Assembly (NCBI RefSeq): GCF_041248615.1
Contig: NZ_CP158426.1
Source of the DNA: Escherichia coli
Lineage (GTDB): Bacteria; Pseudomonadota; Gammaproteobacteria; Enterobacterales; Enterobacteriaceae
Reading direction: 5' to 3' (one strand)
Length of the DNA stretch: 64,000 nt
The position numbers were made by a program, and so were the translations under genes. Under the pieces are notes generated by a model. The model saw only the letters and a list, made by a program, of their open reading frames with translations, was not told where the DNA came from and did no database searches. How positions within the stretch are numbered: the first letter of the stretch is position 1; every line of letters starts with the position of its first letter. This document shows, piece by piece, positions 1 to 64,000 of this stretch.

Positions 1-378
1 TTCAGCCAAATGAAAGCGGCGATTCGCGCTAACTACTCTAACCCACCAGCACACGGCGCTTCTGTTGTTGCCACCATCCTGAGCAACGATGCGTTACGTG
101 CGATTTGGGAACAAGAGCTGACTGATATGCGCCAGCGTATTCAGCGTATGCGTCAGTTGTTCGTCAATACGCTGCAGGAAAAAGGCGCAAACCGCGACTT
201 CAGCTTTATCATCAAACAGAACGGCATGTTCTCCTTCAGTGGTCTGACAAAAGAACAAGTGCTGCGTCTGCGCGAAGAGTTTGGCGTGTATGCTGTTGCT
301 TCTGGTCGTGTGAACGTAGCCGGGATGACACCAGATAACATGGCTCCGCTGTGCGAAGCGATTGTGGCAGTGCTGTAA
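1..378 (+). CDS. aspC: aspartate aminotransferase, C-terminal part (5' end outside window)
   Basis: ORF in frame from position 1 to stop at 378; C-terminal sequence recognised as AspC; synteny with ycbL/ycbK downstream as in K-12. Confidence 0.85.
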
Positions 379-391
379 GCGTTAAAAACAA

Positions 392-421
392 TGAAGCCCG
401 CTTAAAAAGCGGGCTTTTTTA
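392..421. terminator. rho-independent hairpin between convergent aspC and ycbL
   Basis: GC stem gaagcccgc / gcgggcttc with T-run (aagcccgcttaaaaagcgggctttttt) immediately after aspC stop. Confidence 0.7.
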
Positions 422-428
422 TGCGCCT

Positions 429-1076
429 TTACCAGACGGGCATTTCGTCTTGCAGGAAGGGATTATGCAGGCGCTCATAACCAAGTGTGGATAATGGTCC
501 GTGACCCGGAATAAATGTCACGTCATCCCCCAGTGGCAGCAACTTATCTTTGATTGAAGAAATCAGTTGATTATGATCGCCACGCGGGAAGTCACTGCGC
601 CCTACTCCGCCTTTGAAAATAACGTCGCCAGAAATCAGCAGCTTTGCCCGATCATCAAAAAACACGACATGACCCGGCGTATGCCCAGGGCAATGTAACA
701 CCTGTAAAGCCACATTCCCTATGCTGATGGTATCGCCTTCGTTCAGCCAACGATCCGGCGTCAGCGGCTGGCACTCTTCCAGACCAAACATACGACTTTG
801 CGCAGGCAAGCCTTGCAGCCAGAACTCATCTTCTTTTTCCGGGCCAAAAACCGGCACGCCGTAATGTTGCGCCAGTTCCGCCGCTGCACCAACGTGGTCC
901 AGATGACCATGCGTCAGCAGGATCTGCATCAGTGTCAGGCCGCTGGCGTCAACTTCCTGTTTGATTTTTTCCGCATCGCCGCCAGGATCGACCAGTGCGG
1001 CCAGTCGGGTTTGTTCACACCAGATCAATGAACAGTTCTGGGAGAATGCGGTGACCGGAATAATACGATAGTTCAT
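429..1076 (-). CDS. ycbL: metallo-beta-lactamase fold hydrolase (hydroxyacylglutathione hydrolase GloC/YcbL)
   Basis: 215 aa ORF with [10 protein letters not shown] metal-binding motif; synteny. Confidence 0.85.
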
Positions 1077-1102
1077 ACTGCCCCTGTTTCGTTAAGCAAT
1101 TA

Positions 1103-1651
1103 CTACCAGTGCCGTGCTGGCCCGGTATCAATATGCACAAAGTTACTACGTGGGTAATATCCTACACCACCTGCGCGCATAGATAACGCGGCTTTGCGAA
1201 TATTGCTTAACGCGATACCTTCAATATGGAAATCCATCGCCTGCCCTTTCGTGTGATAGCTTTTCTTCGCTACTCCACGGCTGCGGGCGCGTAGTTCATT
1301 GTTGGTATCAATGGAGCGATAACCGGAAATGAGTTGCACCGGTTTGCGGGTGCCTAACAACCCTTGCAGGCGATACAACTGATCGAATAATCCTGGGTCG
1401 ATGGACTTTATTTTGTTCGCGCGATAATCGCGGAAAAAATGGTTAAGTTTTGCCAATTCTTCCTGAATATAGCCTCTGCCATCGAAAAACTCCGCTTTGA
1501 TTGACTCTCCGGTATGAAGATTATTGAGTGTCAAAATGCGCGGGCGTGGGGTAGAGAGTGTTGCAAACGCAGGGGTCGGCAGGATGGCGGCACCGAGTGC
1601 AACGCCACCAAGCGCCAGCAGTTTGCGGCGATTAGCGTCGAATTTGTCCAT
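1103..1651 (-). CDS. mepK: peptidase M15-family murein endopeptidase MepK/YcbK with Tat-type signal
   Basis: ORF 1103-1660; start set at MDKFDANRRKLLALGG (twin-arginine-like leader); synteny. Confidence 0.8.
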   Translation of the reverse strand: MDKFDANRRKLLALGGVALGAAILPTPAFATLSTPRPRILTLNNLHTGESIKAEFFDGRGYIQEELAKLNHFFRDYRANKIKSIDPGLFDQLYRLQGLLGTRKPVQLISGYRSIDTNNELRARSRGVAKKSYHTKGQAMDFHIEGIALSNIRKAALSMRAGGVGYYPRSNFVHIDTGPARHW

Positions 1652-1831
1652 GATAATCAAGTCTACAGGTCAATGTTATCGTTTATATGCACTTCTGGCG
1701 CACAAGAGGCACCTTAACCGTCAGTAAAGCTGACGTCAAGATGACTCAACCCCAGCAGTGACGGGGGCTGCAGAGAATCGCCCCCGATCATGCTAATTAT
1801 TACGACAACTGATTTCCCCGAACTGCTTCAT

Positions 1832-3679
1832 TTACCTGATTAATTGTTCCGCTTTCGATACGATTTGCGAGCTGGATCGCGCAGGCAGATCATAATTGTA
1901 AATATCTGTACGATACTGGGTACGACCATCTGCACCAACAAATGCCGTCAGGTAGTAGAGATTTACCGGAATCGACTGCCGAATATTGACGTAACGCGTA
2001 TCACCCTGCTTCAGCGCATCAGAAATACGTTTGTCATTCCAGCCTGCATCCTGCAACAGCATATTCGCCAGATCGGAAGCTTTATTCACTCGTACACAGC
2101 CTGAGCTCAATGCGCGTGTATCACGCTTGAACAGATTGTGGTTCGGCGTGTCATGCAAATAAATGGCCTCTGAACTCGGCATATTGAATTTATAGCGCCC
2201 CAGCGAGTTCCGCGGGCCTGGAGCCTGCTGGAAGCGAAACGGTAAATTTGAGGCCGTGATTGTAGACCAGTCAACCTGCCATGGGTCAATCGCTTCTCTG
2301 CTGTTCCAGCCGCGCATCACCGTATAGCCATGGCTTTCGAGATATCCCGGATCGTTGCGCACTTTCGGCAGAATATCTTTGCGTGCCAGAGTTGGTGGTA
2401 CGTTCCACGGCGGGTTTACCACTACGTTGTTAAGTGCACTACTCATCATCGGCGTTTTGCGATCGGGGCGACCGACAATGACTCGCGAATCCAGCACCTG
2501 ATTGCCGTTCTGATAGTAGACCAGCGAATAGGCTGGAATGTTAACCATAATCCCGGTAGAAAGCTCTGTTGGCAGCAAGCGCAATCGCTGGATGTTGAGT
2601 GCCAACACGCCAGCACGCTGGGCGGGCGTTACGTTTAACCAGTCACGCGTTGCCGGGCCAATAGCGCCATCTGCTCCCAATCCTTGCCATGCCTGAAAAC
2701 GTTTAACGGCTTCCACCAGTTCATTATCGTAGGCGGCACGAACGGCAGGCGCAGGTTTACTACGAGACGTCGTTTGCTTGTCCATCGGCTTAGTTTCTGC
2801 TGTTTCAACAGTAACAGCGGATGGGCTGACTACCGTGTCAGTTGGCGTGTCATCGCCAGGTAGAGTAATTTTCGGCCCCCCGTCCAACATGCCTGTACGC
2901 TGCAATATTTCGCGCAACGCCGGTACGTCGTTACTCCACTGCCCTGGGCGCAACGTTGCTTTGCCGGTCAGTTGGGGCCACGGTTTGGTGTCACTGAGTA
3001 AGGCCAGTAACGATTCATGCATCGCTGCATATTGCGGATGCTGCGGTGCCAGACCTGCAACAAACGTCGGCAATTGACCTTTATCCAGCGCCAGTTGCCA
3101 TTGGTTAATCACCGAGAGCGGCGGCGTTGAAAGCGCATAAGGTTTACTGCTATATAGCCAGCGAGTGCCTTTGACCGGAATATTTGCAATGAAATGGAGA
3201 TAGCCCATCATCGCATCAGAGAGCACGACGTCGCGTGCCATCCCGTTAACACCAGGATCGGTCAGTAACTCTACCCATTTATTAAACTGCGGCTGGAAAC
3301 CGGCAATCGCCACCTCTGCCAGCTGTTGCTGGAAGGCTTTAACAGCATCACGGTTTTCCCACATGGGTTGCATATCGCGTGCGGCATACAACAGTTGAAG
3401 CTGGTTAAGATAAACCGGCTTATAACCTGCGGGTAATTGAGATTCGATTTGCGTGCGGGCTTTTTCTGCCGCACCTTCAGGCAATGGCTGGATCCCCGCC
3501 ATTATTGCCGTGGCTTGCGCCTGCGGCAGTGCCTCGCCCTGTTCACTGACAGCCACCGGGCTGTCGCCAGGGATTACTTCAGGCTCATCGGCCTGCGCAT
3601 TGAACAGTGGAGCGAATGTTACGGCCAGGCACAAACTGATTGCCGACAGCCGACGACCACACATCATATTAAGCAACAT
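1832..3679 (-). CDS. ldtD: L,D-transpeptidase LdtD (YcbB)
   Basis: 615 aa ORF with signal peptide, recognised as YcbB; synteny. Confidence 0.85.
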
Positions 3680-3909
3680 CCCTTGCCCCCTGTTTTTATC
3701 ATACTCTGAATAGCCAGGCTGTTATTTTACGACTTGCCTGTACAACGCCAATACTCACGAAAGTATGACGAGCAAGCCTGTTACTCATCAGGCTTATCTT
3801 CAGTATATAAACGCCGATACGTTTTTACATAACCTAATGTAAAGAAGTTTAAAGAAAAGCGCGCCGTAATGTGCCACTTTTTTAGTGCAGAAACGGAGTT
3901 TTCGGAAAA

Positions 3910-3936
3910 AGAAAAGGCGGCATTGCTGCCGCCTTC
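3910..3936 (-). terminator. rho-independent terminator downstream of mukB
   Basis: On minus strand aaggcggcagcaatgccgcctt followed by T-rich tract, directly after mukB stop. Confidence 0.6.
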
Positions 3937-3939
3937 ATT

Positions 3940-6900
3940 TTAACTCGCCTGGGAAGGCGCTTCGTCACTTCCTGGAAGCGTTTCAGGGAGTTGCGGCGCA
4001 AATCCTCGCAGGCCGACGACGTGAACGTGTTCGGTATTCTGGAAGACTTTACGCACCAGTTTATAGGTGGTGCCTTTTTCCGGACTGATATTTTCCGGCG
4101 CTGCGATGATGAGCTGCATTTGCAAACGTTCACACAATTCAAACAGCGTGGCGATAGAACGAGCATCCAGTCGCGCTGCTTCATCGAGGAACAGCAGGCG
4201 GCAAGGAGAGATATCTTTACCGCGCAGGCGGCGAGATTCATCTTCCCAGCTTTGTACCACCATCACCAGAATCGACATACCGGTACCAATCGCCTCACCG
4301 GTCGACAATGCGCCAGACTCTGCGCGCAACCAGCCATCGGAACCACGGTTAACCTCAACTTCCATTTCCAGATAGTTGCGGTAATCCAACAGTTCTTCAC
4401 CGATGGTCTGCGGCGTGCGCTGCCCCATATCAATCTGCGGATTAAGACGCTGATACAATTTCGCCAGCGCTTCCGAGAAGGTCAGACGGTTGCTGTTAAA
4501 CAGATCCTGATGCTGCTCGTGCTGTTCAGAGAGCACATCCAGCAGCATGGCGTGCGTTTCACGCACGTTCACGTTGAGGCGCACGCTGTTCACCTGACCA
4601 AACGATACGTTCTGCAACCCCTGGTTGAGCATACGGATACGGTTCTGCTCGCGCTGAATGGTTTTGCGAATGATGTTCGCCACGCTGCGGGAACTGATCG
4701 CCAGTTTCTGTTCACGGGAGGTTAACTCTTCGGTCAGACGGCTAAGTTCGATCTCCATCTGTTCGATAGCTTCCACCGGATCATCGGTACGAATAATATC
4801 CTGACGAATACGTTCACGCAGATGCTGATAAACCGCCACGAAGAACTGAATTTTACGCTCCGGACGTTTCGGATCTTCCGACATGCGCAGCACGTCGCGC
4901 AGATGTTCGTTATCCGCCACCGCCAGACGCAGCGCACCTAACGCCTTATCCGACATAGAGCGCAAATCATCAGCGGAGAGATAAGCCAGCTCACGACGGT
5001 GTAAGCGACGCTCAACGCCGTTATCTTTCACCATGCGCATGACTGCACACCAGCCCGCTTTCGCGGTCACTACCTGCTCGCGCATCTCAAAGTAATCACG
5101 CTCCAGCTTTCGCAGTTTGCGGGTCAGGTTGTCCATCTCCGCTTCGCAGAAGGTGAGCGCTTTTTCCAGTTGATTGCGGCGTGAACGGTTATTGCTCAGT
5201 TGCGCATGCAGCTCGTCACGGCGAATACGTGCCCGCTCTTCTGCCCCGCTATCAGCACGCACGCCGATATCCTGCAATTCACGTTGCAGATCGTTAAGTA
5301 GCTCTTTTTTGGTGTCATACGAACTTTTCAGCGAAGCCAGCACCTGGTTGTACTGACTCAACTGCGCTGCGTGTCCGCGCAACGCTTCACGCGCGCGGGT
5401 ACGCTCCGCTTCCGCCTGTTCCAGACGTTCACGCAGTTTTTCGTTGAGATCGCTGTTACCGCTCAGCATTTCTGCCGAGTCAGAGTAGCTAAAGTGCGCA
5501 CGACGCTGCACCACTTCCGTCAGGGCAAACGCCTGCTGACGGGCATCGCGCTGCATCTGCTGAGAGTACGCGTAATCTTCTTTTAACTGTTCGAACTGTT
5601 CCGGGTCGCTCTGCAATACCGAAACGATCGGTTCCAGTTTCGCCAGTTGATTGCCAAACTGCTGAACAAAACGCGCGGCTTCCTGGGCTTCATCCAGACG
5701 TTCGCGGATTTCATCGACGCGATCCGCCAGGCTGTCATCAGCCAACAGGTTTAGACGCGGCAGAATGCGGTTCAGCGCCGTAACACCCTCTTTCGCCTGC
5801 TCAAACTGAATACGCTGCTGCTGGTTATCATTTTCATGATTACTCAACGCCCGCTCCAGTTCGACGCGACGGCTGTTCAGTTGACGGATTTCGGCTTCCG
5901 GATCAGACTCAAACGCCACCGCCAGATGACTACCTATAAAGCGGCTGAATGCCTGATGCAGACGCTGGGTTTTCTGTACATCAAAGGAGAGCGTGGCGAA
6001 GCGTTCGGAAAGTACTTCACGCTCGGCATGGAGGCTTTCAATACGGCTTTCACGCGCAGCACGACCAAACAGCGGCACTTCCGGGAAACGTGAATAACGC
6101 CACTGACGATCGGCGATTTTCACCACTACCGCTTTTTCCAGCTCATCAACGCTGAACACGCTGTCATCGAATGACTGCGGATCCCCTTCGATCAAATAGA
6201 GATCTTCCGGGCAATCGGTCAAGCCTTCCAGGTGTTCGGTTACCTGTGACAGATCTGGCACCACGATGGCGTGGCGTGACGGGCCATACAGCGCCGAGAA
6301 GTACGGCGCATCTTCCAGACTCACGTCGTCATAAATTTCGGACAGCAGCACACCACCAAAACGCTCCGCCAGCGCATTCAAACGCTGGTCTTCAGAACCA
6401 CCTGGCTGGCTTAAACGTTCGATCTCTTCATCGACGGTGTTTTTGCGCGCGCCTACTTCATCGCGTTCAACAATGGCTTCGCGCTCACGCTCCAGCAACT
6501 GTTGCAGATATTCGGTGACATCCTGGCTGGAAGAGAACTCTTCGCCGCACTGTTCGCTCAACTGGTTGAGGCTGTTTTGCGCTGCCAGCCAAACCGGTGC
6601 ACGCTGCATCAAACTCTGAATGCGAGACTGCAGCTGTTCCTGTTCCTGGCGCAGTGCCATGCGCTCTTCACGGGCGTTAGACACGCTATCGGAAAGAGAG
6701 GCAATGCGTGCTTCCAGCTCCTGATGCAGAGCTTCCAGTTCATCAATATCAAAATTCTTGCCCTGACGTTTGCAGAAATCTGCCAGCAGGCGTTCGGCTT
6801 CTTGCTGCTCGCGCAGACGCTGTTCCAGTTCGCTTAAGCGCATCCGCAACGGTTGAACCTGCTCTGCCAGGTGACGCTGATCGACCCCTTCGCGCAATAG

Positions 6901-8400
6901 TTCGCGAGCGACATCCCACGCCTCGTTACGCGCCAGCGGGCCATTAATTGCCACCACCAGCTGATAAGCCTGCTCAAACTGGCTGTGTGCGGTTTGCGCC
7001 ATGCTCATTTTCTGCTCAAGAGAGAGCATTTTTTCAGTCGCTTCCAGTTCTTTCGCCTGGAAGGTTTCCAGCCATTCGGCGGCGCTGTCGGCGGTTAAGT
7101 CCGGCAGATGGCACAGTTCTTTGGCACGATTAAGCGCAGCAATCGCCTGGTTATACTGGATCGCGCGCGTTTGCTGGACGTCCAGCGCCTGCTGATAGTC
7201 AGCAAGCTGGCTTTTCAGCTCGTCCACTTCCAGTTCGGCAGCTTCCGCACGAGCCTCGTTCTCTTCCTGGCGTTCGATGGCTTCTGCCACCACTTCGTTT
7301 TGCTCTTCCAGACGGATCTGCAGCTCATCGAGATCCGCTTCGTAACGTTCGATCTTCTCCTGCTGACGCAGTGCGGTTTGCACCAGGTTCAGGTGATCGC
7401 TGGCCGCCTGATAATCCGCTTCCAGATCGCCTTCGGCACCGTTGTGCTCTGCCAGCTCACGCGCCATATCGACGTGTTTGTACTGCTCAGCCGCCAGTTG
7501 CTGACGCGAAGTGTGTAACTCGCGACGAAACTCCAGGGCTTTGTCGAGATGGACACGGCGCTCGTTGGCGTGACGCATGTAGTCCGCCGCCACGTAGTTG
7601 GTGGCTTCGCTGATCAGATGCTTAAACAGGTCACGGTCCGACTGGGTGACACGAATCGCTTCCAGCGTCATGCGGTTTTCGCGCAGCGCCGCTTCCATGT
7701 CCTGGAACGCTTTCCGCACGCCGCTGTTTTCCGGCAACAGGTAGTCGCGCAGAGAGCGCGTAATGGCGCTGGAGATCCCGCCGTACAGCGAAGCTTCGAT
7801 CAGACGATAGAATTTGCTACGGTCAGACGCTGAGCGCAGACGACGCGCGATGATGCCCAGATCGAACATCAGCGAGTGGTAATCGGTAATGGAGTTGAAC
7901 TGCTTAAACTGCACGCCTTCCATCGCCTCGAGCTTGTCTTTCAGCTCGTTCAGCGGCAGTACACGCGCCTGGCGTTCGTTGAGGGTTTCGGTCACCAGCT
8001 GCGTCGGCAGCACCGACATCGGCAGGCCCTGAATGGCAAACGGTTTGATATCGACTTTACGATCGCGTCCGGCAACCTGTTGCAGACGCACACCGACCAC
8101 CACACGCTGGTGGCGCGAGTTAATGGTGTCGAGCATCGAATAACAGACACCCGCTTTCAGCTTACCGTGCAGACCTTTATCGCGCGAACCGCTGGTGGCC
8201 CCGGCTTCCGTGGTGTTACGGAAATGCAGCAGGGTCAGGTCGGGGATCAGCGCCGTAACGAACGCCGCCATGGTGGTGGATTTACCCGCCCCGTTACCGC
8301 CGGAGAGCGTCGTAACCAGCTCATCGAGGTCAAAAGTTCGGGCAAAAAAGCCGTTCCAGTTAATCAGCGTCAGTGAGCGAAATTTACCGCGTTCAATCAT
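3940..8400 (-). CDS. mukB: chromosome partition protein MukB (SMC-like condensin)
   Basis: 1486 aa ORF; N-terminal Walker [10 protein letters not shown], long coiled-coil region; mukFEB synteny. Confidence 0.95.
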
Positions 8401-9104
8401 TATTCTTCCTCTCCGCTATCTGGCTGACTCTCTTCGGTTTCATCGTTGAGTTGCAGATGATTTTCAATCGGCATTGCTTCGCCATCACGAATCAGGCGAC
8501 GCTGTGCTTCACGGGGATCGTCGCCAGCACGCACATCGGCTCCGAAGCGGAACACCGATTCGGTAATGCGGAACTTGCTGCTGTCGTGGCCCATAAACCA
8601 CACCATACCCAAACGACGCAGACGGTTGAGCGAAGAACGTACTTTTTCCTGCAACTTCTGGCGGTCAACGTCTGAACCGGTTGAACGGTTGTTCACCAGT
8701 TTCAGCAGTTTCGCTTCATCGGCCAGGGTGAGCAGTTCGTCGTACAGTTCCTGCTGGGTGAAAATCCCCTCGTTCGCCAGCCGTTCCGGGCTGAGATAGA
8801 GATAACAGAGGATTTTCCCGACCATCATATCCAGTTCCGACAAGACGGAACGCGGGATAAGAGTGGTGGAACGTGGGCGTAAATAGAAGAACCCTTCCGG
8901 TGCACGAATAAGCTCAACGTTATAACGCGCGTAAAACTCTTCCAGATATTCCTGAAAATCCATCAGGAATGCATGATTATCCAGTTCGTCGAGGCCAATA
9001 TGGCGGCCTGAACGTAAGGCGCTGTCCAGCGCCGGAAATAACGGATTCGCCAGCGCCTGCGCCAGCTTAACCGGCATCACTTGTTCAATATTTGTCGATG
9101 ACAT
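8400..9104 (-). CDS. mukE: chromosome partition protein MukE
   Basis: ORF 8400-9131; start placed at MSSTNIEQ as in K-12; overlaps mukF 3' end. Confidence 0.9.
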
Positions 9105-10407
9105 GCGCCTGTACCTTGGCTCCGTAATCATTAATCGGCTGCCATTTCGCTGGCAGTCCGGTGAAATCTGCTTGCGCTACGCCAAGACGTACCGCCTGAT
9201 CAATAACAATGCGCGCAACGTCAAAGTGACGTGCACGCGGATACTGTGACAGATATTCGCGTACCACCAGACCAAGATCCAGCGGCACTTGTCTGGTTTT
9301 GTACACGGCAAGTTGTTCTTCGATGATAGCCGCCAGCTGTTCGCGGATCTCGTTAAACTCTTCGTACTCCAGATCCTCAGGAAGTTCCCCAGTCACTTCT
9401 TCATCGCGCAGTGCCATCTCTTCGTCACGCATATCCAGCAGACGATCAGCATTGGCATAAGTTAGCGCCCACGGCTCATCAAAATAGGTTTGTACCGACT
9501 GACGTAACCGCTGAGCAAAGACGCGGTTTTTATCCATATCGATCGCAGTACGAATAAATTTGTGTACGTGGCGGTCGTAGCCAATCCACAAGTCGATGGA
9601 TTGCTGGCCCCAGCTGATAATACGGTCGAGTTTGCTCTGCAGATCGAACACCAAACGATCGACAAAGTGCAGATCGTCATGGGTCATCGTCGCATCCTGA
9701 ATGCGCAACAGATTAGCCTGCAATTTGTCGCCTGCCGCTTCCAGCGTATCCTGCAATTCACGCAGCGTGCCGGAAGTTTCTGAAAGCAACAATTCACAGC
9801 TGGAAATCGCTGCCCGCCAGTCTTTGTTCAGCAACTGGGCGATATCGTCCTTCACCTGCTGCTGCTGTTCGTCCATCAGACGTTGCGTCAGGTCGATACT
9901 GTCGAAAATTTCTGCTACCGAATATTTCAGTGGCGCATAGACATTACGGTGCCAGTGAAATTCATCTCCGCCCTCTTCGGCGGCATCAGCTGCGCGTTTG
10001 AGTTCACCCGCCACAATCGACAACTGCATAGAAAGGCGCAGCGTAGAAAACTCGCGCTGACGGATGTAATAGTCAGTAATGCCGATGCCGAGCGGCGTCA
10101 GACGGTAAATTGCGTTCCCTTCCGCCTGCTCGCTGGTAAAGCGGTTCAGCAGACGTTGACGCACCATGTCGTTGATCGCGTTGTTGGCGCGCACGCCGAT
10201 GGTTTCGCTGGTTTGCTCAAACGCATCACTCACATGGCGGAATGCATCCACCAGCTCGCCTTCACTCATCTCACCATCCAGACGCTCGCCGTTCAGCGTG
10301 GCAACCGCCAGCAGAAAAGAGAGTCGGTCTACCGGCAGCGAGATGGAGAAGTCATTTTTTCTGGCCCAGGCAACCAGTTCGGGGACTGTCTGGGAAAATT
10401 CACTCAT
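9085..10407 (-). CDS. mukF: chromosome partition protein MukF (kleisin)
   Basis: 440 aa ORF recognised as MukF; 4-nt overlap with upstream smtA. Confidence 0.95.
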
Positions 10408-11189
10408 ACTTTATCCTTGCTCTGCGGTTTGCGCGCGGTGACATGAATATAACGCCCCAGGGTAATATACGGTTCCTGACGGCAATAACGCGTTTCTAAT
10501 TCAAGTAATACTTCATAGCAGTCGCGCTGCTGGTGCTTCTCGCGCAGATAATCATGAAACACGCGAACGCCTGTCTTACCCATAATTTGCCAACCAGCTT
10601 CTTCCAGCCACAGATAAACCTGCGCCGGGTCGCGTGGATAATCTGGCGAAAGCGTCCGTTTTTTCTTTTTCGGCATTCCCGCCTGCACGTAATCAAAATT
10701 CCCGGCGACCATGTTATGCATCAGCAAGCCGTGCGCATTGTAGAACATTAACGACAACACACCGCCTGGACGCAACACTGACCACAGGGTCTGTAATACG
10801 CTGCGGGGATCGGCCACCCACTCGAGCACCGCATGGAACAATATCAGATCAACGGGCGTTTCCAAATGCGAAGCAACATCCTGAGCGGCGCAATGTATAA
10901 ATTGCATGTTGTCGCTCACACCTTTTGCTTCTGCCGCCTGTTTTGCGCGGTCGATCATCTGCGCAGAAAGATCGCATAAAATGACCTGATGCCCACGCTC
11001 GGCCATTTTGATTGCGGTCTGCCCTTCTCCACCGCCAGCATCCAGCACACGCAGTTTTTGCGGGCCCATTTCCGCCAGCACGCGATCGAGATCCTGCCAC
11101 AGAATAGCCTGTCGAAGCTGCCCTTTGGTGGTGCCGTAAATGTTACGGGAAAACTTTTCCGCAATATCATCAAAATTGCGATCCTGCAT
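10404..11189 (-). CDS. cmoM: SAM-dependent methyltransferase SmtA/CmoM
   Basis: ORF 10404-11201; start placed at MQDRNFDD; SAM-binding motif LDAGGGEG; first gene of smtA-mukFEB. Confidence 0.85.
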
Positions 11190-11324
11190 TGCTTTCTCCA
11201 CCGGTTGGCTAAGACGTTTTCTGATAAAGACGCTATTTTGTCACAGCCACGGCGAGAATGAACCCGTCTGGTGTAATATCGCTGGCGATCCCTTGCTATA
11301 TGGTTAAAAAAGGAACCAGAAAGG

Positions 11325-12104
11325 ATGCTTTTTACACTGAAAAAAGTGATTGGCAATATGTTGCTGCCACTTCCGCTGATGTTGTTGATTATTGGCGCTG
11401 GCCTGGCGCTGCTGTGGTTTAGCCGTTTTCAAAAAACCGGGAAGATTTTTATTAGCATTGGGTGGCTGGCGCTCTTGTTATTGAGTTTGCAACCGGTAGC
11501 CGACCGCCTGCTGCGTCCCATCGAAAGCACCTATCCGACATGGAATAATTCGCAAAAAGTGGACTATATCGTGGTGCTCGGAGGTGGTTATACCTGGAAC
11601 CCGCAGTGGGCACCAAGCTCGAATTTAATCAATAACAGTCTGCCCCGCCTGAATGAAGGTATTCGCTTATGGCGCGAAAATCCGGGATCAAAACTGATCT
11701 TCACGGGAGGCGTAGCAAAAACCAATACGGTGAGTACAGCCGAAGTAGGTGCCCGAGTTGCGCAATCGCTGGGCGTGCCGCGCGAGCAAATTATCACTCT
11801 GGATTTGCCAAAAGATACCGAAGAAGAAGCTGCGGCAGTGAAACAGGCGATTGGTGACGCCCCTTTCCTGCTGGTGACATCCGCGTCTCATTTGCCGCGG
11901 GCGATGATCTTTTTTCAGCAGGAAGGGTTAAATCCGCTGCCAGCCCCGGCGAATCAGTTGGCCATCGACTCGCCGCTTAATCCGTGGGAACGGGCAATCC
12001 CTTCTCCGGTCTGGCTGATGCATAGCGATCGTGTTGGCTATGAAACGCTTGGCCGCATCTGGCAGTGGCTGAAAGGTCCGTCAGGCAAGCCACGGCAAGA
12101 GTGA
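11325..12104 (+). CDS. elyC: envelope biogenesis factor ElyC (YcbC), DUF218
   Basis: 259 aa ORF with N-terminal TM segments; synteny. Confidence 0.8.
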   Translation: MLFTLKKVIGNMLLPLPLMLLIIGAGLALLWFSRFQKTGKIFISIGWLALLLLSLQPVADRLLRPIESTYPTWNNSQKVDYIVVLGGGYTWNPQWAPSSNLINNSLPRLNEGIRLWRENPGSKLIFTGGVAKTNTVSTAEVGARVAQSLGVPREQIITLDLPKDTEEEAAAVKQAIGDAPFLLVTSASHLPRAMIFFQQEGLNPLPAPANQLAIDSPLNPWERAIPSPVWLMHSDRVGYETLGRIWQWLKGPSGKPRQE

Positions 12105-12974
12105 TTTTGATGCCAGATCGAAGTTGCGCCGACTAAATCGTCCGGTATTAACCAGTTGCGCAACTTCATCCCATAACACATACAACCAACGCCGCCAGAT
12201 GAACGACTCCGCCACTGGCGCGCGTTGCAGGTAGCTCCAGAGCAAATCTTCCGCCAGAGAATTATCCATTAGTCGGAACAGTTCGTATTCTCGCGGTGCC
12301 CAAAGCATTAGTCCCGGCCCGACCATCGCCAGTAACTGATCGCTGCGCGAATCTTTCAGCATGCTGCGTAAACAGAAGTTACCGTGAATCAGCACACAAT
12401 TGTCGTTAAAGCCTTCAAATAATGCCGGAAGACATTCGCGAGTACGAAACAGGATCCGCTTATCCTGCATCGTTAGACCGGTGTTATTGAACTGATTGAG
12501 CGTGGTCCATAGCACTTCAACATGTTGCCGGTACCATGAGGGCCAGAAATTTTCCTGAGTATTGTCGACCGCGCCGACGCAACCGCGACTGTCCTGACGG
12601 TGCCAGGCCAGTAAGGCTTCAACGATTTGATCTTTGAGCTGTTCCCAGCGTTCTGGTGTTCGGGCTGGTGCCTCCACCGAAACACCACGCATCCGCTCCA
12701 GTAGCAGGACATCGGGGCCGGGGTGTTCTTCATGCGTCATCACACCATAAATAGTCGGCATACGGACAGTTCCACTTCTTGCCAGCATGGTGGTTTTCCA
12801 TGCCAGTTGTCGGGCTTTTCCGGGCGTACTAAAGCTTCTTGCCATTAACGGCATTGGGTTTCCCTGGCTGTCATACAAAGCCCACAACGCCGTATCCGCT
12901 TTTTCATTGACGCACTCAATACGACTGAGTTTTTCGCCCAGTAAATGGCTTAATTCGGCACGCAGCTGTTCCAT
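12081..12974 (-). CDS. ycbJ: putative kinase-like protein YcbJ
   Basis: 297 aa ORF; synteny; 3' end overlaps elyC 3' end by 24 nt. Confidence 0.8.
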   Translation of the reverse strand: MEQLRAELSHLLGEKLSRIECVNEKADTALWALYDSQGNPMPLMARSFSTPGKARQLAWKTTMLARSGTVRMPTIYGVMTHEEHPGPDVLLLERMRGVSVEAPARTPERWEQLKDQIVEALLAWHRQDSRGCVGAVDNTQENFWPSWYRQHVEVLWTTLNQFNNTGLTMQDKRILFRTRECLPALFEGFNDNCVLIHGNFCLRSMLKDSRSDQLLAMVGPGLMLWAPREYELFRLMDNSLAEDLLWSYLQRAPVAESFIWRRWLYVLWDEVAQLVNTGRFSRRNFDLASKSLLPWLA

Positions 12975-13127
12975 TCAGATTACCCTCATAAAAGCTACTG
13001 CTTTCATAATGAGCGCCAATATAAAAGATGTCACCTGAATGAGATCAATTGTTGAAAAGAAAAATTGAGGAAAATCGTAACGGTACGACACTCCTCCCAA
13101 AATTGGCTGGAGTGTCGTGAAGTGAAA

Positions 13128-14053
<926 letters not shown>

Positions 14054-14104
14054 AGTTCCTCCAGATGGATCGGGTTATGAATGCATAAATCTTATCATAA
14101 TCAT

Positions 14105-15337
14105 TTATGCGACGGGGTCTATTTCCCAGCCGGTGCGGCAATCAGTAAAGAGGCCTTGCGGGCAGCGTTCTAATGTCACCCGCGTTGCCTGCTGCCAGTT
14201 AGCGAAATCAGTAATCGCATGACGTAACCCTTTTTGCAGCGTTGTCGTTGGTTTAATGCCTTCTTGTAACCACAGAGAGATAACTTCAAGGATGCCTGTC
14301 TGGCGATGCATTTTGGCATCCATTCGCCCAACTAATTGCCCACGATGTAATAACGGCAGAACAAAATAGCCATACTGGCGTTTCGGCGCTGGGGTATAGC
14401 ACTCCAGCCGGTAGCTAAAATCAAAAAGCTGCTCTGCGCGTTTGCGATCCCAGACAACAGGATCAAAAGGCGAAAGTACCGCGCTGTGCGTTGCAGTGAG
14501 CTTTCCGGCCAGCGCACGCTCGAGTAGCGGCAGCAAATCAGCATGCAGCCAAAGATTGCCCAATTTTTCAACATGCACAGCAATGATTTGCTGCTGTTCA
14601 GCCCTCGCTTCGCGCCACGCCGCCAGTGCCGGACGTTTCAGCCGATAGTAATCTGCCAGCCACTGTTCGCGGAATATTCCCAGGCTACGCGCACTGTTAT
14701 CCAGCATGATGATTTCTGCTTCTGTTTGCGAAACGAGATCGCGCTCATCATCCCAGTCAGGCATGACTCGGTGGGTTAAATCATAAACGCGCTGGAAGTT
14801 GCGCCGTTCAATCACCATCACCTTTCCGGCAGTAAATAAACCTTCCAGATGCCGTTTATGCGGCTTCCATTCCCACCAGCCGCTTGCACCTTTACGAGAA
14901 TGCTCGAAATCGGCTGAACGTACCGGCCCCTTATCATGAATATGCTGAATTAACTGTGCAATTTCCGCCTCATGTTCCTGCATCCAGGCGTTTTTGTATT
15001 TCCAGCCCATTTTTTCAGGTGCCAGCATGCGGTGGCGAATAAGACGAAAGTCGCTACGCGGCATAAAGCAGGCTTCATGCGCCCAGTATTCCATTAATTC
15101 GCCACGCGCCAGAGACTCATCCAGCCACTGGGCAGGATAATTTCCCAGACGACTGAAAAGCACCAGATATGGACTACGGGCAACAATATTAATGGTATCG
15201 ATTTGCAGCAAGGACATGCGGGAGATCGTTGCCGGAATATCCTCCAACGATGCTCGACGGCGGGGTTTGTTTAACAGGCCTTGCGCGGCGAGGTGAAGAT
15301 TACGCGCATCAGCAAGAGAGAGGTGCGGCAGCGACAT
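14105..15337 (-). CDS. ycaQ: winged-helix DNA-binding protein YcaQ (interstrand crosslink glycosylase family)
   Basis: 410 aa ORF; synteny between lpxK and ycaR. Confidence 0.8.
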   Translation of the reverse strand: MSLPHLSLADARNLHLAAQGLLNKPRRRASLEDIPATISRMSLLQIDTINIVARSPYLVLFSRLGNYPAQWLDESLARGELMEYWAHEACFMPRSDFRLIRHRMLAPEKMGWKYKNAWMQEHEAEIAQLIQHIHDKGPVRSADFEHSRKGASGWWEWKPHKRHLEGLFTAGKVMVIERRNFQRVYDLTHRVMPDWDDERDLVSQTEAEIIMLDNSARSLGIFREQWLADYYRLKRPALAAWREARAEQQQIIAVHVEKLGNLWLHADLLPLLERALAGKLTATHSAVLSPFDPVVWDRKRAEQLFDFSYRLECYTPAPKRQYGYFVLPLLHRGQLVGRMDAKMHRQTGILEVISLWLQEGIKPTTTLQKGLRHAITDFANWQQATRVTLERCPQGLFTDCRTGWEIDPVA

Positions 15338-15373
15338 TCATGACTCCATCAATCGAACGCTGCCGCGGCGTAA

Positions 15374-16360
15374 CTAGTTGCCAGAAGCCAGCGAGGTTAG
15401 TTGCGCAAGCAGTTTCGCTGGTTCATCACCTGAAAGCTGTGCGTCAACAGGCAAATACCACCAATTTCCTTCGGCAAAGGGCAGGCATTTCACCGCATCT
15501 TTTTCAGTCATTACCAGCGTTTGCCCGGCGCTTACCAACGCACTAACATCCGCATGGTTCAAAGACTGATGATCGGCCAGTGGTACACATTTTTCCGGTT
15601 GTACGCCGCACATCTTCAGCGTGGCAAAAAAGCGCGGCGGATGCCCAATCCCTGCCATCGCCACCACATGTTCAAGCTGAGCAACGTCACAACGCATACC
15701 GGTACGTAAATTCACCGCCTGACCCGGCAGCAGATGCATGGGGATTTCACCGCTGCGTGGGACACCGCCGTTGACGATTACCGCATCAACCGACTTTAAG
15801 CGCCCCGCTCGCTCACGCATTGGCCCCGCCGGCAACCACCAGCCATTGCCAAAGCGACGCACACCATCAATAACGACGATTTCCATATCACGCGCCAGAC
15901 GATAATGCTGTAAACCGTCGTCGGTTACGATGATCTGCACATCAGGGTGTTGCGCCAGAATGGCTTTTACCGCATCAGAACGCACGGGAGAAACCGCAAC
16001 AGGCGCATCAGTGCGTTGATAAATCAACACAGGTTCATCACCCGCCTGTGCTGTTGTGGTATCTGCCGACAATAACAGCGGATAAGATTCAGCCTTACCA
16101 CCATATCCCCGCGATACGACCCCCACGCGAATACCGCGCTGTTGCAACTGTTCCACCAGCCAGACAACGACCGGGGTTTTTCCGTTGCCGCCTGCGGTGA
16201 GATTACCAACCACGACAACCGGTACGGGGGCACGCCAGGCGCGCTTCAGTTTTAGTTTATAGCAAAGACGGATCGCGCCACTTACCAGGCCATACAACCA
16301 GGAGAGTGGCAGCAATAGCCGCCACAAAGGGGATTCACCAGACCAGATTTTTTCGATCAT
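15374..16360 (-). CDS. lpxK: tetraacyldisaccharide 4'-kinase
   Basis: 328 aa ORF with P-loop [12 protein letters not shown]; overlaps msbA stop by 4 nt. Confidence 0.92.
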
Positions 16361-18105
16361 TGGCCAAACTGCATTTTGTGAAGTTGCGCGTAAACGCCGC
16401 GGTGCTCAAGCAAATCGTTATGCGTACCGCGTTCCACAATGACACCATCCTCGACGACCACGATTTCGTCTGCCTTTTCAATGGTAGACAAGCGGTGGGC
16501 AATCACCAGAGAGGTACGGTTTTTCTGCAACTCATCCAGTGCCGCCTGAATCGCACGTTCGGATTCGGTATCCAGAGCCGAGGTAGCTTCATCCAGAATC
16601 AGAATCGGGCTATCACGCAGCAAGGCTCGAGCGATAGCAATACGCTGACGCTGACCGCCAGAGAGCAGCACGCCGTTTTCACCAATCACTGTATCGAGAC
16701 CGTTATCCATCTTATTGATGAAGTCCATGGCGTAGGCCATACGCGCCGCTTCTTCAATTTGCTCACGGCTGTACTGTTCAGTCCGTGCGTAAGCAATGTT
16801 GTTAGCAACCGTATCGTTAAACAGATGGACATTCTGCGACACCAGAGCAACCTGGTTACGTAACGACGCCAGGGTATACTCGCGCAGATCGTGACCATCC
16901 ATCAGGATTTCGCCTTCATCAATATCGTAAAAACGAGTGATCAGGCTGGCGATGGTTGATTTACCTGAACCAGAGCGTCCAACCAGAGCAACCGTCTTCC
17001 CTGCCGGAATTTTCAGGTTGATGTTACGCAATGCAGGTACGTCACGTCCCGGATAAGTAAAGGTGACATTGCGGAATTCCACGTCGCCAGTCGCACGCTC
17101 GATCACGCGCTTACCTTCGTCTTTCTCCTGCTCACTGTCCAGAATGGTAAACAGCGTCTGACAAGCCGCCATACCGCGCTGGAACTGGGCGTTAACGTTG
17201 GTCAGTGATTTCAGCGGACGCATCAGTGCAATCATTGAAGAGAAAACAACGGTAATCGTACCGGCAGTCAGGCTATCCATGACACTTGGGAAGCTCGCCG
17301 CATACAGAACAAACGCCAGCGCCAAAGAGGCGATCAGCTGAATGATCGGATCAGAGATGGAAGAGGCTGAAACCATTTTCATCCCCTGAAGACGCATTCG
17401 GTTGCTGACTTTATCAAAGCGTTTCGTTTCCACTTCCTGACCACCGAAAATCAATACTTCTTTGTGGCCCTTCAGCATTTGTTCGGCGCTGGTGGTCACC
17501 TGCCCCATGGTGTTCTGCATGTTTTTACTGATGTTGCGAAAACGCTTCGATACTACGCGAATCGCAATCGAAACAATCGGTGCCAGCACAATCAAAATGA
17601 TCGACAGTTGCCAACTGTAATAGAACATCATGATGAACAGGCCGATGATTGACGCACCTTCACGCACAACCGTTATCAGTGCGCCGGAAGAAGAAGAAGC
17701 AACCTGTTCGGAATCGTAGGTGATACGTGACAACAGCGTCCCCGTTGACTGTTTGTCAAAAAATGAAACCGGCATTCCCATCATGTGACCAAACAGGCGG
17801 CGACGCATGGTCATTACCACCTTTCCTGATACCCAGGAGATACAGTAGCTGGAGACATAGCTGGTGATACCACGTAAAATCATCAGCCCGATCACCACCA
17901 GCGGCATCCACACCAGCACGGAGCGATCTGTTTTACCAAAGCCATCATCAAGAAGTGGCTTAAGGAGCGATAACATGAAGGTATCGCTGGCTGCGTTGAG
18001 GATTAACGCTACGCCCGCCACGATCAGACCCGCTTTAAAAGGCGCAATGGTTGGCCACAGTCGGCGGAATGTCTGCCACGTAGAGAGATCTTTGTCGTTA
18101 TGCAT
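16357..18105 (-). CDS. msbA: lipid A export ABC transporter ATPase/permease MsbA
   Basis: 582 aa ORF; Walker [13 protein letters not shown] signature LSGGQRQR. Confidence 0.95.
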
Positions 18106-18141
18106 TCAAAAAACCAGCATTTGTTGAAATAGCCGCATATT

Positions 18142-20406
18142 CTACCCGTTATCCACTGGCACGCCAAACCACTGATGATACCAACGAGGTAAAATTTGCT
18201 CCCTGAGGCTGCTAATCCGCCAGCCTTGCGCTGAAAAATTGACCGTTATTTGCCCCTGATGAGGAGTATCAAGCCACGTATAACCCTGTTGTTGATAGCG
18301 ATGTTTAACTTTGTTAGAGGGCAGTCTCCATGCGTTATAGCGCGATGCCGATGCGAGTGCCACTTTTCCATTCACTCGCTGAATTAATGGCAACGATGAT
18401 GAGGTATTACTGCCATGGTGAGGTACCTGAAGCAATGTTGCCTGCACTTGCTGCCAGTAACGGCTTAGCATCTTTTGTTCAGCGGGAGCTTCAATATCAC
18501 CGGTTAGAAGAATGCTATTCGTCCCGTCATCAATCTTAACCACACAGGAATGGTTATTTCCTTTATCGTTGCTACCTTGTAAAGGCCAGTGCGCGCTGAA
18601 ACGCAATCCTTGCCATTGCCACGCTTCGCCACGCACACAGGGCTGATGATGTTCCCAGTTTAACGGACTTCTGATCCATAACATCGGCCATGTATGCAAT
18701 ATTGAGTCCAGCCCTCCCCGGTGATCCAGATGTTCATGACTCAGAATAACGCCTTCCGGTTCAAGATTATGCCAGTGGAGCCAGGGGATAATCAGTTGTT
18801 GCCCACTATCCCCTTCGGGCCAGGCCAGTCCCGTGTCATAGAGAATCGCTTTGCCGTTTCGCGCAATGACCATTGCCAGCCCTTGCCCGACATCAAGCAT
18901 GTACACTTGCCACTCGTCAGGTCGAGGTTTTTGCCACAGCGGCCAGCACATCAGCAAGCCTACAGCCACACACATTGCTGGCAACGTTCGCCAGGCGTTT
19001 AATCGCCATACCACCAGTAAGAACCATGGGGAAAATGTTAGCCATTGCCAACGTTCAGCAATGTTGATCCACCCTTCCGGCAAACTCTTTAACCCCCAGA
19101 AAAGTAAAGCCAAAGACCGGTCGGCAAGAAACCATAACCCTTGCTCCAGAATTAACGGCCCGCTTAAATGCGCAACCATCGCGGCGAGGATCAACGGAAC
19201 CGTGATAAATGTCACCAAGGGAATTGCAAAAAGATTCGCAATAAACGAGGTCAGACTAATGCCATGAAATATGACGATTTGCACGGGCATAAGCAGGAGG
19301 GTGATTCCCAGTTGCAGATGGATGAGGGAAACAACCGCACGCAATACCGGCGGCAGCTGCCACTCAGGACAGGGAAACCACTGATACCAAAAAATCAGTG
19401 CCGCGACCGCAGCGGCAGAGAGCCATAAACTTTGCGAGAGAATGGCAACAGGATCCATCAGCAAAATTGCCGCCAGACAACATATCCATACATCCCAGCC
19501 ACTCCACTGTCGCCCACTTAACTTAAGCATTCCCCACGTAGCAAGCGCCACCACGGTACGAAATGCAGGAGGTTGCATTCCCGTCAGCCAGGCATAAAAA
19601 GCAGCACAGCAGATTCCGCCAATTAATGGCATTTGCCAGTGGATCCAGCGCCCAGGCAGAAAAATTTGTCCACTGCGAATGAGTCCGGCAGCCAGCAACG
19701 CTGCAAAAGCGATGTGCAATCCCGATATCGCCATTAAATGCGCCGTTCCAGTATCACGCATGATATTTTTGATTTCTTTGGGGACGGATAACCGTTCCCC
19801 CATACCTAAACCAAGAATAACCGCGTTCCACATATAGGGTTGCAGCGTTGTTTGTAGTGACGCCAGATACTGTGCACGCAGGCTACAATTCGGTTCAATG
19901 ACACTTGCCTGCAGAAAGCGGCCGGTGAGCGGCTGATGCTGGGCAATGGCATAACGCTGGCTATCAAAGCCGCCATCATTAAGTTGACCATGAACTGCAC
20001 GAACTTTGAGTTTCATTGACCACAGTTGTCCAGCACAAACCGCTTGCGGAAGATATTCGCCATACAGCACGAGGCCTGGCGCAGGGAATATACGTCGACC
20101 TTGTAGATGAGTAATTTGACCGTAATGAGTGGTCATACCGTCAGTAGCAGTGATCTCAACAATTGCATCCTGCGTCGCGCCAGTTAAGGTTTCTCCTGCC
20201 CACAAAATTTGCTTTGCTGCTAATATGCCCCAAACGAAAAACAGCAACGTCAGCGCGATATAACGGACAGTTTTAAAAGGGATAAATACCAGTACGCAGG
20301 CGAAGACGGTCAGAGACGCAAGGGTTAATGTCCCAGGCAATTGGGGCAAAATCAGCAACGGAAAAATTCCGCAAATTATGCATACGCCGACTGTCGTTAT
20401 TTTCAT
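18142..20406 (-). CDS. ycaI: ComEC/Rec2-family inner membrane protein YcaI
   Basis: ORF 18142-20484; start placed at MKITTVGVCI; polytopic membrane region plus C-terminal metallo-beta-lactamase-like domain. Confidence 0.8.
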   Translation of the reverse strand: MKITTVGVCIICGIFPLLILPQLPGTLTLASLTVFACVLVFIPFKTVRYIALTLLFFVWGILAAKQILWAGETLTGATQDAIVEITATDGMTTHYGQITHLQGRRIFPAPGLVLYGEYLPQAVCAGQLWSMKLKVRAVHGQLNDGGFDSQRYAIAQHQPLTGRFLQASVIEPNCSLRAQYLASLQTTLQPYMWNAVILGLGMGERLSVPKEIKNIMRDTGTAHLMAISGLHIAFAALLAAGLIRSGQIFLPGRWIHWQMPLIGGICCAAFYAWLTGMQPPAFRTVVALATWGMLKLSGRQWSGWDVWICCLAAILLMDPVAILSQSLWLSAAAVAALIFWYQWFPCPEWQLPPVLRAVVSLIHLQLGITLLLMPVQIVIFHGISLTSFIANLFAIPLVTFITVPLILAAMVAHLSGPLILEQGLWFLADRSLALLFWGLKSLPEGWINIAERWQWLTFSPWFLLVVWRLNAWRTLPAMCVAVGLLMCWPLWQKPRPDEWQVYMLDVGQGLAMVIARNGKAILYDTGLAWPEGDSGQQLIIPWLHWHNLEPEGVILSHEHLDHRGGLDSILHTWPMLWIRSPLNWEHHQPCVRGEAWQWQGLRFSAHWPLQGSNDKGNNHSCVVKIDDGTNSILLTGDIEAPAEQKMLSRYWQQVQATLLQVPHHGSNTSSSLPLIQRVNGKVALASASRYNAWRLPSNKVKHRYQQQGYTWLDTPHQGQITVNFSAQGWRISSLREQILPRWYHQWFGVPVDNG

Positions 20407-20562
20407 GCACCCCTCCCTGTTTATGGAAAGTGTGCAACTTTGTTGAGCGGTTGTCTGGTGGGAATTTTGCGTTCCCCGAGGCACGTTCAGAAGAATTTAA
20501 CGAGAGGGTGAAAACTGCTCAAAACTCTGCGAGGCAGCTTCCAGTTCCAGATTAGAGAAATG

Positions 20563-20592
20563 AAAAAAGCACCCGACAGGTGCTTTTCTCGC
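20563..20592 (-). terminator. rho-independent terminator after ihfB
   Basis: Minus strand gcacctgtcgggtgc stem followed by TTTTTT. Confidence 0.7.
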
Positions 20593-20612
20593 GTTCAAGT
20601 TTGAGTAAAAAC

Positions 20613-20897
20613 TTAACCGTAAATATTGGCGCGATCGCGCAGTTCTTTACCTGGTTTAAAGTGAGGAACGTATTTTCCTTCCAGTTCTACTTTATCGCCA
20701 GTCTTCGGATTACGTCCGGTACGTGGTGCGCGGTAGTGCAAAGAGAAACTGCCGAAACCGCGGATTTCAATACGCTCGCCCTGCGCAAGAGTCGAGGCCA
20801 TATGCTCCAGCATCTCTTTTACTGCATCTTCAACCGTCTTGGCGGGAATGTGCGATTGCTGGGTGGCAAGTCTTTCTATCAATTCTGACTTGGTCAT
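20613..20897 (-). CDS. ihfB: integration host factor beta subunit
   Basis: 94 aa [23 protein letters not shown], recognised as IhfB. Confidence 0.95.
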
Positions 20898-21056
20898 GAT
20901 TCCTCCGGTTCCTTAAAGGCAAATTAAGCGGCTGCTGTTGCTGCATTGATTAAGGGCGGCCGTAGCCGCCCTTAGTGCTTGATTACAGGACGAAACCTGC
21001 AATCTGTCAAGTAAACTCAACAAACTTCGGAATAAAAATCCCGAAGAGTCAGAGAA

Positions 21057-22730
21057 TTACTCGCCTTTAGCTGCTTTGAAAGCTTCAGCCATTGCGTTGT
21101 TGGAGAAGTTTGCATCTTCCTGTTTGTTAACAGTTGCGATTGCATCTTTCTCGTCAGCTTCGTCTTTCGCACGAACAGACAGGCTGATTGCGCGGTTTTT
21201 ACGATCAACGCCGGTGAATTTAGCTTCAACTTCGTCGCCAACGCTCAGAACCAGGGTAGCGTCTTCAACGCGGTCACGGGATGCTTCAGAAGCACGCAGG
21301 TAACCTTCAACGCCGTCAGCCAGTTCTACGGTTGCGCCTTTAGCGTCAACTGCAGTTACTTTACCGGTTACGATAGCGCCTTTCTTGTTCAGAGCAACCC
21401 AGTTGTTGAACGGATCTTCTGCGAGCTGTTTAACGCCCAGGGAGATACGTTCACGTTCTGCGTCAACCTGCAGAACAACTGCAGCGATTTCGTCGCCTTT
21501 TTTGTATTCACGAACTGCTTCTTCGCCTGCAACGTTCCAGGAGATGTCAGACAGGTGAACCAGGCCGTCGATGCCGCCGTCCAGGCCGATGAAGATACCG
21601 AAGTCAGTGATAGACTTGATTTTACCTTCAACACGGTCACCCTTGTTGTGGGTTTCCGCGAACTGCTGCCACGGGTTAGCTTTGCACTGTTTCAGACCCA
21701 GGGAGATACGACGACGTTCTTCGTCGATATCCAGAACCATAACTTCCACTACATCGCCAACGTTAACAACTTTGGACGGGTGGATGTTTTTGTTGGTCCA
21801 ATCCATTTCGGAAACGTGTACCAGGCCTTCAACGCCTTCTTCGATTTCAACGAAGCAGCCGTAGTCGGTCAGGTTGGTCACGCGACCAGTCAGTTTGGTA
21901 CCTTCCGGATAACGTTTAGCGATAGCTACCCACGGATCTTCGCCCAGCTGTTTCAGGCCCAGGGATACACGGGTACGTTCGCGGTCGAACTTCAGCACTT
22001 TAACAGTGATTTCATCGCCAACGTTGACGATTTCGCTCGGATGCTTAACGCGTTTCCAGGCCATGTCAGTGATGTGCAGCAGGCCGTCAACGCCGCCCAG
22101 ATCAACGAATGCACCGTAGTCAGTGAGGTTCTTAACGATACCTTTAACTTCCATGCCTTCCTGCAGGTTTTCCAGCAGCTGATCGCGCTCTGCGCTGTTT
22201 TCGGATTCGATAACGGCACGACGAGAAACAACAACGTTGTTGCGCTTCTGATCCAGCTTGATTACTTTGAATTCAAGCTCTTTGCCTTCCAGGTGCAGAG
22301 TGTCACGCACCGGACGAACGTCTACCAGAGAACCTGGCAGGAACGCACGAATACCGTTCAGCTCAACAGTGAAGCCGCCCTTAACTTTGCCGTTGATAAC
22401 ACCGGTAACAGTTTCAGCATCTTCGTAAGCTTTTTCCAGCGTGATCCAGGCTTCGTGACGTTTAGCTTTCTCACGGGACAGCAGAGTTTCACCGAAGCCG
22501 TCTTCTACTGCGTCCAGAGCAACGTCAACTTCGTCACCTACCTGGATTTCCAGCTCGCCCTGGGCGTTTTTGAACTGCTCAGCCGGGATGGCGGACTCAG
22601 ATTTCAGACCAGCGTCAACCAGTACTACGTCTTTGTCGATAGCAACAACAACGCCACGAACGATAGAACCCGGGCGGGTTTCGATTTCTTTTAAGGACTC
22701 TTCAAAGAGTTGAGCAAAAGATTCAGTCAT
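21057..22730 (-). CDS. rpsA: 30S ribosomal protein S1
   Basis: 557 aa ORF with repeated S1 domains, recognised as RpsA. Confidence 0.96.
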
Positions 22731-22840
22731 GTTTAATCTTCAGGTTTATATTTAACGTCCACCTGGCTCCATGCCGGATGGGGTTGTTTAACATACCCGC
22801 TGTCATTCCATTGCAACGGGGGTACTGCAAATTCGGTCGC

Positions 22841-23524
22841 TTATGCGAGAGCCAATTTCTGGCGCGCGTATTGTAGCGCTTTTTCAATCACTTGCTCAAT
22901 GCTTAAGGTGGTGGAATCCAACACTAAAGCATCGGCTGCCGGAACCAGTGGCGCTACCGCTCGGTTACGATCGCGGTCGTCGCGTTCTTTGATCTCGGCC
23001 AAAAGGCGCTCAAAGTTAACACTAAAGCCCTTCTCCTGCAACTGTAGCATGCGGCGATGCGCACGTTCTTCCGAGGAGGCGTCAAGGAAAATTTTCACTG
23101 GCGCATCAGGGAATACCACCGTTCCCATATCGCGGCCATCGGCAATCAAGCCTGGTAATTCGCGAAACGCGCGTTGGCGACGCAATAATGCTTCACGAAC
23201 GCGTGGGAATGCCGCGACTTGTGAAGCAGCATTCGCCACTTCCTGAGTACGAATTTCGCCGCTGACATCTTCCCCTTCGAGGATCACTTCCAGATTGCCA
23301 TTGGTCGACACAAAACGTACATCCAGATGGGATGCCAGCGGCACCAGCGCATCTTCCGATGCAACATCAACATGGTGATGTAATGCCGCCAGTGCCAGTA
23401 CGCGATAAATTGCACCCGAGTCCAGCAGATGCCATTGCAACGCTTCCGCCATAGCCTTACACAAGGTGCCTTTCCCTGCACCGCTTGGGCCATCAATGGT
23501 AATAACCGGGGCAATTGCCGTCAT
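22841..23524 (-). CDS. cmk: cytidylate kinase
   Basis: 227 aa ORF with P-loop GPSGAGKGT. Confidence 0.92.
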
Positions 23525-23696
23525 CTTTATCTCCTTAAAACAGGCGTACCGTTAACATAACCGCGCGCATTATACGCGCCGACGCCACAAATCGTTAACG
23601 TTGTGTGCAAAAACCAGTTTTGTCTGTATTCAGATGGGGATTTATTGCGCAATTATAGCGGGCTGGCAGAAGACCAGCCCGAAAGATGACAATGAT

Positions 23697-24461
23697 TTAC
23701 TTACCAGAGGCGATACGATCACGGATGTGTTGCGCACGCTCTGTTGATGGTGGGTGAGAGTCAAACATGGACTGGGTACGACCGCCATCCAGGCTGGCCA
23801 ATTTTTCAAAGCTGCCAACCAGCCCCTGGGTGCTGATGCCACGTTTCTTCAACAGATCAAAGGAGAAATCATCTGCTTCGGACTCTTTATCGCGGGAGTA
23901 TTTAGCATTGATCGCGCCTTCTGCGATATCACCTAATTGTGAGCGAGAAAGCTGGGAAGCCACACCGCTGGTAGCGGAAATCGCATCACGTGCGGCAACG
24001 ATCGCATAAGAAGCTTTCATTTCAGCCAGCGAGTGACCCAACGCGACGTGGCCCAGTTCATGACCCAGAACGCCTTCAATTTCGTTGTCGTTCATCATGT
24101 CCATCAGGCCACTGTAGACACGAACACAGCCGTTCGCCATCGCCCATGCGTTGACGTCGCTGGTCATATAAACCTTATAGTTGACCGGCGTGCCATTAAT
24201 ATTGTTACCCAATGCTTTGGCGATTTTTGCCAGACGTTTACCGTACTTGCTGGATTTACTTGCGACTTGATTGCCGCTGTCCATTTCGGCACAGCCCTGA
24301 TTGGCAATCGCTTTTGCATCAGCATCGCTTAACGTTGCTGCTTTATAGGCATTTAAACCTGAGCTGATAGCCATATTGGTATCAATACCGTGGGTATTTT
24401 GACACCCTGTCAGTAATGCTGCAGAAGCCGCAATCGCCAGCAGTAATTTAGTATTCTTCAT
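23697..24461 (-). CDS. ycaL: M48-family metalloprotease lipoprotein YcaL
   Basis: ORF 23697-24485; start placed at MKNTKLLLAIAASAALLTGC (lipobox); HELGHVALGH zinc motif. Confidence 0.82.
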   Translation of the reverse strand: MKNTKLLLAIAASAALLTGCQNTHGIDTNMAISSGLNAYKAATLSDADAKAIANQGCAEMDSGNQVASKSSKYGKRLAKIAKALGNNINGTPVNYKVYMTSDVNAWAMANGCVRVYSGLMDMMNDNEIEGVLGHELGHVALGHSLAEMKASYAIVAARDAISATSGVASQLSRSQLGDIAEGAINAKYSRDKESEADDFSFDLLKKRGISTQGLVGSFEKLASLDGGRTQSMFDSHPPSTERAQHIRDRIASGK

Positions 24462-24629
24462 GTGAATCATCCGTTGATTAATCATATATAAATATTATGT
24501 ATCAACAACTTACATTGACAAGCGACGCTACCATTAATCAAAATGACTCACAAGGTCCGAAAAAAAACGCCGACAATGTGCCGACGTTTTGATAAAGAAA
24601 GATTTGGCTATTTATTGCCCGTTGTTCAT

Positions 24630-25913
24630 TCAGGCTGCCTGGCTAATCCGCGCCAGCTGCTCGAAATAATCCGGAAATGTTTTGGCCGTACATTTGGGAT
24701 CAAGAATCGTCACTGGTGTATCTGACAACGCCACCAGCGAGAAACACATCGCCATCCGGTGATCATTGTATGTCGCGATCTCGGCAAAGTTCAGTTTTTC
24801 CGGTGGAGTGATACGAATGTAATCGTGCCCCTCTTCTACTTCCGCACCAACTTTACGCAGTTCTGTTGCCATCGCAAACAGGCGATCGGTCTCTTTAACA
24901 CGCCAGTTATAGATATTGCGCAGCGTGGTGGTGCCTTTTGCAAATAACGCCGCCGTGGCAATGGTCATCGCCGCATCGGGAATATGGTTCATATCCATAT
25001 CAATAGCGTTCAGTTCACCACGCGTGCAGGAAATATAATCGTCGCCCCAGCAAATAGTCGCGCCCATTTTTTCCAGCACATCAGCAAAGCGAATATCACC
25101 CTGCATACTGTTGCGTCCAATGCCGGTCACTTTTACAGTGCCGCCTCTGATTGCTGCTGCTGCCAGGAAGTAAGAAGCCGAAGATGCATCGCCTTCGACC
25201 AAATAAGTACCCGGAGACTGATAAGACTGCCCGCCTTTTACGACAAATTGTTGATAGTGCTGATTTTCAATTTCAACACCAAACGTCTTCATCAGATTGA
25301 GTGTGATGTCGATATAAGGTTTAGAAACCAGATCGCCTTTAATACGAATAACCGTATCTTCCGGCGCAAGAGGCGCAGTCATTAATAGTGCGGTGAGGAA
25401 CTGGCTGGAAACGGAGCCATCAACGTCAACGTTGCCGCCAGTAAAGCTGCCCTGTAAACGCAATGGCGGATAATTTTCTTGTTCCAGGTAAGTGATCTTC
25501 GCCCCGCCCAGGCGCAGCGCATCCACCAGATGACCAATGGGGCGTTCTTTCATACGCGGTTCACCGGTCAGCACAATATCATTGCTACCCAGACAAAGAG
25601 CTGCCGCCAGCGGACGCATTGCCGTTCCGGCGTTACCGAGGAACAACTCCAGGGCACTTTTTGCGTGTAATGGACCGCCGTTACCGATGATTTCGCAACG
25701 CGTACGATCAGCTGAAAGCGTATAGCTTACCCCTAATGCCTTTAACGCATTAAGCATATAGCGAACATCATCGCTATCCAGCAGATTAGTTAATACTGTT
25801 TTACCGTGTGCCAAAGCCGCCAGCAATAAAGCGCGGTTAGAAACGCTCTTGGAACCGGGCAGATTAATAGTGCCATCGACACGGACGATGGGTTGTAACG
25901 TCAGGGATTCCAT
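24630..25913 (-). CDS. aroA: 3-phosphoshikimate 1-carboxyvinyltransferase (EPSP synthase)
   Basis: 427 aa [38 protein letters not shown], recognised as AroA. Confidence 0.95.
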
Positions 25914-25983
25914 GAACTCAACTCTCTACAACAGAAATAAAAACCCCACAGGCTGGCTGTGGGGATTAAGCAAAATTTCGGCA

Positions 25984-27072
25984 TTAGCCGTGACGGCGTT
26001 CGAACTCAATCATGAAGTCTGTCAGCGCTTTAACGCCTTCCAGCGGCATGGCGTTATAAATAGACGCGCGCATTCCGCCGACCACACGGTGACCTTTCAG
26101 CGCATGAAGGCCAGCAGCAAAAGACTCTTCAAGGAACAATTTGTCAAGCGCACTGTCCGCCAACTGGAACGGCACGTTCATCCGCGAACGGTTAGCTTTC
26201 GCCACGTCATTGCGGTAGAAATCGCTGTTATCAATCACCCCATACAGCAGTTCTGCTTTTTGCTGATTGATTTTATCCATTTCAGCTACACCGCCGTTCG
26301 CTTTCAGCCATTTAAAGACCAGACCAGACAGATACCAGGCAAATGTCGGCGGCGTGTTAAACATGGAGCCGTTATCGTTGAGGATGGAATAATCCAGAAT
26401 CGACGGACACGCGATATTCGCTTTGCCCAGCAAATCTTCACGAACGATGACGATTGTCAGGCCTGCCGGGCCGATATTTTTCTGCGCGCCAGCGTAAATC
26501 ACGCCATAACGGCTGACGTCAATCGGACGGGAAAGAATGGTTGAAGAAAAGTCGGCGGCGACCACCACATCTTTGCCGAAGTCTGGCGTTTCGTCGATGG
26601 CGATACCGTCGATAGTTTCATTCGGGCAATAATGCATATAAGCAGCATTATCAGAGAGTTGCCATTCACGCATTGGTTTAACCGCGCGCAGACCATCAAC
26701 AGTCACTTTGGCGTCAAAGACATTAGGCGTGCAGTATTTTTTCGCTTCTTTAATGGCACTTGCCGCCCAGTAACCGGCATCAACATAATCTGCAGTGGTT
26801 TTATCACCGAGAATATTCAGCGGAACAGCAGCAAACTGACCGCGACCGCCGCCATGGCAGAACAATACCTTGTAGTTGGAGGGGACATTAAGAAGATCGC
26901 GAAAATCCTTCTCGGCTTCCTCTGCAACCTGAATGAACTCTTTGCCACGGTGACTCACTTCCATCACCGACGTACCAAGACCGTTCCAGTCGCGCAGTTC
27001 CTGTTGAGCCTGTTTAAGCACCTCTGCCGGTAGCATTGCCGGACCAGAACTAAAATTGAAGATTTGAGCCAT
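25984..27072 (-). CDS. serC: phosphoserine aminotransferase
   Basis: 362 aa [18 protein letters not shown], recognised as SerC; serC-aroA operon arrangement. Confidence 0.95.
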
Positions 27073-27270
27073 TTCCCCTCACCACGTTGCGTTGCTATTA
27101 ACCTGCGGTCAATCGATTGCGACCACAGGTAATACATTATTCCTGTGGCTATCGGTTTTATCATTCAGTGACACACATCGCAATGAGTAAAACCGTTGAG
27201 GGCAAAAATGTGGCTTGCATCACACAAAAGAATCTCTCGGATTATTAGCAAAAAGCCGATGTTTTTACTG

Positions 27271-27963
27271 TCACGTCACCCGTTTTGCCCGACTTGCCTT
27301 CGTCCATTCTGGATTTGCACAGCGCGGACATAATTGTTTTTCCCCCGCGTTCATATGAATGATTTCACTGCAACGAATGCAGGCATAGTCCGCCGACTCC
27401 GGCACCACTTTGTAACGCTGAGTACAATCACTGGGTAAAATAAGTAAACCCGGTTTCACCTTGTCATCTTCAAAGAAATAGACACTGATTTGCCCGTTGG
27501 TTTCGAGAATCGCCAGACGTACCTGCCCCAACTGCTCTACACCGCGCAATCGTAGCTCCATAAAGAACTCAAATTCCGTCATGTTGGAGTTATTGAGTTT
27601 TGACCAGGCCAGCTCGCCATCTTCAATAATGACAACCGGCTTACCTTCCAGAAGATCTTCCAGTTTTTCACTGTGTGCCATCAACCACATTACCAGGCGG
27701 TATAACAACGCCAGAGTAATAAAGACGATAAGTACCGGGACCATCGGTACATCATCATAAAACGCCACATCTCCCGCCGCTGATCCCAGCGTCAGAATGA
27801 TTAACACTTCAAAAAGCGACATCTGCCGCACACCGCGTCTTCCGGTCATTTTGAGGAACAAAAAAACCAGTACAAAGGTATAAAGACTACGTAGTGCCAC
27901 TTCGCCAAGGAAATCAAAAGGCACTTTATCAAATGCCATACGGTGGAGATCAAACGCCTTCAT
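27271..27963 (-). CDS. ycaP: DUF421 inner membrane protein YcaP
   Basis: 230 aa ORF with N-terminal TM segments; synteny. Confidence 0.8.
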   Translation of the reverse strand: MKAFDLHRMAFDKVPFDFLGEVALRSLYTFVLVFLFLKMTGRRGVRQMSLFEVLIILTLGSAAGDVAFYDDVPMVPVLIVFITLALLYRLVMWLMAHSEKLEDLLEGKPVVIIEDGELAWSKLNNSNMTEFEFFMELRLRGVEQLGQVRLAILETNGQISVYFFEDDKVKPGLLILPSDCTQRYKVVPESADYACIRCSEIIHMNAGEKQLCPRCANPEWTKASRAKRVT

Positions 27964-28092
27964 TTTTATGCTCTTATCGTGGTTTATCCACTAAAAGCAT
28001 AGTCAACAGTTCATCGGCATGGCGGCGGTGATAGCGCCTTTGAGATAAAACCCGTATTATTGCGCGCTTTCCGTACGACTAAAGTGATTTTC

Positions 28093-29853
28093 ATGACGCA
28101 AACATTTATCCCCGGCAAAGATGCCGCACTGGAAGATTCCATCGCTCGCTTCCAGCAAAAACTTTCAGACCTCGGCTTTCAGATTGAAGAGGCCTCCTGG
28201 CTGAATCCGGTGCCTAACGTCTGGTCTGTACATATTCGCGACAAAGAGTGCGCACTGTGTTTTACCAACGGTAAAGGCGCAACCAAAAAAGCGGCGCTGG
28301 CTTCTGCACTCGGTGAATATTTCGAGCGTCTCTCAACCAACTACTTTTTTGCTGATTTCTGGCTGGGCGAAACCATCGCCAACGGTCCGTTCGTGCATTA
28401 TCCCAACGAAAAATGGTTCCCACTGAGCGAAAATGACGATGTGCCAGAAGGGCTGCTCGATGACCGTCTGCGCGCATTTTACGATCCGGAGAATGAACTG
28501 GCCGGCAGTATGCTGATTGACCTGCAATCCGGTAACGAAGATCGTGGTATTTGCGGTCTGCCGTTTACGCGTCAGTCTGATAATCAGACCGTTTATATTC
28601 CGATGAATATCATTGGTAACCTGTATGTTTCTAACGGTATGTCCGCTGGCAATACCCGTAACGAAGCACGCGTTCAGGGGTTGTCCGAAGTTTTCGAACG
28701 CTACGTGAAAAACCGCATTATTGCTGAAAGCATCAGCTTGCCGGAAATCCCGGCAGACGTGCTGGCGCGTTACCCAGCGGTGGTTGAAGCCATCGAAACG
28801 CTGGAAGCAGAAGGTTTCCCAATCTTTGCTTATGATGGTTCGCTTGGCGGCCAGTATCCGGTGATTTGCGTGGTACTGTTCAATCCTGCTAACGGCACCT
28901 GCTTTGCCTCTTTCGGTGCACATCCTGATTTTGGCGTAGCACTGGAACGTACCGTGACCGAGCTGCTGCAAGGTCGTGGCCTGAAAGATTTGGATGTGTT
29001 TACTCCGCCAACCTTCGATGATGAAGAAGTTGCTGAACATACCAACCTCGAAACGCACTTTATCGATTCCAGCGGTTTAATCTCCTGGGATCTGTTCAAG
29101 CAGGATGCCGATTATCCGTTTGTGGACTGGAATTTCTCCGGCACTACGGAAGAAGAGTTTGCTACGCTGATGGCTATCTTCAACAAAGAAGATAAAGAAG
29201 TTTATATTGCCGATTACGAGCATCTGGGCGTTTATGCTTGCCGAATTATCGTGCCTGGCATGTCCGATATTTATCCGGCTGAAGATCTGTGGCTGGCGAA
29301 TAACAGTATGGGCAGCCATTTACGTGAAACGATTCTTTCGTTACCAGGCAGCGAGTGGGAAAAAGAAGATTACCTGAACCTCATCGAGCAACTGGATGAA
29401 GAAGGTTTTGATGACTTTACCCGCGTGCGTGAGCTGTTGGGTCTGGCGACCGGGTCGGATAACGGTTGGTACACCCTGCGTATCGGTGAATTAAAAGCCA
29501 TGCTGGCGCTGGCTGGTGGCGATCTGGAACAGGCTCTGGTCTGGACCGAATGGACGATGGAGTTTAACTCATCAGTATTTAGTCCGGAACGCGCCAACTA
29601 TTATCGCTGCCTGCAAACGTTGTTATTACTGGCGCAGGAAGAAGATCGCCAGCCGCTGCAATATCTGAATGCGTTTGTTCGCATGTACGGCGCAGATGCC
29701 GTGGAAGCCGCCAGTGCGGCAATGAGCGGCGAAGCGGCGTTTTATGGCTTGCAACCAGTAGATAGCGATCTGCACGCGTTTGCTGCACATCAGTCGTTGT
29801 TGAAGGCCTACGAAAAGCTGCAGCGCGCCAAAGCAGCATTCTGGGCAAAATAA
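28093..29853 (+). CDS. ycaO: YcaO-domain protein (ribosomal protein S12 methylthiolation accessory factor)
   Basis: ORF 28060-29853; start placed at MTQTFIPGKDAALED; synteny upstream of focA. Confidence 0.85.
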   Translation: MTQTFIPGKDAALEDSIARFQQKLSDLGFQIEEASWLNPVPNVWSVHIRDKECALCFTNGKGATKKAALASALGEYFERLSTNYFFADFWLGETIANGPFVHYPNEKWFPLSENDDVPEGLLDDRLRAFYDPENELAGSMLIDLQSGNEDRGICGLPFTRQSDNQTVYIPMNIIGNLYVSNGMSAGNTRNEARVQGLSEVFERYVKNRIIAESISLPEIPADVLARYPAVVEAIETLEAEGFPIFAYDGSLGGQYPVICVVLFNPANGTCFASFGAHPDFGVALERTVTELLQGRGLKDLDVFTPPTFDDEEVAEHTNLETHFIDSSGLISWDLFKQDADYPFVDWNFSGTTEEEFATLMAIFNKEDKEVYIADYEHLGVYACRIIVPGMSDIYPAEDLWLANNSMGSHLRETILSLPGSEWEKEDYLNLIEQLDEEGFDDFTRVRELLGLATGSDNGWYTLRIGELKAMLALAGGDLEQALVWTEWTMEFNSSVFSPERANYYRCLQTLLLLAQEEDRQPLQYLNAFVRMYGADAVEAASAAMSGEAAFYGLQPVDSDLHAFAAHQSLLKAYEKLQRAKAAFWAK

Positions 29854-29869
29854 AATCAAATAGCCTTCG

Positions 29870-30258
29870 CAATGTAGGCTTAATGATTCGTCTGAGTTAT
29901 ATTACGGGGCGTTTTTTTAATGCCCCGCTTTACATATATTTGCATTAATAAAATAATTGTAATTATAAAGTTAAATATCGGTAATTTGTATTTAATAAAT
30001 ACGATCGATATTGTTACTTTATTCGCCTGGTGCTCCCTTTTAATTAACTGTTTTAGCGGAGGATGCGGAAAAAATTCAACTCATTTGTTAATTTTTAAAA
30101 TTTATTTTTATTTGGATAATCAAATAGTTACTCCGTATTTGCATAAAAACCATGCGAGTTACGGGCCTATAAGCCAGGCGAGATATGATCTATATCAATT
30201 TCTCATCTATAATGCTTTGTTAGTATCTCGTCGCCGACTTAATAAAGAGAGAGTTAGT
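29870..30258 (+). promoter_or_regulatory. focA-pflB upstream regulatory region (multi-promoter, anaerobically regulated)
   Basis: AT-rich ~390 bp non-coding stretch upstream of focA; position corresponds to the known FNR/ArcA/IHF-regulated pfl promoter region; individual sites not mapped. Confidence 0.5.
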
Positions 30259-31116
30259 GTGAAAGCTGACAACCCTTTTGATCTTTTACTTCCTGCAGCA
30301 ATGGCCAAAGTGGCCGAAGAGGCAGGTGTCTATAAAGCAACGAAACATCCGCTTAAGACTTTCTATCTGGCGATTACCGCCGGTGTTTTCATCTCAATCG
30401 CATTCGTCTTCTATATCACAGCAACCACTGGCACAGGCACAATGCCCTTCGGCATGGCAAAACTGGTTGGCGGCATTTGCTTCTCTCTGGGGCTGATTCT
30501 TTGTGTTGTCTGCGGAGCCGATCTCTTTACTTCCACAGTGTTGATTGTTGTTGCTAAGGCGAGTGGGCGAATCACCTGGGGTCAGTTGGCGAAAAACTGG
30601 CTAAATGTCTATTTTGGCAACCTGGTCGGCGCACTGCTGTTTGTACTTTTAATGTGGCTTTCCGGCGAGTATACGACCGCGAATGGTCAATGGGGACTAA
30701 ACGTCCTACAAACCGCCGACCACAAAGTGCACCATACTTTTATTGAGGCCGTCTGTCTTGGTATCCTGGCAAACCTGATGGTATGTCTGGCAGTATGGAT
30801 GAGTTATTCTGGCCGCAGCCTGATGGATAAAGCGTTCATTATGGTGCTGCCGGTCGCGATGTTTGTTGCCAGCGGTTTTGAGCACAGTATCGCAAACATG
30901 TTTATGATCCCGATGGGTATTGTAATCCGCGACTTCGCATCTCCGGAATTCTGGACCGCTGTCGGTTCTGCACCGGAAAATTTTTCTCACCTGACCGTGA
31001 TGAACTTCATCACTGATAACCTGATTCCGGTTACGATCGGTAATATTATCGGCGGTGGTTTGTTGGTTGGGTTGACATACTGGGTCATTTATCTGCGTGA
31101 AAACGATCACCATTAA
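30259..31116 (+). CDS. focA: formate channel FocA
   Basis: In-frame GTG start giving (M)KADNPFDLLLPAAMAKVAEEAG; 285-codon polytopic membrane protein; the longer ORF from 29920 is an upstream extension through AT-rich regulatory DNA. Confidence 0.88.
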   Translation: MKADNPFDLLLPAAMAKVAEEAGVYKATKHPLKTFYLAITAGVFISIAFVFYITATTGTGTMPFGMAKLVGGICFSLGLILCVVCGADLFTSTVLIVVAKASGRITWGQLAKNWLNVYFGNLVGALLFVLLMWLSGEYTTANGQWGLNVLQTADHKVHHTFIEAVCLGILANLMVCLAVWMSYSGRSLMDKAFIMVLPVAMFVASGFEHSIANMFMIPMGIVIRDFASPEFWTAVGSAPENFSHLTVMNFITDNLIPVTIGNIIGGGLLVGLTYWVIYLRENDHH

Positions 31117-31170
31117 TGGTTGTCGAAGTACGCAGTAAATAAAAAATCCACTTAAGAAGGTAGGTGTTAC

Positions 31171-33453
31171 ATGTCCGAGCTTAATGAAAAGTTAGCCACA
31201 GCCTGGGAAGGTTTTACCAAAGGTGACTGGCAGAATGAAGTAAACGTCCGTGACTTCATTCAGAAAAACTACACTCCGTACGAGGGTGACGAGTCCTTCC
31301 TGGCTGGCGCTACTGAAGCGACCACCACCCTGTGGGACAAAGTAATGGAAGGCGTTAAACTGGAAAACCGCACTCACGCGCCAGTTGACTTTGACACCGC
31401 TGTTGCTTCCACCATCACCTCTCACGACGCTGGCTACATCAACAAGCAGCTTGAGAAAATCGTTGGTCTGCAGACTGAAGCTCCGCTGAAACGTGCTCTT
31501 ATCCCGTTCGGTGGTATCAAAATGATCGAAGGTTCCTGCAAAGCGTACAACCGCGAACTGGACCCGATGATCAAAAAAATCTTCACTGAATACCGTAAAA
31601 CTCACAACCAGGGCGTGTTCGACGTTTACACTCCGGACATCCTGCGTTGCCGTAAATCCGGTGTTCTGACCGGTCTGCCAGATGCTTATGGCCGTGGTCG
31701 TATCATCGGTGACTACCGTCGCGTTGCGCTGTACGGTATCGACTACCTGATGAAAGACAAACTTGCACAGTTCACCTCTCTGCAGGCTGATCTGGAAAAC
31801 GGCGTAAACCTGGAACAGACTATCCGTCTGCGCGAAGAAATCGCTGAACAGCACCGCGCTCTGGGTCAGATGAAAGAAATGGCTGCGAAATACGGCTACG
31901 ACATCTCTGGTCCGGCTACCAACGCTCAGGAAGCTATCCAGTGGACTTACTTTGGCTACCTGGCTGCTGTTAAGTCTCAGAACGGCGCTGCAATGTCCTT
32001 CGGTCGTACCTCCACCTTCCTGGATGTGTACATCGAACGTGACCTGAAAGCTGGCAAGATCACCGAACAAGAAGCGCAGGAAATGGTTGACCACCTGGTC
32101 ATGAAACTGCGTATGGTTCGCTTCCTGCGTACTCCGGAATACGATGAACTGTTCTCTGGCGACCCGATCTGGGCAACCGAATCTATCGGTGGTATGGGCC
32201 TCGACGGTCGTACCCTGGTTACCAAAAACAGCTTCCGTTTCCTGAACACCCTGTACACCATGGGTCCGTCTCCGGAACCGAACATGACCATTCTGTGGTC
32301 TGAAAAACTGCCGCTGAACTTCAAGAAATTCGCCGCTAAAGTGTCCATCGACACCTCTTCTCTGCAGTATGAGAACGATGACCTGATGCGTCCGGACTTC
32401 AACAACGATGACTACGCTATCGCTTGCTGCGTAAGCCCGATGATCGTTGGTAAACAAATGCAGTTCTTCGGTGCGCGTGCAAACCTGGCGAAAACCATGC
32501 TGTACGCAATCAACGGCGGCGTTGACGAAAAACTGAAAATGCAGGTTGGTCCGAAGTCTGAACCGATCAAAGGCGATCTCCTGAACTACGATGAAGTGAT
32601 GGAGCGCATGGATCACTTCATGGACTGGCTGGCTAAACAGTACATCACTGCACTGAACATCATCCACTACATGCACGACAAGTACAGCTACGAAGCCTCT
32701 CTGATGGCGCTGCACGACCGTGACGTTATCCGCACCATGGCGTGTGGTATCGCTGGTCTGTCCGTTGCTGCTGACTCCCTGTCTGCAATCAAATATGCGA
32801 AAGTTAAACCGATTCGTGACGAAGACGGTCTGGCTATCGACTTCGAAATCGAAGGCGAATACCCGCAGTTTGGTAACAACGATCCGCGTGTAGATGACCT
32901 GGCTGTTGACCTGGTAGAACGTTTCATGAAGAAAATTCAGAAACTGCACACCTACCGTGACGCTATCCCGACTCAGTCTGTTCTGACCATCACTTCTAAC
33001 GTTGTGTATGGTAAGAAAACTGGTAACACCCCAGACGGTCGTCGTGCTGGCGCGCCGTTCGGACCGGGTGCTAACCCGATGCACGGTCGTGACCAGAAAG
33101 GTGCAGTAGCCTCTCTGACTTCCGTTGCTAAACTGCCGTTTGCTTACGCTAAAGATGGTATCTCCTACACCTTCTCTATCGTTCCGAACGCACTGGGTAA
33201 AGACGACGAAGTTCGTAAGACCAACCTGGCTGGTCTGATGGATGGTTACTTCCACCACGAAGCGTCCATCGAAGGTGGTCAGCACCTGAACGTTAACGTG
33301 ATGAACCGTGAAATGCTGCTCGACGCGATGGAAAACCCGGAAAAATATCCGCAGCTGACCATCCGTGTATCTGGCTACGCAGTACGTTTCAACTCGCTGA
33401 CTAAAGAACAGCAGCAGGACGTTATTACTCGTACCTTCACTCAATCTATGTAA
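31171..33453 (+). CDS. pflB: pyruvate formate-lyase (formate C-acetyltransferase 1)
   Basis: 760 aa ORF; C-terminal glycyl-radical motif RVSGYAVRF; strong codon bias. Confidence 0.96.
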
Positions 33454-33493
33454 TTAGATTTGACTGAAATCGTACAGTAAAAAGCGTACAATA

Positions 33494-33521
33494 AAGGCTC
33501 CACGAAAGTGGGGCCTTTTTT
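33494..33521 (+). terminator. rho-independent terminator after pflB
   Basis: aaaggctccacgaaagtggggccttttttag hairpin with T-run. Confidence 0.7.
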
Positions 33522-33644
33522 AGCACGAGAGCCTTTTTTGTCAGCTATCTATACTTTAAGGTGACTGCCAAAACAGACTCGACGTAGCCTTCGAGCTGCG
33601 CACCAACACGGCCTCAGATGGGCCACATCTGGAGAAACACCGCA

Positions 33645-34385
33645 ATGTCAGTTATTGGTCGCATTCACTCCTTTGAATCCTGTGGAACCGTAGACGGCCC
33701 GGGTATTCGCTTTATCACCTTTTTCCAGGGCTGCCTGATGCGCTGCCTGTATTGTCATAACCGCGACACCTGGGACACGCATGGCGGTAAAGAAGTTACC
33801 GTTGAAGATTTGATGAAGGAAGTGGTGACCTATCGCCACTTTATGAACGCTTCCGGCGGCGGCGTTACCGCATCCGGCGGTGAAGCAATCCTGCAAGCTG
33901 AGTTTGTTCGTGACTGGTTCCGCGCCTGCAAAAAAGAAGGCATTCATACCTGTCTGGATACCAACGGTTTTGTTCGTCGTTACGATCCGGTGATTGATGA
34001 ACTGCTGGAAGTAACCGACCTGGTAATGCTCGATCTCAAACAGATGAACGACGAGATCCACCAAAATCTGGTTGGAGTTTCCAACCACCGCACGCTGGAG
34101 TTCGCCAAATATCTGGCGAACAAAAATGTGAAGGTGTGGATCCGCTACGTTGTTGTCCCAGGCTGGTCTGACGATGACGATTCAGCGCATCGCCTCGGTG
34201 AATTTACCCGTGATATGGGCAACGTTGAGAAAATCGAGCTTCTCCCCTACCACGAACTGGGCAAACACAAATGGGTGGCGATGGGTGAAGAATACAAACT
34301 TGATGGTGTTAAACCACCGAAGAAAGAGACCATGGAACGCGTGAAAGGCATTCTTGAGCAGTACGGTCATAAGGTAATGTTCTAA
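33645..34385 (+). CDS. pflA: pyruvate formate-lyase activating enzyme (radical SAM)
   Basis: ORF 33618-34385; start placed at [20 protein letters not shown]; CxxxCxxC radical-SAM motif [10 protein letters not shown]. Confidence 0.92.
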
Positions 34386-34393
34386 TTTCCCCG

Positions 34394-34428
34394 TAAAGCG
34401 GCAACTTTTTTGAGTTGCCGCTTTTTTA
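34394..34428 (+). terminator. rho-independent terminator after pflA
   Basis: gcggcaact / agttgccgc stem followed by TTTTTT. Confidence 0.7.
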
Positions 34429-34594
34429 TTCCGCGCTGCATAAATAATTCAGAGCTCTATTTCTAACGCCCTTACAGCACAGCTTCCAAATGTATTACCC
34501 AAACCGCCAGTATATGTCCTGCGGCTTGCGCGCATTTCTCGATTATGTAAAAACGGGTCAGATCTGCCAGAGTCAGCGTCACCGGCCACAATAA

Positions 34595-36025
34595 TTATTT
34601 GCTATTCGCTTTACGCGCCAGCAGCGGGAATATCAGCCCTAATCCTACCAGCACAAACGGCGTTGCAACATTCAGCGCCAACTGGAATGTCCACTCTGCG
34701 GTGAAGGCTTCCATTTTCGGGAAAATACCAGTCAGGCAGGCAAAAGCGGTAAAGGCAAAACACCAAATTCCGACGGTCATTGCCAGCGGCTTATTACGAA
34801 TAAAGACATATTCTGGTTTATATTTCTGCGCCAGGCGAACAACTGCAATAAATGCAACAAATACCCATAAATAACGCAGCGGCATCACTACCGAGTTAAG
34901 ATTCAACAGCCATTTATAGAGATTGTTCATATCACCAATGCCGAGAGTCGGTAGCATTATCAGGATCGCCACCAGCACCAGGGTCAGAAAATAGCCATTA
35001 ACGGGCGTACCAGAAGCGTTGGTACGACATAAACTGGCTGGAATATATTTGCTGTCAGCATCGCCTAATAACACTTTAAGCGGCGCATCAATCGAGAATA
35101 CCAGCGCAGCTACTTGTCCCAGGGTATTCGCAATGGCATAAATCACCATTAAAGTATTACCCATGTTGTAATACTCGCCCAGCTTCTGAAAGGCGTAATA
35201 CTGACCGTTAGTCATTAAGTCATCCGGGATATTACGCGAGTCAAACATCATCCCCATCGCCAGTGAGCCCAGAATGGCACAAACCGCAACCATCACCGCC
35301 AGGCATAACATCCCTTTTGGAAATTCTTTTCCTGGGTTGCGCGTTTGATTAACGTAAGGAGAAATCTTCTCTGCTCCGCCAACCGCGAAAACCAGCATTG
35401 AAATAGTGGTAATGTAGGTAAAGTCGATATGAGGAATGAACGTTTCCCAGGTAATGTTTGTGGTCGCAATATGCACTTCAGTAATTGCAGGCGCGGTTAC
35501 CGCCATCGCCACATACAGGAGCGACATAACAAACATCGCAATCCCTGCCACAGAACCGACGATTTTCAGCGATTTCATACCGCGTGAAGCAACCCACATA
35601 AAGAAGATAAACAGCACCAGCGTTAACCCCTGTAACGCTACGACTGAATATTCTTTGATTAACGAACCGTCGCCTTTCATCGCCCAACCGAGCGCAATCA
35701 GTATTGCCTGGGGTTTTTGTGCCAGATAGGGAATATGCACTACCCAGTAGGTCCACGCGGCGAGGTAAGCCAGTCCGGGTCCCATCGTGTGTTTAATCCA
35801 GGTACTGACCCCGCCCTTCCCATCTTTGAAGGTCGAGCCTAACTGACCAACAATTAGCGCATAAGGTGTGAAATAGAGCGCAAAGATAAACACCCATGAA
35901 AAAACAACCACCAGCCCCTGGTTGGCGTAGTTATTAACAACGTTGCCAAAACCCCAGACAGTGATAAAAGACATCAGCGCAATGTTGTACCATCGCAGCT
36001 GTTTTTCCTGAACATTCCCAGCCAT
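34595..36025 (-). CDS. ycaM: APC-family amino acid/polyamine transporter YcaM
   Basis: ORF 34595-36217; start placed at MAGNVQEKQLRWYNIALMSF; polytopic membrane protein. Confidence 0.8.
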   Translation of the reverse strand: MAGNVQEKQLRWYNIALMSFITVWGFGNVVNNYANQGLVVVFSWVFIFALYFTPYALIVGQLGSTFKDGKGGVSTWIKHTMGPGLAYLAAWTYWVVHIPYLAQKPQAILIALGWAMKGDGSLIKEYSVVALQGLTLVLFIFFMWVASRGMKSLKIVGSVAGIAMFVMSLLYVAMAVTAPAITEVHIATTNITWETFIPHIDFTYITTISMLVFAVGGAEKISPYVNQTRNPGKEFPKGMLCLAVMVAVCAILGSLAMGMMFDSRNIPDDLMTNGQYYAFQKLGEYYNMGNTLMVIYAIANTLGQVAALVFSIDAPLKVLLGDADSKYIPASLCRTNASGTPVNGYFLTLVLVAILIMLPTLGIGDMNNLYKWLLNLNSVVMPLRYLWVFVAFIAVVRLAQKYKPEYVFIRNKPLAMTVGIWCFAFTAFACLTGIFPKMEAFTAEWTFQLALNVATPFVLVGLGLIFPLLARKANSK

Positions 36026-36184
36026 AGACAAATCCTTCGCCAAAATTAAAGGGGCATCTGTAAAACGAGGGATTATGCGCGGCAAATAAGAAGTGCGGAA
36101 ATAGCGAAATGCAAAATTATAACCTGCTGCACATTTTATTTTTAAACGAATAAAATTTGGAATAAAGCAAGTCAGATAGAAGAA

Positions 36185-36226
36185 ACAAAAAAGCAGAGTG
36201 TGAAACAGTAAGTTCACACTCTGCTT
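36185..36226 (-). terminator. rho-independent terminator after ycaD
   Basis: Minus strand gcagagtgtgaac...gttcacactctgc stem followed by TTTTTT. Confidence 0.7.
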
Positions 36227-36234
36227 GAATTCAT

Positions 36235-37383
36235 TTACACGTGAGCAACGGGTTTCGGCGTATGACCGGCGTTGCGAAGCAGCATCAGCAAATAGATAAA
36301 CGATACGCTGGCGATCATGATAAACAATAAATTATCGGAGAAATTCTGCATTAGCATGGCAGTAAATGACGGGCCAAGCAGACTTCCCACGGTATAGCTC
36401 AACAGTAAGGCCTGGTTCATCGCCACCAGTTGATGATGTTCAACTTTCTCGCAAGCCCATGCCATCGCCACCGGATATAGCGTAAAGCCAGCGGCACCGA
36501 GGATGAATAACGCTGGGGCCATCGCCGCCTGGCTAAGCATCGCGATACTGCCGAGAATGACGACAAAGACCTGAACACGCAACACCAGCAGTCGACCAAA
36601 CTTATCCGCCAGACGTCCAATCGGCCATTGTCCAAGGATACCCGCACTGACCAGTACCGCCATCCAGAAACCAATGCTGGCATTGCTCACCCCTTTGTGA
36701 TTGAGGTACAGCGGCATCAGGCCATATAGAGATCCCAGAACGATTCCTGAGATAATGCAGCCATTCACGCCAAGCCGCGCCTGACGGAGTTTTAGCATTG
36801 ACGTAATTGACGTCGAATCATGGTTTTCAGCCTGCTGATTCAGCACACGCGTAAACAACAGCGGTAAGATCCCTGCCAACGTCAAACCTGTAACCCACGG
36901 CAATACGGACATCAGCTCGGTTGAAACTTTGCTGACCAGTAACTGGCCTAAAAACGTTCCCACGTAATAAACCATCATATACGCAGCAAGCAAACGCCCA
37001 CGGTTACGTGACGTCCCACTGCACATCAGCGCGCTCTCAACAACCACCCAAATCATGGCACAGCCGACGCCGGCGACAAAACGCCAAGCCAACCAGCTCC
37101 AGAATCCAATCATCAGGCCAAGGCCGGCACAGCCAGCGGCAAAAATGAAGGAGGCCAGATAATAGCTGCGGTTAAAGCCAATGCGCTTAATGACATACCC
37201 TGTCAGCAATGTACCGACCAGGTTGCCGGTAAAATAGGATGAGCTGACAACACCTACCTGCCATGTGGACATGTGTTCCTGGGCGAGCCAAAGCGGCACG
37301 AGTGTATTTAACACTGCGATCGCCAGAGTCAACAAAAGCAGGCCAGACAGCAAAAGCATGACAGGCCGGGTATACGTGGACAT
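36235..37383 (-). CDS. ycaD: MFS transporter YcaD
   Basis: 382 aa polytopic membrane ORF; synteny. Confidence 0.85.
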
Positions 37384-37697
37384 GAATTAAAACCGTGAGG
37401 AAGTTCAAATTTCATGCGCATCATGCCACCGCCAAAAACATTGTCAATGGGTGAAAATACGCGCATATCGCAGCTGAGGTATTATCGATTTATATTACTC
37501 ATTCATAACGCTAATGCTGGAGAGACGATTAATCTCATCTGATTGTTTTTAATGATCTAACACAAATTTCATACGCTTCGTTCAGTCGAAAAATTTCATG
37601 GTCACAGCAAACTCATATTTCCCGTCTATGCTTTCAGGGCAATGCATCGCGTCTGACCGATTTCAGACGTACCACTGACTCTCGAAAGGAGAAGAGG

Positions 37698-38324
37698 ATG
37701 ACCAAACCGTATGTTCGTCTTGATAAAAATGATGCTGCCGTTTTGCTTGTTGATCACCAGGCTGGTTTACTTTCCCTTGTACGGGATATCGAACCCGATA
37801 AGTTTAAAAATAACGTGCTGGCGCTGGGCGACCTGGCTAAGTATTTCAACTTACCTACTATTCTTACCACCAGTTTTGAAACCGGTCCTAACGGCCCATT
37901 AGTTCCAGAACTGAAAGCACAGTTTCCCGATGCACCTTACATTGCTCGCCCGGGAAATATTAACGCCTGGGATAACGAAGATTTTGTAAAAGCTGTCAAA
38001 GCGACAGGTAAAAAACAGTTAATTATTGCCGGTGTGGTAACCGAAGTTTGCGTGGCATTCCCGGCGCTTTCAGCCATTGAAGAAGGGTTTGACGTCTTTG
38101 TCGTGACTGACGCGTCAGGGACCTTTAATGAAATTACCCGGCATTCGGCGTGGGATCGCATGTCGCAAGCTGGTGCGCAATTGATGACATGGTTCGGCGT
38201 GGCTTGCGAGCTGCATCGCGACTGGCGTAATGATATTGAAGGACTGGCGACGTTGTTCTCTAACCATATTCCTGATTATCGTAATTTGATGACCAGTTAT
38301 GACACGTTAACGAAGCAGAAATAA
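37698..38324 (+). CDS. ycaC: isochorismatase-family hydrolase YcaC
   Basis: 208 aa ORF MTKPYVRLDKNDAAVLLVDHQAG, recognised as YcaC. Confidence 0.88.
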   Translation: MTKPYVRLDKNDAAVLLVDHQAGLLSLVRDIEPDKFKNNVLALGDLAKYFNLPTILTTSFETGPNGPLVPELKAQFPDAPYIARPGNINAWDNEDFVKAVKATGKKQLIIAGVVTEVCVAFPALSAIEEGFDVFVVTDASGTFNEITRHSAWDRMSQAGAQLMTWFGVACELHRDWRNDIEGLATLFSNHIPDYRNLMTSYDTLTKQK

Positions 38325-38326
38325 AA

Positions 38327-38352
38327 GAGAACCGGGGCCGAAACCCCGGTTG
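38327..38352. terminator. bidirectional hairpin between convergent ycaC and dmsC
   Basis: aaccggggccgaaaccccggtt perfect stem-loop immediately after both stops. Confidence 0.65.
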
Positions 38353-38358
38353 TTATGA

Positions 38359-39222
38359 TTAGCTTGCGACGGCCATCCCCACGGTCATATGCAAACCATA
38401 GAATACGCCACGACCGATTAATTCCCCTGCCAGAAGCAGAATGAATGATACGGAAAGTAGCGGAACCGCAGGCTGATAACCTTTTAGCTGTGGTGCAATC
38501 CACAAGCACAGGGCAACAGCCAAAAGCACGATCCGCCAGGACATCAGCGCACCATAGTCCGGCACCAGCGCTGCGGCCTGCTGCACAGAACTATGAATAG
38601 TCGCCAGCTCTGCGCCCTGCATCACTGACATCACGCCACTCACTACCAGTGCCAGTACAGAAATGGCTGGCAGCAGACGCATCGCCCAGCCATCGACGCC
38701 AGCCAGACTCAGCAACAGGTAACCCAGTAACGGGCCGCCCATAAACATCGTCAGGAAGAAGCCCATCGGCGTCCAGATGCTGTACCAGGTCGGAACGGTA
38801 TCAATGCTGTTATACACACGCACCATCATCCAGACAAAGATGACGCCAAGAACCATCGTCACTATCAGCCACAGCGTACGCAATGCCGGTGACAGCTTTT
38901 TCAGCATTGCCAGCAACCAGCCGATGCCACCAACAGCAAAAAAGATCGAACCGCTGGCGATTTCGTTACTGAGTGCTGAAGCCCCTACCCGGTTGAGCGA
39001 GTTAAAGGCGCGCATCGGTGAACCAAGATGAAGCATAGAGGCGATAAAGCCAATGCCCATCAGCACCCATAAACCAAACATGCAGGCAATAACACGCTGC
39101 TGGGCTTCTGCTCGCAGGTCGCCTTTGAGCAGCGCCAAAGCCAGAACGATAAAACCACCCGCTACACATTGCCCGAAGACCGTGAAGATCATCAGCGGCC
39201 ATTCATGCCATCCACTTCCCAT
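38359..39222 (-). CDS. dmsC: DMSO reductase membrane anchor subunit
   Basis: ORF 38359-39285; start placed at MGSGWHEWPLMIF, 2 nt after dmsB stop; polytopic membrane protein. Confidence 0.85.
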   Translation of the reverse strand: MGSGWHEWPLMIFTVFGQCVAGGFIVLALALLKGDLRAEAQQRVIACMFGLWVLMGIGFIASMLHLGSPMRAFNSLNRVGASALSNEIASGSIFFAVGGIGWLLAMLKKLSPALRTLWLIVTMVLGVIFVWMMVRVYNSIDTVPTWYSIWTPMGFFLTMFMGGPLLGYLLLSLAGVDGWAMRLLPAISVLALVVSGVMSVMQGAELATIHSSVQQAAALVPDYGALMSWRIVLLAVALCLWIAPQLKGYQPAVPLLSVSFILLLAGELIGRGVFYGLHMTVGMAVAS

Positions 39223-39223
39223 C

Positions 39224-39841
39224 TCACACCTCCTTCGGGTTTGCCAGATAGCCAGTGGTATCCCCGGTCGGGCGGCTGTTGGCATTGGGTTTGATCACAA
39301 TATTCGGTTTGGTAAAGTGAGCTCGCGGCAACGGCGCAACGGCCGCCAGATCGCCATGTTTTTTACGCAGCTCGTCGATAGGGCCGAAATCCAGCGCCCG
39401 CAGCGGGCAAGATTCAACACAGATCGGCTTTTTCCCCTCCGCAACACGGTCATAACAACCATCGCATTTGGTCATATGGCCTTTCGTTTCGTTATATTGC
39501 GGTGCGCCATACGGGCAAGCCATATGGCAGTAGCGGCAGCCAATGCACACATCTTCATCGACTACAACAAAACCATCTTCACGTTTATGCATCGCACCAC
39601 TCGGGCAGACTTTAGTACAAGCCGGATCTTCGCAGTGGTTACATGAAATCGACAGATAGTAGGCAAACACGTTCTGATGCCAGACACCGTTATCTTCCTG
39701 CCAGTCACCGCCAGCATATTCATAAATGCGGCGGAAGCTGACTTCCGGCGTCAGATCTTTATAGTCTTTACAGGCCAGCTCGCAGGTTTTGCAACCGGTG
39801 CAACGGCTGGAATCAATAAAAAATCCATACTGGGTTGTCAT
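39224..39841 (-). CDS. dmsB: DMSO reductase iron-sulfur subunit
   Basis: 205 aa ORF with four Cys clusters of ferredoxin type (CxxCxxCxxxCP). Confidence 0.92.
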   Translation of the reverse strand: MTTQYGFFIDSSRCTGCKTCELACKDYKDLTPEVSFRRIYEYAGGDWQEDNGVWHQNVFAYYLSISCNHCEDPACTKVCPSGAMHKREDGFVVVDEDVCIGCRYCHMACPYGAPQYNETKGHMTKCDGCYDRVAEGKKPICVESCPLRALDFGPIDELRKKHGDLAAVAPLPRAHFTKPNIVIKPNANSRPTGDTTGYLANPKEV

Positions 39842-39851
39842 CGGTTACTCC

Positions 39852-42296
39852 TTACACCTTTTCAACCTGAACAAGGTTTGTATGTGACGGATTCCCCTTA
39901 GCGAGAGGAGACGGACGTTGAGTGGTCAGTACGTTGATACAACCGCCCTTATCGACACGTTTTGCATCCGGGTCATACCAGGCACCTTCACCCAGTGCGA
40001 CCACACCCGGCATCATTCGTGGCGTCACTTTCGCCTCAATATGAACCTCACCACGATCGTTAAAGATCCTGACTTTATCGCCGTTGTTGATACCGCGTTT
40101 TTGTGCATCAAGCGGGTTGATCCACATTTCCTGACGGCAAGCTGCTTTCAGCACATCAACGTTGCCGTAAGTTGAGTGAACGCGAGATTTGTAGTGGAAG
40201 CCAGTAAGCTGCAGCGGATATTGTTTGTTCAGCGGATCCTGATAACTTTCAAAGCCCGGCGTATAGATCGGCAGTGGATCGATCACATCGCCTTCTGGCA
40301 ATTCCCAGGTCGCGGCAATGTCAGCCAGCGCCTGCGAATAAATCTCAATTTTACCCGATGGCGTGGTCAGTGGATTTGCCTGAGGATCTTCACGGAAAGC
40401 TTTATAAGCAACGTGGTGCCCTTGTGGGTCGCGCTTTTTAAAGATCCCCTGCTTGCGGAACTCTTCAAACGTTGGCAGTTCAGGAATCGCTTCCCGCGAC
40501 TGGGCATACAGATGCCGCATCCACTCTTCCTGTGTACGGCCTTCAGTAAACTGTTGCTCAACGCCAAGACGTTTTGCCAGTTCGCTGGTCATTTCATAGA
40601 TGGTCTTACATTCAAAGCGCGGTTTAATCACCTGATCGTTGAAAATCACGTAAGACATATTCCCGCAGGATGCATCCAGTGCAAAGTCCATCTGTTCGGA
40701 AGCGGTGCAGTCAGGCAGCAGGATGTCAGCATATTTCGCTGATGAGGTCATGTGGCAGTCGATAACCACAATCAGCTCGCACTTCTTATCATCCTGAAGG
40801 ATTTCATGGGTACGGTTGATTTCAGAATGCTGGTTAATCAGGCAGTTACCGGCATAGTTCCAGATCATTTTGATCGGCACATCCAGCTTATCTTTCCCGC
40901 GCACACCATCACGCAGCGCTGTCATTTCCGGGCCACGTTCAATGGCATCGGTCCACATAAACATCGAAATGCTGGTCTGGATCGGGTTTTCGAGGGTCGG
41001 CATACGGACAAACGGTAAGCTGTATGAACCTTCACGCGCGCCGCTGTTCCCCCCGTTAATACCAACGTTACCGGTCAGAATCGCCAGCATCGAGATAGCA
41101 CGGGTTGCGATTTCACCGTTAGCGTGACGCTGCGGGCCCCATCCCTGGCTGATAAACGCCGGTTTGGTACTGCCGATTTCACGAGCCAGTTTGATGATTT
41201 TGTCTGCCGGAACACCGGTGATTTGCGAGGCCCATTCCGGCGTTTTAGCCACGCCATCTGGCCCTTCACCCAGAATATAAGCTTTATAGTGACCATTTTT
41301 CGGCGCACTGGCTGGCAGTGTTTTCTCGTCGTAGCCAACGCAATATTTATCGAGGAATGCCTGATCCACCAGGTTTTCGGTGATCATGACATACGCCAGA
41401 CCGTTAACCAGTGCGGCATCTGTTCCCGGACGAATGGGGATCCACTCATCTTCGCGCCCGGCTCCGGTGTCGGTATAGCGCGGATCGATGATGATCATGC
41501 GAGCATTAGATTTCTGACGCGCCTGTTCAAGATAGTAAGTCACCCCACCGCCACTCATTCGCGTTTCGCCAGGGTTATTACCAAACAGCACTACCAGTTT
41601 ACTGTTTTCGATATCCGACGGGCTGTTACCATCTGCCCAGCCGCCGTAGGTATAGTTCAAACCTTCCGCAATTTGCGCGGAAGAGTAGTCACCGTAATGG
41701 TTCAGATAACCGCCGCAGCAGTTCATCAGGCGAGCGACCAGGGTATTTCCCGGCGGCCAGGAGCGGGTCATGGTGCCGCCCAGCGTACCGGTGCCATAGT
41801 TCAGATAGATAGACTCGTTGCCGTACTCTTTGATCAGGCGCTGCATATTGGTCGCGATGATGTCGTAGGCTTCTTCCCAGCTAATGCGCTCGAATTTGCC
41901 TTCACCGCGCGCCCCGACTCGTTTCATCGGATATTTCAGGCGGTCCGGATTGTAGACACGGCGACGCATGGAACGCCCACGCAGACAGGCGCGCACCTGG
42001 TGCAGGCCGTCATAGTTGTCATCGCCGGTATTATCCGTTTCAACATATTTAATTTCACCGTCCACAACGTGCATACGTAGCGGGCAGCGACTACCACAGT
42101 TAACTGTACAGGCGCTCCAGATAACCTTTTCGTCTGATTTTGTTGGAATGGCGCTATCGACAGCGTGCGCAATCCGACTAAAAGGTAATGTTAATGCGCT
42201 GCTGGCCATTGCCAGGCCGCCGATCGCTGTCGTTTTTACCAAACCACGGCGACTCACCTCAGCAGCCAATACCGCATCAGGGATTTTCGTTTTCAT
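39852..42296 (-). CDS. dmsA: DMSO reductase molybdopterin catalytic subunit with Tat signal
   Basis: 814 aa ORF with twin-arginine leader SRRGLVKTTAIGGLAMASSALTLPFS; dmsABC arrangement. Confidence 0.92.
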   Translation of the reverse strand: MKTKIPDAVLAAEVSRRGLVKTTAIGGLAMASSALTLPFSRIAHAVDSAIPTKSDEKVIWSACTVNCGSRCPLRMHVVDGEIKYVETDNTGDDNYDGLHQVRACLRGRSMRRRVYNPDRLKYPMKRVGARGEGKFERISWEEAYDIIATNMQRLIKEYGNESIYLNYGTGTLGGTMTRSWPPGNTLVARLMNCCGGYLNHYGDYSSAQIAEGLNYTYGGWADGNSPSDIENSKLVVLFGNNPGETRMSGGGVTYYLEQARQKSNARMIIIDPRYTDTGAGREDEWIPIRPGTDAALVNGLAYVMITENLVDQAFLDKYCVGYDEKTLPASAPKNGHYKAYILGEGPDGVAKTPEWASQITGVPADKIIKLAREIGSTKPAFISQGWGPQRHANGEIATRAISMLAILTGNVGINGGNSGAREGSYSLPFVRMPTLENPIQTSISMFMWTDAIERGPEMTALRDGVRGKDKLDVPIKMIWNYAGNCLINQHSEINRTHEILQDDKKCELIVVIDCHMTSSAKYADILLPDCTASEQMDFALDASCGNMSYVIFNDQVIKPRFECKTIYEMTSELAKRLGVEQQFTEGRTQEEWMRHLYAQSREAIPELPTFEEFRKQGIFKKRDPQGHHVAYKAFREDPQANPLTTPSGKIEIYSQALADIAATWELPEGDVIDPLPIYTPGFESYQDPLNKQYPLQLTGFHYKSRVHSTYGNVDVLKAACRQEMWINPLDAQKRGINNGDKVRIFNDRGEVHIEAKVTPRMMPGVVALGEGAWYDPDAKRVDKGGCINVLTTQRPSPLAKGNPSHTNLVQVEKV

Positions 42297-42466
42297 AATG
42301 GCTCACTCAAGCTTGCTCACGATTGATTCCAGTAACAAACCGTATTGTGTAATTATTTCTATAGCAGTTCGCTATATAGGCTTGTATACATCGAATAATT
42401 TGAAAATCAAAGAGATAGGTAGATTTTCACTCGAAAGTAGTATTACGTGTAAGTGAGGAGTAATTA

Positions 42467-42480
42467 TTGTTCGGTATCAA
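42467..42480. promoter_or_regulatory. candidate FNR-box-like dyad upstream of dmsA
   Basis: TTGTTcggtATCAA matches TTGAT-N4-ATCAA with one mismatch; position relative to the true dmsA transcription start not verified. Confidence 0.3.
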
Positions 42481-42592
42481 AGGGAGACAAAAAAAGCGCC
42501 CGCAGGAGATTTAACGGTACTTACTCCTCTTGCTGATTTCCTTATTTTTCAATAAGTAAACAAAAACAAGGGGAGCAAATTATCACAAATAA

Positions 42593-43597
42593 TTACTGGT
42601 CGATGGACAGTTTATGGACACTTTCAGCCAGCGGATTAAAGCTGATCGCATCCTGTAAAAAGTCCGGTGAAAAATGCGCATACGTCATCGTTTGCTGAAT
42701 CGTGGCGTGACCCAGGATCCTCTGCAACGTGACGATGTTCCCGCCGTTCATCATGAAATGCGTGGCGAACGTGTGCCGCATGACATGCGTGGCCTGCCCT
42801 TTGGGTAAGTCGGGCTTCACCTCCTGAAGGATCTCCCTGAAACTGAGATAATCAACCTGATATAACAGGCCGGTCCGGCGGGTTTTAATTAACGGCACAA
42901 CGGAATCAGCTACAGGAACCGAGCGCGATTTCCCGTTCTTTGTGTTAAAGAACGTCACCCTGTTACCCACGATGTGTTCCCCGCGAAGCGTTGACGCCTC
43001 TTTCCATCTGGCCCCGGTCGAAAGGCACAGAATGGCAATGCGTCGTGCATCACCCTCAAGCCGTTTCAGAAGGCGATCAATCTCGTCATCTGAAAGAAAG
43101 GCCATTTCTGTATTCTGAACCTTGAGTTTACGTATTCCGCGCACAGGGTTTTCGTTATGATAAACCTCCGCGTCAATTAACAACGAAAACATCGCAGATA
43201 AGGCGCACAGGTCGCGATTGATACTGGACGGCATCAGTCCCGCCTGCAACTTATCCGAGCGATACTCAATCACGAATTTTCGTGTCATCTGGCTGGCGCG
43301 CGGGTCCCCCATTTCACGTATCACCTTCTCCAGTCTGGTTCTGTAGGTATCACCATATGCCTGATTACGACCATCAAGCATCCACCACACCTCAATCAGT
43401 TCTGATAACCGCCGTTGATCGGCGGGCCTTGCCTGCCACGGGTTATTGTGGAAATTCTGAAGAACGTATCTTTCGAATTCCTGCGCCTTTGATTTCAGGG
43501 TGAAAATCTTACGAATCCGCCTTCCTCCCGCCCCCTGAGGCCTTACATCAACCTGATAACGTCCGTCTTTGAGTTGCTTAATCGACATGATCAGCAC
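42593..43597 (-). CDS. int: tyrosine-type phage integrase (P2 Int-like)
   Basis: 334 aa ORF; C-terminal HxxR...Y catalytic motifs (VMRHTFATHF, LGHATIQQTMTYAHF); N-terminus IKQLKDGRYQVDVRP resembles P2 Int; adjacent to host junction. Confidence 0.85.
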   Translation of the reverse strand: MLIMSIKQLKDGRYQVDVRPQGAGGRRIRKIFTLKSKAQEFERYVLQNFHNNPWQARPADQRRLSELIEVWWMLDGRNQAYGDTYRTRLEKVIREMGDPRASQMTRKFVIEYRSDKLQAGLMPSSINRDLCALSAMFSLLIDAEVYHNENPVRGIRKLKVQNTEMAFLSDDEIDRLLKRLEGDARRIAILCLSTGARWKEASTLRGEHIVGNRVTFFNTKNGKSRSVPVADSVVPLIKTRRTGLLYQVDYLSFREILQEVKPDLPKGQATHVMRHTFATHFMMNGGNIVTLQRILGHATIQQTMTYAHFSPDFLQDAISFNPLAESVHKLSIDQ

Positions 43598-43657
43598 CTC
43601 CGACGGATAAACCTGTTAACCCCTGCTTACTGAACGCCGCCCGTTCAATATACAGCG

Positions 43658-43999
43658 TCAGCCAGCATTGCGGCCTGATTGGGGTGATTTTTGGGTATTG
43701 CGGGTTGAAACCTGATCGTCCTCCGACTGCGTGGAGCCATCAAGAGAGAGAGCCGGGGCGATCTGACCGGCAACAGGTAGCGTCTTATCTTTGATTAGCC
43801 AGAACATATATTTTTCAAACCGATCCACTTGAAGGACGGCCTCAACAATCTTTGCTCTGGCGATCTTTTGCCCTGACTCATAATTCCTGACAGTTGCCAG
43901 AGATAACCCTGTAATATCAGCAAATTGCTTTTGAGTTAGCCCTTCCGTCTTGCGTATCAAACGCAACTTTTTCGCATAGTCTATTGACAAGATACTCAT
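43658..43999 (-). CDS. phage immunity repressor, P2 C-like (HTH)
   Basis: 113 aa ORF with HTH (LTQKQFADITGLSLATVRNYESG) and C-terminal QIAPALSLDG...SPQSGRNAG resembling P2 C repressor; divergent from cox-like gene. Confidence 0.75.
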   Translation of the reverse strand: MSILSIDYAKKLRLIRKTEGLTQKQFADITGLSLATVRNYESGQKIARAKIVEAVLQVDRFEKYMFWLIKDKTLPVAGQIAPALSLDGSTQSEDDQVSTRNTQKSPQSGRNAG

Positions 44000-44022
44000 T
44001 TGGGGATTAATCTCCTACAAAA

Positions 44023-44067
44023 GATAACCGTACGATTATCTTTACAAGTCATCAAAAATCATCAAAA
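44023..44067. promoter_or_regulatory. candidate early promoter/operator region
   Basis: Near-perfect 22-bp palindrome AAGATAACCGTACGATTATCTT followed by tandem direct repeats TCATCAAAA/ATCATCAAAA in the C/cox-like intergenic region. Confidence 0.4.
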
Positions 44068-44102
44068 GGCGCAACAAGCGCACCAATGCAAGAGGATAAC
44101 AA

Positions 44103-44624
44103 ATGCGGGAGATTATTGCCGACAAAGAGTTATCTGGCGCTCAACCGGTTCAGGATGATGGCGCGGACAATGAATTCATTGAAGCTGCCAACGACAACGA
44201 ACACCTGGAAACCAAAACCAGACCGTCCTACAAAAAGGGCGCAACCCTACGACTGGACGGCCCAGTCGCAGGACTTGTGTCACTGGAAAAAGGGGCTGCC
44301 TATCTGGGGGTAACAAAATCTGCGCTACGCGCCGCCATTCAGCGCGGGCAGATGCCGGGTCACAAAACGCGCTCAAATCCCGAAGATGAAAAGTCAGACG
44401 GTACATGGTGGTTTAACGCCAAAGCCTGGGACGAACTAGCCGACGAACTACTGGAGTGCGAACCGCCAGAGTGGCACAACTGGAAAAGCTACTGGACGTA
44501 CGACCGCAAGAAAAGAAAGTTTTCACCGGCAAACAAGGAGGACTGCCAGACCGTTAAAGGTAAGCAGGTTTACTCCCCCAGAGTTTCAAAACTGGAGCAA
44601 CTCAAAAACAACCAGCCCGGCTAA
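44103..44624 (+). CDS. cox-position early gene, HTH-containing (excisionase/regulator-like), 173 aa
   Basis: First rightward ORF after repressor, RBS gagga upstream; contains AAYLGVTKSALRAAIQRGQMPG HTH-like segment; much longer than P2 Cox. Confidence 0.5.
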   Translation: MREIIADKELSGAQPVQDDGADNEFIEAANDNEHLETKTRPSYKKGATLRLDGPVAGLVSLEKGAAYLGVTKSALRAAIQRGQMPGHKTRSNPEDEKSDGTWWFNAKAWDELADELLECEPPEWHNWKSYWTYDRKKRKFSPANKEDCQTVKGKQVYSPRVSKLEQLKNNQPG

Positions 44625-44632
44625 ACACGAAA

Positions 44633-44839
44633 ATGACCAGCAATATCATCAATGCCGTTTTGAACATTATATTCCTGGAATTAGGCGTAGTAGTGATTTA
44701 TCTGCTTGGCAAGCTAACAGGACAAAAAGAACGTTTTATTGTCCTCAACGTTCATTACGTCGCAGCTTATTCTAAAGGGCTTTTTCCAATAGTTGTTGGC
44801 GCGGGACTTACAGCGTTTGTCATCTGGCTCATCAGGTAG
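44633..44839 (+). CDS. hypothetical small membrane protein (68 aa)
   Basis: ORF with two hydrophobic segments directly after cox-like gene. Confidence 0.3.
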   Translation: MTSNIINAVLNIIFLELGVVVIYLLGKLTGQKERFIVLNVHYVAAYSKGLFPIVVGAGLTAFVIWLIR

Positions 44840-45121
44840 AGGCACACAACGTAATCATTCGTAGCTATATTTCCGCAATAGTATTCAAGTAAAGGAAGAC
44901 AACAACATGAAACCAAGACAAAGATTAACCTCCAGAAGTAGTGACGCATTGCACTTTAAAGCAAAAGACATAATAGCCACAACAAAGGTAGGAGCATAAG
45001 TCTATATACACTTTCAGAATTTCTATCTGGAGAGAACATTAAAAACGGAAGAGGAAGCCAATGAGTATTTGTTATTCATGAAAGATTGCATAGAAGGAAA
45101 AATAAGCGCAGGAGATAAATA

Positions 45122-45430
45122 ATGCGAAAACATTATTCACAGCCACATTTCCGCAACAGTGCACCACGCAGCAATAACCGCTGGAGCCTGCGCGAAACAC
45201 ACGCAACGCCGGGCGGTCATGCTGTAAAACAGACTGGTCAACACACCTGGCTGATTGAGCAGGCCGGACTCGTGATCCACAGATGCCACCGCAATCCGTT
45301 TACCGGAAACCGCATTTTTGCACTGAGCAGCGGCGACAATCAGTTCGGACAGGATTTCACACTGCACGAAGCCTTGCGAACTGCCGACCGCTTAATCGAG
45401 GGGCGCAGCTTTCAGCATACCGACTACTAA
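45122..45430 (+). CDS. hypothetical protein (102 aa)
   Basis: ORF preceded by AT-rich spacer and RBS-like ggagataaataATG. Confidence 0.4.
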   Translation: MRKHYSQPHFRNSAPRSNNRWSLRETHATPGGHAVKQTGQHTWLIEQAGLVIHRCHRNPFTGNRIFALSSGDNQFGQDFTLHEALRTADRLIEGRSFQHTDY

Positions 45431-45468
45431 GGCAAAAGGAGTCTTAATAAGACAGAAGAGGCAGCAAG

Positions 45469-45711
45469 ATGAAAAGAGCCTATAAAGAACTCATTAACGA
45501 CGCGCTTCAGAATTACCATTACGGACTTACAAGCCGTGGCACTAACGGTGACGCTGTTTCACTTGCAGCACTGACTACAGCAATCAAGGGCCTGACCTGT
45601 TGCGCCTTTGGTTCCGGAGATAATGAAGCTCTGACGGAATTACAGGCCATTAATAAAGACCTGTCTGAAGGAAACGTAATAACCCCCTTTGTAATTCAGG
45701 AGGAAGCATGA
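45469..45711 (+). CDS. hypothetical protein (80 aa)
   Basis: ORF with RBS-like aggcagcaagATG; co-directional with early operon. Confidence 0.4.
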   Translation: MKRAYKELINDALQNYHYGLTSRGTNGDAVSLAALTTAIKGLTCCAFGSGDNEALTELQAINKDLSEGNVITPFVIQEEA

Positions 45712-45833
45712 GCGTATTTATGTCATGGTTAATTCTTATCCTTGCCATTATTTGCGCTGTGGGGATTATGCGGGTAATTAACAGCATTAACACCATTGAA
45801 TCGTTATTTACTGGCGATAAGCGCCGTAAATAA
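45708..45833 (+). CDS. hypothetical small hydrophobic peptide (41 aa)
   Basis: ATGA-overlap coupling to preceding ORF; MSVFMSWLILILAIICAVGIM single TM segment; below ORF-table size cutoff. Confidence 0.3.
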   Translation: MSVFMSWLILILAIICAVGIMRVINSINTIESLFTGDKRRK

Positions 45834-45913
45834 ACAGGCGTTTAACACCAGAAACAACCAGAAACATCCGCTCACGCGGAGGGGTTGACCCGCTCAAAAA
45901 GGAGAAATCAGGA

Positions 45914-46207
45914 ATGCTTAATAATAAAAAAAACCGAATCATTGATAACAGTGAACAGGTCAACAAAATAATCGAAGGCACAAACAAATTAATTAAGAAA
46001 AAAAACAAACTAAGCCGTGAATTAATGGAACATCCGGAAGAAATATTATTAGCCATGATGCACCAGACAGAAGCGATAGCCATCGCCCTTGCCGTGCAGG
46101 CGCTTTCTGAGTTCCGGGAAGAAAACATCAGGCTGGCTCAGGAGCTGAAAAACCTCAGACGTCAGCTTCAGAGCACTGAGGCTGGCACGTCATCACGAAT
46201 ACACTGA
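45914..46207 (+). CDS. hypothetical coiled-coil protein (97 aa)
   Basis: ORF with RBS aaaggagaaatcaggaATG; AT-rich, K/E-rich sequence. Confidence 0.4.
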   Translation: MLNNKKNRIIDNSEQVNKIIEGTNKLIKKKNKLSRELMEHPEEILLAMMHQTEAIAIALAVQALSEFREENIRLAQELKNLRRQLQSTEAGTSSRIH

Positions 46208-46217
46208 GGGCCACACC

Positions 46218-46427
46218 ATGACTGCAATTCTGAGAAGACGCAATAAAACGCTTTTTACCGATACATCCGGGATGGAATACGAAGTGGAAAGCAGTGTCAT
46301 CGCCACCACCACCCGATGCCCGGCAGGTGACGAACTGATTTACGTCCACCTGACGGACGGGTCACAGATAACCGTCCTGACAGAGTCATGGCGCGAACTC
46401 GAGATAATAAGCGAGGTAAGAACATGA
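46218..46427 (+). CDS. hypothetical protein (69 aa)
   Basis: ORF closely following previous, co-directional. Confidence 0.4.
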   Translation: MTAILRRRNKTLFTDTSGMEYEVESSVIATTTRCPAGDELIYVHLTDGSQITVLTESWRELEIISEVRT

Positions 46428-46636
46428 GCAGCAAACACGATACCAACGCACGCAGACCAGGCAAAGAGGCGCGTCACCATATCGCCGTAATGCGCAACCT
46501 GCTTATGAGTGAAATCGACGATTTTGTGGCAGGCCTGGGGCAACCGGGCGAACCAGCAACACCAGGCCAGATACACAGGGAATTACGCCGCCGCGTGGAA
46601 AACGTCGTGGATTACGTCATAAACCCGAACGACTGA
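46424..46636 (+). CDS. hypothetical protein (70 aa)
   Basis: ATGA-overlap coupled to preceding ORF (start MSSKHDTN). Confidence 0.4.
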   Translation: MSSKHDTNARRPGKEARHHIAVMRNLLMSEIDDFVAGLGQPGEPATPGQIHRELRRRVENVVDYVINPND

Positions 46637-46675
46637 CGGGAACATGGCGAGCGTCAGATGACACACGCAGGGCAC

Positions 46676-47158
46676 TTATCGGGAAAAACCGATCGTAATG
46701 GCAGCCATCATCTTTTCAGCGAAAGAGAGAGATTCACGATGACTGATATTCAGAGACATACAGGCTTTGTTGTACGCCACATTTTCCATGCATTCCAGGA
46801 CAGGAGAGTCATGCATCTCAAGCTCTGGAAGGCGTGCCAGCAGAGCTTCCGTACTGAGGAGGGCGCTTTTGGTAATCAACTCATTGTAGCGATGGGCATG
46901 CTCACTCGCCGCCTGCGCACGTTGCCCGAAACGACATATGAAATTACAGGCTCCGAGAACCACCACCACTGCCCCAAGCACCCAGCCGAAATGCCAGCCG
47001 GCTACGATGAACGCACCCGCCGCAAGGATCAAAATGTTGATGATCGCATCAAGGCGACGATTGAATACCGCCGCGATGCGCTCCAGCCAGTAGCTGTACC
47101 AGAGACGGAACATGACCTCATCCCGTTCTCTCGATTTTTTACGTTGGTTGTTTTGCAT
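46676..47158 (-). CDS. hypothetical membrane protein, opposite orientation within early region (160 aa)
   Basis: ORF with basic N-terminus and long hydrophobic segment AIINILILAAGAFIVAGWHFGWVLGAVVVVLGACNFI; RBS-like gaggga upstream; the overlapping plus-strand ORF 46658-47293 is His-rich and judged a shadow. Confidence 0.45.
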   Translation of the reverse strand: MQNNQRKKSRERDEVMFRLWYSYWLERIAAVFNRRLDAIINILILAAGAFIVAGWHFGWVLGAVVVVLGACNFICRFGQRAQAASEHAHRYNELITKSALLSTEALLARLPELEMHDSPVLECMENVAYNKACMSLNISHRESLSFAEKMMAAITIGFSR

Positions 47159-47392
47159 GGTGTTTTATCCCTCATCGTCATCGCTCTGCCCCTAATCAGC
47201 GCAGAGTGCAGGGTAACCTGGCTCGTGGAATTTTTGCAGCCAGACATCTTTACCCCCGGGCGTGTTGAACAAAGTGTCCGCCAGATCCACTGAACGGCGG
47301 ATTCATCAATGCTAACACGCCCTTCTTTTCCGGTTGAAGGCGAAAAAACCGGACCATTACCCCGACACAAAACAGAACAACGGAGAACAACT

Positions 47393-47947
47393 ATGCCCGC
47401 ACTTAAACCTATGGGTGTATCAGGTGTACCACCGAAGCATGTCAGAGCCTGGACACAACAGGAAGATGCTCTACTGGTCGGTTTATACCCCTCCCACACC
47501 GTACCAGAACTGACAAAACACTTTCAGAGAACCGGGCCAGCAATACGAAGCCGCATCCGTCTTTTGCTCTCTCAGGGGGTTATCCACACCAAACAACCCC
47601 CCCTGAATACAAAAGAACTCAACACGCTCATCAGGAATCGCCACACAAAAACCATCCGGGAACTCGCGAATGAACTGGGGCGCTCGACATCCACGGTGGG
47701 ACTGAACCTGAGAAAAAGAGGGTACCGGTTCAGGAAATACGGGGAACTCCACCACAGAGCCAGATACAGCGATCACCTGGTGGAGTTGGTAACTGAACTG
47801 CGCGATGAACAGGGGATGACATTCAGCGAAATCAGAAAGTACATCCGGGACATGGCCGGGATATCCCTTAAAAGATGGGTCCTCGCCCGGCTTTACGCAC
47901 GATATACCGCCGCTGACACCGTGCTTTGCGAACTGCTACCGGACTGA
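47393..47947 (+). CDS. hypothetical protein, possible DNA-binding (184 aa)
   Basis: ORF 47309-47947; start placed at MPALKPMG with RBS ggag upstream; basic, helix-rich segments. Confidence 0.4.
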   Translation: MPALKPMGVSGVPPKHVRAWTQQEDALLVGLYPSHTVPELTKHFQRTGPAIRSRIRLLLSQGVIHTKQPPLNTKELNTLIRNRHTKTIRELANELGRSTSTVGLNLRKRGYRFRKYGELHHRARYSDHLVELVTELRDEQGMTFSEIRKYIRDMAGISLKRWVLARLYARYTAADTVLCELLPD

Positions 47948-48036
47948 GTAACCACTATGCACACACAAAAAAACCGCTTGCCATGCCGCAATCAGTCAGG
48001 TTACATTTCCGCTGCACCTCATAAAACGGGTGCCGG

Positions 48037-48260
48037 GATTGCAACCCCCGCTGACAACTACAGCGCACAACCGCGCCAGCGGTTTTTTTGTGCGTACCGT
48101 ATCGCCACGTCTTTTTCGCGCCAGAATTATGGCGGGGCGTATGGGGCCGACTTCGGTCGGGCCGGTTTCTGTAGTTGCCGGTGGTTGCAACCCTGTACGT
48201 CTCGCCACCCAGAATTGCAACCTCTGGATGGTGAGTTTTCAAAACTTGCAACTACAGAGG
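48037..48260. repeat. non-coding repeat cluster (TTGCAAC and CAACTACAG motifs, with hairpins)
   Basis: TTGCAAC at about 48040, 48185, 48216, 48247; CAACTACAG at about 48054 and 48250 with inverted copy tgtagttg at about 48171; ccgacttcggtcgg tetraloop-type hairpin at about 48145. Confidence 0.5.
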
Positions 48261-48267
48261 CCACACC

Positions 48268-48492
48268 ATGGCAAACCGCAAACAACAGCGCGCATACGCT
48301 GCGCGTCGTCACATCCAGACTGAAATCAACCGCAGACTTTTCCGCGCATTCCGCGTCGCGCATATCATGCACATCAATATGCTGCATGAGCGCAGCCACG
48401 CACTGTCAAACATGTATTCCGCCGCTGTATTCAGCTACCTGGCGGATGACCTGCGCGAGCTGCAGGACCTCATTAACCAGCACCACCACTAA
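48268..48492 (+). CDS. hypothetical protein (74 aa)
   Basis: ORF with RBS agagg upstream, downstream of repeat cluster. Confidence 0.4.
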   Translation: MANRKQQRAYAARRHIQTEINRRLFRAFRVAHIMHINMLHERSHALSNMYSAAVFSYLADDLRELQDLINQHHH

Positions 48493-48560
48493 TCAACATC
48501 CCGGAGCCATCCCGCCCCCGTACGCGGGAGGCTTCCGCACGTCCGTTTCCGGAGGTTCTC

Positions 48561-48974
48561 ATGAAGAGCGTTAAGGGACTTTCAGATATTCAGGATTTTT
48601 TTAACTGGATGTGGGCGGTGGATCCACGCCTCGCTTCCCGTCTCAATGACCTGCACGACTATTACCGCCGCGCCTGTAAACAGGCAGCCCGCAGCGCTGC
48701 CACATACGGGGATTTTTCCTTCACCGTTGACGACCGTTACCGCGTGGATGTCAGAGACCAGAACCACAGCCTGGAGCTGGGCCTGTTCCACATCAACGGG
48801 TGCGACAGCAGCGTTATCAGCTGGTCATCGTCAGAAATGGTGCTCGTTCTGGAAATGACCACCCACAGCGTGGTCGTGAAAGGGATTAAAACAGCAGAAG
48901 ACTTTATCGCTGAATACCAGCGCCTTCTTGTGCTGTACCGGGCTGCATTTCAGAAGGCAACAGCAGGGGAGTAA
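48561..48974 (+). CDS. hypothetical protein immediately upstream of gene A (137 aa)
   Basis: ORF ending 5 nt before gene A start. Confidence 0.45.
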   Translation: MKSVKGLSDIQDFFNWMWAVDPRLASRLNDLHDYYRRACKQAARSAATYGDFSFTVDDRYRVDVRDQNHSLELGLFHINGCDSSVISWSSSEMVLVLEMTTHSVVVKGIKTAEDFIAEYQRLLVLYRAAFQKATAGE

Positions 48975-48979
48975 GCGGA

Positions 48980-51490
48980 ATGAGCCATCACCACACGCAC
49001 CTGGCGTACCCGTGGAACGCCCCGCTGCCGGTTATTGATCCTGAGACATTCGGCAGAGCATTACCGCAGAAGCCAACCGCATTACAACGGGCAATCCGTG
49101 ACTACCTCACCGAAGACATTCGCACTGAGGCCCGGCTGGATGAAGAAACCGTGGCCTTCCTGACAACCACGGACAAAGGTAAGCAAATTAATTCACACCT
49201 TCACCGGGACGAAGAGCGGCAGATAAGGCTGGATAAGCTGGCACGACACAGACGCGAAAATCCGCCAACGGCGGTATCGGAGGCGATAGCCGAACTTCGC
49301 ACCCTGCCCTCGTTTCTTGCCAGTGTGTTGATCCGTGATCTGGCACGACTGAACCGGAAACAGCAAAGTGCCCGCAGTGAAGGTGTAAAAAACAACAGCG
49401 CATACGTGGCCGATAATTTCGTTCGCCGTGGACTGCGTGCGCGCCTGAAACGTATTGAAAGGGTTAACGACCGCTTTGCAACGCCGGCATTCAAAACCAC
49501 CGTCGTGCGCCATCGCCTTGAAGAACTGCTCACACTGCCGCAACTCACCCGTGACGAAATCCAGCGCATCGCCACACTGACAGCCCAGGCATTCGCCGCA
49601 GAATTTGAACGCATATGTGATGAAGTTCTTGAACGGACAGGCAAGGATAATGACAGCCCGGTTATCTGGCTGCTGGCCTACCAGAAGGTGGCACGCACAG
49701 CCTTAATTCTGGGCATGGTCCCGCCATACTGGCCGGAACTCGAAATCAGGCACAACCGACGCACACCGCCGGACCCTGAACGGGTTCCGGGTGCGGTACT
49801 GCGCATCACCTGCGCGACCTGGTGGAACAACCAGTTACGCCACGTCGCCGATCTCTGGCGGGAGGAGTTACTGCGCGCCGCCGGCAGAGTGTCACGTAAA
49901 CAATCCCCCTATATCAGCCATGAGTCACTACTGGAGTTCCGCGAGAAGCGCCAGCGCACCTGTGACTTTCTCAAAAGCTGGGATATTGAAAACGAAGACG
50001 GCGAGCGCCTGAGTCTGGAGGACGTGTACTGGGCTGGCCTGGGTAATCCACGCAACCGCCGCAATGAAATGATGGTCTGCGTCAGAGGGATGGAGATGGT
50101 GGCCGAATTACGGGCTGACGTCGCATTCTTCATCACAGTAACCACCCCTTCCCGCTTTCACAGCGTGAACGAGAACGGCAGCCTGAACCCGAAATACAAC
50201 GGTGCCACAGTACGAGATGCCAGTGATTATCTGGTTTACGACTTCTTCGCAGCCGTAAGAAAAAAAATAAAAAAAGAGGGGCTGGGCTGGTACGGCGTGC
50301 GAACCGCTGAGCCACACCATGACGGCACGCCACACTGGCATATGCTGGTATTCACTTCCCCGGAGAACGCAGAGCGCATCATCGAAATTATGCGCGAAGC
50401 AGCAATTAAATCAGATCGCCACGAACTGGGGGACGATATTTCACCGCGCTTTAAATGCGAGAAGATAGACCCGGAAAAAGGCACACCGGCAAGCTATATC
50501 GCAACCTATATCGGTAAGAACCTGGACGCCAGCGCTTTCCACAACAATGATCCGAAAACCGGAAAACCTTACGTTGATGAGGAATCCGGGAAAACCATGG
50601 CGGAAACCGTGGAGAACGCCATTGCCTGGGCAAGCCTTCACCGCATCCGTCAGTTCCAGTTTTTCGGCATTCCGCCCCGCCAGGTATGGCGTGAACTCCG
50701 CCGCCTTGCAAGCCAGATGGAGCGCAACCCGGCATCACCGAAGCACCTCGATCATGACGATATTGACGCCATTATGGCTGCCGCAGATGTGGGATGTTTT
50801 GCCACCTACATCATGAAACAGGGTGGTGTGCTCATTCCGCGCAACCAGTATCTGGTCCGCACCGCATACGAAACCGCAGACGAAGCCAACGACTACGGTG
50901 AATTCCCTCAACGTATCTACGGAATCTGCGCCCCGTCGCTCGGAGAGCGGTACACCATATGCACCCATCCGGACGAGTGGAAACTGGTTAAAAAAGAAAC
51001 AACACCAGACAACCGCACGGGCGAGGGTTTTGACCTTCATGGCGACCCCGTCGCCCCTTGGACTCGTGGCAATAACTGTCCCCGGGATGAAAAAACAGAC
51101 AATCACGGACCAGAAAACAGGCAGGACCCCGGACGACTGACGCTTCCCGAAGAGAACCTGGAAAGCTGGCTGAATACGTTAAGCAGGGGCGATCGGAGAA
51201 AACTGCGTAATCAGATTAAAAATCAGCCGTCGGGCGCAAAAACCGGACAAAACGACACCACACCGGCATCTGACACCCCTGTAAGGGTGGGGATTGTCGT
51301 GCCTGCGGATACCGCGACGGACACGCAAATCGCCCGCGAACTTGATGCGCTGGGTGTGCAGTTGCCTGACGCGGCCATCATCTCCGTGCGTAACGGTGCC
51401 CGTGTGCGTCTGGATAACGGGGGAACAGCGTACTGGGATGAGTCAGCCCGTCACATCATCACAGAGCAGCCAGTGGAGGCGGGAGCATGA
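48980..51490 (+). CDS. A: replication initiation endonuclease, P2 gpA-like (rolling-circle)
   Basis: 836 aa ORF in the gene A position; HUH-type GTPHWHMLVF motif. Confidence 0.8.
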   Translation: MSHHHTHLAYPWNAPLPVIDPETFGRALPQKPTALQRAIRDYLTEDIRTEARLDEETVAFLTTTDKGKQINSHLHRDEERQIRLDKLARHRRENPPTAVSEAIAELRTLPSFLASVLIRDLARLNRKQQSARSEGVKNNSAYVADNFVRRGLRARLKRIERVNDRFATPAFKTTVVRHRLEELLTLPQLTRDEIQRIATLTAQAFAAEFERICDEVLERTGKDNDSPVIWLLAYQKVARTALILGMVPPYWPELEIRHNRRTPPDPERVPGAVLRITCATWWNNQLRHVADLWREELLRAAGRVSRKQSPYISHESLLEFREKRQRTCDFLKSWDIENEDGERLSLEDVYWAGLGNPRNRRNEMMVCVRGMEMVAELRADVAFFITVTTPSRFHSVNENGSLNPKYNGATVRDASDYLVYDFFAAVRKKIKKEGLGWYGVRTAEPHHDGTPHWHMLVFTSPENAERIIEIMREAAIKSDRHELGDDISPRFKCEKIDPEKGTPASYIATYIGKNLDASAFHNNDPKTGKPYVDEESGKTMAETVENAIAWASLHRIRQFQFFGIPPRQVWRELRRLASQMERNPASPKHLDHDDIDAIMAAADVGCFATYIMKQGGVLIPRNQYLVRTAYETADEANDYGEFPQRIYGICAPSLGERYTICTHPDEWKLVKKETTPDNRTGEGFDLHGDPVAPWTRGNNCPRDEKTDNHGPENRQDPGRLTLPEENLESWLNTLSRGDRRKLRNQIKNQPSGAKTGQNDTTPASDTPVRVGIVVPADTATDTQIARELDALGVQLPDAAIISVRNGARVRLDNGGTAYWDESARHIITEQPVEAGA

Positions 51491-51918
51491 CGCGATTTTG
51501 CTGCACCATGCAGCGCCCACAGTTTGAGGCCATCATGCGCCAGCGTATGCCGGTGCTGACACTGTTCAGGCCTGCCACAAGGCCACAACCGGGCGACGAG
51601 CTGGAAATCACGATAGTCAGCCCCGATCGCACCACGGAGACCACCATCGCCGACATACTCAACAGGCGGCCGGGCAGCGAGAGCCATAGCTGGACTGTCG
51701 TCATTCGTCCGCGCCGTTCGCCGGAGGAACCGGAGCCGTGCACGCCTGCCGGGAAAATCATGCAGAGATATCACGAAGAGCGGACACGCAGGCACAACGG
51801 CGGACTGGCCAGAACACTGAACACAGTCAATCACAAGGCCGCGCTGGCGCGAATGGTCTTTTCACCACAACGCAATTCATTCGCCAGACCAGCACAGAAC
51901 GGGAGGAAACAACAGTGA
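51487..51918 (+). CDS. hypothetical protein (143 aa), translationally coupled to gene A
   Basis: ATGA overlap with A stop; RBS ggagg upstream. Confidence 0.4.
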   Translation: MTRFCCTMQRPQFEAIMRQRMPVLTLFRPATRPQPGDELEITIVSPDRTTETTIADILNRRPGSESHSWTVVIRPRRSPEEPEPCTPAGKIMQRYHEERTRRHNGGLARTLNTVNHKAALARMVFSPQRNSFARPAQNGRKQQ

Positions 51919-52109
51919 GCAGAATATTACTTTTTCTGCTGTTTTTCGCGCCATTCGCACAATCAGCCACGCCGAACTGCGTAGCGAAAAAGAGCAACAC
52001 CGTTGTCATTGTCCAGTGTGATGACGGCACGGTAACAATCACCGACTCGAGCAAAGGAAGCGTCATTGTCTGCCGTAAAGAGAAACCCTGTCAGCGAACC
52101 GAACTTTGA
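51915..52109 (+). CDS. hypothetical small secreted Cys-containing protein (64 aa, GTG start)
   Basis: GTGA overlap with preceding stop, RBS gggagga 7 nt upstream; signal-peptide-like SRILLFLLFFAPFAQSA then 4 Cys in about 45 residues. Confidence 0.4.
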   Translation: MSRILLFLLFFAPFAQSATPNCVAKKSNTVVIVQCDDGTVTITDSSKGSVIVCRKEKPCQRTEL

Positions 52110-52120
52110 AGGAAAAATAT

Positions 52121-52435
52121 ATGAACAGGAAACAGAAGCAGGAACTGAAAGGCTTCTTACGTAAAGAAATTGCCAGGCTGGAAGATGTGGAATCTCAGTC
52201 ATCAGATATTCCATTCGGAATGGATATCAACGACGCCTGTATGCTCCAGGTATACCGCATAGCTCAGGCTGCACTACAGGCAAAACCGTCAGATGGACTG
52301 GTTAGAGCAGTACGTTTCTATGAACTGGTAAAGCGTGAGAATCCGCCAGTCGAAACCGGAGCATGGCAAGACGCTGTTGACTGGGTGCTCAAAGAGGCTT
52401 GTCAGGTTGTAAACACTGGCATCAAAGGAGACTGA
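52121..52435 (+). CDS. hypothetical protein (104 aa)
   Basis: ORF 52106-52435; start at MNRKQKQ with RBS gaagga; first gene of a coupled three-gene set. Confidence 0.45.
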   Translation: MNRKQKQELKGFLRKEIARLEDVESQSSDIPFGMDINDACMLQVYRIAQAALQAKPSDGLVRAVRFYELVKRENPPVETGAWQDAVDWVLKEACQVVNTGIKGD

Positions 52436-52436
52436 T

Positions 52437-52646
52437 ATGGCTATTGCCGCAAGTTACACCATGCATCTCTATTGTGATTGTCGCCAGTGTACAAATGGTA
52501 AATATCAAACGCCAGACTTCGGTGAATATATCGGTACGTCATGGACTGGCTGTGCAAAAGAGGCGCGTAAGGATGGCTGGCGAATAAGCAAAGACAAAAC
52601 TCGTGCTTTTGCGCCCGGGCATAAAGTTTTGAGGATTAACAAATGA
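52437..52646 (+). CDS. hypothetical small Cys-containing protein (69 aa)
   Basis: Starts 2 nt after previous stop; CDCRQC...C pattern suggests a metal-binding knuckle. Confidence 0.45.
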   Translation: MAIAASYTMHLYCDCRQCTNGKYQTPDFGEYIGTSWTGCAKEARKDGWRISKDKTRAFAPGHKVLRINK

Positions 52647-53044
52647 CCACTATAACCAAAGAGCGACTACTGACAATCAGGCAGTGGCGCGAAACATACG
52701 GACCTGGTAGCAACGTTGTACTGCCAGCCGAAGAAGCGGAAAAACTGGCACGGATTGCTTTGGCATCGCTGGAAGCAAAACCAATAGGTGCTTTCCACAT
52801 TGCAGAACAGCAGGTCGATGGCACAAGTGACTACATCAAGGATGGGGAGTACCGCTTGCTGACATCTGAAGAACAAAAGATAGCCCAACTTTTAGGCGAT
52901 GCATGGAACCTGTATTTTACATTGCCAGTTGAGCATCCAATGGGTAGAGATGAATTTTGCCGGGCAATTCATCATTGCCAAAATATGGTGTTGGCACGCC
53001 CTGCCATCAGGGCGCTGGCCAGTAAGGGGCAAGGCTATAAATAG
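52643..53044 (+). CDS. hypothetical protein (133 aa)
   Basis: ATGA overlap with previous ORF; followed by terminator. Confidence 0.45.
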   Translation: MTTITKERLLTIRQWRETYGPGSNVVLPAEEAEKLARIALASLEAKPIGAFHIAEQQVDGTSDYIKDGEYRLLTSEEQKIAQLLGDAWNLYFTLPVEHPMGRDEFCRAIHHCQNMVLARPAIRALASKGQGYK

Positions 53045-53045
53045 A

Positions 53046-53077
53046 TGAGCAAAACGCCCTCCTCCAGGGCGTTTATT
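53046..53077 (+). terminator. rho-independent terminator after the coupled gene cluster
   Basis: aaacgccctcctccagggcgttt hairpin followed by atttc. Confidence 0.65.
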
Positions 53078-53081
53078 TCAA

Positions 53082-53170
53082 TGCACAATAGTGCACAAAT
53101 TTGCACAATTTTTTTGAACGACTTTTTGCCCTTCCGGCCCGTGTGGCGTCTGGATCCGTCGGGGATCCGT
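53082..53170. promoter_or_regulatory. phased direct repeats (operator or iteron-like)
   Basis: TGCACAA at 53082, 53092 and 53102 (exact 10-bp phasing); GGATCCGT twice at about 53151 and 53163. Confidence 0.45.
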
Positions 53171-53534
53171 GCGTGCACGAAAAAAGGCCTTTTTCTGCGC
53201 GCAGGTGACGGGGGAACAGCCCGCGTTTCAGGGGGTAAATAGCATTCCCTGAACGATGTTGCAGCGACACAACAGAATGGCTGTATTTCTCACGCTGAGC
53301 GTAAAAAAGACGTAAAAGCTTGATTTGATGGGGGTGAAAGATAAGGCCGTCAAAATCGCACTGAGGCAGCGAGAATATGTCGTCAGAGTTGCGGGGTTGC
53401 GTAAGCATCCGCCCGGCGATGATGGCTACAAGGTTGGAGATGTTGTGAAATTATCTGAAGGAATAACCAGCTTGCAGGAGAACCCGGGCAAAGTCAGAAT
53501 AGCGGCAGGCATCAACTCAAAAGAGGATAATGTC

Positions 53535-53634
53535 ATGAGCCACTTTAATGATTTATGCCAGATCAATCGTGAAGCTGAAGAAAAACGCGCTGAGGCAGCT
53601 CAAATTTTGCGGGATGAAGCGGCAAGGCTGATTG
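53535..53634 (+). pseudogene. 5' portion of a phage cargo gene interrupted by the IS21-family element
   Basis: RBS aagagga 7 nt upstream of ATG at 53535; the reading frame continues in phase with ORF at 56221-56625 once the IS is removed. Confidence 0.4.
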
Positions 53635-53829
53635 ATTGCGTATTTTCATGAAAGGAGATCACTCAATAACTTCCATCGAGATCGGGTAATAACATTTGAA
53701 CAGATCGCTGAATAACATCGATGGAGATCACTTTTGACTCATTTTGTTATTCAGTGATCTCCATCAATGTTATTGGAACTTCACAGGTGTGTTGATCTGT
53801 ATCTTTTGCCATTCCGGTAAAGGATACCT

Positions 53830-55371
53830 ATGCCAACAGTTCCAATTTCTATGAGAAAACTTAAAGAAATTCTTAGGCTTAAATACGGTGTTGGACTCAG
53901 CCATCGACAAATTGGTCGTAGTCTTGCAATCTCCCCTTCCGTTGTATCCAGATATGCTAATCGGGCGGCTCAACTTGGCATAAAGCAGTGGCCCTTACCT
54001 ACAGGATGGGATGATACAAAACTAAAACATGCGTTCCTTCAGACCCAGGTTAAGATGAAGAAGCACTCTCTGCCTGACTGGGCTACAGTACACCGGGAAC
54101 TGCGTAATAAATGCGTGACGCTGCAGCTACTCTGGGAAGAATACTGTGAGCGTAATCCAGGCGGTTTTTACAGCTATAACCATTACTGCCGGATGTACCG
54201 TGAATGGCTCAAAACCACTTCACCATCAATGCGTCAGGTACATAAAGCTGGCGAAAAACTTTTCGTTGATTACTGTGGACCTACCGTTGGCGTTACCGAC
54301 CCTGAGACCGGAGAAATAAGAACTGCTCAGGTCATCGTAGCTGTTCTCGGGGCATCAAGTTACACATGGGCAGAGGCCACCTGGTCTCAGCAGCTTGAAG
54401 ACTGGGTGATGAGTCATGTTCGCTGCTTCCAGTGGTTGGGTGGCGTTCCTGAACTTGTTGTTCCGGACAATCTGAAAAGCGCCACATCCAGGGCATGTAA
54501 GTATGATCCTGACGTTAACCCTACCTACCAGCAGATGCTTGAGCATTATAATGTCGCAGTTTTGCCTGCGCGGCCACGTAAACCGAAAGATAAAGCCAAA
54601 GCTGAAGTTGGCGTTCAGGTTGTTGAACGCTGGATCATGGCCCGAATCAGGCATGAGATCTTCTACAGCCTTGCATCGCTTAATCAGCGCATTCGGGAGT
54701 TGCTGGAAAGACTGAATAACAAAATAATGCAGAAGTTGGGTTATTCACGTGCAGAACTCTTCATCCAGCTTGATAAACCCGCACTGAAGCCTCTTCCTGA
54801 AGCCAGTTACAGTTACACCCTGGTGAAGAAAGTCAGAGTTCATGCCGATTACCACGTGGAAATCGACAAACATTACTACTCGGTTCCATGTTCGCTGTTA
54901 GGCCAGCAACTGGAAGCATGGATCTCCGGAGAACTGGTAAGACTCTTCAATCAGGGGCAGGAGGTTGCTGTGCACCCGCGCAAGCGTACTTATGGCTACA
55001 GTACCCGCAACGAGCACATGCCTGAAGCTCATCGACAGCATGCCACCTGGACGCCAGAGCGTCTTCTGGAATGGGCGGGGCACATAGGCAGTGAAACTCA
55101 TAGTTATGTGCTTCATATACTGAACTCTCGTCCACATCCGGAACAAAGCTATCGCTTCTGCCTTGGACTCCTGAACCTTCATAAAAAATACAGTAAAGCC
55201 AGACTTAATGCAGCATGTGCAAGAGCTCTGAAAACAAAGGTATGGCGTCTGTCAGGTATTAAATCGATCCTGGAAAAAGGTCTGGATAAACAACCTGTTC
55301 AGGATCCAAAACCAGATCTGTTATCCACGATGGAACACGAAAACGTACGCGGCAGTGAGTATTACCACTGA
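53830..55371 (+). CDS. istA: IS21-family transposase IstA
   Basis: 513 aa ORF; N-terminal HTH (LSHRQIGRSLAISPSVVSRY) and integrase-like core. Confidence 0.85.
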   Translation: MPTVPISMRKLKEILRLKYGVGLSHRQIGRSLAISPSVVSRYANRAAQLGIKQWPLPTGWDDTKLKHAFLQTQVKMKKHSLPDWATVHRELRNKCVTLQLLWEEYCERNPGGFYSYNHYCRMYREWLKTTSPSMRQVHKAGEKLFVDYCGPTVGVTDPETGEIRTAQVIVAVLGASSYTWAEATWSQQLEDWVMSHVRCFQWLGGVPELVVPDNLKSATSRACKYDPDVNPTYQQMLEHYNVAVLPARPRKPKDKAKAEVGVQVVERWIMARIRHEIFYSLASLNQRIRELLERLNNKIMQKLGYSRAELFIQLDKPALKPLPEASYSYTLVKKVRVHADYHVEIDKHYYSVPCSLLGQQLEAWISGELVRLFNQGQEVAVHPRKRTYGYSTRNEHMPEAHRQHATWTPERLLEWAGHIGSETHSYVLHILNSRPHPEQSYRFCLGLLNLHKKYSKARLNAACARALKTKVWRLSGIKSILEKGLDKQPVQDPKPDLLSTMEHENVRGSEYYH

Positions 55372-55382
55372 TACGGGATCCA

Positions 55383-56132
55383 ATGATGAATCATCTTTAC
55401 GAACAACTGACCGCACTTAAACTCACCGGCTTCCGTGATGCGCTTAAAAAGCAACTTGCTCAGCCGGGCACATACCAGGAGCTGGGCTTCGAAGAACGCC
55501 TGTCATTACTGACAGCAGAAGAACTAACCTGCCGTGAAAACAGGAAGGCAGAGCGTCTGATCAAACATGCACGGTTCAGACTTAATGCTGAGTTATCAAA
55601 GCTGGATTATCGTAACAATAGAGGGCTGGACAGGGCCCTCATCCGTTCACTCAGTCAGGGAAACTGGTTAACCCTGAAACAAAATATTTTACTGACCGGG
55701 GCCACCGGCAGCGGTAAAACGTTCCTGGCATGTGCACTTGGTCATAATGCCTGCCGACAGGGATACAAGGTCTACTATTATCGCCTTAAAGCGCTGATGG
55801 AACAGTGCTATCAGGGGCATGCTGATGGAAGATACAGCAAACTTTTGACCAGGCTGAATAATAGCGATCTGCTGCTTCTGGATGACTGGGGGCTGGAACC
55901 TCTCTCATCAGAACAGCGTAGCGACCTGCTGGAAATAGTGGATCTGATGTACCAACGAGGCTCAATCATCGTAGTGAGCCAGTTGCCGGTGGAAAACTGG
56001 TACAAAATGATCGGAGACTCCACACATGCGGATGCCATCCTAGATCGACTGGTTCATGGCAGTATCAAGATCGAACTTAAAGGAGAATCAATGCGGAAAA
56101 TACAATCTCCGTTGACCGAAGGAGATCAGTGA
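55383..56132 (+). CDS. istB: IS21-family helper ATPase IstB
   Basis: 249 aa ORF with Walker A GATGSGKT and Walker B LLLLDDWG. Confidence 0.85.
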   Translation: MMNHLYEQLTALKLTGFRDALKKQLAQPGTYQELGFEERLSLLTAEELTCRENRKAERLIKHARFRLNAELSKLDYRNNRGLDRALIRSLSQGNWLTLKQNILLTGATGSGKTFLACALGHNACRQGYKVYYYRLKALMEQCYQGHADGRYSKLLTRLNNSDLLLLDDWGLEPLSSEQRSDLLEIVDLMYQRGSIIVVSQLPVENWYKMIGDSTHADAILDRLVHGSIKIELKGESMRKIQSPLTEGDQ

Positions 56133-56220
56133 AGGTAATTTAAAAACGGTTCTGTGAAAGTGACACGAACCGATCTCCATCGATGTTACTCACCGATCTC
56201 CTTCACGGTAATACGCAATT

Positions 56221-56625
56221 GATTTCTATGAAGAATGGCTGGGGCTTCCATCCATGTACTGGGAAGACGATGATGGCGACCTGCACCGCTACGTGGAGAC
56301 AGGCTTGCCATGTAAGACAGCGGCGGATTTTAGTCCTCTTTCAGTCCACAATATCGCATCTGCACCAGACAATATTTTCCGCATGGCCGTGCGAACCTGG
56401 GTTAAGTCATCTGACAGCAGCTACCCGGTAAGCGTGGTTATTGCACTTGAATTATATTCAGTAGATGCGGAACGGGTGTCTCTGAGAGTCCGGGTGGAAG
56501 ACGATATTTCTGTTCGCGTATTTATCAATAAACCCAGCGAAGAAGCCTGGGGCGATGTTGTTATGCACATGAAAAAGCACATCGCTAATCACCTGAAAAA
56601 GCGAGCGCCATCAGCACTTCGTTAA
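56221..56625 (+). pseudogene. 3' portion of the IS-interrupted phage cargo gene
   Basis: Open frame from the IS right junction (DFYEEWLGLPSMYWEDDDGDLHRY...) to stop at 56625, in phase with the upstream fragment. Confidence 0.4.
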
Positions 56626-56691
56626 GCAGAGCTGGAGAGTCGGGGCATAAATTTTTTATGCCCCGGCGAAGCAGCAGACAAGCGAAGCGCG

Positions 56692-57747
56692 TCAGGATAT
56701 GGGCTGGGTGTCTAACAGTGCGTAAGGGTTAAAACGGATCACCTCTTCGCCCAGCCAGTCGTTGACGTGTTTCATTGCTTCCATGACGGGCATCAGTTCG
56801 TTAATGGCAAACACACGGGCTGCCTTCTCCACATCCCCGAATGACCCCTTCTCACCCGGCATGGCCCCCATCAGCTGCGGCGGTACACGGTGCACGGACA
56901 GCACATCATCACGCGATGCAGCCTTGACGTTCATGAACTCATCCTTTGCGGTGATTTGCTGAAACGGCAAAATCTGTACGCCATCCTTACCACCTCCCGC
57001 CGCGTGGATGAGCAGATTTTTAAACGCCCCGCCACCACGCGCGCTTTGCAGTGTTTCCCGCAGTTTTTCCATGCTTTCACGGTCAACCTGCGCCGCACCG
57101 ATGTAGACAATACAGCCCGCGTGTGAGCCGTTATCGTAGTAGAGCTTGCGGAAGATATCGGCGGAATGTGACAGGCTGGCAGACAGCAGGCCGCCCAGGT
57201 AATCCGGCATCCCGTAAATCTCCTGGTTGATATCAGGATTCATCAGGTGGCATATCGTCCCCTCACGAAAGCGGTACTCTTCCTGTCCTTCCTGTATATA
57301 CCACCATGATTTCATATCGCTGCCACGTCGCATGTATTTCGCCAGCGCCCGGCGCAGGGCCAGCGGTTCGCCAAGCATGTTGCGCCGCAGCTCAAGACAG
57401 GCATTACCGAACACAAACCAGTCCATCGCCACCCCGGCGAACTCCTGGCGGGACAGCAGAGGATGTGGAATATAGCAGCCCAGCAGCACATTACGTTTGA
57501 AGCTGAGCGCCGACTGGTGCCAGGACGTCTGGCGGGCAGCCCGTGCCAGTCCGTACCAGTCAACGGGCGTTTCAAACCACCGCCCGTTGTCGGCGCAGTA
57601 CATGCTGTCCAGCAGGTCGGCCCCTGACAGCCGGTAAGGTCCTTCAAACGTGAAGGCACTCAGTGTCGGGTCGCTTCGCAGGGAATCCGCAAGGCTGCCC
57701 TGCGCTGCGCGGGCGTTCGTACGTCGTTGTTTATTTTTTCTGCTCAT
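56692..57747 (-). CDS. Q: phage portal protein, P2 gpQ-like
   Basis: 351 aa ORF, leftward, stop overlapping the downstream terminase gene; position and size match P2 Q. Confidence 0.8.
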   Translation of the reverse strand: MSRKNKQRRTNARAAQGSLADSLRSDPTLSAFTFEGPYRLSGADLLDSMYCADNGRWFETPVDWYGLARAARQTSWHQSALSFKRNVLLGCYIPHPLLSRQEFAGVAMDWFVFGNACLELRRNMLGEPLALRRALAKYMRRGSDMKSWWYIQEGQEEYRFREGTICHLMNPDINQEIYGMPDYLGGLLSASLSHSADIFRKLYYDNGSHAGCIVYIGAAQVDRESMEKLRETLQSARGGGAFKNLLIHAAGGGKDGVQILPFQQITAKDEFMNVKAASRDDVLSVHRVPPQLMGAMPGEKGSFGDVEKAARVFAINELMPVMEAMKHVNDWLGEEVIRFNPYALLDTQPIS

Positions 57748-59498
57748 CAGAACTCCGTAACACTGAAGGGGGCGGCATCATGTTCACCGCCGACAGGTTC
57801 GTTGATAACGGCCAGCATGGTGGCCCATGCAAGATCGCCATGGCTTACGCCTCTTGCGCGATCTGTTTCGTAGGTGATAAATCCGGCCTGCGTTTTTGTT
57901 TTGCGTACCGCGTTAAAGGCGCTCACCAGTTCGCGCTCGCTGCGGTCGTACTCCCACCGCCCGGCGCGCATGAGCTGCAGCATCTTCAGAACCAGCGTGC
58001 GCTTTGATGACAGGGTGAAGGTGTAGGGAATGGCTGCCGGAAAAAAGCGCTTCACAATCTGATACACCGCATCCCCGTGACCGCCGGTTACGTCAATACC
58101 GATATGCTCAACGTTATAGCGAAAGGTGAACTCTTCAATCACCTTCGCCTGCGCCTCAAACTCCAGCCCCTGCACCCGCCGCGTCTCCACGGTGCGAAAA
58201 CGCCCGCCCGGTACGGCTGGCGGCACCACCACGACAACCGCCCCGCTGTCACCGTTCCCGCTACTGCCGTTGGCGTCGTACCCAATCCACACAGGGCGGT
58301 TCCCCATCGGACGCGGTGCAAACGGCTTCCAGTCCGGCCACTCGTCGTATCCGTCAACACCGCAGCCAATCAGGATATTCAGGTTAAATGCCGATTCCCC
58401 TTCGCGAGCAAATTCACACATGTAGAGATTGCGGAACTCGTCTTCAGTGTTATTGCGCCGGATTTTGTCAATGTTGGTTAACGTCCATCCCTGACTGACC
58501 ACATCTTCCAGCGTCACAATTTGCCGCCAGATATAGTCAGGACAGATAAGGCCGTTATGAAGCGCATTCCAGCTCACATCAAAATGCTGACGTTTATGAG
58601 TACGAAGCCCTTCATTCCAGTGATCGCCGTTCCAGTATGCATACGCCTCATGTGTTTCACTTGATGGCGTGGAAAAATAGGTACACCGCAAACCATCCAG
58701 CGTTGCCATAGCAGCAGCCACCTTGCGCAGCTCTGCGAAACGCCCCGTCCAGAAAAACTCATCAAAATACAGATTCCCTGTGTACGCTTGCGCGGTGGCC
58801 GCAGAAGTGCCGAGAAAATGCAGCTCTGCACCGTTGGAGAGGATGACTTTATCGCCCCCTTTCAGTTCCACATCAACTTCAGATGCAGCCTTCTGAATAA
58901 TGCTTTTAAACTGGAGCGCCTGACGACGAGACGCAGACAAAAAAATCTGGTTACGCTGGTAAGGTTGTGCCACATCGTCACGCAGCGCCATCAGCAGCGC
59001 TTCCTGCGCAAAATACCAGGTCGCCCCAATCTGGCGGGATTTCAGGATCATCCTGTCAGTAATTCCGGCACGCTCACAGGCACCGATAGCATCAAGCCAT
59101 TTGCGCTGGTGTCCGGCCAGCCTGTCGGTAATTTTTTCCCGCAGCGCCGCGATCTGTTCCGGCGTGAAATGATTTTTGTGTTTTTTCGCCCGGCCTTTCT
59201 TTCCTGTTGCCGTCTCATCCGGCAGACCGTCATGCAGCTTTTTAAGCTGACGGGTCAGCAAATCAATTTCCTTAAAGTCCCCGCCTGTTTTATTCTGTTT
59301 TTCCGTGAGCTGAATGAGTCGCGCATCCATGGACTGCGTGACACGCTGAACCGGGGGCGTCTCATCCCACTGGTCGCGTTTTTTCCACGAATGGATCGTG
59401 TTCTGGTTGATACCCATAAGGCGGGAAATTTCCGCAACAGGGTAACCCTGCCAGTACAGCTGGCGTGCCCGCTGGCGAACAAATGTATCCTGAATCAT
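57747..59498 (-). CDS. P: terminase large (ATPase) subunit, P2 gpP-like
   Basis: 583 aa ORF, leftward, divergent from O; size and position match P2 P. Confidence 0.8.
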   Translation of the reverse strand: MIQDTFVRQRARQLYWQGYPVAEISRLMGINQNTIHSWKKRDQWDETPPVQRVTQSMDARLIQLTEKQNKTGGDFKEIDLLTRQLKKLHDGLPDETATGKKGRAKKHKNHFTPEQIAALREKITDRLAGHQRKWLDAIGACERAGITDRMILKSRQIGATWYFAQEALLMALRDDVAQPYQRNQIFLSASRRQALQFKSIIQKAASEVDVELKGGDKVILSNGAELHFLGTSAATAQAYTGNLYFDEFFWTGRFAELRKVAAAMATLDGLRCTYFSTPSSETHEAYAYWNGDHWNEGLRTHKRQHFDVSWNALHNGLICPDYIWRQIVTLEDVVSQGWTLTNIDKIRRNNTEDEFRNLYMCEFAREGESAFNLNILIGCGVDGYDEWPDWKPFAPRPMGNRPVWIGYDANGSSGNGDSGAVVVVVPPAVPGGRFRTVETRRVQGLEFEAQAKVIEEFTFRYNVEHIGIDVTGGHGDAVYQIVKRFFPAAIPYTFTLSSKRTLVLKMLQLMRAGRWEYDRSERELVSAFNAVRKTKTQAGFITYETDRARGVSHGDLAWATMLAVINEPVGGEHDAAPFSVTEF

Positions 59499-59569
59499 TT
59501 CTCCCCCTCATGTGATTCAGGCAGTTTACTCACCCCTTACAGGCCTCCTGCCATGCCCGGTGTTGTCGG

Positions 59570-59593
59570 CATTCGCTTACAACAAACGCACTT
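59570..59593 (+). promoter_or_regulatory. candidate late-promoter activator site (TGT-N12-ACA dyad)
   Basis: TGTTGTcggcattcgcttACAACA in the P/O divergent intergenic region, about 60 bp upstream of the O start; matches the Ogr/Delta-type element of P2 late promoters. Confidence 0.55.
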
Positions 59594-59652
59594 TGTCTGT
59601 CCCTGCCCCGTTTTGCCATCATGAGACAAACGATCATCACGAGGGCCCGACA

Positions 59653-60489
59653 ATGCCTGAACAGAAAAAAACATCCCGTAAAACATTCCGCGTGGCCGTT
59701 TCCGGTCCCACCGCAGACGGTCGCGAAATCAGTGCCGCAGATTTGCGCGCGGCGGCCAGTAACTTCAACCCTGAGATTTACGGCGCACGCGTGAACGTGG
59801 AGCACTGGCTTTCACCGGTTCCGTCCAGTGAATTTTCCGCCATGGGTGATGTGACGGCACTGAGCACAGAAGAAATCACCGAAGGTCCGCTGGTCGGTCG
59901 TACTGCGCTGTATGCGGAAATCGAACCCACCGACCGCATGAAAAATCTGGTCTCCCGGGGTAAGAAAATTTACTCCAGTATTGAGCTGGCACGAAATTTC
60001 ACCCCTACGGGCACCCCGTATCTTATTGGCCTTGCCATGACAGACACCCCGGCAAGCATCGGCACGGAGCGTCTTCAGTTCGCCCTGCAGCAGCGCCGTT
60101 CGGTCATGACCTTCAATAATCAGCAGACGGAAGCACCGATGTTCTCTGACGCCATTGAGGCTGAAGTGATCGAACTGACGGAGCGCCGCAGCGAGGAAGG
60201 TGCGCAGTGGCTTAACCGCGTGATGAACATGATTGGGCGAGGACGCAGGGCTGACGACACCCGGTTCTCCCGCATTCATGACGCCGTTGAGGGGATAGCC
60301 TCATCGCATGCCGACCTTCTCGACCGCTTCAGTGCACTGGAATCGCGCCATCAGGCAGACAGACAGAAAATCGCCACCCTGTCCACTGAGCTGGCAGAGC
60401 TGAAAAACAGACTGCGCGGACTGGACGCTGATCAGGAAAGTCGTTTTACGGCAACCGGCGGGCAGTCCAGACAACTGGCTGACTACTGA
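59653..60489 (+). CDS. O: capsid scaffolding protein, P2 gpO-like
   Basis: ORF 59512-60489; start placed at MPEQKKTSRK with RBS; 278 aa; first rightward late gene. Confidence 0.75.
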   Translation: MPEQKKTSRKTFRVAVSGPTADGREISAADLRAAASNFNPEIYGARVNVEHWLSPVPSSEFSAMGDVTALSTEEITEGPLVGRTALYAEIEPTDRMKNLVSRGKKIYSSIELARNFTPTGTPYLIGLAMTDTPASIGTERLQFALQQRRSVMTFNNQQTEAPMFSDAIEAEVIELTERRSEEGAQWLNRVMNMIGRGRRADDTRFSRIHDAVEGIASSHADLLDRFSALESRHQADRQKIATLSTELAELKNRLRGLDADQESRFTATGGQSRQLADY

Positions 60490-60517
60490 CAGAAATAACC
60501 ACAAGAGGTGATAACCG

Positions 60518-61657
60518 ATGAATCTGATCATGAGCGATGCCGCGCGGGCCGAGCTTTTTGCTTACCAGGCACAACAGGCGGAGATGAATAACATCACGAT
60601 ATCTGCGCTCTCCTCCCGCTTTTCGGTACAGCCGGCAGTGCAGCAGAGATTTGAAAACGCATCAAAGGAAAGCCATGATTTTCTTCAGAAAGCCAACAGC
60701 ATTGGTGTGACAGAGCAGAAAGGTGAAAAGGTACTCCTGGACACCACCGGGCCGGTTGCGCGCACGAACAGCAGTTATGACGGTACAAATCGTCGTAACC
60801 CGCTGAATGTGGTGGACATGAAAGCGCGACGCTATGAGTGCGAGCAGGTGAACTACGACACCTTCATCTCCTACCCTCAGCTTGACATGTGGGCCGGACA
60901 CCCTGACTTCCAGCTGCGTGTGAGTCGCCAGATTGCCAGACAGGTGGCACTTGATCGCATCATGACAGGTTTTAACGGTACGCACCATGCGGAAGTCTCG
61001 GATATAAAAAAACACCCGCGACTTGAGGACGTCAATAAGGGGTGGCTGCAGGATATCAGGGACCAGGCCCCGCAACGCGTCATGAAAGACGTGATGCTGA
61101 CTGCGCGCAATATGGACAATTCGGTGGCATACACAGGCAGATACGCCAATCCCGATGCACTGGTCCAGGATGCACGCTCATCCCTGCTTGACGAATGGCA
61201 CAAGGACGCAGACGACCTCGTTGTCATCATGGGGCGAAACCTCTTTAACTCCCTGCGCCTGCCGGTCCTGAACAGTATCAGCATGCAGAATGCGAATGCC
61301 GAACTGCTTGCCGGACAGCTCATTGTGTCAACGCGGACCATTGGCGGCCTTGATGTGTACCTTGCGCCATTTTTCCCGGCTCAGTCAATGCTCATCACCT
61401 CATTCAGCAACCTGTCGGTTTACTGGCAGAAGGGGTCCATGCGTCGTCTCATGAAGGATGAGCCCGAATACAACCGTATCGCCATCTATCAGTCCGTTAA
61501 CGACTGCTATGTGGTTGAGGACCATGGTAAGTGCGCACTGATTGAGAATATCAGCTTTGCCACATATGACCATGACGCGCCGGACTGGTACCGGGAGGGC
61601 ATAAAAGCACTGTCAGCGCAGGCTGAAGACAAGGATGCAGGGGAAGAGGAGGATTAA
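60518..61657 (+). CDS. N: major capsid protein, P2 gpN-like
   Basis: 379 aa ORF following O. Confidence 0.75.
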   Translation: MNLIMSDAARAELFAYQAQQAEMNNITISALSSRFSVQPAVQQRFENASKESHDFLQKANSIGVTEQKGEKVLLDTTGPVARTNSSYDGTNRRNPLNVVDMKARRYECEQVNYDTFISYPQLDMWAGHPDFQLRVSRQIARQVALDRIMTGFNGTHHAEVSDIKKHPRLEDVNKGWLQDIRDQAPQRVMKDVMLTARNMDNSVAYTGRYANPDALVQDARSSLLDEWHKDADDLVVIMGRNLFNSLRLPVLNSISMQNANAELLAGQLIVSTRTIGGLDVYLAPFFPAQSMLITSFSNLSVYWQKGSMRRLMKDEPEYNRIAIYQSVNDCYVVEDHGKCALIENISFATYDHDAPDWYREGIKALSAQAEDKDAGEEED

Positions 61658-61659
61658 CC

Positions 61660-62436
61660 ATGCTGACACCGGCACAGGCTCATTTCCAGCACGTGATGGC
61701 TTTACGGGCAGGAACGGCAGCAGAAAACGAGGATATCGTGGCCCGCACGGCTCATGAGCAGGTCCTTCACCGTCTGCGCCTGGCACAGCAACGCATAAAG
61801 GGCGTCCAGGCAAAAGCGGCAAAGGCCGCGCTCAAGCGTGAAATGCTGCCGGGTTTTGCAGGCTGGATAGACGGCACGCTGGAAGCCGACGGCGGACAGC
61901 AGGATGAGGTGATAGCCACACTCATGGTGTGGGCCGTGGACTGTGGCGACCTGGCGCTTGCACTGCGCATCGGGGATTATGTGGTTCGCCACAACCTCAC
62001 GATGCCTGACAACTTCGGGCGTACGGCAGCCACGGTACTGACCGAGGAAATCTGCAACCCTGTTCTGACACAGGCCGGAACGGATGCACACGCCGATTTG
62101 TCCGGCTACATCGAACCGCTGGACACCCTCTGGCAAATTGTCGCGAACCGGGACATGCCCGATGAGGTCCGCGCCAAGCTGTGCAAGGCATGCGCCTTTG
62201 CCCGTCGTGGCCTGACCGATGCCGACAGCATGGCGGTGAGTCTGAAGCTGTTCCGTGAGGCAATGCACCTTAACCCGAATGCGGGGGTAAAACGTGAGAT
62301 TGCCACGCTTTCACGGGCCCTGAAAAAGGCCGGACAGGATGAAGCCGCTGCCGCACAGGAGCCTGCGGCACAGAAAGATACAACCAGAGAACAGACCACG
62401 ACGCCGAAGGCGAAAGCGAAGGCGAAACGTGGTTAA
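61660..62436 (+). CDS. M: terminase small (endonuclease) subunit, P2 gpM-like
   Basis: 258 aa ORF following N. Confidence 0.7.
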   Translation: MLTPAQAHFQHVMALRAGTAAENEDIVARTAHEQVLHRLRLAQQRIKGVQAKAAKAALKREMLPGFAGWIDGTLEADGGQQDEVIATLMVWAVDCGDLALALRIGDYVVRHNLTMPDNFGRTAATVLTEEICNPVLTQAGTDAHADLSGYIEPLDTLWQIVANRDMPDEVRAKLCKACAFARRGLTDADSMAVSLKLFREAMHLNPNAGVKREIATLSRALKKAGQDEAAAAQEPAAQKDTTREQTTTPKAKAKAKRG

Positions 62437-62538
62437 CGGCTGACCCCGTCAGAAGGCGGCGTGCCGGGCGTTCCGGTTACGGTTTTCCGTTCCCCTTACA
62501 CCCGGCACCCACCGCCTTTTTTTCTGAAGGAGCGATTT

Positions 62539-63033
62539 ATGAGCATGGTCGCAAGACCGGAAGCCGCCCCTGCACGGGACGATATCCCCGACACCGACGA
62601 CGGCGACGCCACCATCACCGCCGGGGCATTCTGGCCGGAGATTGTGCTGCGGGAGCTGCGCCTTGCAGTACGCCTGCCGGGCCGCATCACCTCCACACGT
62701 CTGGCGCACGTTGCCACGGGAGCCGTGGCTCACGTCACGCGGGAGCTGGAAGAGTGGCAGAAGGCGCAGTCTGCCGCAGGGTTCAGCATCCTCGCAGAAG
62801 TGCCTGCCGCCACCATCAACGGTGAGAGCGTCAACGTATGGCATTACCGCAACGCCGTCTACAGCGCCACCCGCGCCCTGATTCTGGAACGCTGGCGGGA
62901 TGTGGACACCACTGATAAAGGGGACCGCCGGGCTGACGCACTGGATGAGCAGATGGAAGACTTATGGCGCGATGTGCGCTGGTCCGTGGCAGATATTCTG
63001 GGTCGCCCCCGTCTTTTTGCGGAGCTGGTGTGA
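62539..63033 (+). CDS. L: head completion/stabilisation protein, P2 gpL-like
   Basis: ORF 62461-63033; start placed at MSMVARPEAA with RBS aggag; 164 aa. Confidence 0.7.
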   Translation: MSMVARPEAAPARDDIPDTDDGDATITAGAFWPEIVLRELRLAVRLPGRITSTRLAHVATGAVAHVTRELEEWQKAQSAAGFSILAEVPAATINGESVNVWHYRNAVYSATRALILERWRDVDTTDKGDRRADALDEQMEDLWRDVRWSVADILGRPRLFAELV

Positions 63034-63230
63034 TGAAAGTGAGGGCACTCCAGGGGGATACCGTCGATTTACTCTGTTTCCGGCACTACGGCACCACGCA
63101 GGGGGTGACCGCACAGGTACTTGATGCCAATCCAGGGCTCTGCCGCCAGGTAATTCTGGAAGCGGGACAGGAGGTGGAAATGCCGGAGCCGGAAAGGAAA
63201 CAGCAACGCGAAAAGGTAAAGCTATGGTGA
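63033..63230 (+). CDS. X: small tail protein, P2 gpX-like
   Basis: 65 aa from ATG overlapping L stop; MKVRALQGDTVDLLCFRHYG resembles P2 X. Confidence 0.7.
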   Translation: MKVRALQGDTVDLLCFRHYGTTQGVTAQVLDANPGLCRQVILEAGQEVEMPEPERKQQREKVKLW

Positions 63231-63514
63231 CGGGATTTTTTCAGCGCGTCAGTGACTGGATCACCTTCTGGGCGTCAGTGACGGCAACAACCATTGGTGT
63301 TATGACCATCAGCGAAAAAATTGCGCTGGCCGGGCTGCTTCTGGGGTCACTTTCCGCCATCCATGCCTGGTGCCACCGCAGGCGTACGGAGCAGGCAATG
63401 AAGCGCCGCAATGACCTTATCGCCCGCATCCTGGCACGTTCAGAAAACCGCGAGCTTCACGACGGTGAGAGACGGGCACTGGACAGCGTGAGACAGGACG
63501 GAGAAGAGCGGTGA
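63224..63514 (+). CDS. Y: holin, P2 gpY-like
   Basis: 96 aa ORF with hydrophobic segments (WITFWASVTATTIGVMTI, ALAGLLLGSLSAI) and charged C-terminus; position before lysozyme. Confidence 0.7.
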   Translation: MVTGFFQRVSDWITFWASVTATTIGVMTISEKIALAGLLLGSLSAIHAWCHRRRTEQAMKRRNDLIARILARSENRELHDGERRALDSVRQDGEER

Positions 63515-64000
63515 AACTGCCGGTAAAACGTTATGCGGTGGCGGCCATTGTGGCGCTGGGCGTCTCCATGGCACCCGGTGAACTGAGAACCTCACGGGAA
63601 GCACAGATAAAAATCGCCACCCGGGAAGAGTGCCGGGCGACACCGTACCGTGATATTGCAGGAGTAATGACCGTGGGATGTGGTTCAACAGGGGGCGTGG
63701 AGAACCGGGTTTACGGAGAAAAGGAGGTGGCCCGCCGCTGGGTGAATGACCTGCGGCACGCGGAAAACTGTATCAACCAGAACTTCAGCGGTGCCGCCAT
63801 GCCCCAGTCCGCCTTTGAGGCGATGACCGACGCGGCGTTCAACGTCGGCTGTACCGGCCTGATGTGGTACCGGGACAGGAGCGGCAACCGGCAGCGCACC
63901 ACCATCTGGAAGCACGCACAGGCGCACCGCTGGGTGGCGATGTGCGGGAGACTGACCGATTTTGTCAACAGTGGCGGACGCCGCTCACAGGGGCTGGTTA
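63511..64000 (+). CDS. K: endolysin (lysozyme family, possible signal-anchor-release type), 3' end outside window
   Basis: GTG start overlapping Y stop; N-terminal hydrophobic AAIVALGVSMAPG then EECRATPYRD...GVMTVGCGSTGG lysozyme-like catalytic region; no stop before window end. Confidence 0.65.
   Translation, partial: MKLPVKRYAVAAIVALGVSMAPGELRTSREAQIKIATREECRATPYRDIAGVMTVGCGSTGGVENRVYGEKEVARRWVNDLRHAENCINQNFSGAAMPQSAFEAMTDAAFNVGCTGLMWYRDRSGNRQRTTIWKHAQAHRWVAMCGRLTDFVNSGGRRSQGLV

Follow-up and report, generated by a model that had tools for sequence, protein, structure and literature searches.

The window, a 64,000-nucleotide (nt) stretch of Escherichia coli DNA, carries two convergent protein genes that end inside each other, elyC (also called ycbC) on the + strand and ycbJ on the − strand. 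The features at their junction are listed below.

11325..12104, + strand: elyC (ycbC) coding sequence (CDS), 259 a.a., DUF218 envelope biogenesis factor (ORF, Pfam, RefSeq and K-12 annotation)
12081..12974, − strand: ycbJ CDS, 297 a.a., putative phosphotransferase of the YcbJ family with an APH fold (ORF, Pfam, annotation, AF2)
12081..12104, both strands: dual-coding overlap of 24 nt in antiparallel codon register (sequence)
12102..12104, + strand: TGA stop codon of elyC, which is the TCA codon for Ser291 of ycbJ (sequence)
12081..12083, − strand: TGA stop codon of ycbJ, which is the TCA codon for Ser253 of elyC (sequence)
12108..12110, + strand: second in-frame TGA of elyC, two codons past the first (TGA TTT TGA), mirroring S-K-S in YcbJ

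The + strand letters of the overlap, TCAGGCAAGCCACGGCAAGAGTGA, are common to both genes, and are translated as S-G-K-P-R-Q-E-stop at the end of ElyC and, from the − strand, as S-L-L-P-W-L-A-stop at the end of YcbJ. The codons of the two genes are exactly antiparallel, with position 1 facing position 3, and the TGA stop of either gene is therefore a TCA serine codon in the partner. Both are genuine protein genes, and their frames run to the annotated stops. ElyC matched Pfam DUF218 with an E value of 2e-28, and YcbJ matched Pfam APH with an E value of 2e-6. ElyC is an envelope factor that is required at low temperature and is linked to the metabolism of undecaprenyl-phosphate and the enterobacterial common antigen. 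The phenotypes of ΔelyC were complemented in trans in a CPRG envelope screen (PMC3879167), and YcbJ has been found at the peptide level by mass spectrometry (PMC6857472). Thus, CDSs on opposite strands share 3′-end nucleotides and both ORFs are genuine, as in a convergent overlapping gene pair.

A sequence-only reading of this DNA had described two genes ending inside each other, and its coordinates and gene names proved correct to the base when compared with the ORFs, the sequence and RefSeq. A RefSeq strain with 100% identity across 11200-13100 has elyC and ycbJ annotated at identical coordinates. The comparison with the K-12 annotation, which that reading had proposed as a check, revealed an identical 24-nt overlap in MG1655, where ycbJ occupies 971752..972645 (+) and elyC occupies 972622..973401 (−). 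It had also expected conservation in E. coli as probable, which was borne out by this shared architecture and by the elyC-ycbJ locus itself, which 5,422 of the 5,426 complete E. coli genomes carry with an identity of at least 95%. In a megablast of 11200-13100 against complete E. coli genomes, four of the 5,433 places were on plasmid-typed records, and at least one complete genome contains two copies of the elyC-ycbJ segment.

[quoted passage not shown] The elyC/ycbJ pair resembles these in that two annotated protein genes of opposite orientation overlap at their 3′ ends, and in an apparent origin by stop-codon movement with the overlap kept between species. There is no essential difference from them; the elyC/ycbJ phase is exactly antiparallel, with TGA opposite TCA. 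The ycbJ/elyC overlap is also mentioned explicitly in a 2025 preprint (10.1101/2025.02.11.637708). The overlap is real, ordinary, previously annotated and discussed in the literature, and hence not new; as one among dozens of E. coli overlaps, it has small import for biology at large. Other tight convergent junctions in positions 1-46000 of the window, where the annotation is collinear, are aspC/gloC (50 nt) and ycaC/dmsC (35 nt). The convergent junction between a pseudogene fragment and ycaM measures 0 nt, and this pair also stands in the published excludon list, under ycaM-ycaN.

The three phases possible at the elyC/ycbJ junction would give overlaps of 24, 56 or 154 nt, and the actual phase is the shortest. 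The codons read as opposite-strand stops in this phase (TTA, CTA and TCA) account for 2.3% of the codons in 19 local genes, so that an antisense frame would stay open for ~44 codons on average. The length of 24 nt is unremarkable by chance, and it is the conservation across species that exceeds chance.

To describe this conservation, we scanned one genome per species and listed the 80 closest YcbJ loci (YcbJ identity, 81-99%), 79 of which could be scored. The genera included Escherichia, Salmonella, Citrobacter, Enterobacter, Kosakonia, Leclercia, Lelliottia, Atlantibacter and others. In these 79 loci from other species, the conservation of both reading frames extends to their stops. The overlap is 24 nt in 67 of the 79 species-level Enterobacteriaceae loci drawn from the closest 80. 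Five loci have a 21-nt overlap: in four of them, a ycbJ leucine codon, TTA or CTA, provides the elyC stop one codon earlier, and in the fifth (L076) YcbJ is one residue shorter. The overlap is 36 nt in two loci, where ycbJ has lost its TGA and reads on to the next stop. The other five have no overlap; four are Citrobacter loci with inserted DNA, and in the remaining one, from Escherichia, elyC stops earlier.

The four Citrobacter loci (L007, L015, L019 and L030), which from their names we take to belong to the Citrobacter freundii group, contain additional DNA immediately after the ycbJ TGA, which leaves gaps of 35-117 nt between the genes. The inserts are located at L007:1364-1480, at L019:3895-3987, and just past position 3894 in both L030 and L015. 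The exact REP core CGYCTTATCMGGCCTAC was found only in the L007 insert, as an inverted pair, and in the L019 insert, and the element in these two is presumably a REP/BIME. The L030 insert has a related CTGATAAG motif and no exact REP core, and no REP-like sequence, including the exact core, was identified in the L015 insert. A search of the window with the REP consensus pattern produced no copy. In all four insert loci, the C-terminus of ElyC is …LKG[S/A/R]EH (SEH, AEH or REH). In two of these four loci, the codon for Ser291 of ycbJ is no longer TCA but TCT or TCG. In Escherichia sp. MOD1-EC7003 (L004), an elyC TAG lying eight codons earlier adjoins the ycbJ stop, and the overlap is gone.

For more distant relatives, we used a representative-protein search combined with contig look-ups. 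The YcbJ homologue search reached no further than close relatives, at 86% identity or above, from which the overlap is not datable, and one locus (L091) was left out since its assembly is full of frameshifts. A Dryocola/Cedecea-type locus (L083; YcbJ identity, 73%) has a 21-nt overlap. The genes are separated by a gap of ~9 nt in L092 (YcbJ identity, 56%), by 30 nt in Plesiomonas shigelloides (L087, named through its membership in a 90%-identity cluster; YcbJ identity, ~40%) and by 107 nt in L088 (YcbJ identity, 32%). In L085 (YcbJ identity, 43%), the interval from ycbJ to cmoM contains no elyC, so that elyC has been gained or lost at that position. The gene order in L085:3001-4787 is msbA-lpxK-ycaR-kdsB-ycbJ-cmoM-mukFEB. 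In the Plesiomonas spacer (L087:2020-2066), a perfect hairpin of 11 bp (GGAATAACCGC-cagcgca-GCGGTTATTCC) overlaps the TAA stop of ycbJ; it may represent an ancestral bidirectional terminator that has since been lost in Enterobacteriaceae.

Since the distant relatives, including Plesiomonas, have spacers of 9-107 nt, the overlap is a derived state in Enterobacteriaceae. By this comparison, the convergent ycbJ/elyC pair is old, and the overlap, once gained, was lost again several times. The history probably ran as follows. The convergent pair would be old in Enterobacterales, at first with a short spacer. The spacer would have been lost in the ancestor of Enterobacteriaceae, with the elyC frame extending into the end of ycbJ and stopping at the first opposite-strand stop, namely the TCA of ycbJ Ser291 read as TGA. 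ElyC would thereby have acquired a tail of ~7 residues, which is an antisense translation of the C-terminal helix of YcbJ, SLLPWLA.

The amino acid sequences point to YcbJ as the protein that sets the shared nucleotides. The last invariant residue of ElyC is K250 (of 259), within …WQWLKG, and ElyC of Plesiomonas ends in …LKGKH. Beyond this residue, the Enterobacteriaceae tails follow the pattern S-G-[K/E/Q/D]-P-[R/G]-x-x, which is precisely the antisense of the YcbJ A-L-W-P-L-L-S codons, in which GCC yields Gly and TGG yields Pro. On the opposite strand, S-L-L-P-W-L-A is kept in YcbJ, and P-W-L is kept even in distant homologues. The synonymous third positions of ycbJ are the first positions of elyC within the overlap, and they vary by 0.6-1.4 bits, approximately as freely as those of the flanking codons. 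In the AF2 models, YcbJ 282-296 is a C-terminal helix predicted with confidence (pLDDT of the block, ~92; mean of the model, 92.1) and ElyC 251-259 is coil (pLDDT, 47). The ElyC model is only moderate (mean, 73.6; shallow alignment), and its low-confidence tail is thus weak evidence. Natural variants have the ElyC tail replaced, as in the four Citrobacter loci, or removed by the TAG in MOD1-EC7003. From these comparisons and models, the ElyC tail looks like a tolerated passenger peptide, with the amino acid sequence of YcbJ as the dominant constraint, and the last seven residues of ElyC are probably dispensable. A sequence dictated by YcbJ would also tell experimenters where recoding or tagging is safe.

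The stop codons are the exception to this one-sided constraint. The ycbJ Ser291 codon is TCA in 74 of 78 loci, and in all four exceptions elyC stops elsewhere; the elyC Ser253 codon is TCA in 65 of 66 loci. As a control with the same phylogeny as Ser253, we used four other conserved serine columns of elyC encoded by TCN, in which TCA occurs in only 32/71, 4/71, 15/69 and 5/71 loci. In these alignments, the two stops are the one clear signature of dual constraint. The sole extra constraint would be that the third base of a serine codon in either gene is held fixed by the stop codon of its partner. The stability of the exact 24-nt architecture could reflect hidden selection beyond the two proteins.

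We next consider transcription past the stops, for which published Rho data and base composition provide the following features.

11806..12606, − strand: downstream comparison window of the published Rho call, with the peak at 12606 (K-12 972120)
12105..12254, + strand: C-rich, G-poor stretch 3′ of the elyC stop and antisense to ycbJ, a candidate Rho loading region

Coordinates were mapped by subtracting the K-12 coordinate from 984726. Adams et al. 2021 (PMC7815308, Supplementary file 2) placed a region of Rho termination within ycbJ, at K-12 972120 (+), with a Rho score of 5.47 and a p value of 5e-12. The reads upstream/downstream of this position were 135/18 in untreated cells and 192/140 with bicyclomycin; the resolution of these regions is low, with 800-nt windows and positions good to hundreds of nt. 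The call is on the ycbJ strand only, and none was reported for the elyC strand (PMC7815308). An earlier genome-wide Rho map, Peters et al. 2012, is cited in the same study. These data show, at coarse resolution, that Rho limits ycbJ-strand transcription that would otherwise run antisense into elyC. The drop at K-12 972120 may represent kdsB read-through ending early in ycbJ, and not termination at the junction. On the elyC strand, the C/G ratio in 12105-12254 is 1.67-1.71 (100-nt windows), compared with 0.7-0.8 just upstream, and it is 1.27-1.43 just 3′ of the ycbJ stop. The C-rich stretch after the elyC stop is suggestive, but not diagnostic, of Rho loading on untranslated RNA. Rho, acting on untranslated RNA inside the partner gene, would most likely end transcription past either stop; the data for this step are of low resolution on the ycbJ strand, and we infer it on the elyC strand. 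The junction resembles the systems in which Rho suppresses read-through and antisense transcription (PMC7815308) in that ycbJ-strand coverage falls in a bicyclomycin-sensitive way and, suggestively, in the C-rich, G-poor RNA after the elyC stop, but differs in that the position here is known within hundreds of nt and that the elyC strand has no reported call.

The earlier claim that transcription of one gene must read into the other stands. Either mRNA needs its own stop codon, and at least 24 nt are therefore unavoidably complementary between the elyC and ycbJ mRNAs. The ycbJ-elyC pair is among the 165 convergent excludons listed by ExcludonFinder, detected in half or more of 58 RNA-seq samples of MG1655 (PMC12288877, Table 1; the p19 and short-RNA data are described there in aggregate). 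The transcripts of these neighbors thus overlap, both according to the literature and by logical necessity. The further claim, that this overlap implies antisense interference, is not supported; the lineages separated by inserts and the spacer-bearing relatives show that the overlap is not required. Interference between elyC and ycbJ is possible, and any antisense effect would probably be weak and incidental.

A stronger proposal is that the pair is a functional excludon, in which ElyC and YcbJ expression would be coupled inversely by the complementary 3′ ends and the convergent transcription, through polymerase collision or RNase III, and this coupling would keep the overlap fixed. We consider this improbable. 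In its favor, excludons have been proposed as a regulatory class and the pair is listed among the convergent ones, the overlap is persistent across Enterobacteriaceae, and the convergent pairing is kept in distant Enterobacterales beside the envelope genes msbA, lpxK and kdsB. However, the excludon call is near-automatic for overlapping CDSs once both are expressed, and the YcbJ protein sequence together with the two stop codons fully explains the nucleotide conservation. The overlap has also been lost in five lineages and is replaced by 9-107 nt spacers in the relatives, and ycbJ-strand transcription is curtailed by Rho. In the score tables of the CPRG screen, ycbJ appears once (961), ycbC scores 5561 at one occurrence, and the orphan hit lists include ycbC only (PMC3879167). 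In the literature within reach, we found no report of reciprocal elyC/ycbJ regulation and, for this pair, no data on anticorrelated expression, on double-stranded RNA or on RNase III. The pair is like the listed excludons in that the transcripts of both genes overlap and in being explicitly listed itself (PMC12288877), whereas in classical excludons the antisense UTRs are long and mutually exclusive expression has been demonstrated; the certain overlap of elyC/ycbJ is 24 nt of CDS. A true excludon tying the ElyC output inversely to the kinase-like YcbJ, with Rho setting the depth of transcript invasion, is a longer shot still. If it were one, YcbJ and ElyC would be placed in one envelope pathway beside msbA-lpxK-kdsB. 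A fixed tail-to-tail overlap of two genuine genes, ordinary and not a dedicated regulatory device, is the reading that we regard as quite likely.

It is very unlikely that a conserved terminator, whether intrinsic or bidirectional, lies within the coding sequence at or near the junction and ends the transcripts almost at the stop codons. The one repeat at the junction that could suggest it is the following.

12066..12092, + strand: inverted repeat TGGCT (12066-12070)/AGCCA (12088-12092), not a terminator

This repeat is followed ~12 nt on by TGATTTT on the elyC strand, and the Plesiomonas spacer with its perfect hairpin would also fit the idea. However, a scan with a consensus terminator found nothing at the junction, and its regional matches were no commoner than in shuffled sequence; a scan for a hairpin plus a T-tract likewise found nothing credible there. 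Single-sequence folds of the junction gave z-scores of −0.7 and −0.3, and RNAalifold on a 35-species alignment gave −4.7 kcal/mol with a 17-nt loop and no compensatory pairs. The repeat, although conserved, is attributable to the Trp-Leu codons near both C termini on opposite strands (ElyC …QWLKG and YcbJ …PWLA), and the T-run to a Lys AAA codon. No stable GC-rich hairpin followed directly by a U tract, with or without the upstream A tract of a bidirectional element, was present at the E. coli junction. Bidirectional intrinsic terminators between convergent genes have reportedly been described by SEnd-seq (Ju et al. 2019), a study that PMC7815308 cites. The elyC/ycbJ locus is like these in being a convergent pair with a minimal junction, but a GC-rich hairpin between A and U tracts is absent in E. 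coli, and a spacer hairpin exists only in the Plesiomonas locus. No 3′ end is named for elyC or ycbJ in the Term-seq tables of Adams et al. 2021 (PMC7815308), and the SMRT-Cappable-seq supplements gave no match for their 3′ ends. The statement that the overlap leaves no room for terminators is therefore half right: there is no intergenic room, and no credible intrinsic terminator was found, but the partner gene can house terminators, and Rho, for which a ycbJ-strand region has been published, needs no intergenic DNA.

An annotation artefact, in which one gene ends earlier or in another frame and there is no true overlap, as the sequence-only reading had named as its own refutation, has a negligible chance of being right and was rejected: the final ElyC residues are poorly conserved and one Escherichia lineage stops elyC eight codons earlier, but the stop codons are unambiguous, the window has no earlier in-frame elyC stop, conserved residues (ElyC WQWLKG, YcbJ LLPWLA) fix both frames as far as the tails, and both TCA codons are frozen, so that both stops must be in use.

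The ordinary overlap of two genuine genes has a practical side, since deletion or tagging at the 3′ end of elyC or ycbJ alters the partner, which is a concern for work on ElyC and YcbJ. The standard Keio design is said to retain the final 21 nt of the deleted gene. Given this design, each of the elyC and ycbJ deletions would remove exactly the stop codon of the partner. The 2025 preprint attributes the likeness of the ΔycbJ and ΔelyC phenotypes to the inactivation of elyC in the ycbJ deletion (10.1101/2025.02.11.637708). The CPRG scores suggest that any loss of ElyC in ΔycbJ is not complete in every assay.

Several further features were observed in the window. One lies upstream of ycbJ.

13006..13034, − strand: promoter-like site, GTGACA, 17-nt spacer, CATTAT; a consensus match only, of a kind no commoner than in shuffled sequence

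In positions 46500-63000, the gene order is unlike that of the otherwise collinear strain JNEC-KY178, in which ftsK follows lolA. In a megablast, stretches of 0.5-1 kb in this region were 87-93% identical to P2-like phages (P88, Shae_phiSM), with a "derepression protein" among the matches, and Rfam matched the C4 antisense RNA at 48125-48212 (+) and isrK at 48014-48089 (+). Large + strand ORFs lie beyond C4/isrK, for example at 48980-51490 (836 a.a.). The region is probably a P2/P88-type prophage or satellite. Finally, Rfam found a full-length match to the enterobacterial sRNA STnc130 at 42387-42521 (+), with 125.8 bits against a gathering score of 55, which the collinear RefSeq annotation places between dmsA and serS.

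Follow-up and report, generated by a model that had tools for sequence, protein, structure and literature searches.

Organization of the interval between pflA and ycaM

The window (the whole 64,000-nucleotide stretch of E. coli DNA analyzed in this study) runs in the orientation opposite to K-12 and is 100% identical over 24 kb to the chromosome of strain NRZ14408 (NZ_LT599825). The gene coordinates in Table 1 were taken from an identical annotated genome (NZ_OW967178), as well as from NZ_LT599825 and the list of open reading frames. Direct reading of the sequence places the last base of the pflA stop codon at 34385 and the first base of the minus-strand ycaM stop codon at 34595, leaving a stop-to-stop gap of 209 bp (34386-34594) in which the list for the window contains no open reading frame. 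The preliminary description had put about 210 bp between the pflA terminator and the ycaM stop; the size is confirmed, but not the starting point, as the distance runs from the pflA stop codon and the terminator lies inside the interval.

Both flanking genes are intact, and their products are shared with K-12-type genomes: PflA is WP_000111043.1 in NZ_OW967178, NZ_LT599825 and K-12-type genomes alike, and YcaM (WP_000918506.1) is identical to the protein of a K-12-type genome. The intrinsic terminator of pflA, composed of a 13-bp stem (AAAGCGGCAAC...GTTGCCGCTTT) and a T-run, is retained in alignments of the K-12-type, ST131-type (see below) and other Escherichia loci. The ycaM gene converges on a 3' remnant of ycaN, with 0 bases between the two stop codons. 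The range given for the deletion junction in Table 1 is the finest placement of the breakpoint that the sequence allows.

Table 1. Features of the window in and around the pflA-ycaM interval
Feature	Position	Strand	Source
pflB	31171-33453	+	annotation
pflA, pyruvate formate-lyase 1 activating enzyme, intact, 246 aa	33645-34385	+	annotation, ORF list
pflA intrinsic terminator	34395-34434	+	terminator scan
Diverged spacer, homologue of the K-12 pflA-ycaK spacer	34435-34481		alignments
Deletion junction	~34478-34488		sequence reading, BLAST end-points, alignment
ycaN 3' remnant, 36 codons and stop	34484-34594	+	BLASTP, PGAP annotation
ycaM, APC-family permease, intact, 476 aa	34595-36025	-	annotation, Pfam AA_permease_2
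ycaD, MFS transporter	36235-37383	-	annotation, ORF list

Farther along the window, the end of a P2-like prophage lies immediately past dmsA (~42593-46000, corresponding to 20594-24001 of locus L087) and encodes a phage integrase, a HTH repressor-like protein and a Cox family protein. In an ST131 genome (L003) this position likewise holds a phage integrase, a HTH protein and a Cox family protein, and strain B771 carries a module with identical proteins there. Because of this common prophage sequence, some K-12-type genomes ranked as more similar to the window than they otherwise would.

Comparison with the K-12-type locus and remnants of ycaN and ycaK

The gene order given for K-12 in the preliminary description, with ycaK and ycaN between pflA and ycaM, proved right: the order pflA, ycaK, ycaN, ycaM is found in BHUCD02, in the K-12 strains KLY and MC4100, in E. 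coli C and in others. As annotated there, ycaK (591 nt, minus strand in window orientation) encodes a 196-aa protein with the Pfam domain Flavodoxin_2, and ycaN (909 nt, plus strand), which abuts ycaM stop-to-stop, encodes a protein with the HTH_1 and LysR_substrate domains. BLAST comparison of the window with a K-12-type reference (locus L002) aligned 33001-34441 with L002 3049-4489 (98.5% identity) and 34482-37500 with L002 6001-9019 (97.9% identity). By the end-points of these matches, 40 bp in the window stand for 1,511 bp of K-12-type sequence (a net 1,471 bp fewer), and there is no pflA-ycaM adjacency in the K-12-type locus. The suggestion of an indel in an otherwise collinear core region holds as well, since in the K-12-type loci (K-12, BL21, C and others) the flanks are collinear with those of the window and 98-99% identical, with identical PflA and YcaM proteins; both also have the ycaK stop region and the final 36 ycaN codons in common. 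Missing from the window relative to them are ycaK, codons 1 to ~266 of ycaN and the divergent promoter region. As this is a deterministic difference in gene content, a chance expectation is not applicable to it.

The absence of both genes, as originally claimed, thus stands for ycaK and for most of ycaN, but not for the last 36 ycaN codons. These are in frame, and 35 of the 36 encoded residues are identical to residues 267-302 of the K-12-type YcaN by BLASTP; at the nucleotide level the remnant is 96.5% identical to K-12 ycaN overall (3.5% diverged). A Pfam search of the remnant returned no domain match, in contrast to the two domains of intact YcaN. Having no start codon, HTH domain or promoter, the remnant is a pseudogene fragment, and it is labeled by PGAP (in NZ_OW967178 and NZ_LT599825) as partial and pseudo ("incomplete; missing N-terminus"). 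With only residues 267-302 left, the window has no functional ycaN. On the other side of the junction, alignments reveal the ycaK stop codon as a minus-strand TTA at 34472-34474, accompanied by the last ~3 codons of the gene in diverged form (up to ~34481). No 196-aa Flavodoxin_2 reading frame exists between pflA and ycaN, and hence no functional ycaK.

The whole of the 209-bp interval is explained by homology to K-12-type flanks (BLAST and alignments), with nothing foreign in it. The possibility that the 40 bases unmatched by BLAST are filler or foreign DNA was considered and rejected, as they align to the K-12 spacer and the ycaK 3' end, and better still to E. albertii. The survival of truncated pieces of both ycaK and ycaN implies that the short form was derived by deletion from an ancestor bearing both genes. 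Judging from the sequence comparisons, we consider it very likely that the window lost ycaK and most of ycaN through an old ~1.5-kb deletion, and that K-12 did not gain them here by insertion.

On this reading, the ancestral Escherichia locus was arranged as in K-12 (pflA, ycaK, ycaN, ycaM), and a deletion of ~1.47-1.5 kb took away nearly all of ycaK and some 266 codons from the start of ycaN, together with the divergent promoter region of the two genes. The event may have been an illegitimate (microhomology or slippage-type) recombination between the short imperfect repeats CTACCA and CTTCCA. The ends of the corresponding K-12-type segment carry these as a direct repeat (CTACCA at L002 4526-4531 and CTTCCA at L002 6002-6007), of which one copy, CTTCCA, is kept in the window at 34483-34488. 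The match is 5 of 6 positions in present-day K-12, short enough to be possible by chance and next to a flank that has diverged since. No IS element, repeat element or foreign DNA that would indicate a deletion mediated by an IS or another mobile element was found at the junction within the 209 bp. The presence there of the 5/6 repeat only, with neither IS nor foreign DNA, points to illegitimate recombination, with which the weak microhomology is compatible (albeit not a proof of it). The deletion may be ancient or may have passed between lineages, with homologous recombination acting across the locus later.

Distribution of the deletion and alternative states of the site

State counts were obtained over 5,426 complete RefSeq E. 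coli genomes. The K-12-type locus is intact (at ≥80% coverage) in 3,320 of them, the junction of the window is present in 1,022-1,023, and an ST131-type junction, in which ycaM is also lost, in 1,047; about 36 genomes remain by subtraction. The window-type junction was detected by a 65-bp probe (window 34436-34500) that is matched by this junction only. All of its 1,023 matches are full length (947 of them at ≥99% identity), which argues for a single window-type deletion allele in E. coli, and no carrier with other breakpoints was found among these 1,023 genomes. In the carriers sampled, the entire 209 bp are 98.1-100% identical. Among the matches listed, the named records include many O157:H7, O145:H28, O169:H41 and O158:H23 strains, in addition to NRZ14408. 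A second junction type within E. coli, represented by the L007-type interval (see below), was also considered and rejected: used as a probe against all complete E. coli genomes, this interval gave long matches only to window-type alleles, at 78-81% identity.

O157:H7 and O145:H28 belong to phylogroup E, K-12, BL21 and C to phylogroup A, and ST131 to B2. For NRZ14408, a literature search on its phylogroup yielded only papers that cite it in connection with resistance plasmids or as a test strain. The preliminary description called the indel lineage-specific, which is true only loosely: 1,023 of the 5,426 genomes carry the allele, O157:H7 and O145:H28 among them, and E. albertii has this junction too. 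Published genome comparisons of K-12 with O157:H7 reportedly describe K-12-specific segments ("K-islands"). The present case is likewise a short K-12 segment missing from O157:H7 in a collinear backbone, and O157:H7 strains carry exactly the junction of the window.

E. coli alone displays at least four alternative states downstream of pflA. The ST131-type (B2-like) locus is also a deletion state, with its left end just past the same pflA terminator (window 34427/34428). It reflects a separate and larger deletion of 1.76 kb (window 34428-36184, as against L003 8529-8532), by which the ycaN remnant and the whole of ycaM are gone and the pflA terminator is followed immediately by that of ycaD, a palindrome (window 36191-36226). 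In a rare fourth state, found in a few E. coli, the place of ycaK-ycaN is taken by a 12.7-kb island, as in E. coli 06-00048 (NZ_CP015229.1; L089 2780-15489). Lying between ycaM and pflA, this island carries genes for an EAL protein and a GGDEF protein, plus a second, cellulose-synthase-like bcsA-bcsB-bcsC set; its locus has no ycaN remnant, and the 3' ends of ycaM (79%) and pflA (87%) are diverged. Islands at the same site are also present in strain E7-1N7 (L005; only 83% identical) and in L009 (8626-16984), from a divergent Escherichia bearing the title "E. coli E69". The first 8.4 kb of the island (the extent of L009) are 98.6% identical to the latter, which suggests its import from a divergent Escherichia along with the flanks. 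Sporadic IS insertions were observed in the locus as well: ISVsa5 splits ycaM in the window-type genome DSM 103246 (L006 5444-8212), and ISEc52 splits ycaN in the K-12-type genome BEC1-S17-ESBL-07 (H31).

Elsewhere in Escherichia, ycaM adjoins pflA at a distance of ~210-220 bp in E. albertii NBRC 107761 (L010), in Escherichia sp. E1V33 (L011) and in SCPM-O-B-8794 (L007), which is titled E. coli although it is divergent (its flanking genes are 91-98% identical to those of the window). In Escherichia sp. MOD1-EC7003 (L008) the interval is ~240 bp. All four of these non-K-12-type loci with pflA-ycaM adjacency retain ycaN remnants. The remnant is longer in L008, which keeps ~45 bp more of ycaN and no ycaK codons; these different end-points identify it as an independent deletion. 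The junctions of L007 and L011 show a 6-bp difference from that of the window. The single E. albertii genome has the same gene order as the window, a junction collinear with it without any indel, and a ycaN 3' remnant.

These observations bear on whether the window allele goes back to one old event or whether a site prone to deletion lost the genes recently and independently in E. albertii and in several lineages of E. coli. That the locus loses genes readily is clear from the differing junction of L008, the 6-bp differences in L007 and L011, and the separate loss of ycaK, ycaN and ycaM in ST131-type strains; moreover, the remnant is merely 3.5% diverged from K-12 ycaN. On the other hand, one and the same junction is present in all 1,023 E. 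coli carriers, with a near-identical left spacer. This spacer (34435-34481) shares only 59% identity with the left flank of the K-12-type locus, as compared to 78% with its E. albertii equivalent, to which it aligns with no indel across the junction, making recent independent events on K-12-like backgrounds hard to accept. We therefore regard recurrent recent deletion as unlikely.

Under the favored reading of one old deletion, the 3.5% divergence of the remnant, which alone would fit a younger event, is explained, as we infer, by recombination. The three differences from K-12 in the remnant that are closest to the junction include TATTACCC, common to other deletion alleles, and the rest of the remnant is K-12-like, which suggests a recombination breakpoint near 34500, within the scar. 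The distal half of the E. albertii remnant and its ycaM 3' end are far more diverged (79% and 85%), in contrast to the E. coli allele, which is E. coli-like in this region. The scar thus appears to be a mosaic of an E. albertii-like junction-proximal part and an E. coli-like distal part, suggestive of later homologous recombination. In our reading, the ycaK-ycaN pair was present in the ancestor of Escherichia and was lost repeatedly, and the allele of the window is either old or has moved between lineages. A tentative extension of this reading, to which we give less than even credence, is that the site downstream of pflA is a long-lived polymorphic hotspot, where one deletion allele common to some E. 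coli lineages (O157:H7/O145:H28 included) and E. albertii has persisted beside intact alleles. Such a polymorphism may be kept by recombination between lineages or by selection on the lost YcaN-dependent control of ycaC, ycaD and focA.

In the opposite polarity, the short form would be the ancestral one and ycaK-ycaN an insertion acquired by K-12-type strains. A YcaD-anchored scan covered one genome per GTDB species (80 Enterobacteriaceae loci mapped by tblastn). Among the mapped loci, ycaM adjoins pflA with no trace of ycaN, and without ycaK, in Salmonella, several Citrobacter, Kluyvera and Yokenella, and ycaD lies directly beside pflA in many other genera, as an insertion would predict. Yet genomes that never received an insertion cannot contain halves of the genes it brought in, and the window retains 36 in-frame ycaN codons and the ycaK stop region, with remnants likewise present in every short-form Escherichia locus examined. 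Insertion is thereby refuted for the window, by the sequence of the remnants themselves, and is very improbable as an account of the short form; it survives only for the deeper, pre-Escherichia history. In fact, the outgroups without ycaK and ycaN indicate that, at the family level, the pair was probably inserted before or at the origin of Escherichia. An artefact of assembly or annotation, by which ycaK and ycaN were collapsed or missed, is refuted by direct reading of the window sequence and by the same configuration in 1,023 complete genomes contributed independently by many laboratories.

Beyond Escherichia, the pflA-downstream site seems generally variable across Enterobacteriaceae. For example, several species of Citrobacter, Klebsiella, Raoultella and Enterobacter (L014, L023, L025, L029, L053, L061, L071 and L085) have 4-6 kb of other DNA separating ycaD or ycaM from pflA. 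In a distant genus (Enterobacteriaceae bacterium 89; L060 12100-13667), homologues of ycaN (68% aa identity) and ycaK (60%) adjoin pflA, collinear with K-12 at 66% nucleotide identity, in a genome without ycaM. The association of ycaK-ycaN with this site may thus be older than Escherichia; alternatively, the two genes may travel together as a unit.

Expected consequences of the loss

The pflA and ycaM genes themselves are unaffected by the deletion. Carriers are expected to have neither the LysR-type regulator YcaN nor the flavodoxin-like NAD(P)H oxidoreductase YcaK. A knock-out of ycaN in BW25113 was shown to decrease the expression of ycaC, to increase that of ycaD and focA, and to abolish formate utilization (PMC9068703). 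In the absence of YcaN, YcaK and the ycaN promoter, YcaN-dependent effects would be constitutively missing from the carriers, and the YcaN-dependent changes in expression at the neighboring ycaC, ycaD and focA, as extrapolated from the K-12 knock-outs, would be lost. The ycaM-ycaN pair is among the listed convergent excludons (PMC12288877); convergent antisense transcription from ycaN into the ycaM 3' end would also be lost, and ycaM transcripts would be expected to reach the pflA terminator from behind.

Searches of the literature on ycaK, ycaN, ycaM and phylogroup returned no paper describing the pflA-ycaM indel specifically. The loss of ycaK/ycaN is an ordinary, common and probably old gene-content polymorphism of non-essential genes, and the pseudogene fragment is already marked in public annotation. 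Overall, K-12-based models of YcaN (ycaC, ycaD, focA and formate use) and of the roles of YcaK are inapplicable to ~38% of sequenced E. coli, comprising 19% with the scar (O157:H7 included) and another 19% with the larger ST131-type deletion, and the three common states of the locus provide a simple typing marker. The junction shared with E. albertii, together with the apparently mosaic scar, offers a small and clean example of old indel alleles that persist and are reshuffled by recombination.

Follow-up and report, generated by a model that had tools for sequence, protein, structure and literature searches.

A probable attL of a P2-family prophage in the serS terminator of Escherichia coli, beside an unchanged dmsABC promoter

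P2-type integrases usually integrate between genes (PMC3448106). Nilsson et al. (2011, PMC3448106) derived the att cores of such prophages from the prophage ends; the prophage of strain UTI89 stands in their catalogue as PhiECO5 (911187-948481), with a new immunity class assigned to it. On the UTI89 assembly, the end of PhiECO5 at 948481 falls about 207 bp upstream of dmsA. A P88-like P2-family prophage was placed "downstream of serS" in ST131 by a 2025 genome paper (PMC12632120). Our literature searches for serS together with dmsA and prophage, or for serS together with P2-like, found nothing, and searches for dmsA together with prophage and integrase returned irrelevant papers only. The dmsABC operon next to this site is activated by FNR from a site at -41.5 (Myers et al., Table 1, PMC3688515), a position for which FNR has a preference according to Bearson et al. 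(2002) as quoted in PMC11363960.

The locus described here lies in a 64,000-nucleotide stretch of E. coli DNA (the window), and its closest described relatives are PhiECO5 of UTI89 and the "P88-like" GI-3 of ST131. These share with the window the attB, located in the terminator of serS at 210 bp upstream of dmsA, the gene order int-C-cox beside dmsA, and a homologous arm between int and the core. The window differs from both in its attP core, which reads GGAGATTT instead of GGCGCTTT (two substitutions), so that its core matches attB over 15 bp where theirs matches over 20 bp, and attL does not regain the hairpin. In the arm and the 3' end of int the DNA is only 84-88% identical to that of PhiECO5 and GI-3, and the window copy carries an ISEc12 insertion. 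With the integration system of phage P2 the window has in common a tyrosine integrase (about 56% identity to P2 Int by tblastn against phage records), homologues of C and Cox with the switch laid out in the same way, an attP immediately downstream of int, an intergenic attB, and tandem arm-type repeats on both arms, which are candidates in the window. However, the core sequence and the chromosomal site are not those of P2, P2-type prophages being listed at cyaR (PMC3032704). The Cox-family protein of the window has 173 aa, and unlike in P2 no IHF consensus (WATCAANNNNTTR, with at most one mismatch) was found in 42480-42640, which includes the phage arm.

Alignment with the prophage-free serS-dmsA region of K-12 DH1 (Megablast) fixed the junction. 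Native sequence occupies 42297-42506 and is 100% identical to K-12 DH1 over these 210 bp, which are what the window retains, beside dmsA, of the 238-bp serS-dmsA intergenic region of that strain. The last matching bases are ...AAAAAAAGCGCCCGCAGG. Beyond this limit K-12 runs on as CGCTTTTTAGATTCAG... and reaches the serS stop codon after a further 28 bp, and the window runs on as AGATTTAACGG..., which is phage DNA. Phage DNA extends from 42507 onward; the arm of attL that leads from the core to the integrase gene occupies 42507-42592, with a conserved inverted repeat inside it, and 42593 is the last base of the integrase stop codon. The first-pass annotation, made from the letters of the DNA and its open reading frames, had placed the end of K-12-type synteny directly upstream of dmsA and the 3' end of int about 300 bp from the dmsA start codon, with attL and the dmsA promoter sharing one short interval. 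All of this holds: homology to K-12 DH1 stops after 42506, the interval between the two genes is 296 bp, and attL and the promoter both lie within it.

The att core is AAAAGCGCCCGCAGG at 42492-42506, a sequence of 15 bp that is identical in attL, attR and attB and occurs once within the window. It makes up half of the serS terminator hairpin. The matching repeat at the far end of the prophage, which the same annotation had proposed to look for, was read in NRZ14408 (NZ_LT599825.1), a genome 100% identical to the window over 21.5 kb of prophage. There the prophage spans about 40 kb, and a second copy of the core lies at its serS-side end, outside the window (43137-43151 of the NRZ14408 locus, L002). 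It is directly followed by native CGCTTTTTAGATTC...serS. The two prophage ends and the empty K-12 site thus carry one and the same core, and attP was reconstructed from attL and attR.

The identity limit falls in a hairpin. On the serS strand, AAAAAGCGCC-TGCG-GGCGCTTTTTTT stands 28 bp beyond the serS stop codon, at a distance of 210 bp from the dmsA ATG, and the K-12 serS strand folds as AAAAAGCGCC-UGCG-GGCGCUUUUUUU, a textbook intrinsic terminator. Because this hairpin stands 28 bp past the serS stop codon exactly where identity ends, attB is, judged by its sequence, the serS terminator hairpin. A P2-type tyrosine integrase would have recombined the phage attP with this intrinsic terminator, strand exchange presumably having taken place within the 15-bp identity. 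The host side of attL consists of everything from -74 of the dmsA promoter P1 to the dmsA ATG, unchanged, and its phage side of the 86-bp arm followed by int. We consider it likely that the interval is the attL of a prophage that belongs to the P2 family (Peduoviridae) and to the integration class of PhiECO5, with little effect on dmsABC to be expected.

The gene next to the junction is dmsA, on the minus strand at 39852-42296. It encodes a protein of 814 aa with a twin-arginine signal peptide, according to the open reading frame list and the RefSeq annotation of NRZ14408. Its native leader and P1 region is the K-12-identical segment on the minus strand at 42297-42506. Within it, the FNR dyad that the first-pass annotation had noticed is indeed present: TTGTTcggtATCAA at 42467-42480 reads TTGATaccgAACAA on the dmsA strand, a class II site at -41.5. 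The P1 start was inferred from the centre of the FNR site (42473.5) and the published -41.5, which puts it at about 42432, with a -10 hexamer TAATAC at 42440-42445 (minus strand) and a leader of about 136 nt. With the same numbering, the last native base (42506) is -74, the first phage base is -75, and the att core spans -60 to -74. The junction is separated from the FNR dyad by 26 bp. The dyad and the -10 hexamer stand at the correct spacing in a sequence identical to that of K-12.

The other regulatory elements are likewise found between the junction and dmsA. NarL heptamers of the consensus type are found at -30, -10 and +12, all in native DNA. The native leader contains a palindrome, CGCTATATA-N6-TATACATCG (42370-42393), which we take to be a putative ModE site on the strength of the ModE consensus and of McNicholas et al. 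(1998); review text on ModE and dmsA gave no coordinates for the site. It also contains GCTATAGAAATAATTACACA (42346-42365, minus strand), the sequence of an AtoC site upstream of dmsA that was ChIP-positive in K-12 (Table 5, PMC3118216). Every recognisable cis element of dmsA, namely the FNR site, the -10 hexamer, the NarL-type heptamers, the ModE-type palindrome and the AtoC site, is unchanged with respect to K-12. Compared with the class II, FNR-activated P1 of K-12, the window is therefore identical from -74 to the ATG, but upstream of -75 it has the phage arm and int in place of one half of the serS terminator and the 3' end of serS, and this variant is without the upstream terminator hairpin. 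No new promoter-like site was predicted in the phage arm.

Because all mapped or recognisable cis elements are retained, control of dmsABC by FNR, by nitrate through NarL and by molybdate through ModE should be as in non-lysogens, and the effect of the prophage on dmsABC expression is probably at most modest. The first-pass annotation had put the junction within the dmsA regulatory region. We find it in the serS terminator hairpin, at -75 of P1, with all sequence from -74 to the ATG unchanged. The opposite expectation, of an intact promoter with the junction well outside it, fits in part: the promoter is intact by sequence, but the junction abuts it and is not far away. Altered regulation of dmsABC by the integration, as the annotation had suggested, might still arise, given that only 26 bp lie between the FNR dyad and the junction and that attL of this variant has a broken form of the terminator which normally shields the dmsA promoter from transcription coming from upstream.

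The attB, attR and attL were folded. The terminator hairpin is present in K-12 attB and in attR, and is missing from attL. In NRZ14408 the attR rebuilds the hairpin, with a U-tract shortened to four U residues. At attL, the phage bases AGATTT replace the native CGCTTT (42507-42512), and these two substitutions break the stem. Eight attL versions were aligned with K-12 attB. Five of the eight, the C311, UTI89, PCN033, Z1324 and AVS0753 types, have AAAGCGCCCGCAGGCGCTTT, which is the whole hairpin; lysogens of these types keep the hairpin and T7, a complete terminator, between int and the dmsA promoter. AVS0753, which represents the commonest band of arm identity, the one that includes EC958, also carries AAAGCGCCCGCAGGCGCTTT at its attR. 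The window, G8 and O22:H8 types have GGAGATTT or GGAGGTTT, with the stem broken by two substitutions. There is therefore no terminator between int and the dmsA promoter by sequence, and no intrinsic terminator was predicted there on the minus strand of the window. Strain PCN033 has in addition an IS200C element between the core of attL and the FNR site of dmsA (equivalent to about 42490 of the window), and here the dmsA promoter is truly cut off from the native DNA upstream of it.

Since C, int and dmsA all point the same way, transcription from the lysogenic promoter could conceivably read through into the dmsA promoter in the window variant. Transcripts of C and int would cross the FNR site and P1 and enter dmsABC, and the outcome would be FNR-independent expression of dmsABC or occlusion of its promoter. 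In addition, Int bound to the core (-60 to -80) could hinder the alpha subunit of RNA polymerase. This reading draws on the common orientation of the three genes, on the minus strand without a predicted intrinsic terminator, on an attL fold that lacks the hairpin of K-12 and attR, on the contrast between the five sampled relatives that keep hairpin and T7 at attL and the window, G8 and O22:H8 types that do not, and on the position of the core at -60 to -74. It has to be set against the promoter elements, which are all intact, and against the phage arm itself, where a long conserved hairpin 3' of int may stop or process the transcripts. This second structure is an inverted repeat at 42519-42580, seen in the minus-strand fold, and the alignment fold of the eight attL variants gives it 24 pairs, two of them with compensatory changes. 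No U-tract follows it. On balance we hold it unlikely that integration alters dmsABC expression in this variant. If transcription does leak into dmsABC in the broken-terminator variant, this would give a small, testable case of a prophage allele that tunes anaerobic respiration of the host.

A stronger form of the same proposal can be worded at the level of alleles, and we give it slightly less credence still. The attP-core substitutions would abolish a bidirectional terminator, shared by serS and the candidate sRNA STnc130. Lysogeny would then couple C-int transcription to the dmsABC promoter, and antisense transcription from the dmsA leader would run into int. The terminator-loss variant is the minority one and comprises the 26 near-identical genomes described below together with the G8 and O22:H8 subtypes. 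If this were true, the phage would come as a pair of alleles that differ in how much they disturb a host operon of anaerobic respiration, and the common variant of ST131 and UTI89, which rebuilds the terminator, would be the insulated one.

STnc130 enters through a full-length match to the Rfam family RF02084 on the plus strand at 42387-42521. The family is a candidate enterobacterial sRNA, here running antisense to the promoter and leader of dmsA, and its 3' hairpin is at once the att core and the serS terminator hairpin. The match scores 125.8 bits in the window, against a gathering score of 55, with two non-canonical pairs; K-12 scores 140.1 bits and the ST131-type attL 137.4 bits. The terminal hairpin and U-tract are not intact in the window, where two pairs are non-canonical and the tail reads UUUAAC. 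It could be argued from this that the relevant target of the phage is the 3' end of an antisense sRNA gene, and that integration truncates the candidate sRNA or deprives it of its terminator. The terminal hairpin of the full-length match is the att core, the score falls from 140.1 bits in K-12 to 125.8 in the window with two pairs broken, and PMC3032704 lists P2-like prophages at two RNA genes, rybB and cyaR. However, the one literature mention found gives STnc130 as a "putative sRNA" beside dmsA (PMC3632133), the family could be a false sRNA prediction that arises from a conserved promoter and a bidirectional terminator, and the same hairpin is the serS terminator anyway. We regard this as improbable, and more so than the two proposals above. 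If STnc130 is real, the insertion would parallel those of P2-like phages at cyaR and rybB, and an att core that overlaps the terminator of a candidate sRNA would be one more P2-like insertion at the 3' end of an RNA gene. An apparent mention of STnc130 in PMC4014581 was discarded, as it refers to names of the STnc1300 type.

The best explanation remains a routine integration into the serS terminator, with little effect on dmsABC expected. An uninterrupted serS-dmsA region is found in 5077 of 5425 complete E. coli genomes. The site is occupied in about 350 of 5426 (343-355; about 6%), among them EC958 (ST131) and UTI89. The phage arm with the 3' end of int is present in 355 genomes, 26 of which match at 99% identity or more and 329 at 80-90%; EC958 and UTI89 belong to the latter group, as do other strains of O25b:H4-ST131. 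The dmsA-upstream and serS-dmsA queries also matched seven plasmid records of the E. coli collection. The suggestion that this is an unusual attB for a P2-like phage does not stand, given some 350 occupied genomes and the usual intergenic habit of P2-type integrases (PMC3448106). The integration site is already known, a common and previously catalogued P2-type site, real but ordinary. The remaining alternative, that the synteny break is a rearrangement or an assembly artefact and not the product of site-specific integration, is refuted, with next to no probability left to it, by the 15-bp direct repeat at both prophage ends, the same junction in about 350 independent complete genomes, and the integrase and arm repeats that adjoin the junction; nothing was found in its favour. 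The exact att site is hereby fixed for a prophage class of important ExPEC lineages (EC958 of ST131, UTI89), and the dmsABC promoter, shown to be left intact in sequence, can be annotated with confidence; the practical value of this is limited.

The genes next to the junction are those of a P2-type switch. The tyrosine integrase gene int lies on the minus strand at 42593-43588 with the RefSeq start (331 aa; open reading frame 42593-43597) and carries the Pfam domains PF24624 and PF00589. At the amino-acid level the protein shares 90% identity with its three nearest prophage-derived records, of which one comes from an O25b:H4-ST131 host. No isolated phage with this attP was found in the phage collection, where only three prophage-derived records matched, one of them including dmsA. 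A C-type immunity repressor with a helix-turn-helix (Pfam HTH_3; annotation) follows on the minus strand at 43658-43999, and a Cox-family protein (Pfam PF10743 Phage_Cox; annotation) is encoded on the plus strand at 44103-44624, divergent from C and int. In the RefSeq annotation of NRZ14408 the gene order is P2-like, with int-C-cox, replication endonuclease, portal, terminase, capsid and tail genes and ogr; it agrees with the P2 order int-C / cox, A, Q-P / O-N-M-L, tail genes, ogr.

Candidate arm-type Int sites were found on both sides of attP. A tandem TGGACA-N5-TGGACA lies on the plus strand at 42604-42620, inside the 3' end of int, and is the sole exact match in the window. A second exact copy lies at 43075-43091 of the NRZ14408 locus, about 45 bp from the attR core. 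The window and that locus hold no exact match other than these two arm copies, which fits the tandem repeats being candidate arm-type Int sites on both attP arms.

The prophage may be defective, because an ISEc12 (IS21 family, istA-istB) is inserted at 53830-56132, in the junction region of early and late genes, and the tape-measure gene is annotated as a pseudogene in NRZ14408 (33314-35509 of its locus, outside the window). Most of the other genomes with this prophage, about 20 in number, match it in two to three pieces with only 87-88% coverage, and most of them have no IS annotation at the place of ISEc12, GF60 (IS21 family) being an exception. Outside the window, the region from ogr to attR in NRZ14408 (39400-43140 of its locus) is built, over about 3.7 kb, of repeated modules that have diverged. 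Nine families of direct repeats, with start-to-start spacings of about 0.2 to 2.0 kb, occur there together with two open reading frames of the Hok/Gef family and many GC hairpins that have T runs behind them; an Rfam search of this ogr-attR region matched no family. The corresponding region of AVS0753 has a single Hok/Gef gene.

On the other side of dmsA the gene order is ordinary for E. coli, with aspC, mukFEB, rpsA, pflB and dmsCBA. Between pflA and ycaM there is a short fragment of a pseudogene (34484-34594), which looks like a strain-specific deletion; on the K-12 map, ycaK and ycaN stand at this place.

Follow-up and report, generated by a model that had tools for sequence, protein, structure and literature searches.

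Positions 43658–44624 of the window (the whole 64,000-nucleotide, or 64-kb, stretch of E. coli DNA that was analysed) are the lysis–lysogeny switch of a P2-like E. coli prophage, a switch of the ordinary kind with an uncharacterised immunity class. In the model that we favor, and regard as likely when taken as a whole, a prophage of the Peduoviridae, related to P88/Xuanwuvirus, is inserted upstream of dmsA and carries a bistable switch on the P2/WPhi plan. In this switch, the C repressor would act on two operators (O1 and O2) to shut the early promoter (Pe) and give immunity, and an unusually long Cox protein would act on phased ACAAR boxes to repress the lysogenic promoter (Pc). Homology, protein fold, gene order, the positions of the motifs, and the co-variation of these motifs with C or Cox were observed directly. 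The genes and integration-site elements of the locus are as follows.

42387–42521, + strand: host sRNA gene STnc130, across the attL junction (Rfam, 125.8 bits against a gathering score of 55).
42593–43588, − strand: P2-type tyrosine integrase (Pfam Int_N, 2.2e-30; Phage_integrase, 1.3e-17; RefSeq 'phage integrase').
42603–42620, + strand: two direct ATGGACA repeats in the 3′ end of int, read from the sequence as P2-type Int arm-binding sites (P′ arm) and invariant among relatives.
43658–43999, − strand: C-type immunity repressor of 113 aa with an N-terminal HTH_3 domain and a GQIAPAL motif (P2 C homology, Pfam, alignment).
44103–44624, + strand: Cox-family protein of 173 aa (Pfam, AF2, Foldseek, dN/dS, alignments).

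We compared this region with ~45 related int–C–cox loci and performed several tests on 10 of them. The int–C–cox order was identical across all relatives, and the window matched several E. coli chromosomes at 100%, where RefSeq labels the 173-aa CDS 'Cox family DNA-binding protein'. By the ORF map and RefSeq annotation, C is the first gene of a C–int operon and faces cox over a short control region of 103 bp. Downstream, cox is followed by a gene for a 68-aa hydrophobic protein, and a cII-like gene is absent there. We found no LexA box near the switch or derepression gene, counts being at chance level. Prophage-free E. coli genomes matched only 42297–42506/42512 of this part of the window; host homology stops at ~42506–42512, and the att core thus overlaps the terminator hairpin of STnc130. 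The ATGGACA repeats may be compared with the P2-type Int arm consensus, tgTGGaCa (PMC3448106), and a related int occupies the dmsA site in 343 of 5426 complete E. coli genomes (~6%).

As the earlier note had proposed, the repressor resembles P2 C, with 35% identity over its full length (110 columns; E 2e-24), and it matched phrog_147 at 3e-28. The hallmark of C-type repressors is an N-terminal HTH followed by a GQIAPAL motif ahead of a flexible tail (PMC3448106). In the window protein, HTH_3 occupies residues 12–57 (Pfam, 4.3e-9), and the GQIAPAL-motif stretch AGQIAPALSLDG is present and invariant in the family alignment.

The same note had described the divergent ORF as encoding 173 aa with an internal HTH, and this description proved accurate: Pfam Phage_Cox (PF10743) matched residues 56–129 (34.8 bits compared to a cutoff of 27.5; profile positions 9–86 of 87), which places the HTH in the interior of the protein. 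The sequence comprises an acidic, disordered N-terminal tail (residues 1–37; net charge −9), a basic patch (38–50), a winged-HTH core (~50–125), and a conserved, basic, aromatic-rich C-terminal extension (131–173; net charge +7). AF2 modeling from 44 close homologues gave a pLDDT of 42.9 and was discarded, a more diverse MSA being required; template-free modeling from a diverse MSA that included a P2 Cox row gave pLDDT values of 81–94 for the core and predicted residues 1–43 to be disordered. The best Foldseek match for the core was P2 Cox (4LHF; TMt 0.72, rmsd 2.8 Å, 79 columns, all 79 residues covered), and the predicted core shows both the winged-HTH fold and the C-terminal segment through which P2 Cox oligomerises. 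At 173 aa, the protein exceeds the small single domain of ~80–91 aa of the Cox family, and lengths in the wider family grade from 91 through 100–129 to 161–192 aa.

Only residues ~50–130 of this Cox align with P2 Cox, and the predicted disorder of residues 1–43 could likewise be read to mean that the 173-aa ORF is an annotation artefact and that the true Cox starts internally, for example at GTG codon 59, with an ordinary length. We give this reading next to no credence. There is no ATG before residue 84, and a start at GTG codon 59 would delete the first β-strand. The length stays at 173–192 aa in E. coli, Shigella, Yersinia, Salmonella, and Serratia, and the PHROGs family phrog_23196 is a full-length family that matches residues 1–171. 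An AGGA Shine–Dalgarno sequence and the ATG at 44103 are invariant in every relative, and the extensions stay in frame across many indels and are under purifying selection (dN/dS of 0.36 for the linker, with in-frame indels only, and 0.12 for the C-terminal extension). These features rule out an internal start that gives a Cox of normal length; the upstream ATG is genuine.

The control elements closest to C are a candidate promoter and two candidate operators.

43984–44013, + strand: putative early promoter Pe, with a −35 TTGACA (43984–43989) inside C codons 4–5, an 18-nt spacer, and a −10 TAATCT (44008–44013).
43990–44009, unstranded: putative operator O1, AGATACTCAT/TTGGGGATTA, centred on the C start codon, recognised from the O1/O2 direct repeat among relatives.
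44020–44043, unstranded: putative operator O2 (palindrome), just 3′ of the Pe −10 and a candidate site for one symmetric C dimer, based on symmetry, alleles, and co-variation with C.

The position of Pe is suggested by a sequence scan in which it outscored every other + strand promoter in each of the 10 loci (9.9–14.2 bits) and by its −35 element, which occupies a position homologous to that of the P2 Pe −35, annotated over the start codon of C. The palindrome between this promoter and cox is present as had been noted: AAAGATAACCGT/ACGATTATCTTT spans 24 bp without a spacer, and 11 of 12 arm positions are complementary. When the 128-nt region was shuffled 500 times, only 3 shuffles equalled its score of 9/10 in a 10+10 window, and a near-identical IMG/VR allele (L014) is a perfect palindrome (12/12). 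In 8 of 10 loci, the centre of the best palindrome is 29–33 nt away from the start of C; the exceptions are two weak-dyad loci of types C and D (L006 and L011), which place their best palindrome elsewhere.

It had also been claimed that the palindrome stands in place of spaced direct repeats, and the comparison contradicts this claim, because the palindrome is the downstream member (O2) of an O1/O2 pair 32–33 bp apart. The left arm of O1, which lies 32 bp upstream of O2, is a repeat of the left arm of O2, and the right arm of O1 is degenerate. This direct repeat (offset 32–33) topped all repeats in 8 of 10 loci, always in the same position, with identity at 14–17 of 20 positions; among these 8 loci, six had at most 4 of 500 shuffles reach the observed score, and the remaining two had 23 and 34 of 500. 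The window's own repeat is weak (10 of 20 positions, left arm only), and the case leans on the relatives, which counts against it. Paired direct-repeat sites flanking a Pe hexamer and two to three helical turns apart are nevertheless present in 8 of 10 loci. The half-sites of P2 C have been stressed as non-palindromic (PMC2995052), whereas O2 is symmetric. Dyad symmetry scored 8–9/10 in types A, B, and E but only 5–7/10 in types C and D, the latter counting against a symmetric site.

The loci fall into six specificity types, each with its own half-site, and the half-site shifts with the recognition region of C. Types A and C, for example, have similar recognition regions (SLATVRNYE and SLSTIRNYE) and similar left half-sites (AGATAACC and AGATACCC). 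Among 6 type-A and 8 type-B alleles, the arms of O2 are fixed and its centre is variable. Natural mosaics separate the two regulators. UTI89 and 569R5 are 99% identical in Cox and 95% identical in the box region, compared to 62% in the N-terminal domain of C and 53% in the O1–O2 region; UTI89 and a Yersinia relative are 100% identical in the N-terminal domain of C and 88% in the O-region, compared to just 72% in Cox. Thus, the operator tracks C and not Cox, although co-inheritance of the adjacent C gene and operator could mimic such co-variation. We conclude from these comparisons that the palindrome is most likely a repressor operator.

The same element might instead act as RNA, as a 5′ stem-loop on the Pe transcript or as its complement on the Pc transcript, and so control stability, termination, or translation. 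If Pe starts at ~44020, the palindrome would be the first 24 nt of the mRNA, and a stem and loop would account equally well for arms that are fixed around a variable centre. This proposal, which we judge very improbable, leaves O1 unexplained, since this copy lies within the promoter spacer, 5′ of the start site, and agrees at 14–17 of 20 positions in most relatives, and it does not account for the pairing of similar recognition regions with similar left half-sites in types A and C. Moreover, in types C and D the direct repeat is kept although the dyad is poor, which makes the repeat, not a hairpin, the conserved feature.

A second set of motifs occupies the rest of the control region and recurs at the attachment site.

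44044–44087, + strand: five-box array with a 10-bp period (ACAAG, tCAAAAA, tCAAAAG, ACAAG, CCAAT), a putative Cox operator over or beside Pc.
42556–42592, + strand: phased ACAA/GCAA/ACAA boxes in the interval that separates the int stop codon from the core, on the side of attL that belongs to the phage, a putative Cox excision site.

The tandem direct repeats that the earlier note had placed here were found, as two copies of TCATCAAAA at 44049–44057 and 44059–44067 with a 10-bp period and one base between them; just 5 further exact copies occur on both strands of the whole window. These two copies are boxes 2 and 3 of the five-box array. Across the family, the box consensus is ACAAR(C/G)(C/G), with pooled frequencies of 0.80–0.98 per position for ACAA, and autocorrelation at lag 10 was 0.43 at the switch and 0.44 at attP compared to ~0.29 at other lags. 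One relative (L026) has gained exactly one 10-bp unit in the array. The attL-side boxes (three to four) are kept in 10 of 10 loci at any integration site and lie in the same relative position as annotated P2 Cox binding. The array is conserved across heteroimmune relatives, follows Cox rather than C in the natural mosaics, and recurs beside the Int arm sites, which together form the signature expected of Cox boxes. For P2, cox-boxes are spaced 10–11 bp apart in arrays of at least six that overlap Pc (PMC3936717). In the loci studied here, arrays with about one box per helical turn are likewise present at both the Pc region and attP, where Cox would be the protein that binds them.

Several observations count against this assignment. 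Boxes 2–3 of the window read AAAA rather than ACAA and are the most degenerate of the family, and the box core has just 4–5 informative bases and is A-rich. The strict pattern ACAA-N6-ACAA-N6-ACAA matches the switch and attP of relatives, but a search with one mismatch allowed misses the switch of the window and matches three other + strand sites in the prophage. The boxes also differ in sequence from those of P2: a search with the P2 cox-box consensus, TTAAA(G/C)NC(A/C), found no array, only scattered one-mismatch matches outside the box region and none at attP.

The tandem repeats had been taken as part of the repressor operator, and the palindrome and TCATCAAAA repeats could together form a composite C operator with a layout unlike that of any P2-family phage. 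The two motifs abut, with the palindrome ending at 44043 and the repeats starting at 44049, and the footprint of P2 C reaches ~12 nt past O2 (PMC1904263). We consider such an operator improbable, because the repeat region is 84–95% conserved where the DNA-binding domains of C are 57–62% identical and the palindromes wholly different, the repeats have no sequence in common with the palindrome arms, and the phased boxes occur again at attP, a site at which C is not known to act. The repeats are common to heteroimmune phages and track Cox over C in mosaics, and hence are probably not repressor operators.

Phased A-rich repeats could also be architectural DNA (an intrinsic bend, an IHF/Fis-type site, or an UP-like element) or Pc itself. 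The informative core is indeed short and A-rich, boxes 2–3 of the window are A-tracts at a 10-bp phase, and box 3 alleles drift to minus-strand −10-like hexamers (TATAAT, TATGAA, and TGTGAT); in addition, C-family repressors and Cox both bend DNA (PMC1904263, PMC3936717). We nonetheless regard this possibility as unlikely, given that the cytosine at box position 5 is retained at a frequency of 0.80, box 4 (GCGACAAGCG) is not an A-tract, the ACAA register appears beside the Int arm sites at exactly the P2 Cox position, and the array tracks the Cox allele. DNA bending and Cox binding are compatible with each other. From the sequence comparisons, the tandem repeats are most likely binding boxes for the long Cox protein.

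The placement of Pc was approached by a minus-strand σ70 PWM scan and hand inspection, and a terminator scan covered the same stretch.

44061–44122, − strand: region with the candidate lysogenic promoter Pc.
44086–91 and 44061–67, − strand: Pc candidate (d), TTGCAT, 18–19 nt, TTTTGA/TTTGAT.
44117–22 and 44093–98, − strand: Pc candidate (c), TCGGCA, 18 nt, TATCCT, invariant among relatives.
44068–44084, unstranded: GC-rich imperfect inverted repeat GGCGCAACAAGCGCACC inside boxes 4–5, terminator-like on the minus strand.

Apart from the invariant candidate (c), the scan revealed no minus-strand candidate that was both strong and positionally conserved. Transcripts would begin at ~44086 from candidate (c) and at ~44054 from candidate (d). 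If candidate (c) is Pc, the ACAAR boxes sit downstream of the start site and not over the promoter, which counts against the model. Two RNA structures in this region were also considered. A hairpin between the Shine–Dalgarno-adjacent GGAUAAC and GUUAUCU in codons 10–11 has seven pairs that are all invariant, with no covariation and a z-score of −1.2. The other is the 44068–44084 repeat as a conserved RNA stem; its sequence is conserved, and compensatory changes were not seen by eye.

We infer binding partners and promoter positions from these data as follows. Pe would start inside the first C codons and read rightward into cox, and a weaker Pc would read leftward into C and int. C dimers on O1 and O2, 32 bp or three helical turns apart and thus on the same face of DNA, would bracket the Pe −10 and turn Pe off. 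Because O2 is truly dyad-symmetric, a single symmetric C dimer could read it with both of its HTHs, and O1 may retain only the left arm because its right arm has to specify the Pe −10 and the ribosome site of C as well. The winged-HTH core of Cox would bind the ACAAR boxes that lie from O2 to cox, with a protomer at each helical turn, thereby repressing Pc, and Cox on similar boxes beside the Int arm sites at attP would direct excision. Binding of Cox to the boxes, and any role of its N-terminal tail or C-terminal extension, are likewise proposals.

This arrangement can be compared with known systems. WPhi (class III) also has a small C divergent from cox, convergent Pe and Pc, a Pe −35 TTGACA that adjoins the C start codon, and two directly repeated C sites on either side of the Pe −10, separated by about three helical turns (PMC2995052, PMC1904263); their spacing of 34 nt, which we also read directly from the WPhi sequence, compares with 32–33 nt here. 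The repeat in WPhi is a 9–10-bp unit, TATTGGTGAC, for which dyad symmetry was not noted (PMC1904263, PMC2995052), whereas here the unit is ~20 bp and O2 is a near-perfect palindrome. Cox of WPhi is 90 aa and the intergenic region is 152 bp, compared to 173 aa and 103 bp in the window. P2 itself shares the int–C/cox order, a C protein 35% identical to that of the window, the fold of the Cox core (4LHF), and Cox boxes with about one per helical turn at both the switch and attP (PMC3936717). It differs in that its operators are 8-bp non-palindromic repeats 22 bp apart, its cox-box is TTAAA(G/C)NC(A/C) rather than ACAAR, and its 91-aa Cox has neither an acidic N-terminal tail nor an extra C-terminal segment. 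C.Esp1396I, cited by Massad et al. as a structural relative of P2 C (PMC2995052), is also a small HTH dimer, whose sites are palindromes in direct repeat, each bound by one dimer; it is a restriction-modification controller with a centre-to-centre spacing of 15 bp compared to 32 bp here, and the likeness is by analogy only. The box arrays also resemble the Apl sites of phage 186 in spacing and dual placement. Apl, an excisionase that is also a repressor, recognises direct repeats spaced by roughly one turn of the helix, at attP as well as in the stretch flanked by the two promoters that face each other. In 186, the switch is built from cII and a two-domain CI of ~190 aa, whereas the repressor of the window is a C-like protein of 113 aa and no cII-like gene follows cox; the locus is thus not a 186-type CI/Apl/CII switch.

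The possibility of a distinct immunity type, raised by the earlier note, held in one respect and failed in another: specificity differs from that of P2 and of PhiECO5, the UTI89 prophage of tentative class IX, but the type is not new (PMC3448106). Nilsson et al. (2011) described from sequence a 'larger' group 2 of Cox proteins and tentative immunity classes VIII–X, including the UTI89 prophage at the dmsA site (PMC3448106). PhiECO5 (tentative class IX, Cox group 2) shares with the window the dmsA-proximal site, the int–C(113 aa)–Cox(173 aa) organization, Pe, the O1/O2 geometry, and the boxes, and its Cox is 74% identical to that of the window. Its C is only 64% identical (57% over the N-terminal 60 residues), and its half-site is TCTTCACC compared to AAGATAAC in the window. 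Members of one immunity class have C proteins at least 95% identical and alignable spacers (PMC3448106). By this measure, the divergence of C and the different half-site indicate a different immunity specificity, and with C at 64% and the O1–O2 region at 47% identity to UTI89, the window falls outside class IX. The C protein of the 569R5 type is 88% identical to that of the window, and its operator arms are the same; these two types are predicted to be homoimmune, and the UTI89 type, whose arms differ, heteroimmune. The P2 half-site GTTTAGAT is absent, which bears on the difference from P2 immunity.

The larger group 2 Cox proteins and the tentative new immunity classes at the dmsA site had already been noted from sequence (PMC3448106), and in other respects the locus is an everyday P2-type switch of a heteroimmune phage. 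The textbook example of a symmetric HTH dimer on non-palindromic direct repeats is P2 C, and its mode of binding has been modelled rather than shown. We suggest, tentatively and with more doubt than confidence, that the C clade described here reads a true palindrome at O2 with both HTHs together with a half-degenerate copy at O1, and that it is the natural intermediate accounting for how 'non-palindromic direct repeats' became the targets of symmetric P2 C dimers. Under the same tentative proposal, Cox of this clade gained its acidic disordered tail (net −9) and its basic, β-rich C-terminal extension (net +7), which perhaps tune filament assembly on ACAAR boxes or add partner binding missing from the 91-aa Cox. 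The comparison yields testable operator and Cox-box maps for the dmsA-site prophage group. If the proposal is true, a natural relative whose operators are palindromes in direct repeat, the one perfect and the other half-degenerate, would offer a simple experimental handle on how P2 C binds DNA.

The switch belongs to a P2-like prophage that occupies 42.5–64 kb of the window and is inserted upstream of dmsA (39852–42296, minus strand). From its left end, the prophage reads:

42593–43588, minus strand: P2-type integrase (int)
43658–43999, minus strand: 113-aa HTH protein (C)
between the 113-aa HTH gene and the 173-aa ORF: control gap, 103 bp
44103–44624, plus strand: 173-aa ORF (Cox)
rightward after the 173-aa ORF: small early genes, a replication endonuclease and P2-type late genes

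C is 35% identical to the P2 C repressor (E 2e-24) and keeps the family motif GQIAPAL, bearing out the resemblance proposed in the earlier note. The palindrome described there is also present (AAAGATAACCGT/ACGATTATCTTT, 44020–44043). Its arms are complementary at 11 of the 12 positions, and just 3 of 500 shuffled versions of the region reached its score of 9/10. That note took the palindrome to replace the spaced direct repeats of P2-type operators. We compared ten int–C–cox loci retrieved through protein look-ups and a further 38 from IMG/VR. In 8 of the 10 loci, the region's best direct repeat was a ~20-bp unit at an offset of 32–33, and the best palindrome, centred 29–33 nt after the C start, lay on the downstream repeat copy (8/10 loci). 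We therefore propose two sites, O1 (43990–44009) and O2 (44020–44043); the palindrome is O2, one half of a spaced direct repeat rather than a substitute for it. This layout is the published C-site geometry of WPhi (34 nt; PMC1904263, PMC2995052; WPhi sequence). The centre of O1 falls exactly on the C start codon, and O1 of the window retains only the left arm (CAAGATAC versus AAAGATAA; 10/20 overall). This left arm (43990–43999 and homologous positions) is the reverse complement of C codons 1–3/4, so the N-terminal residues of C (MSIL, MVNM, MSIS, MLTL, MNSTL) shift with operator specificity.

The best plus-strand promoter in 10/10 loci was TTGAC(A/G)-18-TAnnnT. In the window, this predicted early promoter, Pe, has its –35 element at 43984–89, within the first codons of C at a position homologous to the annotated P2 Pe, and its –10 element at 44008–13 (plus strand). 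O1 and O2 would bracket its –10 element, three helical turns apart. At least six half-site types occur, paired with six different C recognition regions.

Half-sites of the proposed C operators, by type
Type A: AAGATAAC
Type B: TCTTCACC
Type C: AGATACCC..GGGGAT
Type D: GGTTAGC..GGTAAC
Type E: TGTCGAA..TTCGACA
Type L051: GTAGTT..AACTAC

Recognition helices are almost the same in types A and C, as are the left half-sites. Across six type-A and eight type-B alleles, the arms stay constant and variation is confined to the centre; in one allele, L014, the palindrome is perfect (12/12). Dyad symmetry is strong in types A, B and E and weak in C and D. Operator sequence follows the repressor. The palindrome could instead act as an RNA hairpin, but such a role leaves O1 unexplained, as it does the types in which the dyad is poor and the direct repeat good.

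The tandem repeats of the earlier note are likewise real (TCATCAAAA at 44049 and 44059, period 10 bp). When the sequence from O2 to the cox SD (50 bp) is divided into 10-nt blocks, ACAA is in register in four consecutive blocks and the fifth is degenerate (boxes 1–5, 44044–44087). The pooled consensus is ACAAR(C/G)(C/G), with the four core bases 0.80–0.98 conserved, and lag-10 autocorrelation of the region is 0.43 versus ~0.29 at other lags. The TCATCAAAA copies are boxes 2 and 3 and have AAAA where relatives have ACAA, making the window the most degenerate array allele. In one IMG/VR locus (L026), the intergenic region is 114 bp rather than 104 bp because one CCAAAACAAA unit (10 bp) is duplicated; thus, the array can lengthen by whole 10-bp units with its phase kept. 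The two identical TCATCAAAA units of the window may have a similar origin, box 2 having been converted to box 3.

Every locus, at any integration site, also has three to four phased ACAA boxes in the stretch separating the att core from the int stop codon, where they adjoin two ATGGACA Int arm repeats at the annotated P2 Cox binding position. P2 cox-boxes are spaced 10–11 bp apart, number at least six and overlap Pc, the lysogenic promoter (PMC3936717). Neither the P2 box consensus nor the P2 operator half-site occurs here. C and Cox are separated from each other in natural mosaics. Between UTI89 and 569R5, identity is 99% for Cox and 95% for the box region, versus 62% for the C N-domain and 53% for the O1–O2 region; between UTI89 and a Yersinia prophage, these values are 72%, 88%, 100% and 88%, respectively. 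The mosaics and the attP copy of the boxes contradict a composite C operator made of palindrome and tandem repeats together, as first suggested; the repeats belong to the phased array. With lower probability, the repeats may instead act purely as architectural, bent DNA, a role that would be consistent with wrapping by Cox. Three further matches to ACAA-N6-ACAA-N6-ACAA (≤1 mismatch; 47367–47390, 49163–49186 and 53085–53108), all on the plus strand and within the prophage, may be extra Cox sites or chance (0.39 expected per window; 3 reached in 2/100 shuffles). The 53085 match lies between genes, close to a moron-like gene beside the portal gene.

Only residues 56–129 of the 173-aa protein score above threshold against Pfam Phage_Cox, in agreement with the internal HTH noted earlier, and this core is 22% identical to P2 Cox. 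A database search gave 59 clusters of 173–192 aa from E. coli, Shigella, Yersinia, Salmonella and Serratia. All long-Cox homologues share the N-terminus MQEFIADKELSD, followed by a variable acidic linker whose indels all keep the frame, a patch of basic residues, the winged-HTH core and a conserved tail of aromatic and basic character (PPEWHNWKSYWTYDRxKRKF..KEDC..GKRVY..RKSKLEQ). AAGAGGATAACAAATG, which holds the SD and cox start codon, did not vary among the loci examined. Pooled dN/dS was 0.08 for the core, 0.12 for the C-extension, 0.36 for the linker and 0.30 for codons 1–12. AlphaFold with a diverse alignment predicted a confident core (residues 50–125, pLDDT 81–94), a disordered N-tail (residues 1–43) and, with moderate confidence, a four-stranded C-extension; the best PDB match by Foldseek was P2 Cox (4LHF, whole chain covered, TM 0.72). 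Net charge is –9 over residues 1–37 and +7 over residues 131–173. The family proved narrow when 1.8 billion representative proteins were searched exhaustively, grades in length from 91 aa (P2, WPhi) through 100–129 aa to 161–192 aa, and is already in PHROGs at full length (phrog_23196). Judged from sequence, the 173-aa Cox is real; an internal start is excluded as far as such evidence goes.

Codons 5–12 of cox (ATT GCC GAT AAA GAG TTA TCT GA; region 44094–44135) are nearly invariant, synonymous sites included, and pS is 0.35 over codons 1–12 versus ~0.65 in the remainder of the gene. The SD-adjacent GGATAAC (44094–44100) is complementary to GTTATCT (44129–44135), with seven of seven pairs invariant, no covariation and a z-score of –1.2; a half-site in this region resembles the type-A operator arm AGATAAC. 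The region could be an SD-sequestering hairpin, a Pc –35/upstream region or a protein site. An invariant Pc candidate mirroring Pe (TCGGCA-18-TATCCT; –35 in cox codons 6–7, –10 over the SD) might explain the low synonymous rate in codons 5–12. At the P2 Pc position lies another, TTGCAT-18/19-TTTTGA/TTTGAT, where the boxes would cover the promoter. Published transcript overlaps of 35 nt (P2) and 82 nt (WPhi) (PMC1904263) do not discriminate between the two.

In the mechanism we propose, which in overall plan is the P2/WPhi scheme, C dimers on O1 and O2 would occlude Pe, Cox on the ACAAR array, one protomer per helical turn, would repress Pc, and Cox on the attP array would serve as excision factor; we infer binding in each case. 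C could be inactivated through 48014–48492 in the early region, which resembles an antirepressor module under RNA control of the P1 ImmI-like or P4-like kind. There, isrK (48014–48089, 60.1 bits) and a C4 antisense RNA (48125–48212, 80.1 bits; both Rfam) immediately precede a 74-aa ORF of the 'Derepression' family (48268–48492; PF25738 at 27.2 bits, cutoff 27) common to P88-group (Xuanwuvirus) phages, with no LexA box close to the module. Upstream, the rightward early operon is broken by a 160-aa minus-strand ORF (46676–47158; phrog_6315, unknown function), after which comes a 212-aa HTH protein (47309–47947, plus strand; phrog_323, D5-like regulator); the pair looks like a moron-type insert.

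Several E. coli chromosomes match the prophage stretch at 100% identity, and phage record vB_EcoM-569R5 and the UTI89 prophage match it at ~80%. Related prophage sequence occupies this site in 343 of 5426 complete E. coli genomes, which match ≥80% of a 404-bp junction query (42297–42700). The host sRNA gene STnc130 (42387–42521, 125.8 bits) crosses the junction. Prophage-free E. coli align only as far as 42506–42512, so the att core overlaps the STnc130 terminator hairpin AAAAAAGCGCCCGCAGG, and the sRNA regains its 3' end from phage sequence. A very similar hairpin is present in relatives that use other integration sites.

Compared with characterised P2/WPhi members, the proposed C sites here are dyad-symmetric and Cox has two extra segments. 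Massad et al. (2010) stated that all seven classes then known seem to recognise direct repeats, and modelled one symmetric dimer per repeat with specific sequence read by one HTH only (PMC2995052). Nilsson et al. (2011) described a larger Cox 'group 2' sharing only six residues with group 1, tentative immunity classes VIII–X, class IX being the UTI89 prophage at the same site as ours, and spacers that were not alignable, with function still to be determined (PMC3448106). We found no paper in the literature on operators or Cox boxes of group 2 phages. C of the window shares 64% identity with the class IX repressor, and their half-sites differ; the switch therefore has another specificity within group 2 than class IX, perhaps that of class VIII or X. 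The suggested distinct immunity type holds insofar as the switch differs from P2 and class IX, and falls short in that the subgroup was already described from sequence; the original observation is confirmed and its interpretation partly right. The operator and box maps are new and inferential, and the switch is a further member of a sequence-described, experimentally untouched subgroup of P2-type switches.

Follow-up and report, generated by a model that had tools for sequence, protein, structure and literature searches.

The window analyzed here is a 64,000-nucleotide stretch of Escherichia coli DNA (contig NZ_CP158426.1), within which we studied positions 44633-48974 (4.3 kb), flanked by a 173-aa Cox protein and the replication gene A of a prophage (Table 1). 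From the end of cox (44624) to the start of A (48980) there are 4355 bp. In a 100%-identical copy (NZ_CP172185), RefSeq annotates 11 CDS here, ten on the plus strand and one (46676-47158) on the minus strand, consistent with the at least ten small ORFs counted in the initial annotation. The ATGA couplings and AT-rich spacers that it described are also present: there are two such overlaps, at 45708 and 46424, and GC falls to 0.38-0.42 at about 44650-45250 and to 0.39-0.44 at 45550-46150, compared with 0.50-0.57 elsewhere. The ten ORFs with a diverged relative all give pN/pS values of 0.09-0.56. Because these are below 1 in every case, the ORFs are, judged by this ratio, real genes under purifying selection. 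The description of the ORFs as unannotatable fails for three of them, which have Pfam families (DUF4761, DUF4754, and Derepression, PF25738). Gene frequencies are given for 100 related loci from IMG/VR, chosen for carrying the C4 hairpin described below.

Table 1. Features between cox and gene A and at its borders, with the number of the 100 IMG/VR relatives that carry them.
Position	Strand	Feature	Evidence	Relatives
44103..44624	+	Cox-family excisionase/early regulator, 173 aa	Pfam PF10743 (Phage_Cox) 34.8 bits, cut-off 27.5, residues 56-129; phrog_23196 E=1.6e-92	24/100 (this Cox type)
44633..44839	+	Small hydrophobic protein, 68 aa, variable-zone gene	phrog_14475 E=3.7e-25; pN/pS 0.29-0.33	21/100
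44840..45121	.	AT-rich spacer, swap zone 1 between cox and DUF4761	GC about 0.38-0.42; no conserved ORF	
45122..45430	+	DUF4761 protein, 102 aa, conserved anchor	PF15958 E=4.7e-47; pN/pS 0.09-0.35	80/100
45469..45711	+	DUF4754 protein, 80 aa	PF15946 41.1 bits; phrog_2549; pN/pS 0.41	
45708..45833	+	Hydrophobic peptide, 41 aa, ATGA-coupled to DUF4754, anchor	pN/pS 0.11-0.25	88/100
45914..46207	+	97-aa ORF, lineage-restricted orphan in AT-rich DNA	Weak coiled-coil-type Pfam matches, no family	2/100
46218..46427	+	69-aa ORF, no family	45% identical homologue in relatives L010/L011; pN/pS 0.51	4/100
46424..46636	+	70-aa ORF, ATGA-coupled to 69-aa ORF	phrog_4144 E=8.6e-13; pN/pS 0.12	
46676..47158	-	Stand-alone SLATT-like all-helical protein, 160 aa, convergent with early operon	phrog_6315 E=5e-65; pN/pS 0.18	10/100
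47393..47947	+	Helix-turn-helix (HTH) DNA-binding protein, divergent from minus-strand gene	phrog_323 'transcriptional regulator' E=2.6e-27; Pfam HTH matches sub-threshold	12/100
47978..48007	+	Promoter-like site for isrK, predicted start about 48014	Consensus scan: TTGCCA, 18 nt, TACATT	
48014..48089	+	isrK-type small RNA	Rfam RF01394 60.1 bits (gathering 50), E=3.7e-11	
48125..48212	+	C4/CI-type antisense RNA	Rfam RF01695 80.1 bits (gathering 45), E=7e-15, full length	
48215..48260	+	Downstream target pair in epsilon leader: a2 48215-48222, b2 48249-48258	Sequence read	
48268..48492	+	Homologue of P4 epsilon (E) anti-repressor ('derepression protein'), 74 aa	Pfam PF25738 27.2 bits (cut-off 27)	100/100 (by selection)
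48561..48974	+	137-aa protein, always directly upstream of A	phrog_3237 E=3e-53	
48980..51490	+	Gene A replication endonuclease, right flank	32% identical to P2 A over 623 aa (E=3e-87); 51-55% to P88-group A	

Two small proteins at the left are predicted from sequence to be membrane proteins: the hydrophobic 68-aa protein may be located there, and the 41-aa peptide would form a single span. In the relative PV468777, the AT-rich spacer after the 68-aa gene is instead occupied by a 141-aa CDS and a minus-strand 63-aa CDS. The 97-aa ORF has no significant Pfam match and none in PHROG or PADLOC; a search of 5.8 billion proteins gave only copies with 98% identity or more, so this putative gene falls outside the pN/pS set. 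For the HTH gene, the ATG at 47393 (184 aa), which is preceded by a Shine-Dalgarno GGAG, is a more likely start than 47309 (212 aa, also called by RefSeq). An 85% identical copy sits directly upstream of isrK in Shae_phiSM.

The minus-strand 160-aa protein belongs to a family of 107 representative clusters (exhaustive phmmer), typically about 150-165 aa long. Family members match NCBIfam SLATT_4 (25/90) and SLATT_1 (5/90) weakly, and the protein itself scores 16.5 bits against a SLATT cut-off of 41. Its AF2 model (pLDDT 96) has SLATT proteins as top BFVD fold matches (prob 1.0, TMq 0.5-0.69), a resemblance that would imply two membrane spans. Two distant members lie in other prophages, oriented opposite to their neighbors. 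Most likely this is an independently expressed SLATT-like membrane moron, with a predicted function of the exclusion or abortive-infection type.

At the right end, the AF2 model of the 137-aa protein (pLDDT 82) matches DUF5405 proteins in BFVD (prob 1.0, TMt 0.62). PF17399 is weakly matched by 4 of 16 family members, and hhalign against P2 Orf83 gives a weak match (E=0.004, probability 8%). The protein may be a distant counterpart of P2 Orf83 (DUF5405), extended at its N terminus by a helical segment.

The ORF-free gap of 310 bp between the HTH and epsilon genes (47950-48267) is not a spacer, a reading we rejected because two RNA genes lie in it, isrK and C4, both scoring above the Rfam gathering threshold. 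The isrK intrinsic terminator was found at 48069-48084 with a U run (terminator scan), and in 76 unique relatives the predicted promoter retains both hexamers and the 18-nt spacing, with a variable spacer sequence between them. Two single-stranded C4 segments, the hairpin-2 loop b′ (48166-48177) and the 3′ joining strand a′ (48183-48190), are complementary to targets a1 (48039-48046) and b1 (48055-48063) inside isrK and to a2 and b2 in the epsilon leader. The b2 target overlaps the epsilon Shine-Dalgarno AGAGG (48256-48260). Local duplex energies for C4 with a2/b2 are -12 to -15 kcal/mol. Across 31 distinct relatives, 99.0% of the cells are paired for a1/b1 and 98.4% for a2/b2, and changes on both sides occur in 11 of 16 and 10 of 16 pairs, respectively. 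The covariation score of C4 with its targets is 0.66; shuffled controls give 0.12-0.13 (0/500), and slid controls reach at most 0.22. Fifteen b′ loops and five a′ strands occur in 21 specificity combinations, and there are also recombinants (e.g., L024 and L009).

This design matches P4 seqA-CI-seqC and P1 immI. The P4 seqA region scores 60.8 bits with the isrK model and P4 CI RNA 74.9 bits with the C4 model, and isrK here is the equivalent of P4 seqA and P1 a1b1. According to published work, IsrK is structurally homologous to P4 seqA and controls an anti-repressor (PMC4825925). The RNA pair is unannotated, and together with epsilon it forms the main element that the initial annotation missed.

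The PF25738 score of the epsilon-like protein exceeds the cut-off by just 0.2 bits, and BLASTP against P4 epsilon gives 29% identity (E=1e-7). A 205-aa ORF overlaps the gene and is disfavored as the coding frame (pN/pS 1.0-2.3, compared with 0.34-0.62 for epsilon). The candidate target is the resident 113-aa repressor of P2-C type (43658-43999), which is 34% identical to P2 C by tblastn and 33% in alignment. Residues F58/K60/Y61/W64, a helix-5 motif, are invariant in this protein, P2 C, and five other P88-type repressors; in P2 C, binding of P4 E is influenced by residues 64, 67, and 70 (PMC2995052). That epsilon binds the resident repressor is putative, because conservation does not extend to Thr67 of P2 C (the sos site) and because repressors are far less conserved than epsilon: among relatives epsilon is 63-87% identical and the linked repressors 33-46%, except in L002 (88%).

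We predict the following mechanism. The promoter-like site would drive isrK, with the transcript ending at the intrinsic terminator, and C4 would be carried on read-through transcripts or on those from the early promoter. Its a′ and b′ segments would pair with a2/b2, and epsilon translation would be blocked because b2 covers the Shine-Dalgarno. The a1/b1 sites in isrK, a second target copy, would compete for C4. By analogy with P4, P1, and Gifsy-1, C4 would be processed out of the transcript and keep epsilon off in the lysogen; epsilon, once made, would bind the repressor and derepress the prophage, and untranslated leader RNA may also reduce expression of the 137-aa gene and A. Observed in this model are the matches to the RNA families, the homology to epsilon, and the complementarity with its covariation. 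Promoter function is a prediction from sequence, and C4 processing and regulatory outcome are extrapolated from the related systems. The sign of regulation could differ from that in P1 and P4, because measurements in Gifsy-1 show short IsrK activating downstream translation, and over-expression of the C4-like RNA there gave no relief of toxicity (PMC4825925).

A compatible alternative is that the cassette acts mainly through P4-type transcription-termination immunity over epsilon, the 137-aa gene, and A rather than by locking anti-repressor translation, and we consider this possible but doubtful. The P4 order of seqA, CI, seqC, epsilon, further genes, and replication gene is kept, and the 137-aa gene and A follow immediately after the cassette with short gaps. 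In addition, a 19/21-nt inverted repeat (47961-47981 / 48075-48095; minimum-energy fold -55.9 kcal/mol, z = -4.65) would sequester the isrK terminator, but only in transcripts initiated upstream. However, the repeat is nearly invariant among relatives and thus offers no covariation, and the upstream arm of the repeat shares sequence with the -35 hexamer and with a possible UP element of the predicted isrK promoter, an overlap that alone could explain why the repeat is conserved. A Rho-dependent terminator is not recognizable from sequence, and the overlap of b2 with the Shine-Dalgarno fits the P1-type translational design.

It is also conceivable, though rather unlikely, that the epsilon-like protein targets not its own repressor but those of other resident prophages of the P2 family (or that it helps against or for satellites), with the RNA types setting who triggers whom. 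The unequal conservation of epsilon and the repressors, the helix-5 motif common to heteroimmune repressors, and the many RNA specificity combinations and recombinants agree with this, and P4 epsilon acts in trans on the repressor of another element (PMC2995052). Yet a generic anti-repressor would strike its own repressor too, so this reading overlaps with action on the resident one. The P2-like prophage Sp13, which has a P4 epsilon-like gene, is mitomycin-inducible although it is the sole P2-like prophage in Sakai (PMC2669165). Mitomycin C treatment also yielded P88 (PMC5285337).

The initial annotation had proposed that a P2-type early region was expanded by separately acquired genes for host takeover, anti-defence, or exclusion. 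Its comparisons with P2 are accurate: the cox-to-A interval of P2 is 1.75 kb with six ORFs (2.03 kb including cox), about half the length found here, P2 Cox has 91 aa, about half the size of this Cox, and tblastn and blastp at E<=10 gave no homologue of B, nor of orf78 or orf80-83, in the window, chance-level matches aside. The only P2 early proteins with a detected homologue are A, C, and Int. The best phage matches are P88-type, P88 itself being classified as Xuanwuvirus, and on these matches the prophage is P88-like (Xuanwuvirus-related, Peduoviridae), a kind common in E. coli, and not P2-type. It is integrated beside the STnc130 sRNA gene and dmsA. The interval spans 3.3-4.2 kb with about 12 ORFs and the same anchors in six P88-type relatives (P88, PV468777, Shae_phiSM, P884B11, and two E. 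coli prophages, the last two using other attachment sites). By sequence comparison, the layout consists of conserved anchors (DUF4761, the 41-aa peptide, the epsilon cassette, the ORF upstream of A, and A) separated by three swap zones that hold lineage-variable small genes, and the region is mosaic.

Expansion of a P2-type region fails as an explanation because P2 is the wrong yardstick and the long interval is common to all P88-like relatives examined. There is no P2-type backbone (orf78, B, orf80-82) to receive cargo, most ORFs are conserved anchors under purifying selection, and PADLOC returned no defence family for the ten interval proteins scanned. Separate acquisition survives in part, as mosaicism with rare ORFs (97-aa, 69-aa, 160-aa, HTH, and 68-aa), two of them in AT-rich DNA. 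The AT-rich segments, the rarity of these ORFs, the minus-strand moron, and the missing B homologue would fit cargo, and the SLATT-like gene is the sole candidate for the proposed functions, which have no direct support. We judge a doubling by cargo improbable. Against its own reading, the initial annotation had set ordinary conserved early genes of the B and orf80-83 kind with normal spacing, and the possible Orf83 counterpart upstream of A partly bears out this opposing case.

Finally, it is highly improbable that the cassette is the remnant of a P4-like satellite inserted in the prophage: despite the homology to the P4 seqA-CI-epsilon block and an identical 23-nt stretch covering hairpin 1 in some IMG/VR P4-type modules, it holds a constant position between conserved P88-type genes in every relative examined, occurs in 1150 of 5426 complete E. 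coli genomes, has a C4 outer stem of a distinct P88 type, and has no other P4 gene nearby, the 137-aa protein showing no similarity to P4 ORF151.

With a probability of roughly three in four, positions 44633-48974 form the ordinary interior of the early operon in a P88-like prophage, with an unannotated isrK/C4 pair locking an epsilon-like gene. The region is of an already known kind, and the isrK/C4/epsilon cassette (47978-48492) is the one part of the interval with a readable mechanism.

The interval between the 173-aa Cox and gene A (44633-48974) is the standard early region of a P88-type prophage, not an expanded P2 region. It contains a cassette (47978-48492) made of an isrK RNA, a C4 antisense RNA and a 74-aa gene for a P4 epsilon-type anti-repressor. 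The initial annotation described the interval accurately: RefSeq annotates 11 CDS from Cox to A in E. coli GF60, whose copy is 100% identical, the ATGA overlaps are real (at 45708 and 46424), and so are the AT-rich stretches (~44650-45250 and ~45550-46150). The P2 cox-to-A interval is 1.75 kb with six ORFs, half the length of the interval here, and Cox is about twice the size of the P2 protein (173 versus 91 aa). Gene B is absent at BLAST sensitivity (tblastn and blastp, E<=10, chance-level matches).

The interpretation offered with that description stands in one part. The region is mosaic and unlike P2, as was proposed, but it has not been expanded, as P88-type relatives are similarly long. 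From cox to A, P88 has 3.95 kb, PV468777 4.05 kb, Shae_phiSM 4.2 kb and P884B11 3.3 kb, and two E. coli prophages with other integration sites (glsA and btuC) have 3.7-3.9 kb, with about a dozen small ORFs in each of these six relatives. Searching the whole window with P2 early proteins (tblastn, blastp, E<=10) recovers A and a weak Cox match and nothing else; orf78, B and orf80-83 give chance-level matches only. Given the similar lengths in relatives and the lack of P2 early-region matches, we regard the long interval as a trait of the lineage.

The best phage matches are P88-type (P88 itself belongs to the Peduoviridae, genus Xuanwuvirus), and the genes follow the P88-like early-region order of cox, DUF4761, a 41-aa peptide, variable genes, isrK/C4/epsilon, the phrog_3237 ORF, and A. 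Gene order, anchor genes and the isrK/C4/epsilon cassette are common to the window, P88/Xuanwuvirus and the Sakai prophage Sp13. In contrast to the P88 group, however, the window has an A that is only 51-55% identical, an Int, C and Cox of a different type, and a SLATT-like gene, an HTH gene and a 97-aa orphan that are all rare in the group. In a megablast of 42500-51600, P88 covers 15% of the query, with A 51% identical; the window holds only part of the prophage. Based on these comparisons, membership in the same genus as P88 is doubtful, and a related lineage would be the better description. The interval resembles that of P2 in lying on the same strand, with the C/Cox switch on one side and A on the other, and the A, C and Int proteins are homologous (32%, 34% and 51% identical, respectively). 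No interval ORF matches the P2 early region, and P2 has neither the RNA cassette nor epsilon.

The host sRNA gene STnc130 separates dmsA from the prophage integrase and lies ~70 bp away from the stop codon of the latter. The prophage appears to have its attachment site at the 3' side of STnc130, and PV468777 (compared locus L002, 1388-1522) shows the same arrangement. An IS21-family element is inserted inside the prophage, between the post-A region and the portal gene (56692-57747, minus strand). The GF60 prophage, which is otherwise identical, has its IS21 copy elsewhere and in the opposite orientation.

Features of the prophage arm and early region, with the number of IMG/VR loci (of 100 with a P88-type module) that have a homologue
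Feature	Position	Strand	Loci	Remarks
dmsA	39852-42296	minus		host gene
STnc130 host sRNA	42387-42521	+		Rfam RF02084, 125.8 bits
Integrase	42593-43597	minus
P2-C-type HTH repressor, 113 aa	43658-43999	minus
Cox-family protein, 173 aa	44103-44624		24	flanks interval on left; count is for the window's Cox type
160-aa gene	46676-47158	minus	10	stand-alone protein family, typically ~150-165 aa, 107 representative clusters
Promoter-like site	47978-48007			TTGCCA, 18 nt, TACATT; predicted start at first base of isrK
isrK (RF01394)	48014-48089			60.1 bits, gathering score 50
C4 antisense RNA (RF01695)	48125-48212			80.1 bits, gathering score 45, E=7e-15, model positions 1-87 of 87
Epsilon-like gene, 74 aa	48268-48492		100	present by selection; PF25738 "Derepression" 27.2 bits, cut-off 27 (marginal)
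137-aa ORF	48561-48974		34	diverged
Gene A	48980-51490		78	flanks interval on right; some loci truncated
IS21-family element	53830-56132	+		istA 513 aa (rve and Mu-transposase C-terminal domains); istB 249 aa (PF01695, E=2e-67)
41-aa peptide			88
DUF4761			80
70-aa ORF			31
68-aa ORF			21
DUF4754			17	diverged
HTH gene			12
69-aa ORF			4
97-aa ORF			2

The IMG/VR loci were fetched by a 23-nt stretch covering C4 hairpin 1. The layout consists of conserved anchors and three swap zones, which run from cox to DUF4761, from the 41-aa peptide to the 70-aa ORF, and from there to isrK. In a sub-lineage with ~78% DNA identity (loci L010 and L011) the whole order is kept, including the minus-strand gene and the HTH gene. 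Every interval ORF that has a diverged relative shows a pN/pS of 0.09-0.56, so we consider these ORFs to be real genes. The 97-aa ORF is an orphan, and all of its known copies are at least 98% identical. The AT-rich spacer that separates the 68-aa ORF from DUF4761 contains an unannotated 30-aa ORF (44907-44999, plus strand) with a good ribosome-binding site, AAGGAAG.

No function could be assigned to the HTH protein, DUF4761, DUF4754 or the small peptides, and PDB sequence searches with the HTH protein and Cox gave nothing meaningful. Host-takeover, anti-defence or exclusion functions had been suggested for the region, and no defence content was shown: ten proteins scanned with PADLOC-DB 2.0 (the nine of eleven interval ORFs other than DUF4761 and DUF4754, and the ORF after A) have no match at E<=0.01. 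NCBIfam returned only a sub-threshold SLATT_1 match and a spurious IS21 match.

The family of the minus-strand 160-aa gene has no Pfam family. A third of its members have weak matches to SLATT_4 or SLATT_1 (SLATT_4 in 25 of 90, best E=8.6e-7), and the protein in the window scores 16.5 bits with SLATT_1, below the cut-off of 41. Its AF2 model is all-helical (pLDDT 96), with SLATT proteins as the top BFVD matches (prob 1.0, TMq 0.5-0.69) at E-values of only 0.01-0.2; Foldseek against PDB gave generic helical matches only, and a PDB sequence search with the family gave nothing meaningful. Two distant family members occur in unrelated prophages, in the opposite orientation to their neighbors. The gene stands alone, with no SMODS/SLOG-type or other sensor partner here or in these two contexts. 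We read it as a membrane moron, probably with expression of its own; that this one gene could act in exclusion or abortive infection is a guess. This stand-alone SLATT-like moron family is a cheap candidate for phage-exclusion screening.

A comparison with the P2 early genes had been proposed as a check on the region. It detects no homologues of orf78, B or orf80-82, and the 137-aa ORF may be a relative of Orf83, the gene before A in P2, which is annotated as DUF5405. The BFVD fold matches of the 137-aa ORF to DUF5405 proteins have prob 1.0, TMt 0.62 and E about 0.03. An hhalign comparison with P2 Orf83 gives E=0.004 but a probability of 8%, PF17399 has weak matches in 4 of 16 members of the 137-aa family, and a PDB sequence search with this family gave nothing meaningful. 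Homology to P2 Orf83 is possible.

The ORF-free stretch 47950-48267 contains matches to two Rfam families above the gathering score. The C4 match is full length and includes the outer stem and two hairpins. The RNA upstream has the features of the isrK/P4 seqA type: the score, a promoter-like site, a Rho-independent terminator (a hairpin and U7 run at the 3' end), and the a1/b1 targets. In 76 unique relatives both hexamers of the promoter-like site and their 18-nt spacing are kept while the spacer sequence varies, and we predict that it is the isrK promoter. Searched with these two models, the seqA and CI RNA regions of P4 reach 60.8 and 74.9 bits, and P4 epsilon is downstream of them. In a 19/21-nt inverted repeat (47961-47981 and 48075-48095), sequence ahead of the isrK promoter is matched to the 3' half of the terminator, including its U run, and the isrK terminator is disrupted in the minimum-energy fold of 47955-48100 (-55.9 kcal/mol, z = -4.65). 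Hypothetically, the repeat could allow read-through by early-promoter transcripts; we put this anti-terminator role no higher because the repeat does not vary and one of its arms, the upstream one, coincides in part with the isrK promoter. A LexA-box search of the window (CTGT-N8-ACAG) found one match, inside IS21 istB and at chance level, and thus no SOS link.

A 205-aa ORF at 47957-48574 was rejected as non-coding: it lacks a Pfam match, and its own frame has a pN/pS of 1.0-2.3, compared with 0.34-0.62 for the frame of epsilon. It is annotated as a 205-aa "transcriptional regulator" over the isrK/C4 RNA genes in P884B11 (locus L006, 5278-5895), and a "hypothetical protein" takes its place in PhiR44_2 (L007, 4313-4930). 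Other features placed over the RNA genes are a minus-strand 62-aa CDS in P88 (L004, 5033-5221), in PV468777 a feature named "similar to ash family protein" (L002, 6694-6954), and the historical 137-aa "cI gene product" of P4 (L012, 8168-8584). In the public records examined, isrK and C4 are unannotated and some records overlay them with spurious protein CDS; automated readers therefore see "hypothetical ORFs" where an RNA switch sits.

Two single-stranded segments of C4, a' and b', each have one target in isrK (a1, b1) and one in the epsilon leader (a2, b2). The b' segment (hairpin-2 loop, 48166-48177) is complementary to CAACTACAG in isrK (48055-63) and also to CAACTACAGA (48249-58), a site overlapping AGAGG, the Shine-Dalgarno of epsilon. 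The a' segment (3' joining strand, 48183-90) is complementary to TTGCAACC at 48039-46 and 48215-22. In the window the complementarity between C4 and its targets is exact. Across the 76 unique P88-type modules, 21 b'/a' combinations occur, drawn from 15 loops and 5 strands, and both target copies nearly always match the b'/a' type. In a covariation alignment of 33 sequences (31 distinct), 99.0% of cells are paired for a1/b1 and 98.4% for a2/b2, with changes on both sides at 11 of 16 and 10 of 16 pairs, respectively. The covariation score is 0.66, versus 0.12-0.13 for column shuffles (0 of 500) and at most 0.22 with slid partners. Local duplex energies are -12 to -17 kcal/mol; these were used because whole-RNA duplexfold energies were uninformative relative to shuffles. 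The pairing and covariation figures are strong sequence evidence that the RNA-target contacts are under selection.

The C4 variant of the IMG/VR locus L127 has two tandem copies of hairpin 2 with different b' loops, ATTCTTTGCTCT and GTTCTTGTGTAG, and may be a dual-specificity antisense RNA. Compared locus L024 (10286-10552, minus strand) is a recombinant in which the isrK a1/b1 type differs from that of its own C4, with a2/b2 cognate. Locus L009 (6511-6777), a second recombinant that is 97.7% identical to the window overall, shares the a' of the window and has a different b' with matching b1/b2. Looked at by eye, "mirror-image" a' strands of P88-type and P4-type RNAs raised the question of direct RNA-RNA cross-talk, an idea dismissed because each group contains both orientations and the b' loops lack complementarity.

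The epsilon-like protein is 29% identical to P4 epsilon (BLASTP, E=1e-7); relatives score 28.2 and 31.8 bits with PF25738, and no NCBIfam model matched it. Eight repressors were aligned, those of P2, the window and six P88-type phages, and identities to P2 C are only 33-52%. Invariant in this eight-repressor alignment are F58, K60, Y61 and W64 of helix 5, along with a GQ-P-L motif, and the linked epsilon proteins are 63-87% identical to that of the window. Binding of P4 E is sensitive to mutations of P2 C at positions 64, 67 and 70 (PMC2995052); Thr67 of P2 C is not conserved among the eight repressors. From these alignments, it is plausible that epsilon is an anti-repressor of the resident 113-aa repressor. 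P88 was recovered after mitomycin C treatment, and the P2-like Sakai prophage Sp13, which is mitomycin-inducible, was noted in 2009 to have a P4 epsilon-like gene (PMC2669165).

The same two Rfam models match the P4 block (seqA-CI RNA-seqC-epsilon, ahead of alpha) with similar scores, and both have a target pair, the RNA, another target pair, the epsilon homologue and the replication gene in this order. In P4 as in the window, a Shine-Dalgarno is covered by the second target, and the epsilon proteins are homologous. However, P4 is a satellite, whereas the cassette here is carried by a P2-family phage of the helper type that itself encodes a protein repressor, and a satellite remnant is ruled out by the fixed position of the cassette in P88-type phages. 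Unlike in P4, no kil/eta genes are seen between the RNA and epsilon, the gene after epsilon is unrelated to ORF151 (no similarity between ORF151 and the 137-aa ORF), and the replication gene encodes an A-type endonuclease instead of the alpha primase.

The immI locus of P1/P7 is organized as a1b1 - c4 RNA - a2b2 - icd - ant. Its c4 is an antisense RNA with two single-stranded segments and a duplicated target pair, b2 lies over the ribosome-binding site of the first gene, the output is an anti-repressor, and specificity varies between heteroimmune phages; the Rfam C4 family was built on P1/P7. The window cassette has in common with immI the antisense design, duplicated targets, b2 at the ribosome-binding site, a putative anti-repressor as output and varying specificity. 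Lacking homologues of icd and Ant, it does not count as a P1 immI member; its output is a 74-aa epsilon-type protein, and its upstream targets are in a separately terminated isrK-type RNA. We assign the cassette to the Rfam C4 and isrK families, and marginally to Pfam Derepression, and by analogy it would work like P4 seqA-CI-seqC-epsilon and P1 immI. Similar in design is the isrK - orf45/STnc1160 - anrP locus of Salmonella Gifsy-1, where isrK has a promoter of its own and a terminator that leaks, a stable C4-like RNA follows, and the regulated output is an anti-repressor, with a link to prophage induction; in Gifsy-1 short IsrK activates translation, which is coupled through orf45 (PMC4825925). 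Gifsy-1 differs in being lambdoid and in its anti-repressor family.

To the family matches, covarying complementarity, epsilon homology, coding frame and ribosome-binding-site overlap seen in the sequence we add mechanism steps taken from P1/P7 immI, from P4 immunity and from Gifsy-1 IsrK (PMC4825925). C4 would be cut out of a longer transcript and would block epsilon translation in the lysogen, and isrK would compete for C4 or remodel the leader. The untranslated leader may also lower expression of the downstream 137-aa gene and A. We tentatively propose, at a probability of roughly one in five, that epsilon is a generic anti-repressor able to recognize the conserved helix-5 face of many heteroimmune P2-C-type repressors, and that its gene is under a two-part RNA lock in which at least 15 b' loops are combined with at least 5 a' strands. 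If this is true, RNA and not the repressor-operator pair would code for immunity specificity among P88-like prophages, residents could be cross-induced by a phage that enters or by a satellite whose RNA type does not match, and P2-family prophages without SOS-cleavable repressors (P88, Sp13) would have an induction route.

An epsilon-like gene in a P2-like prophage was already known from the 2009 report; added here are the two RNAs missing from, or hidden under spurious CDS in, the records examined, and covariation that points to RNA-coded specificity. The interval itself is ordinary; the prophage type occurs in about a fifth of complete E. coli genomes (the cassette is found in 1150 of 5426). 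Its covarying RNA-target pairs and conserved epsilon-type anti-repressor provide a testable hypothesis for prophage induction, and also for the interplay with heteroimmune relatives and satellites.
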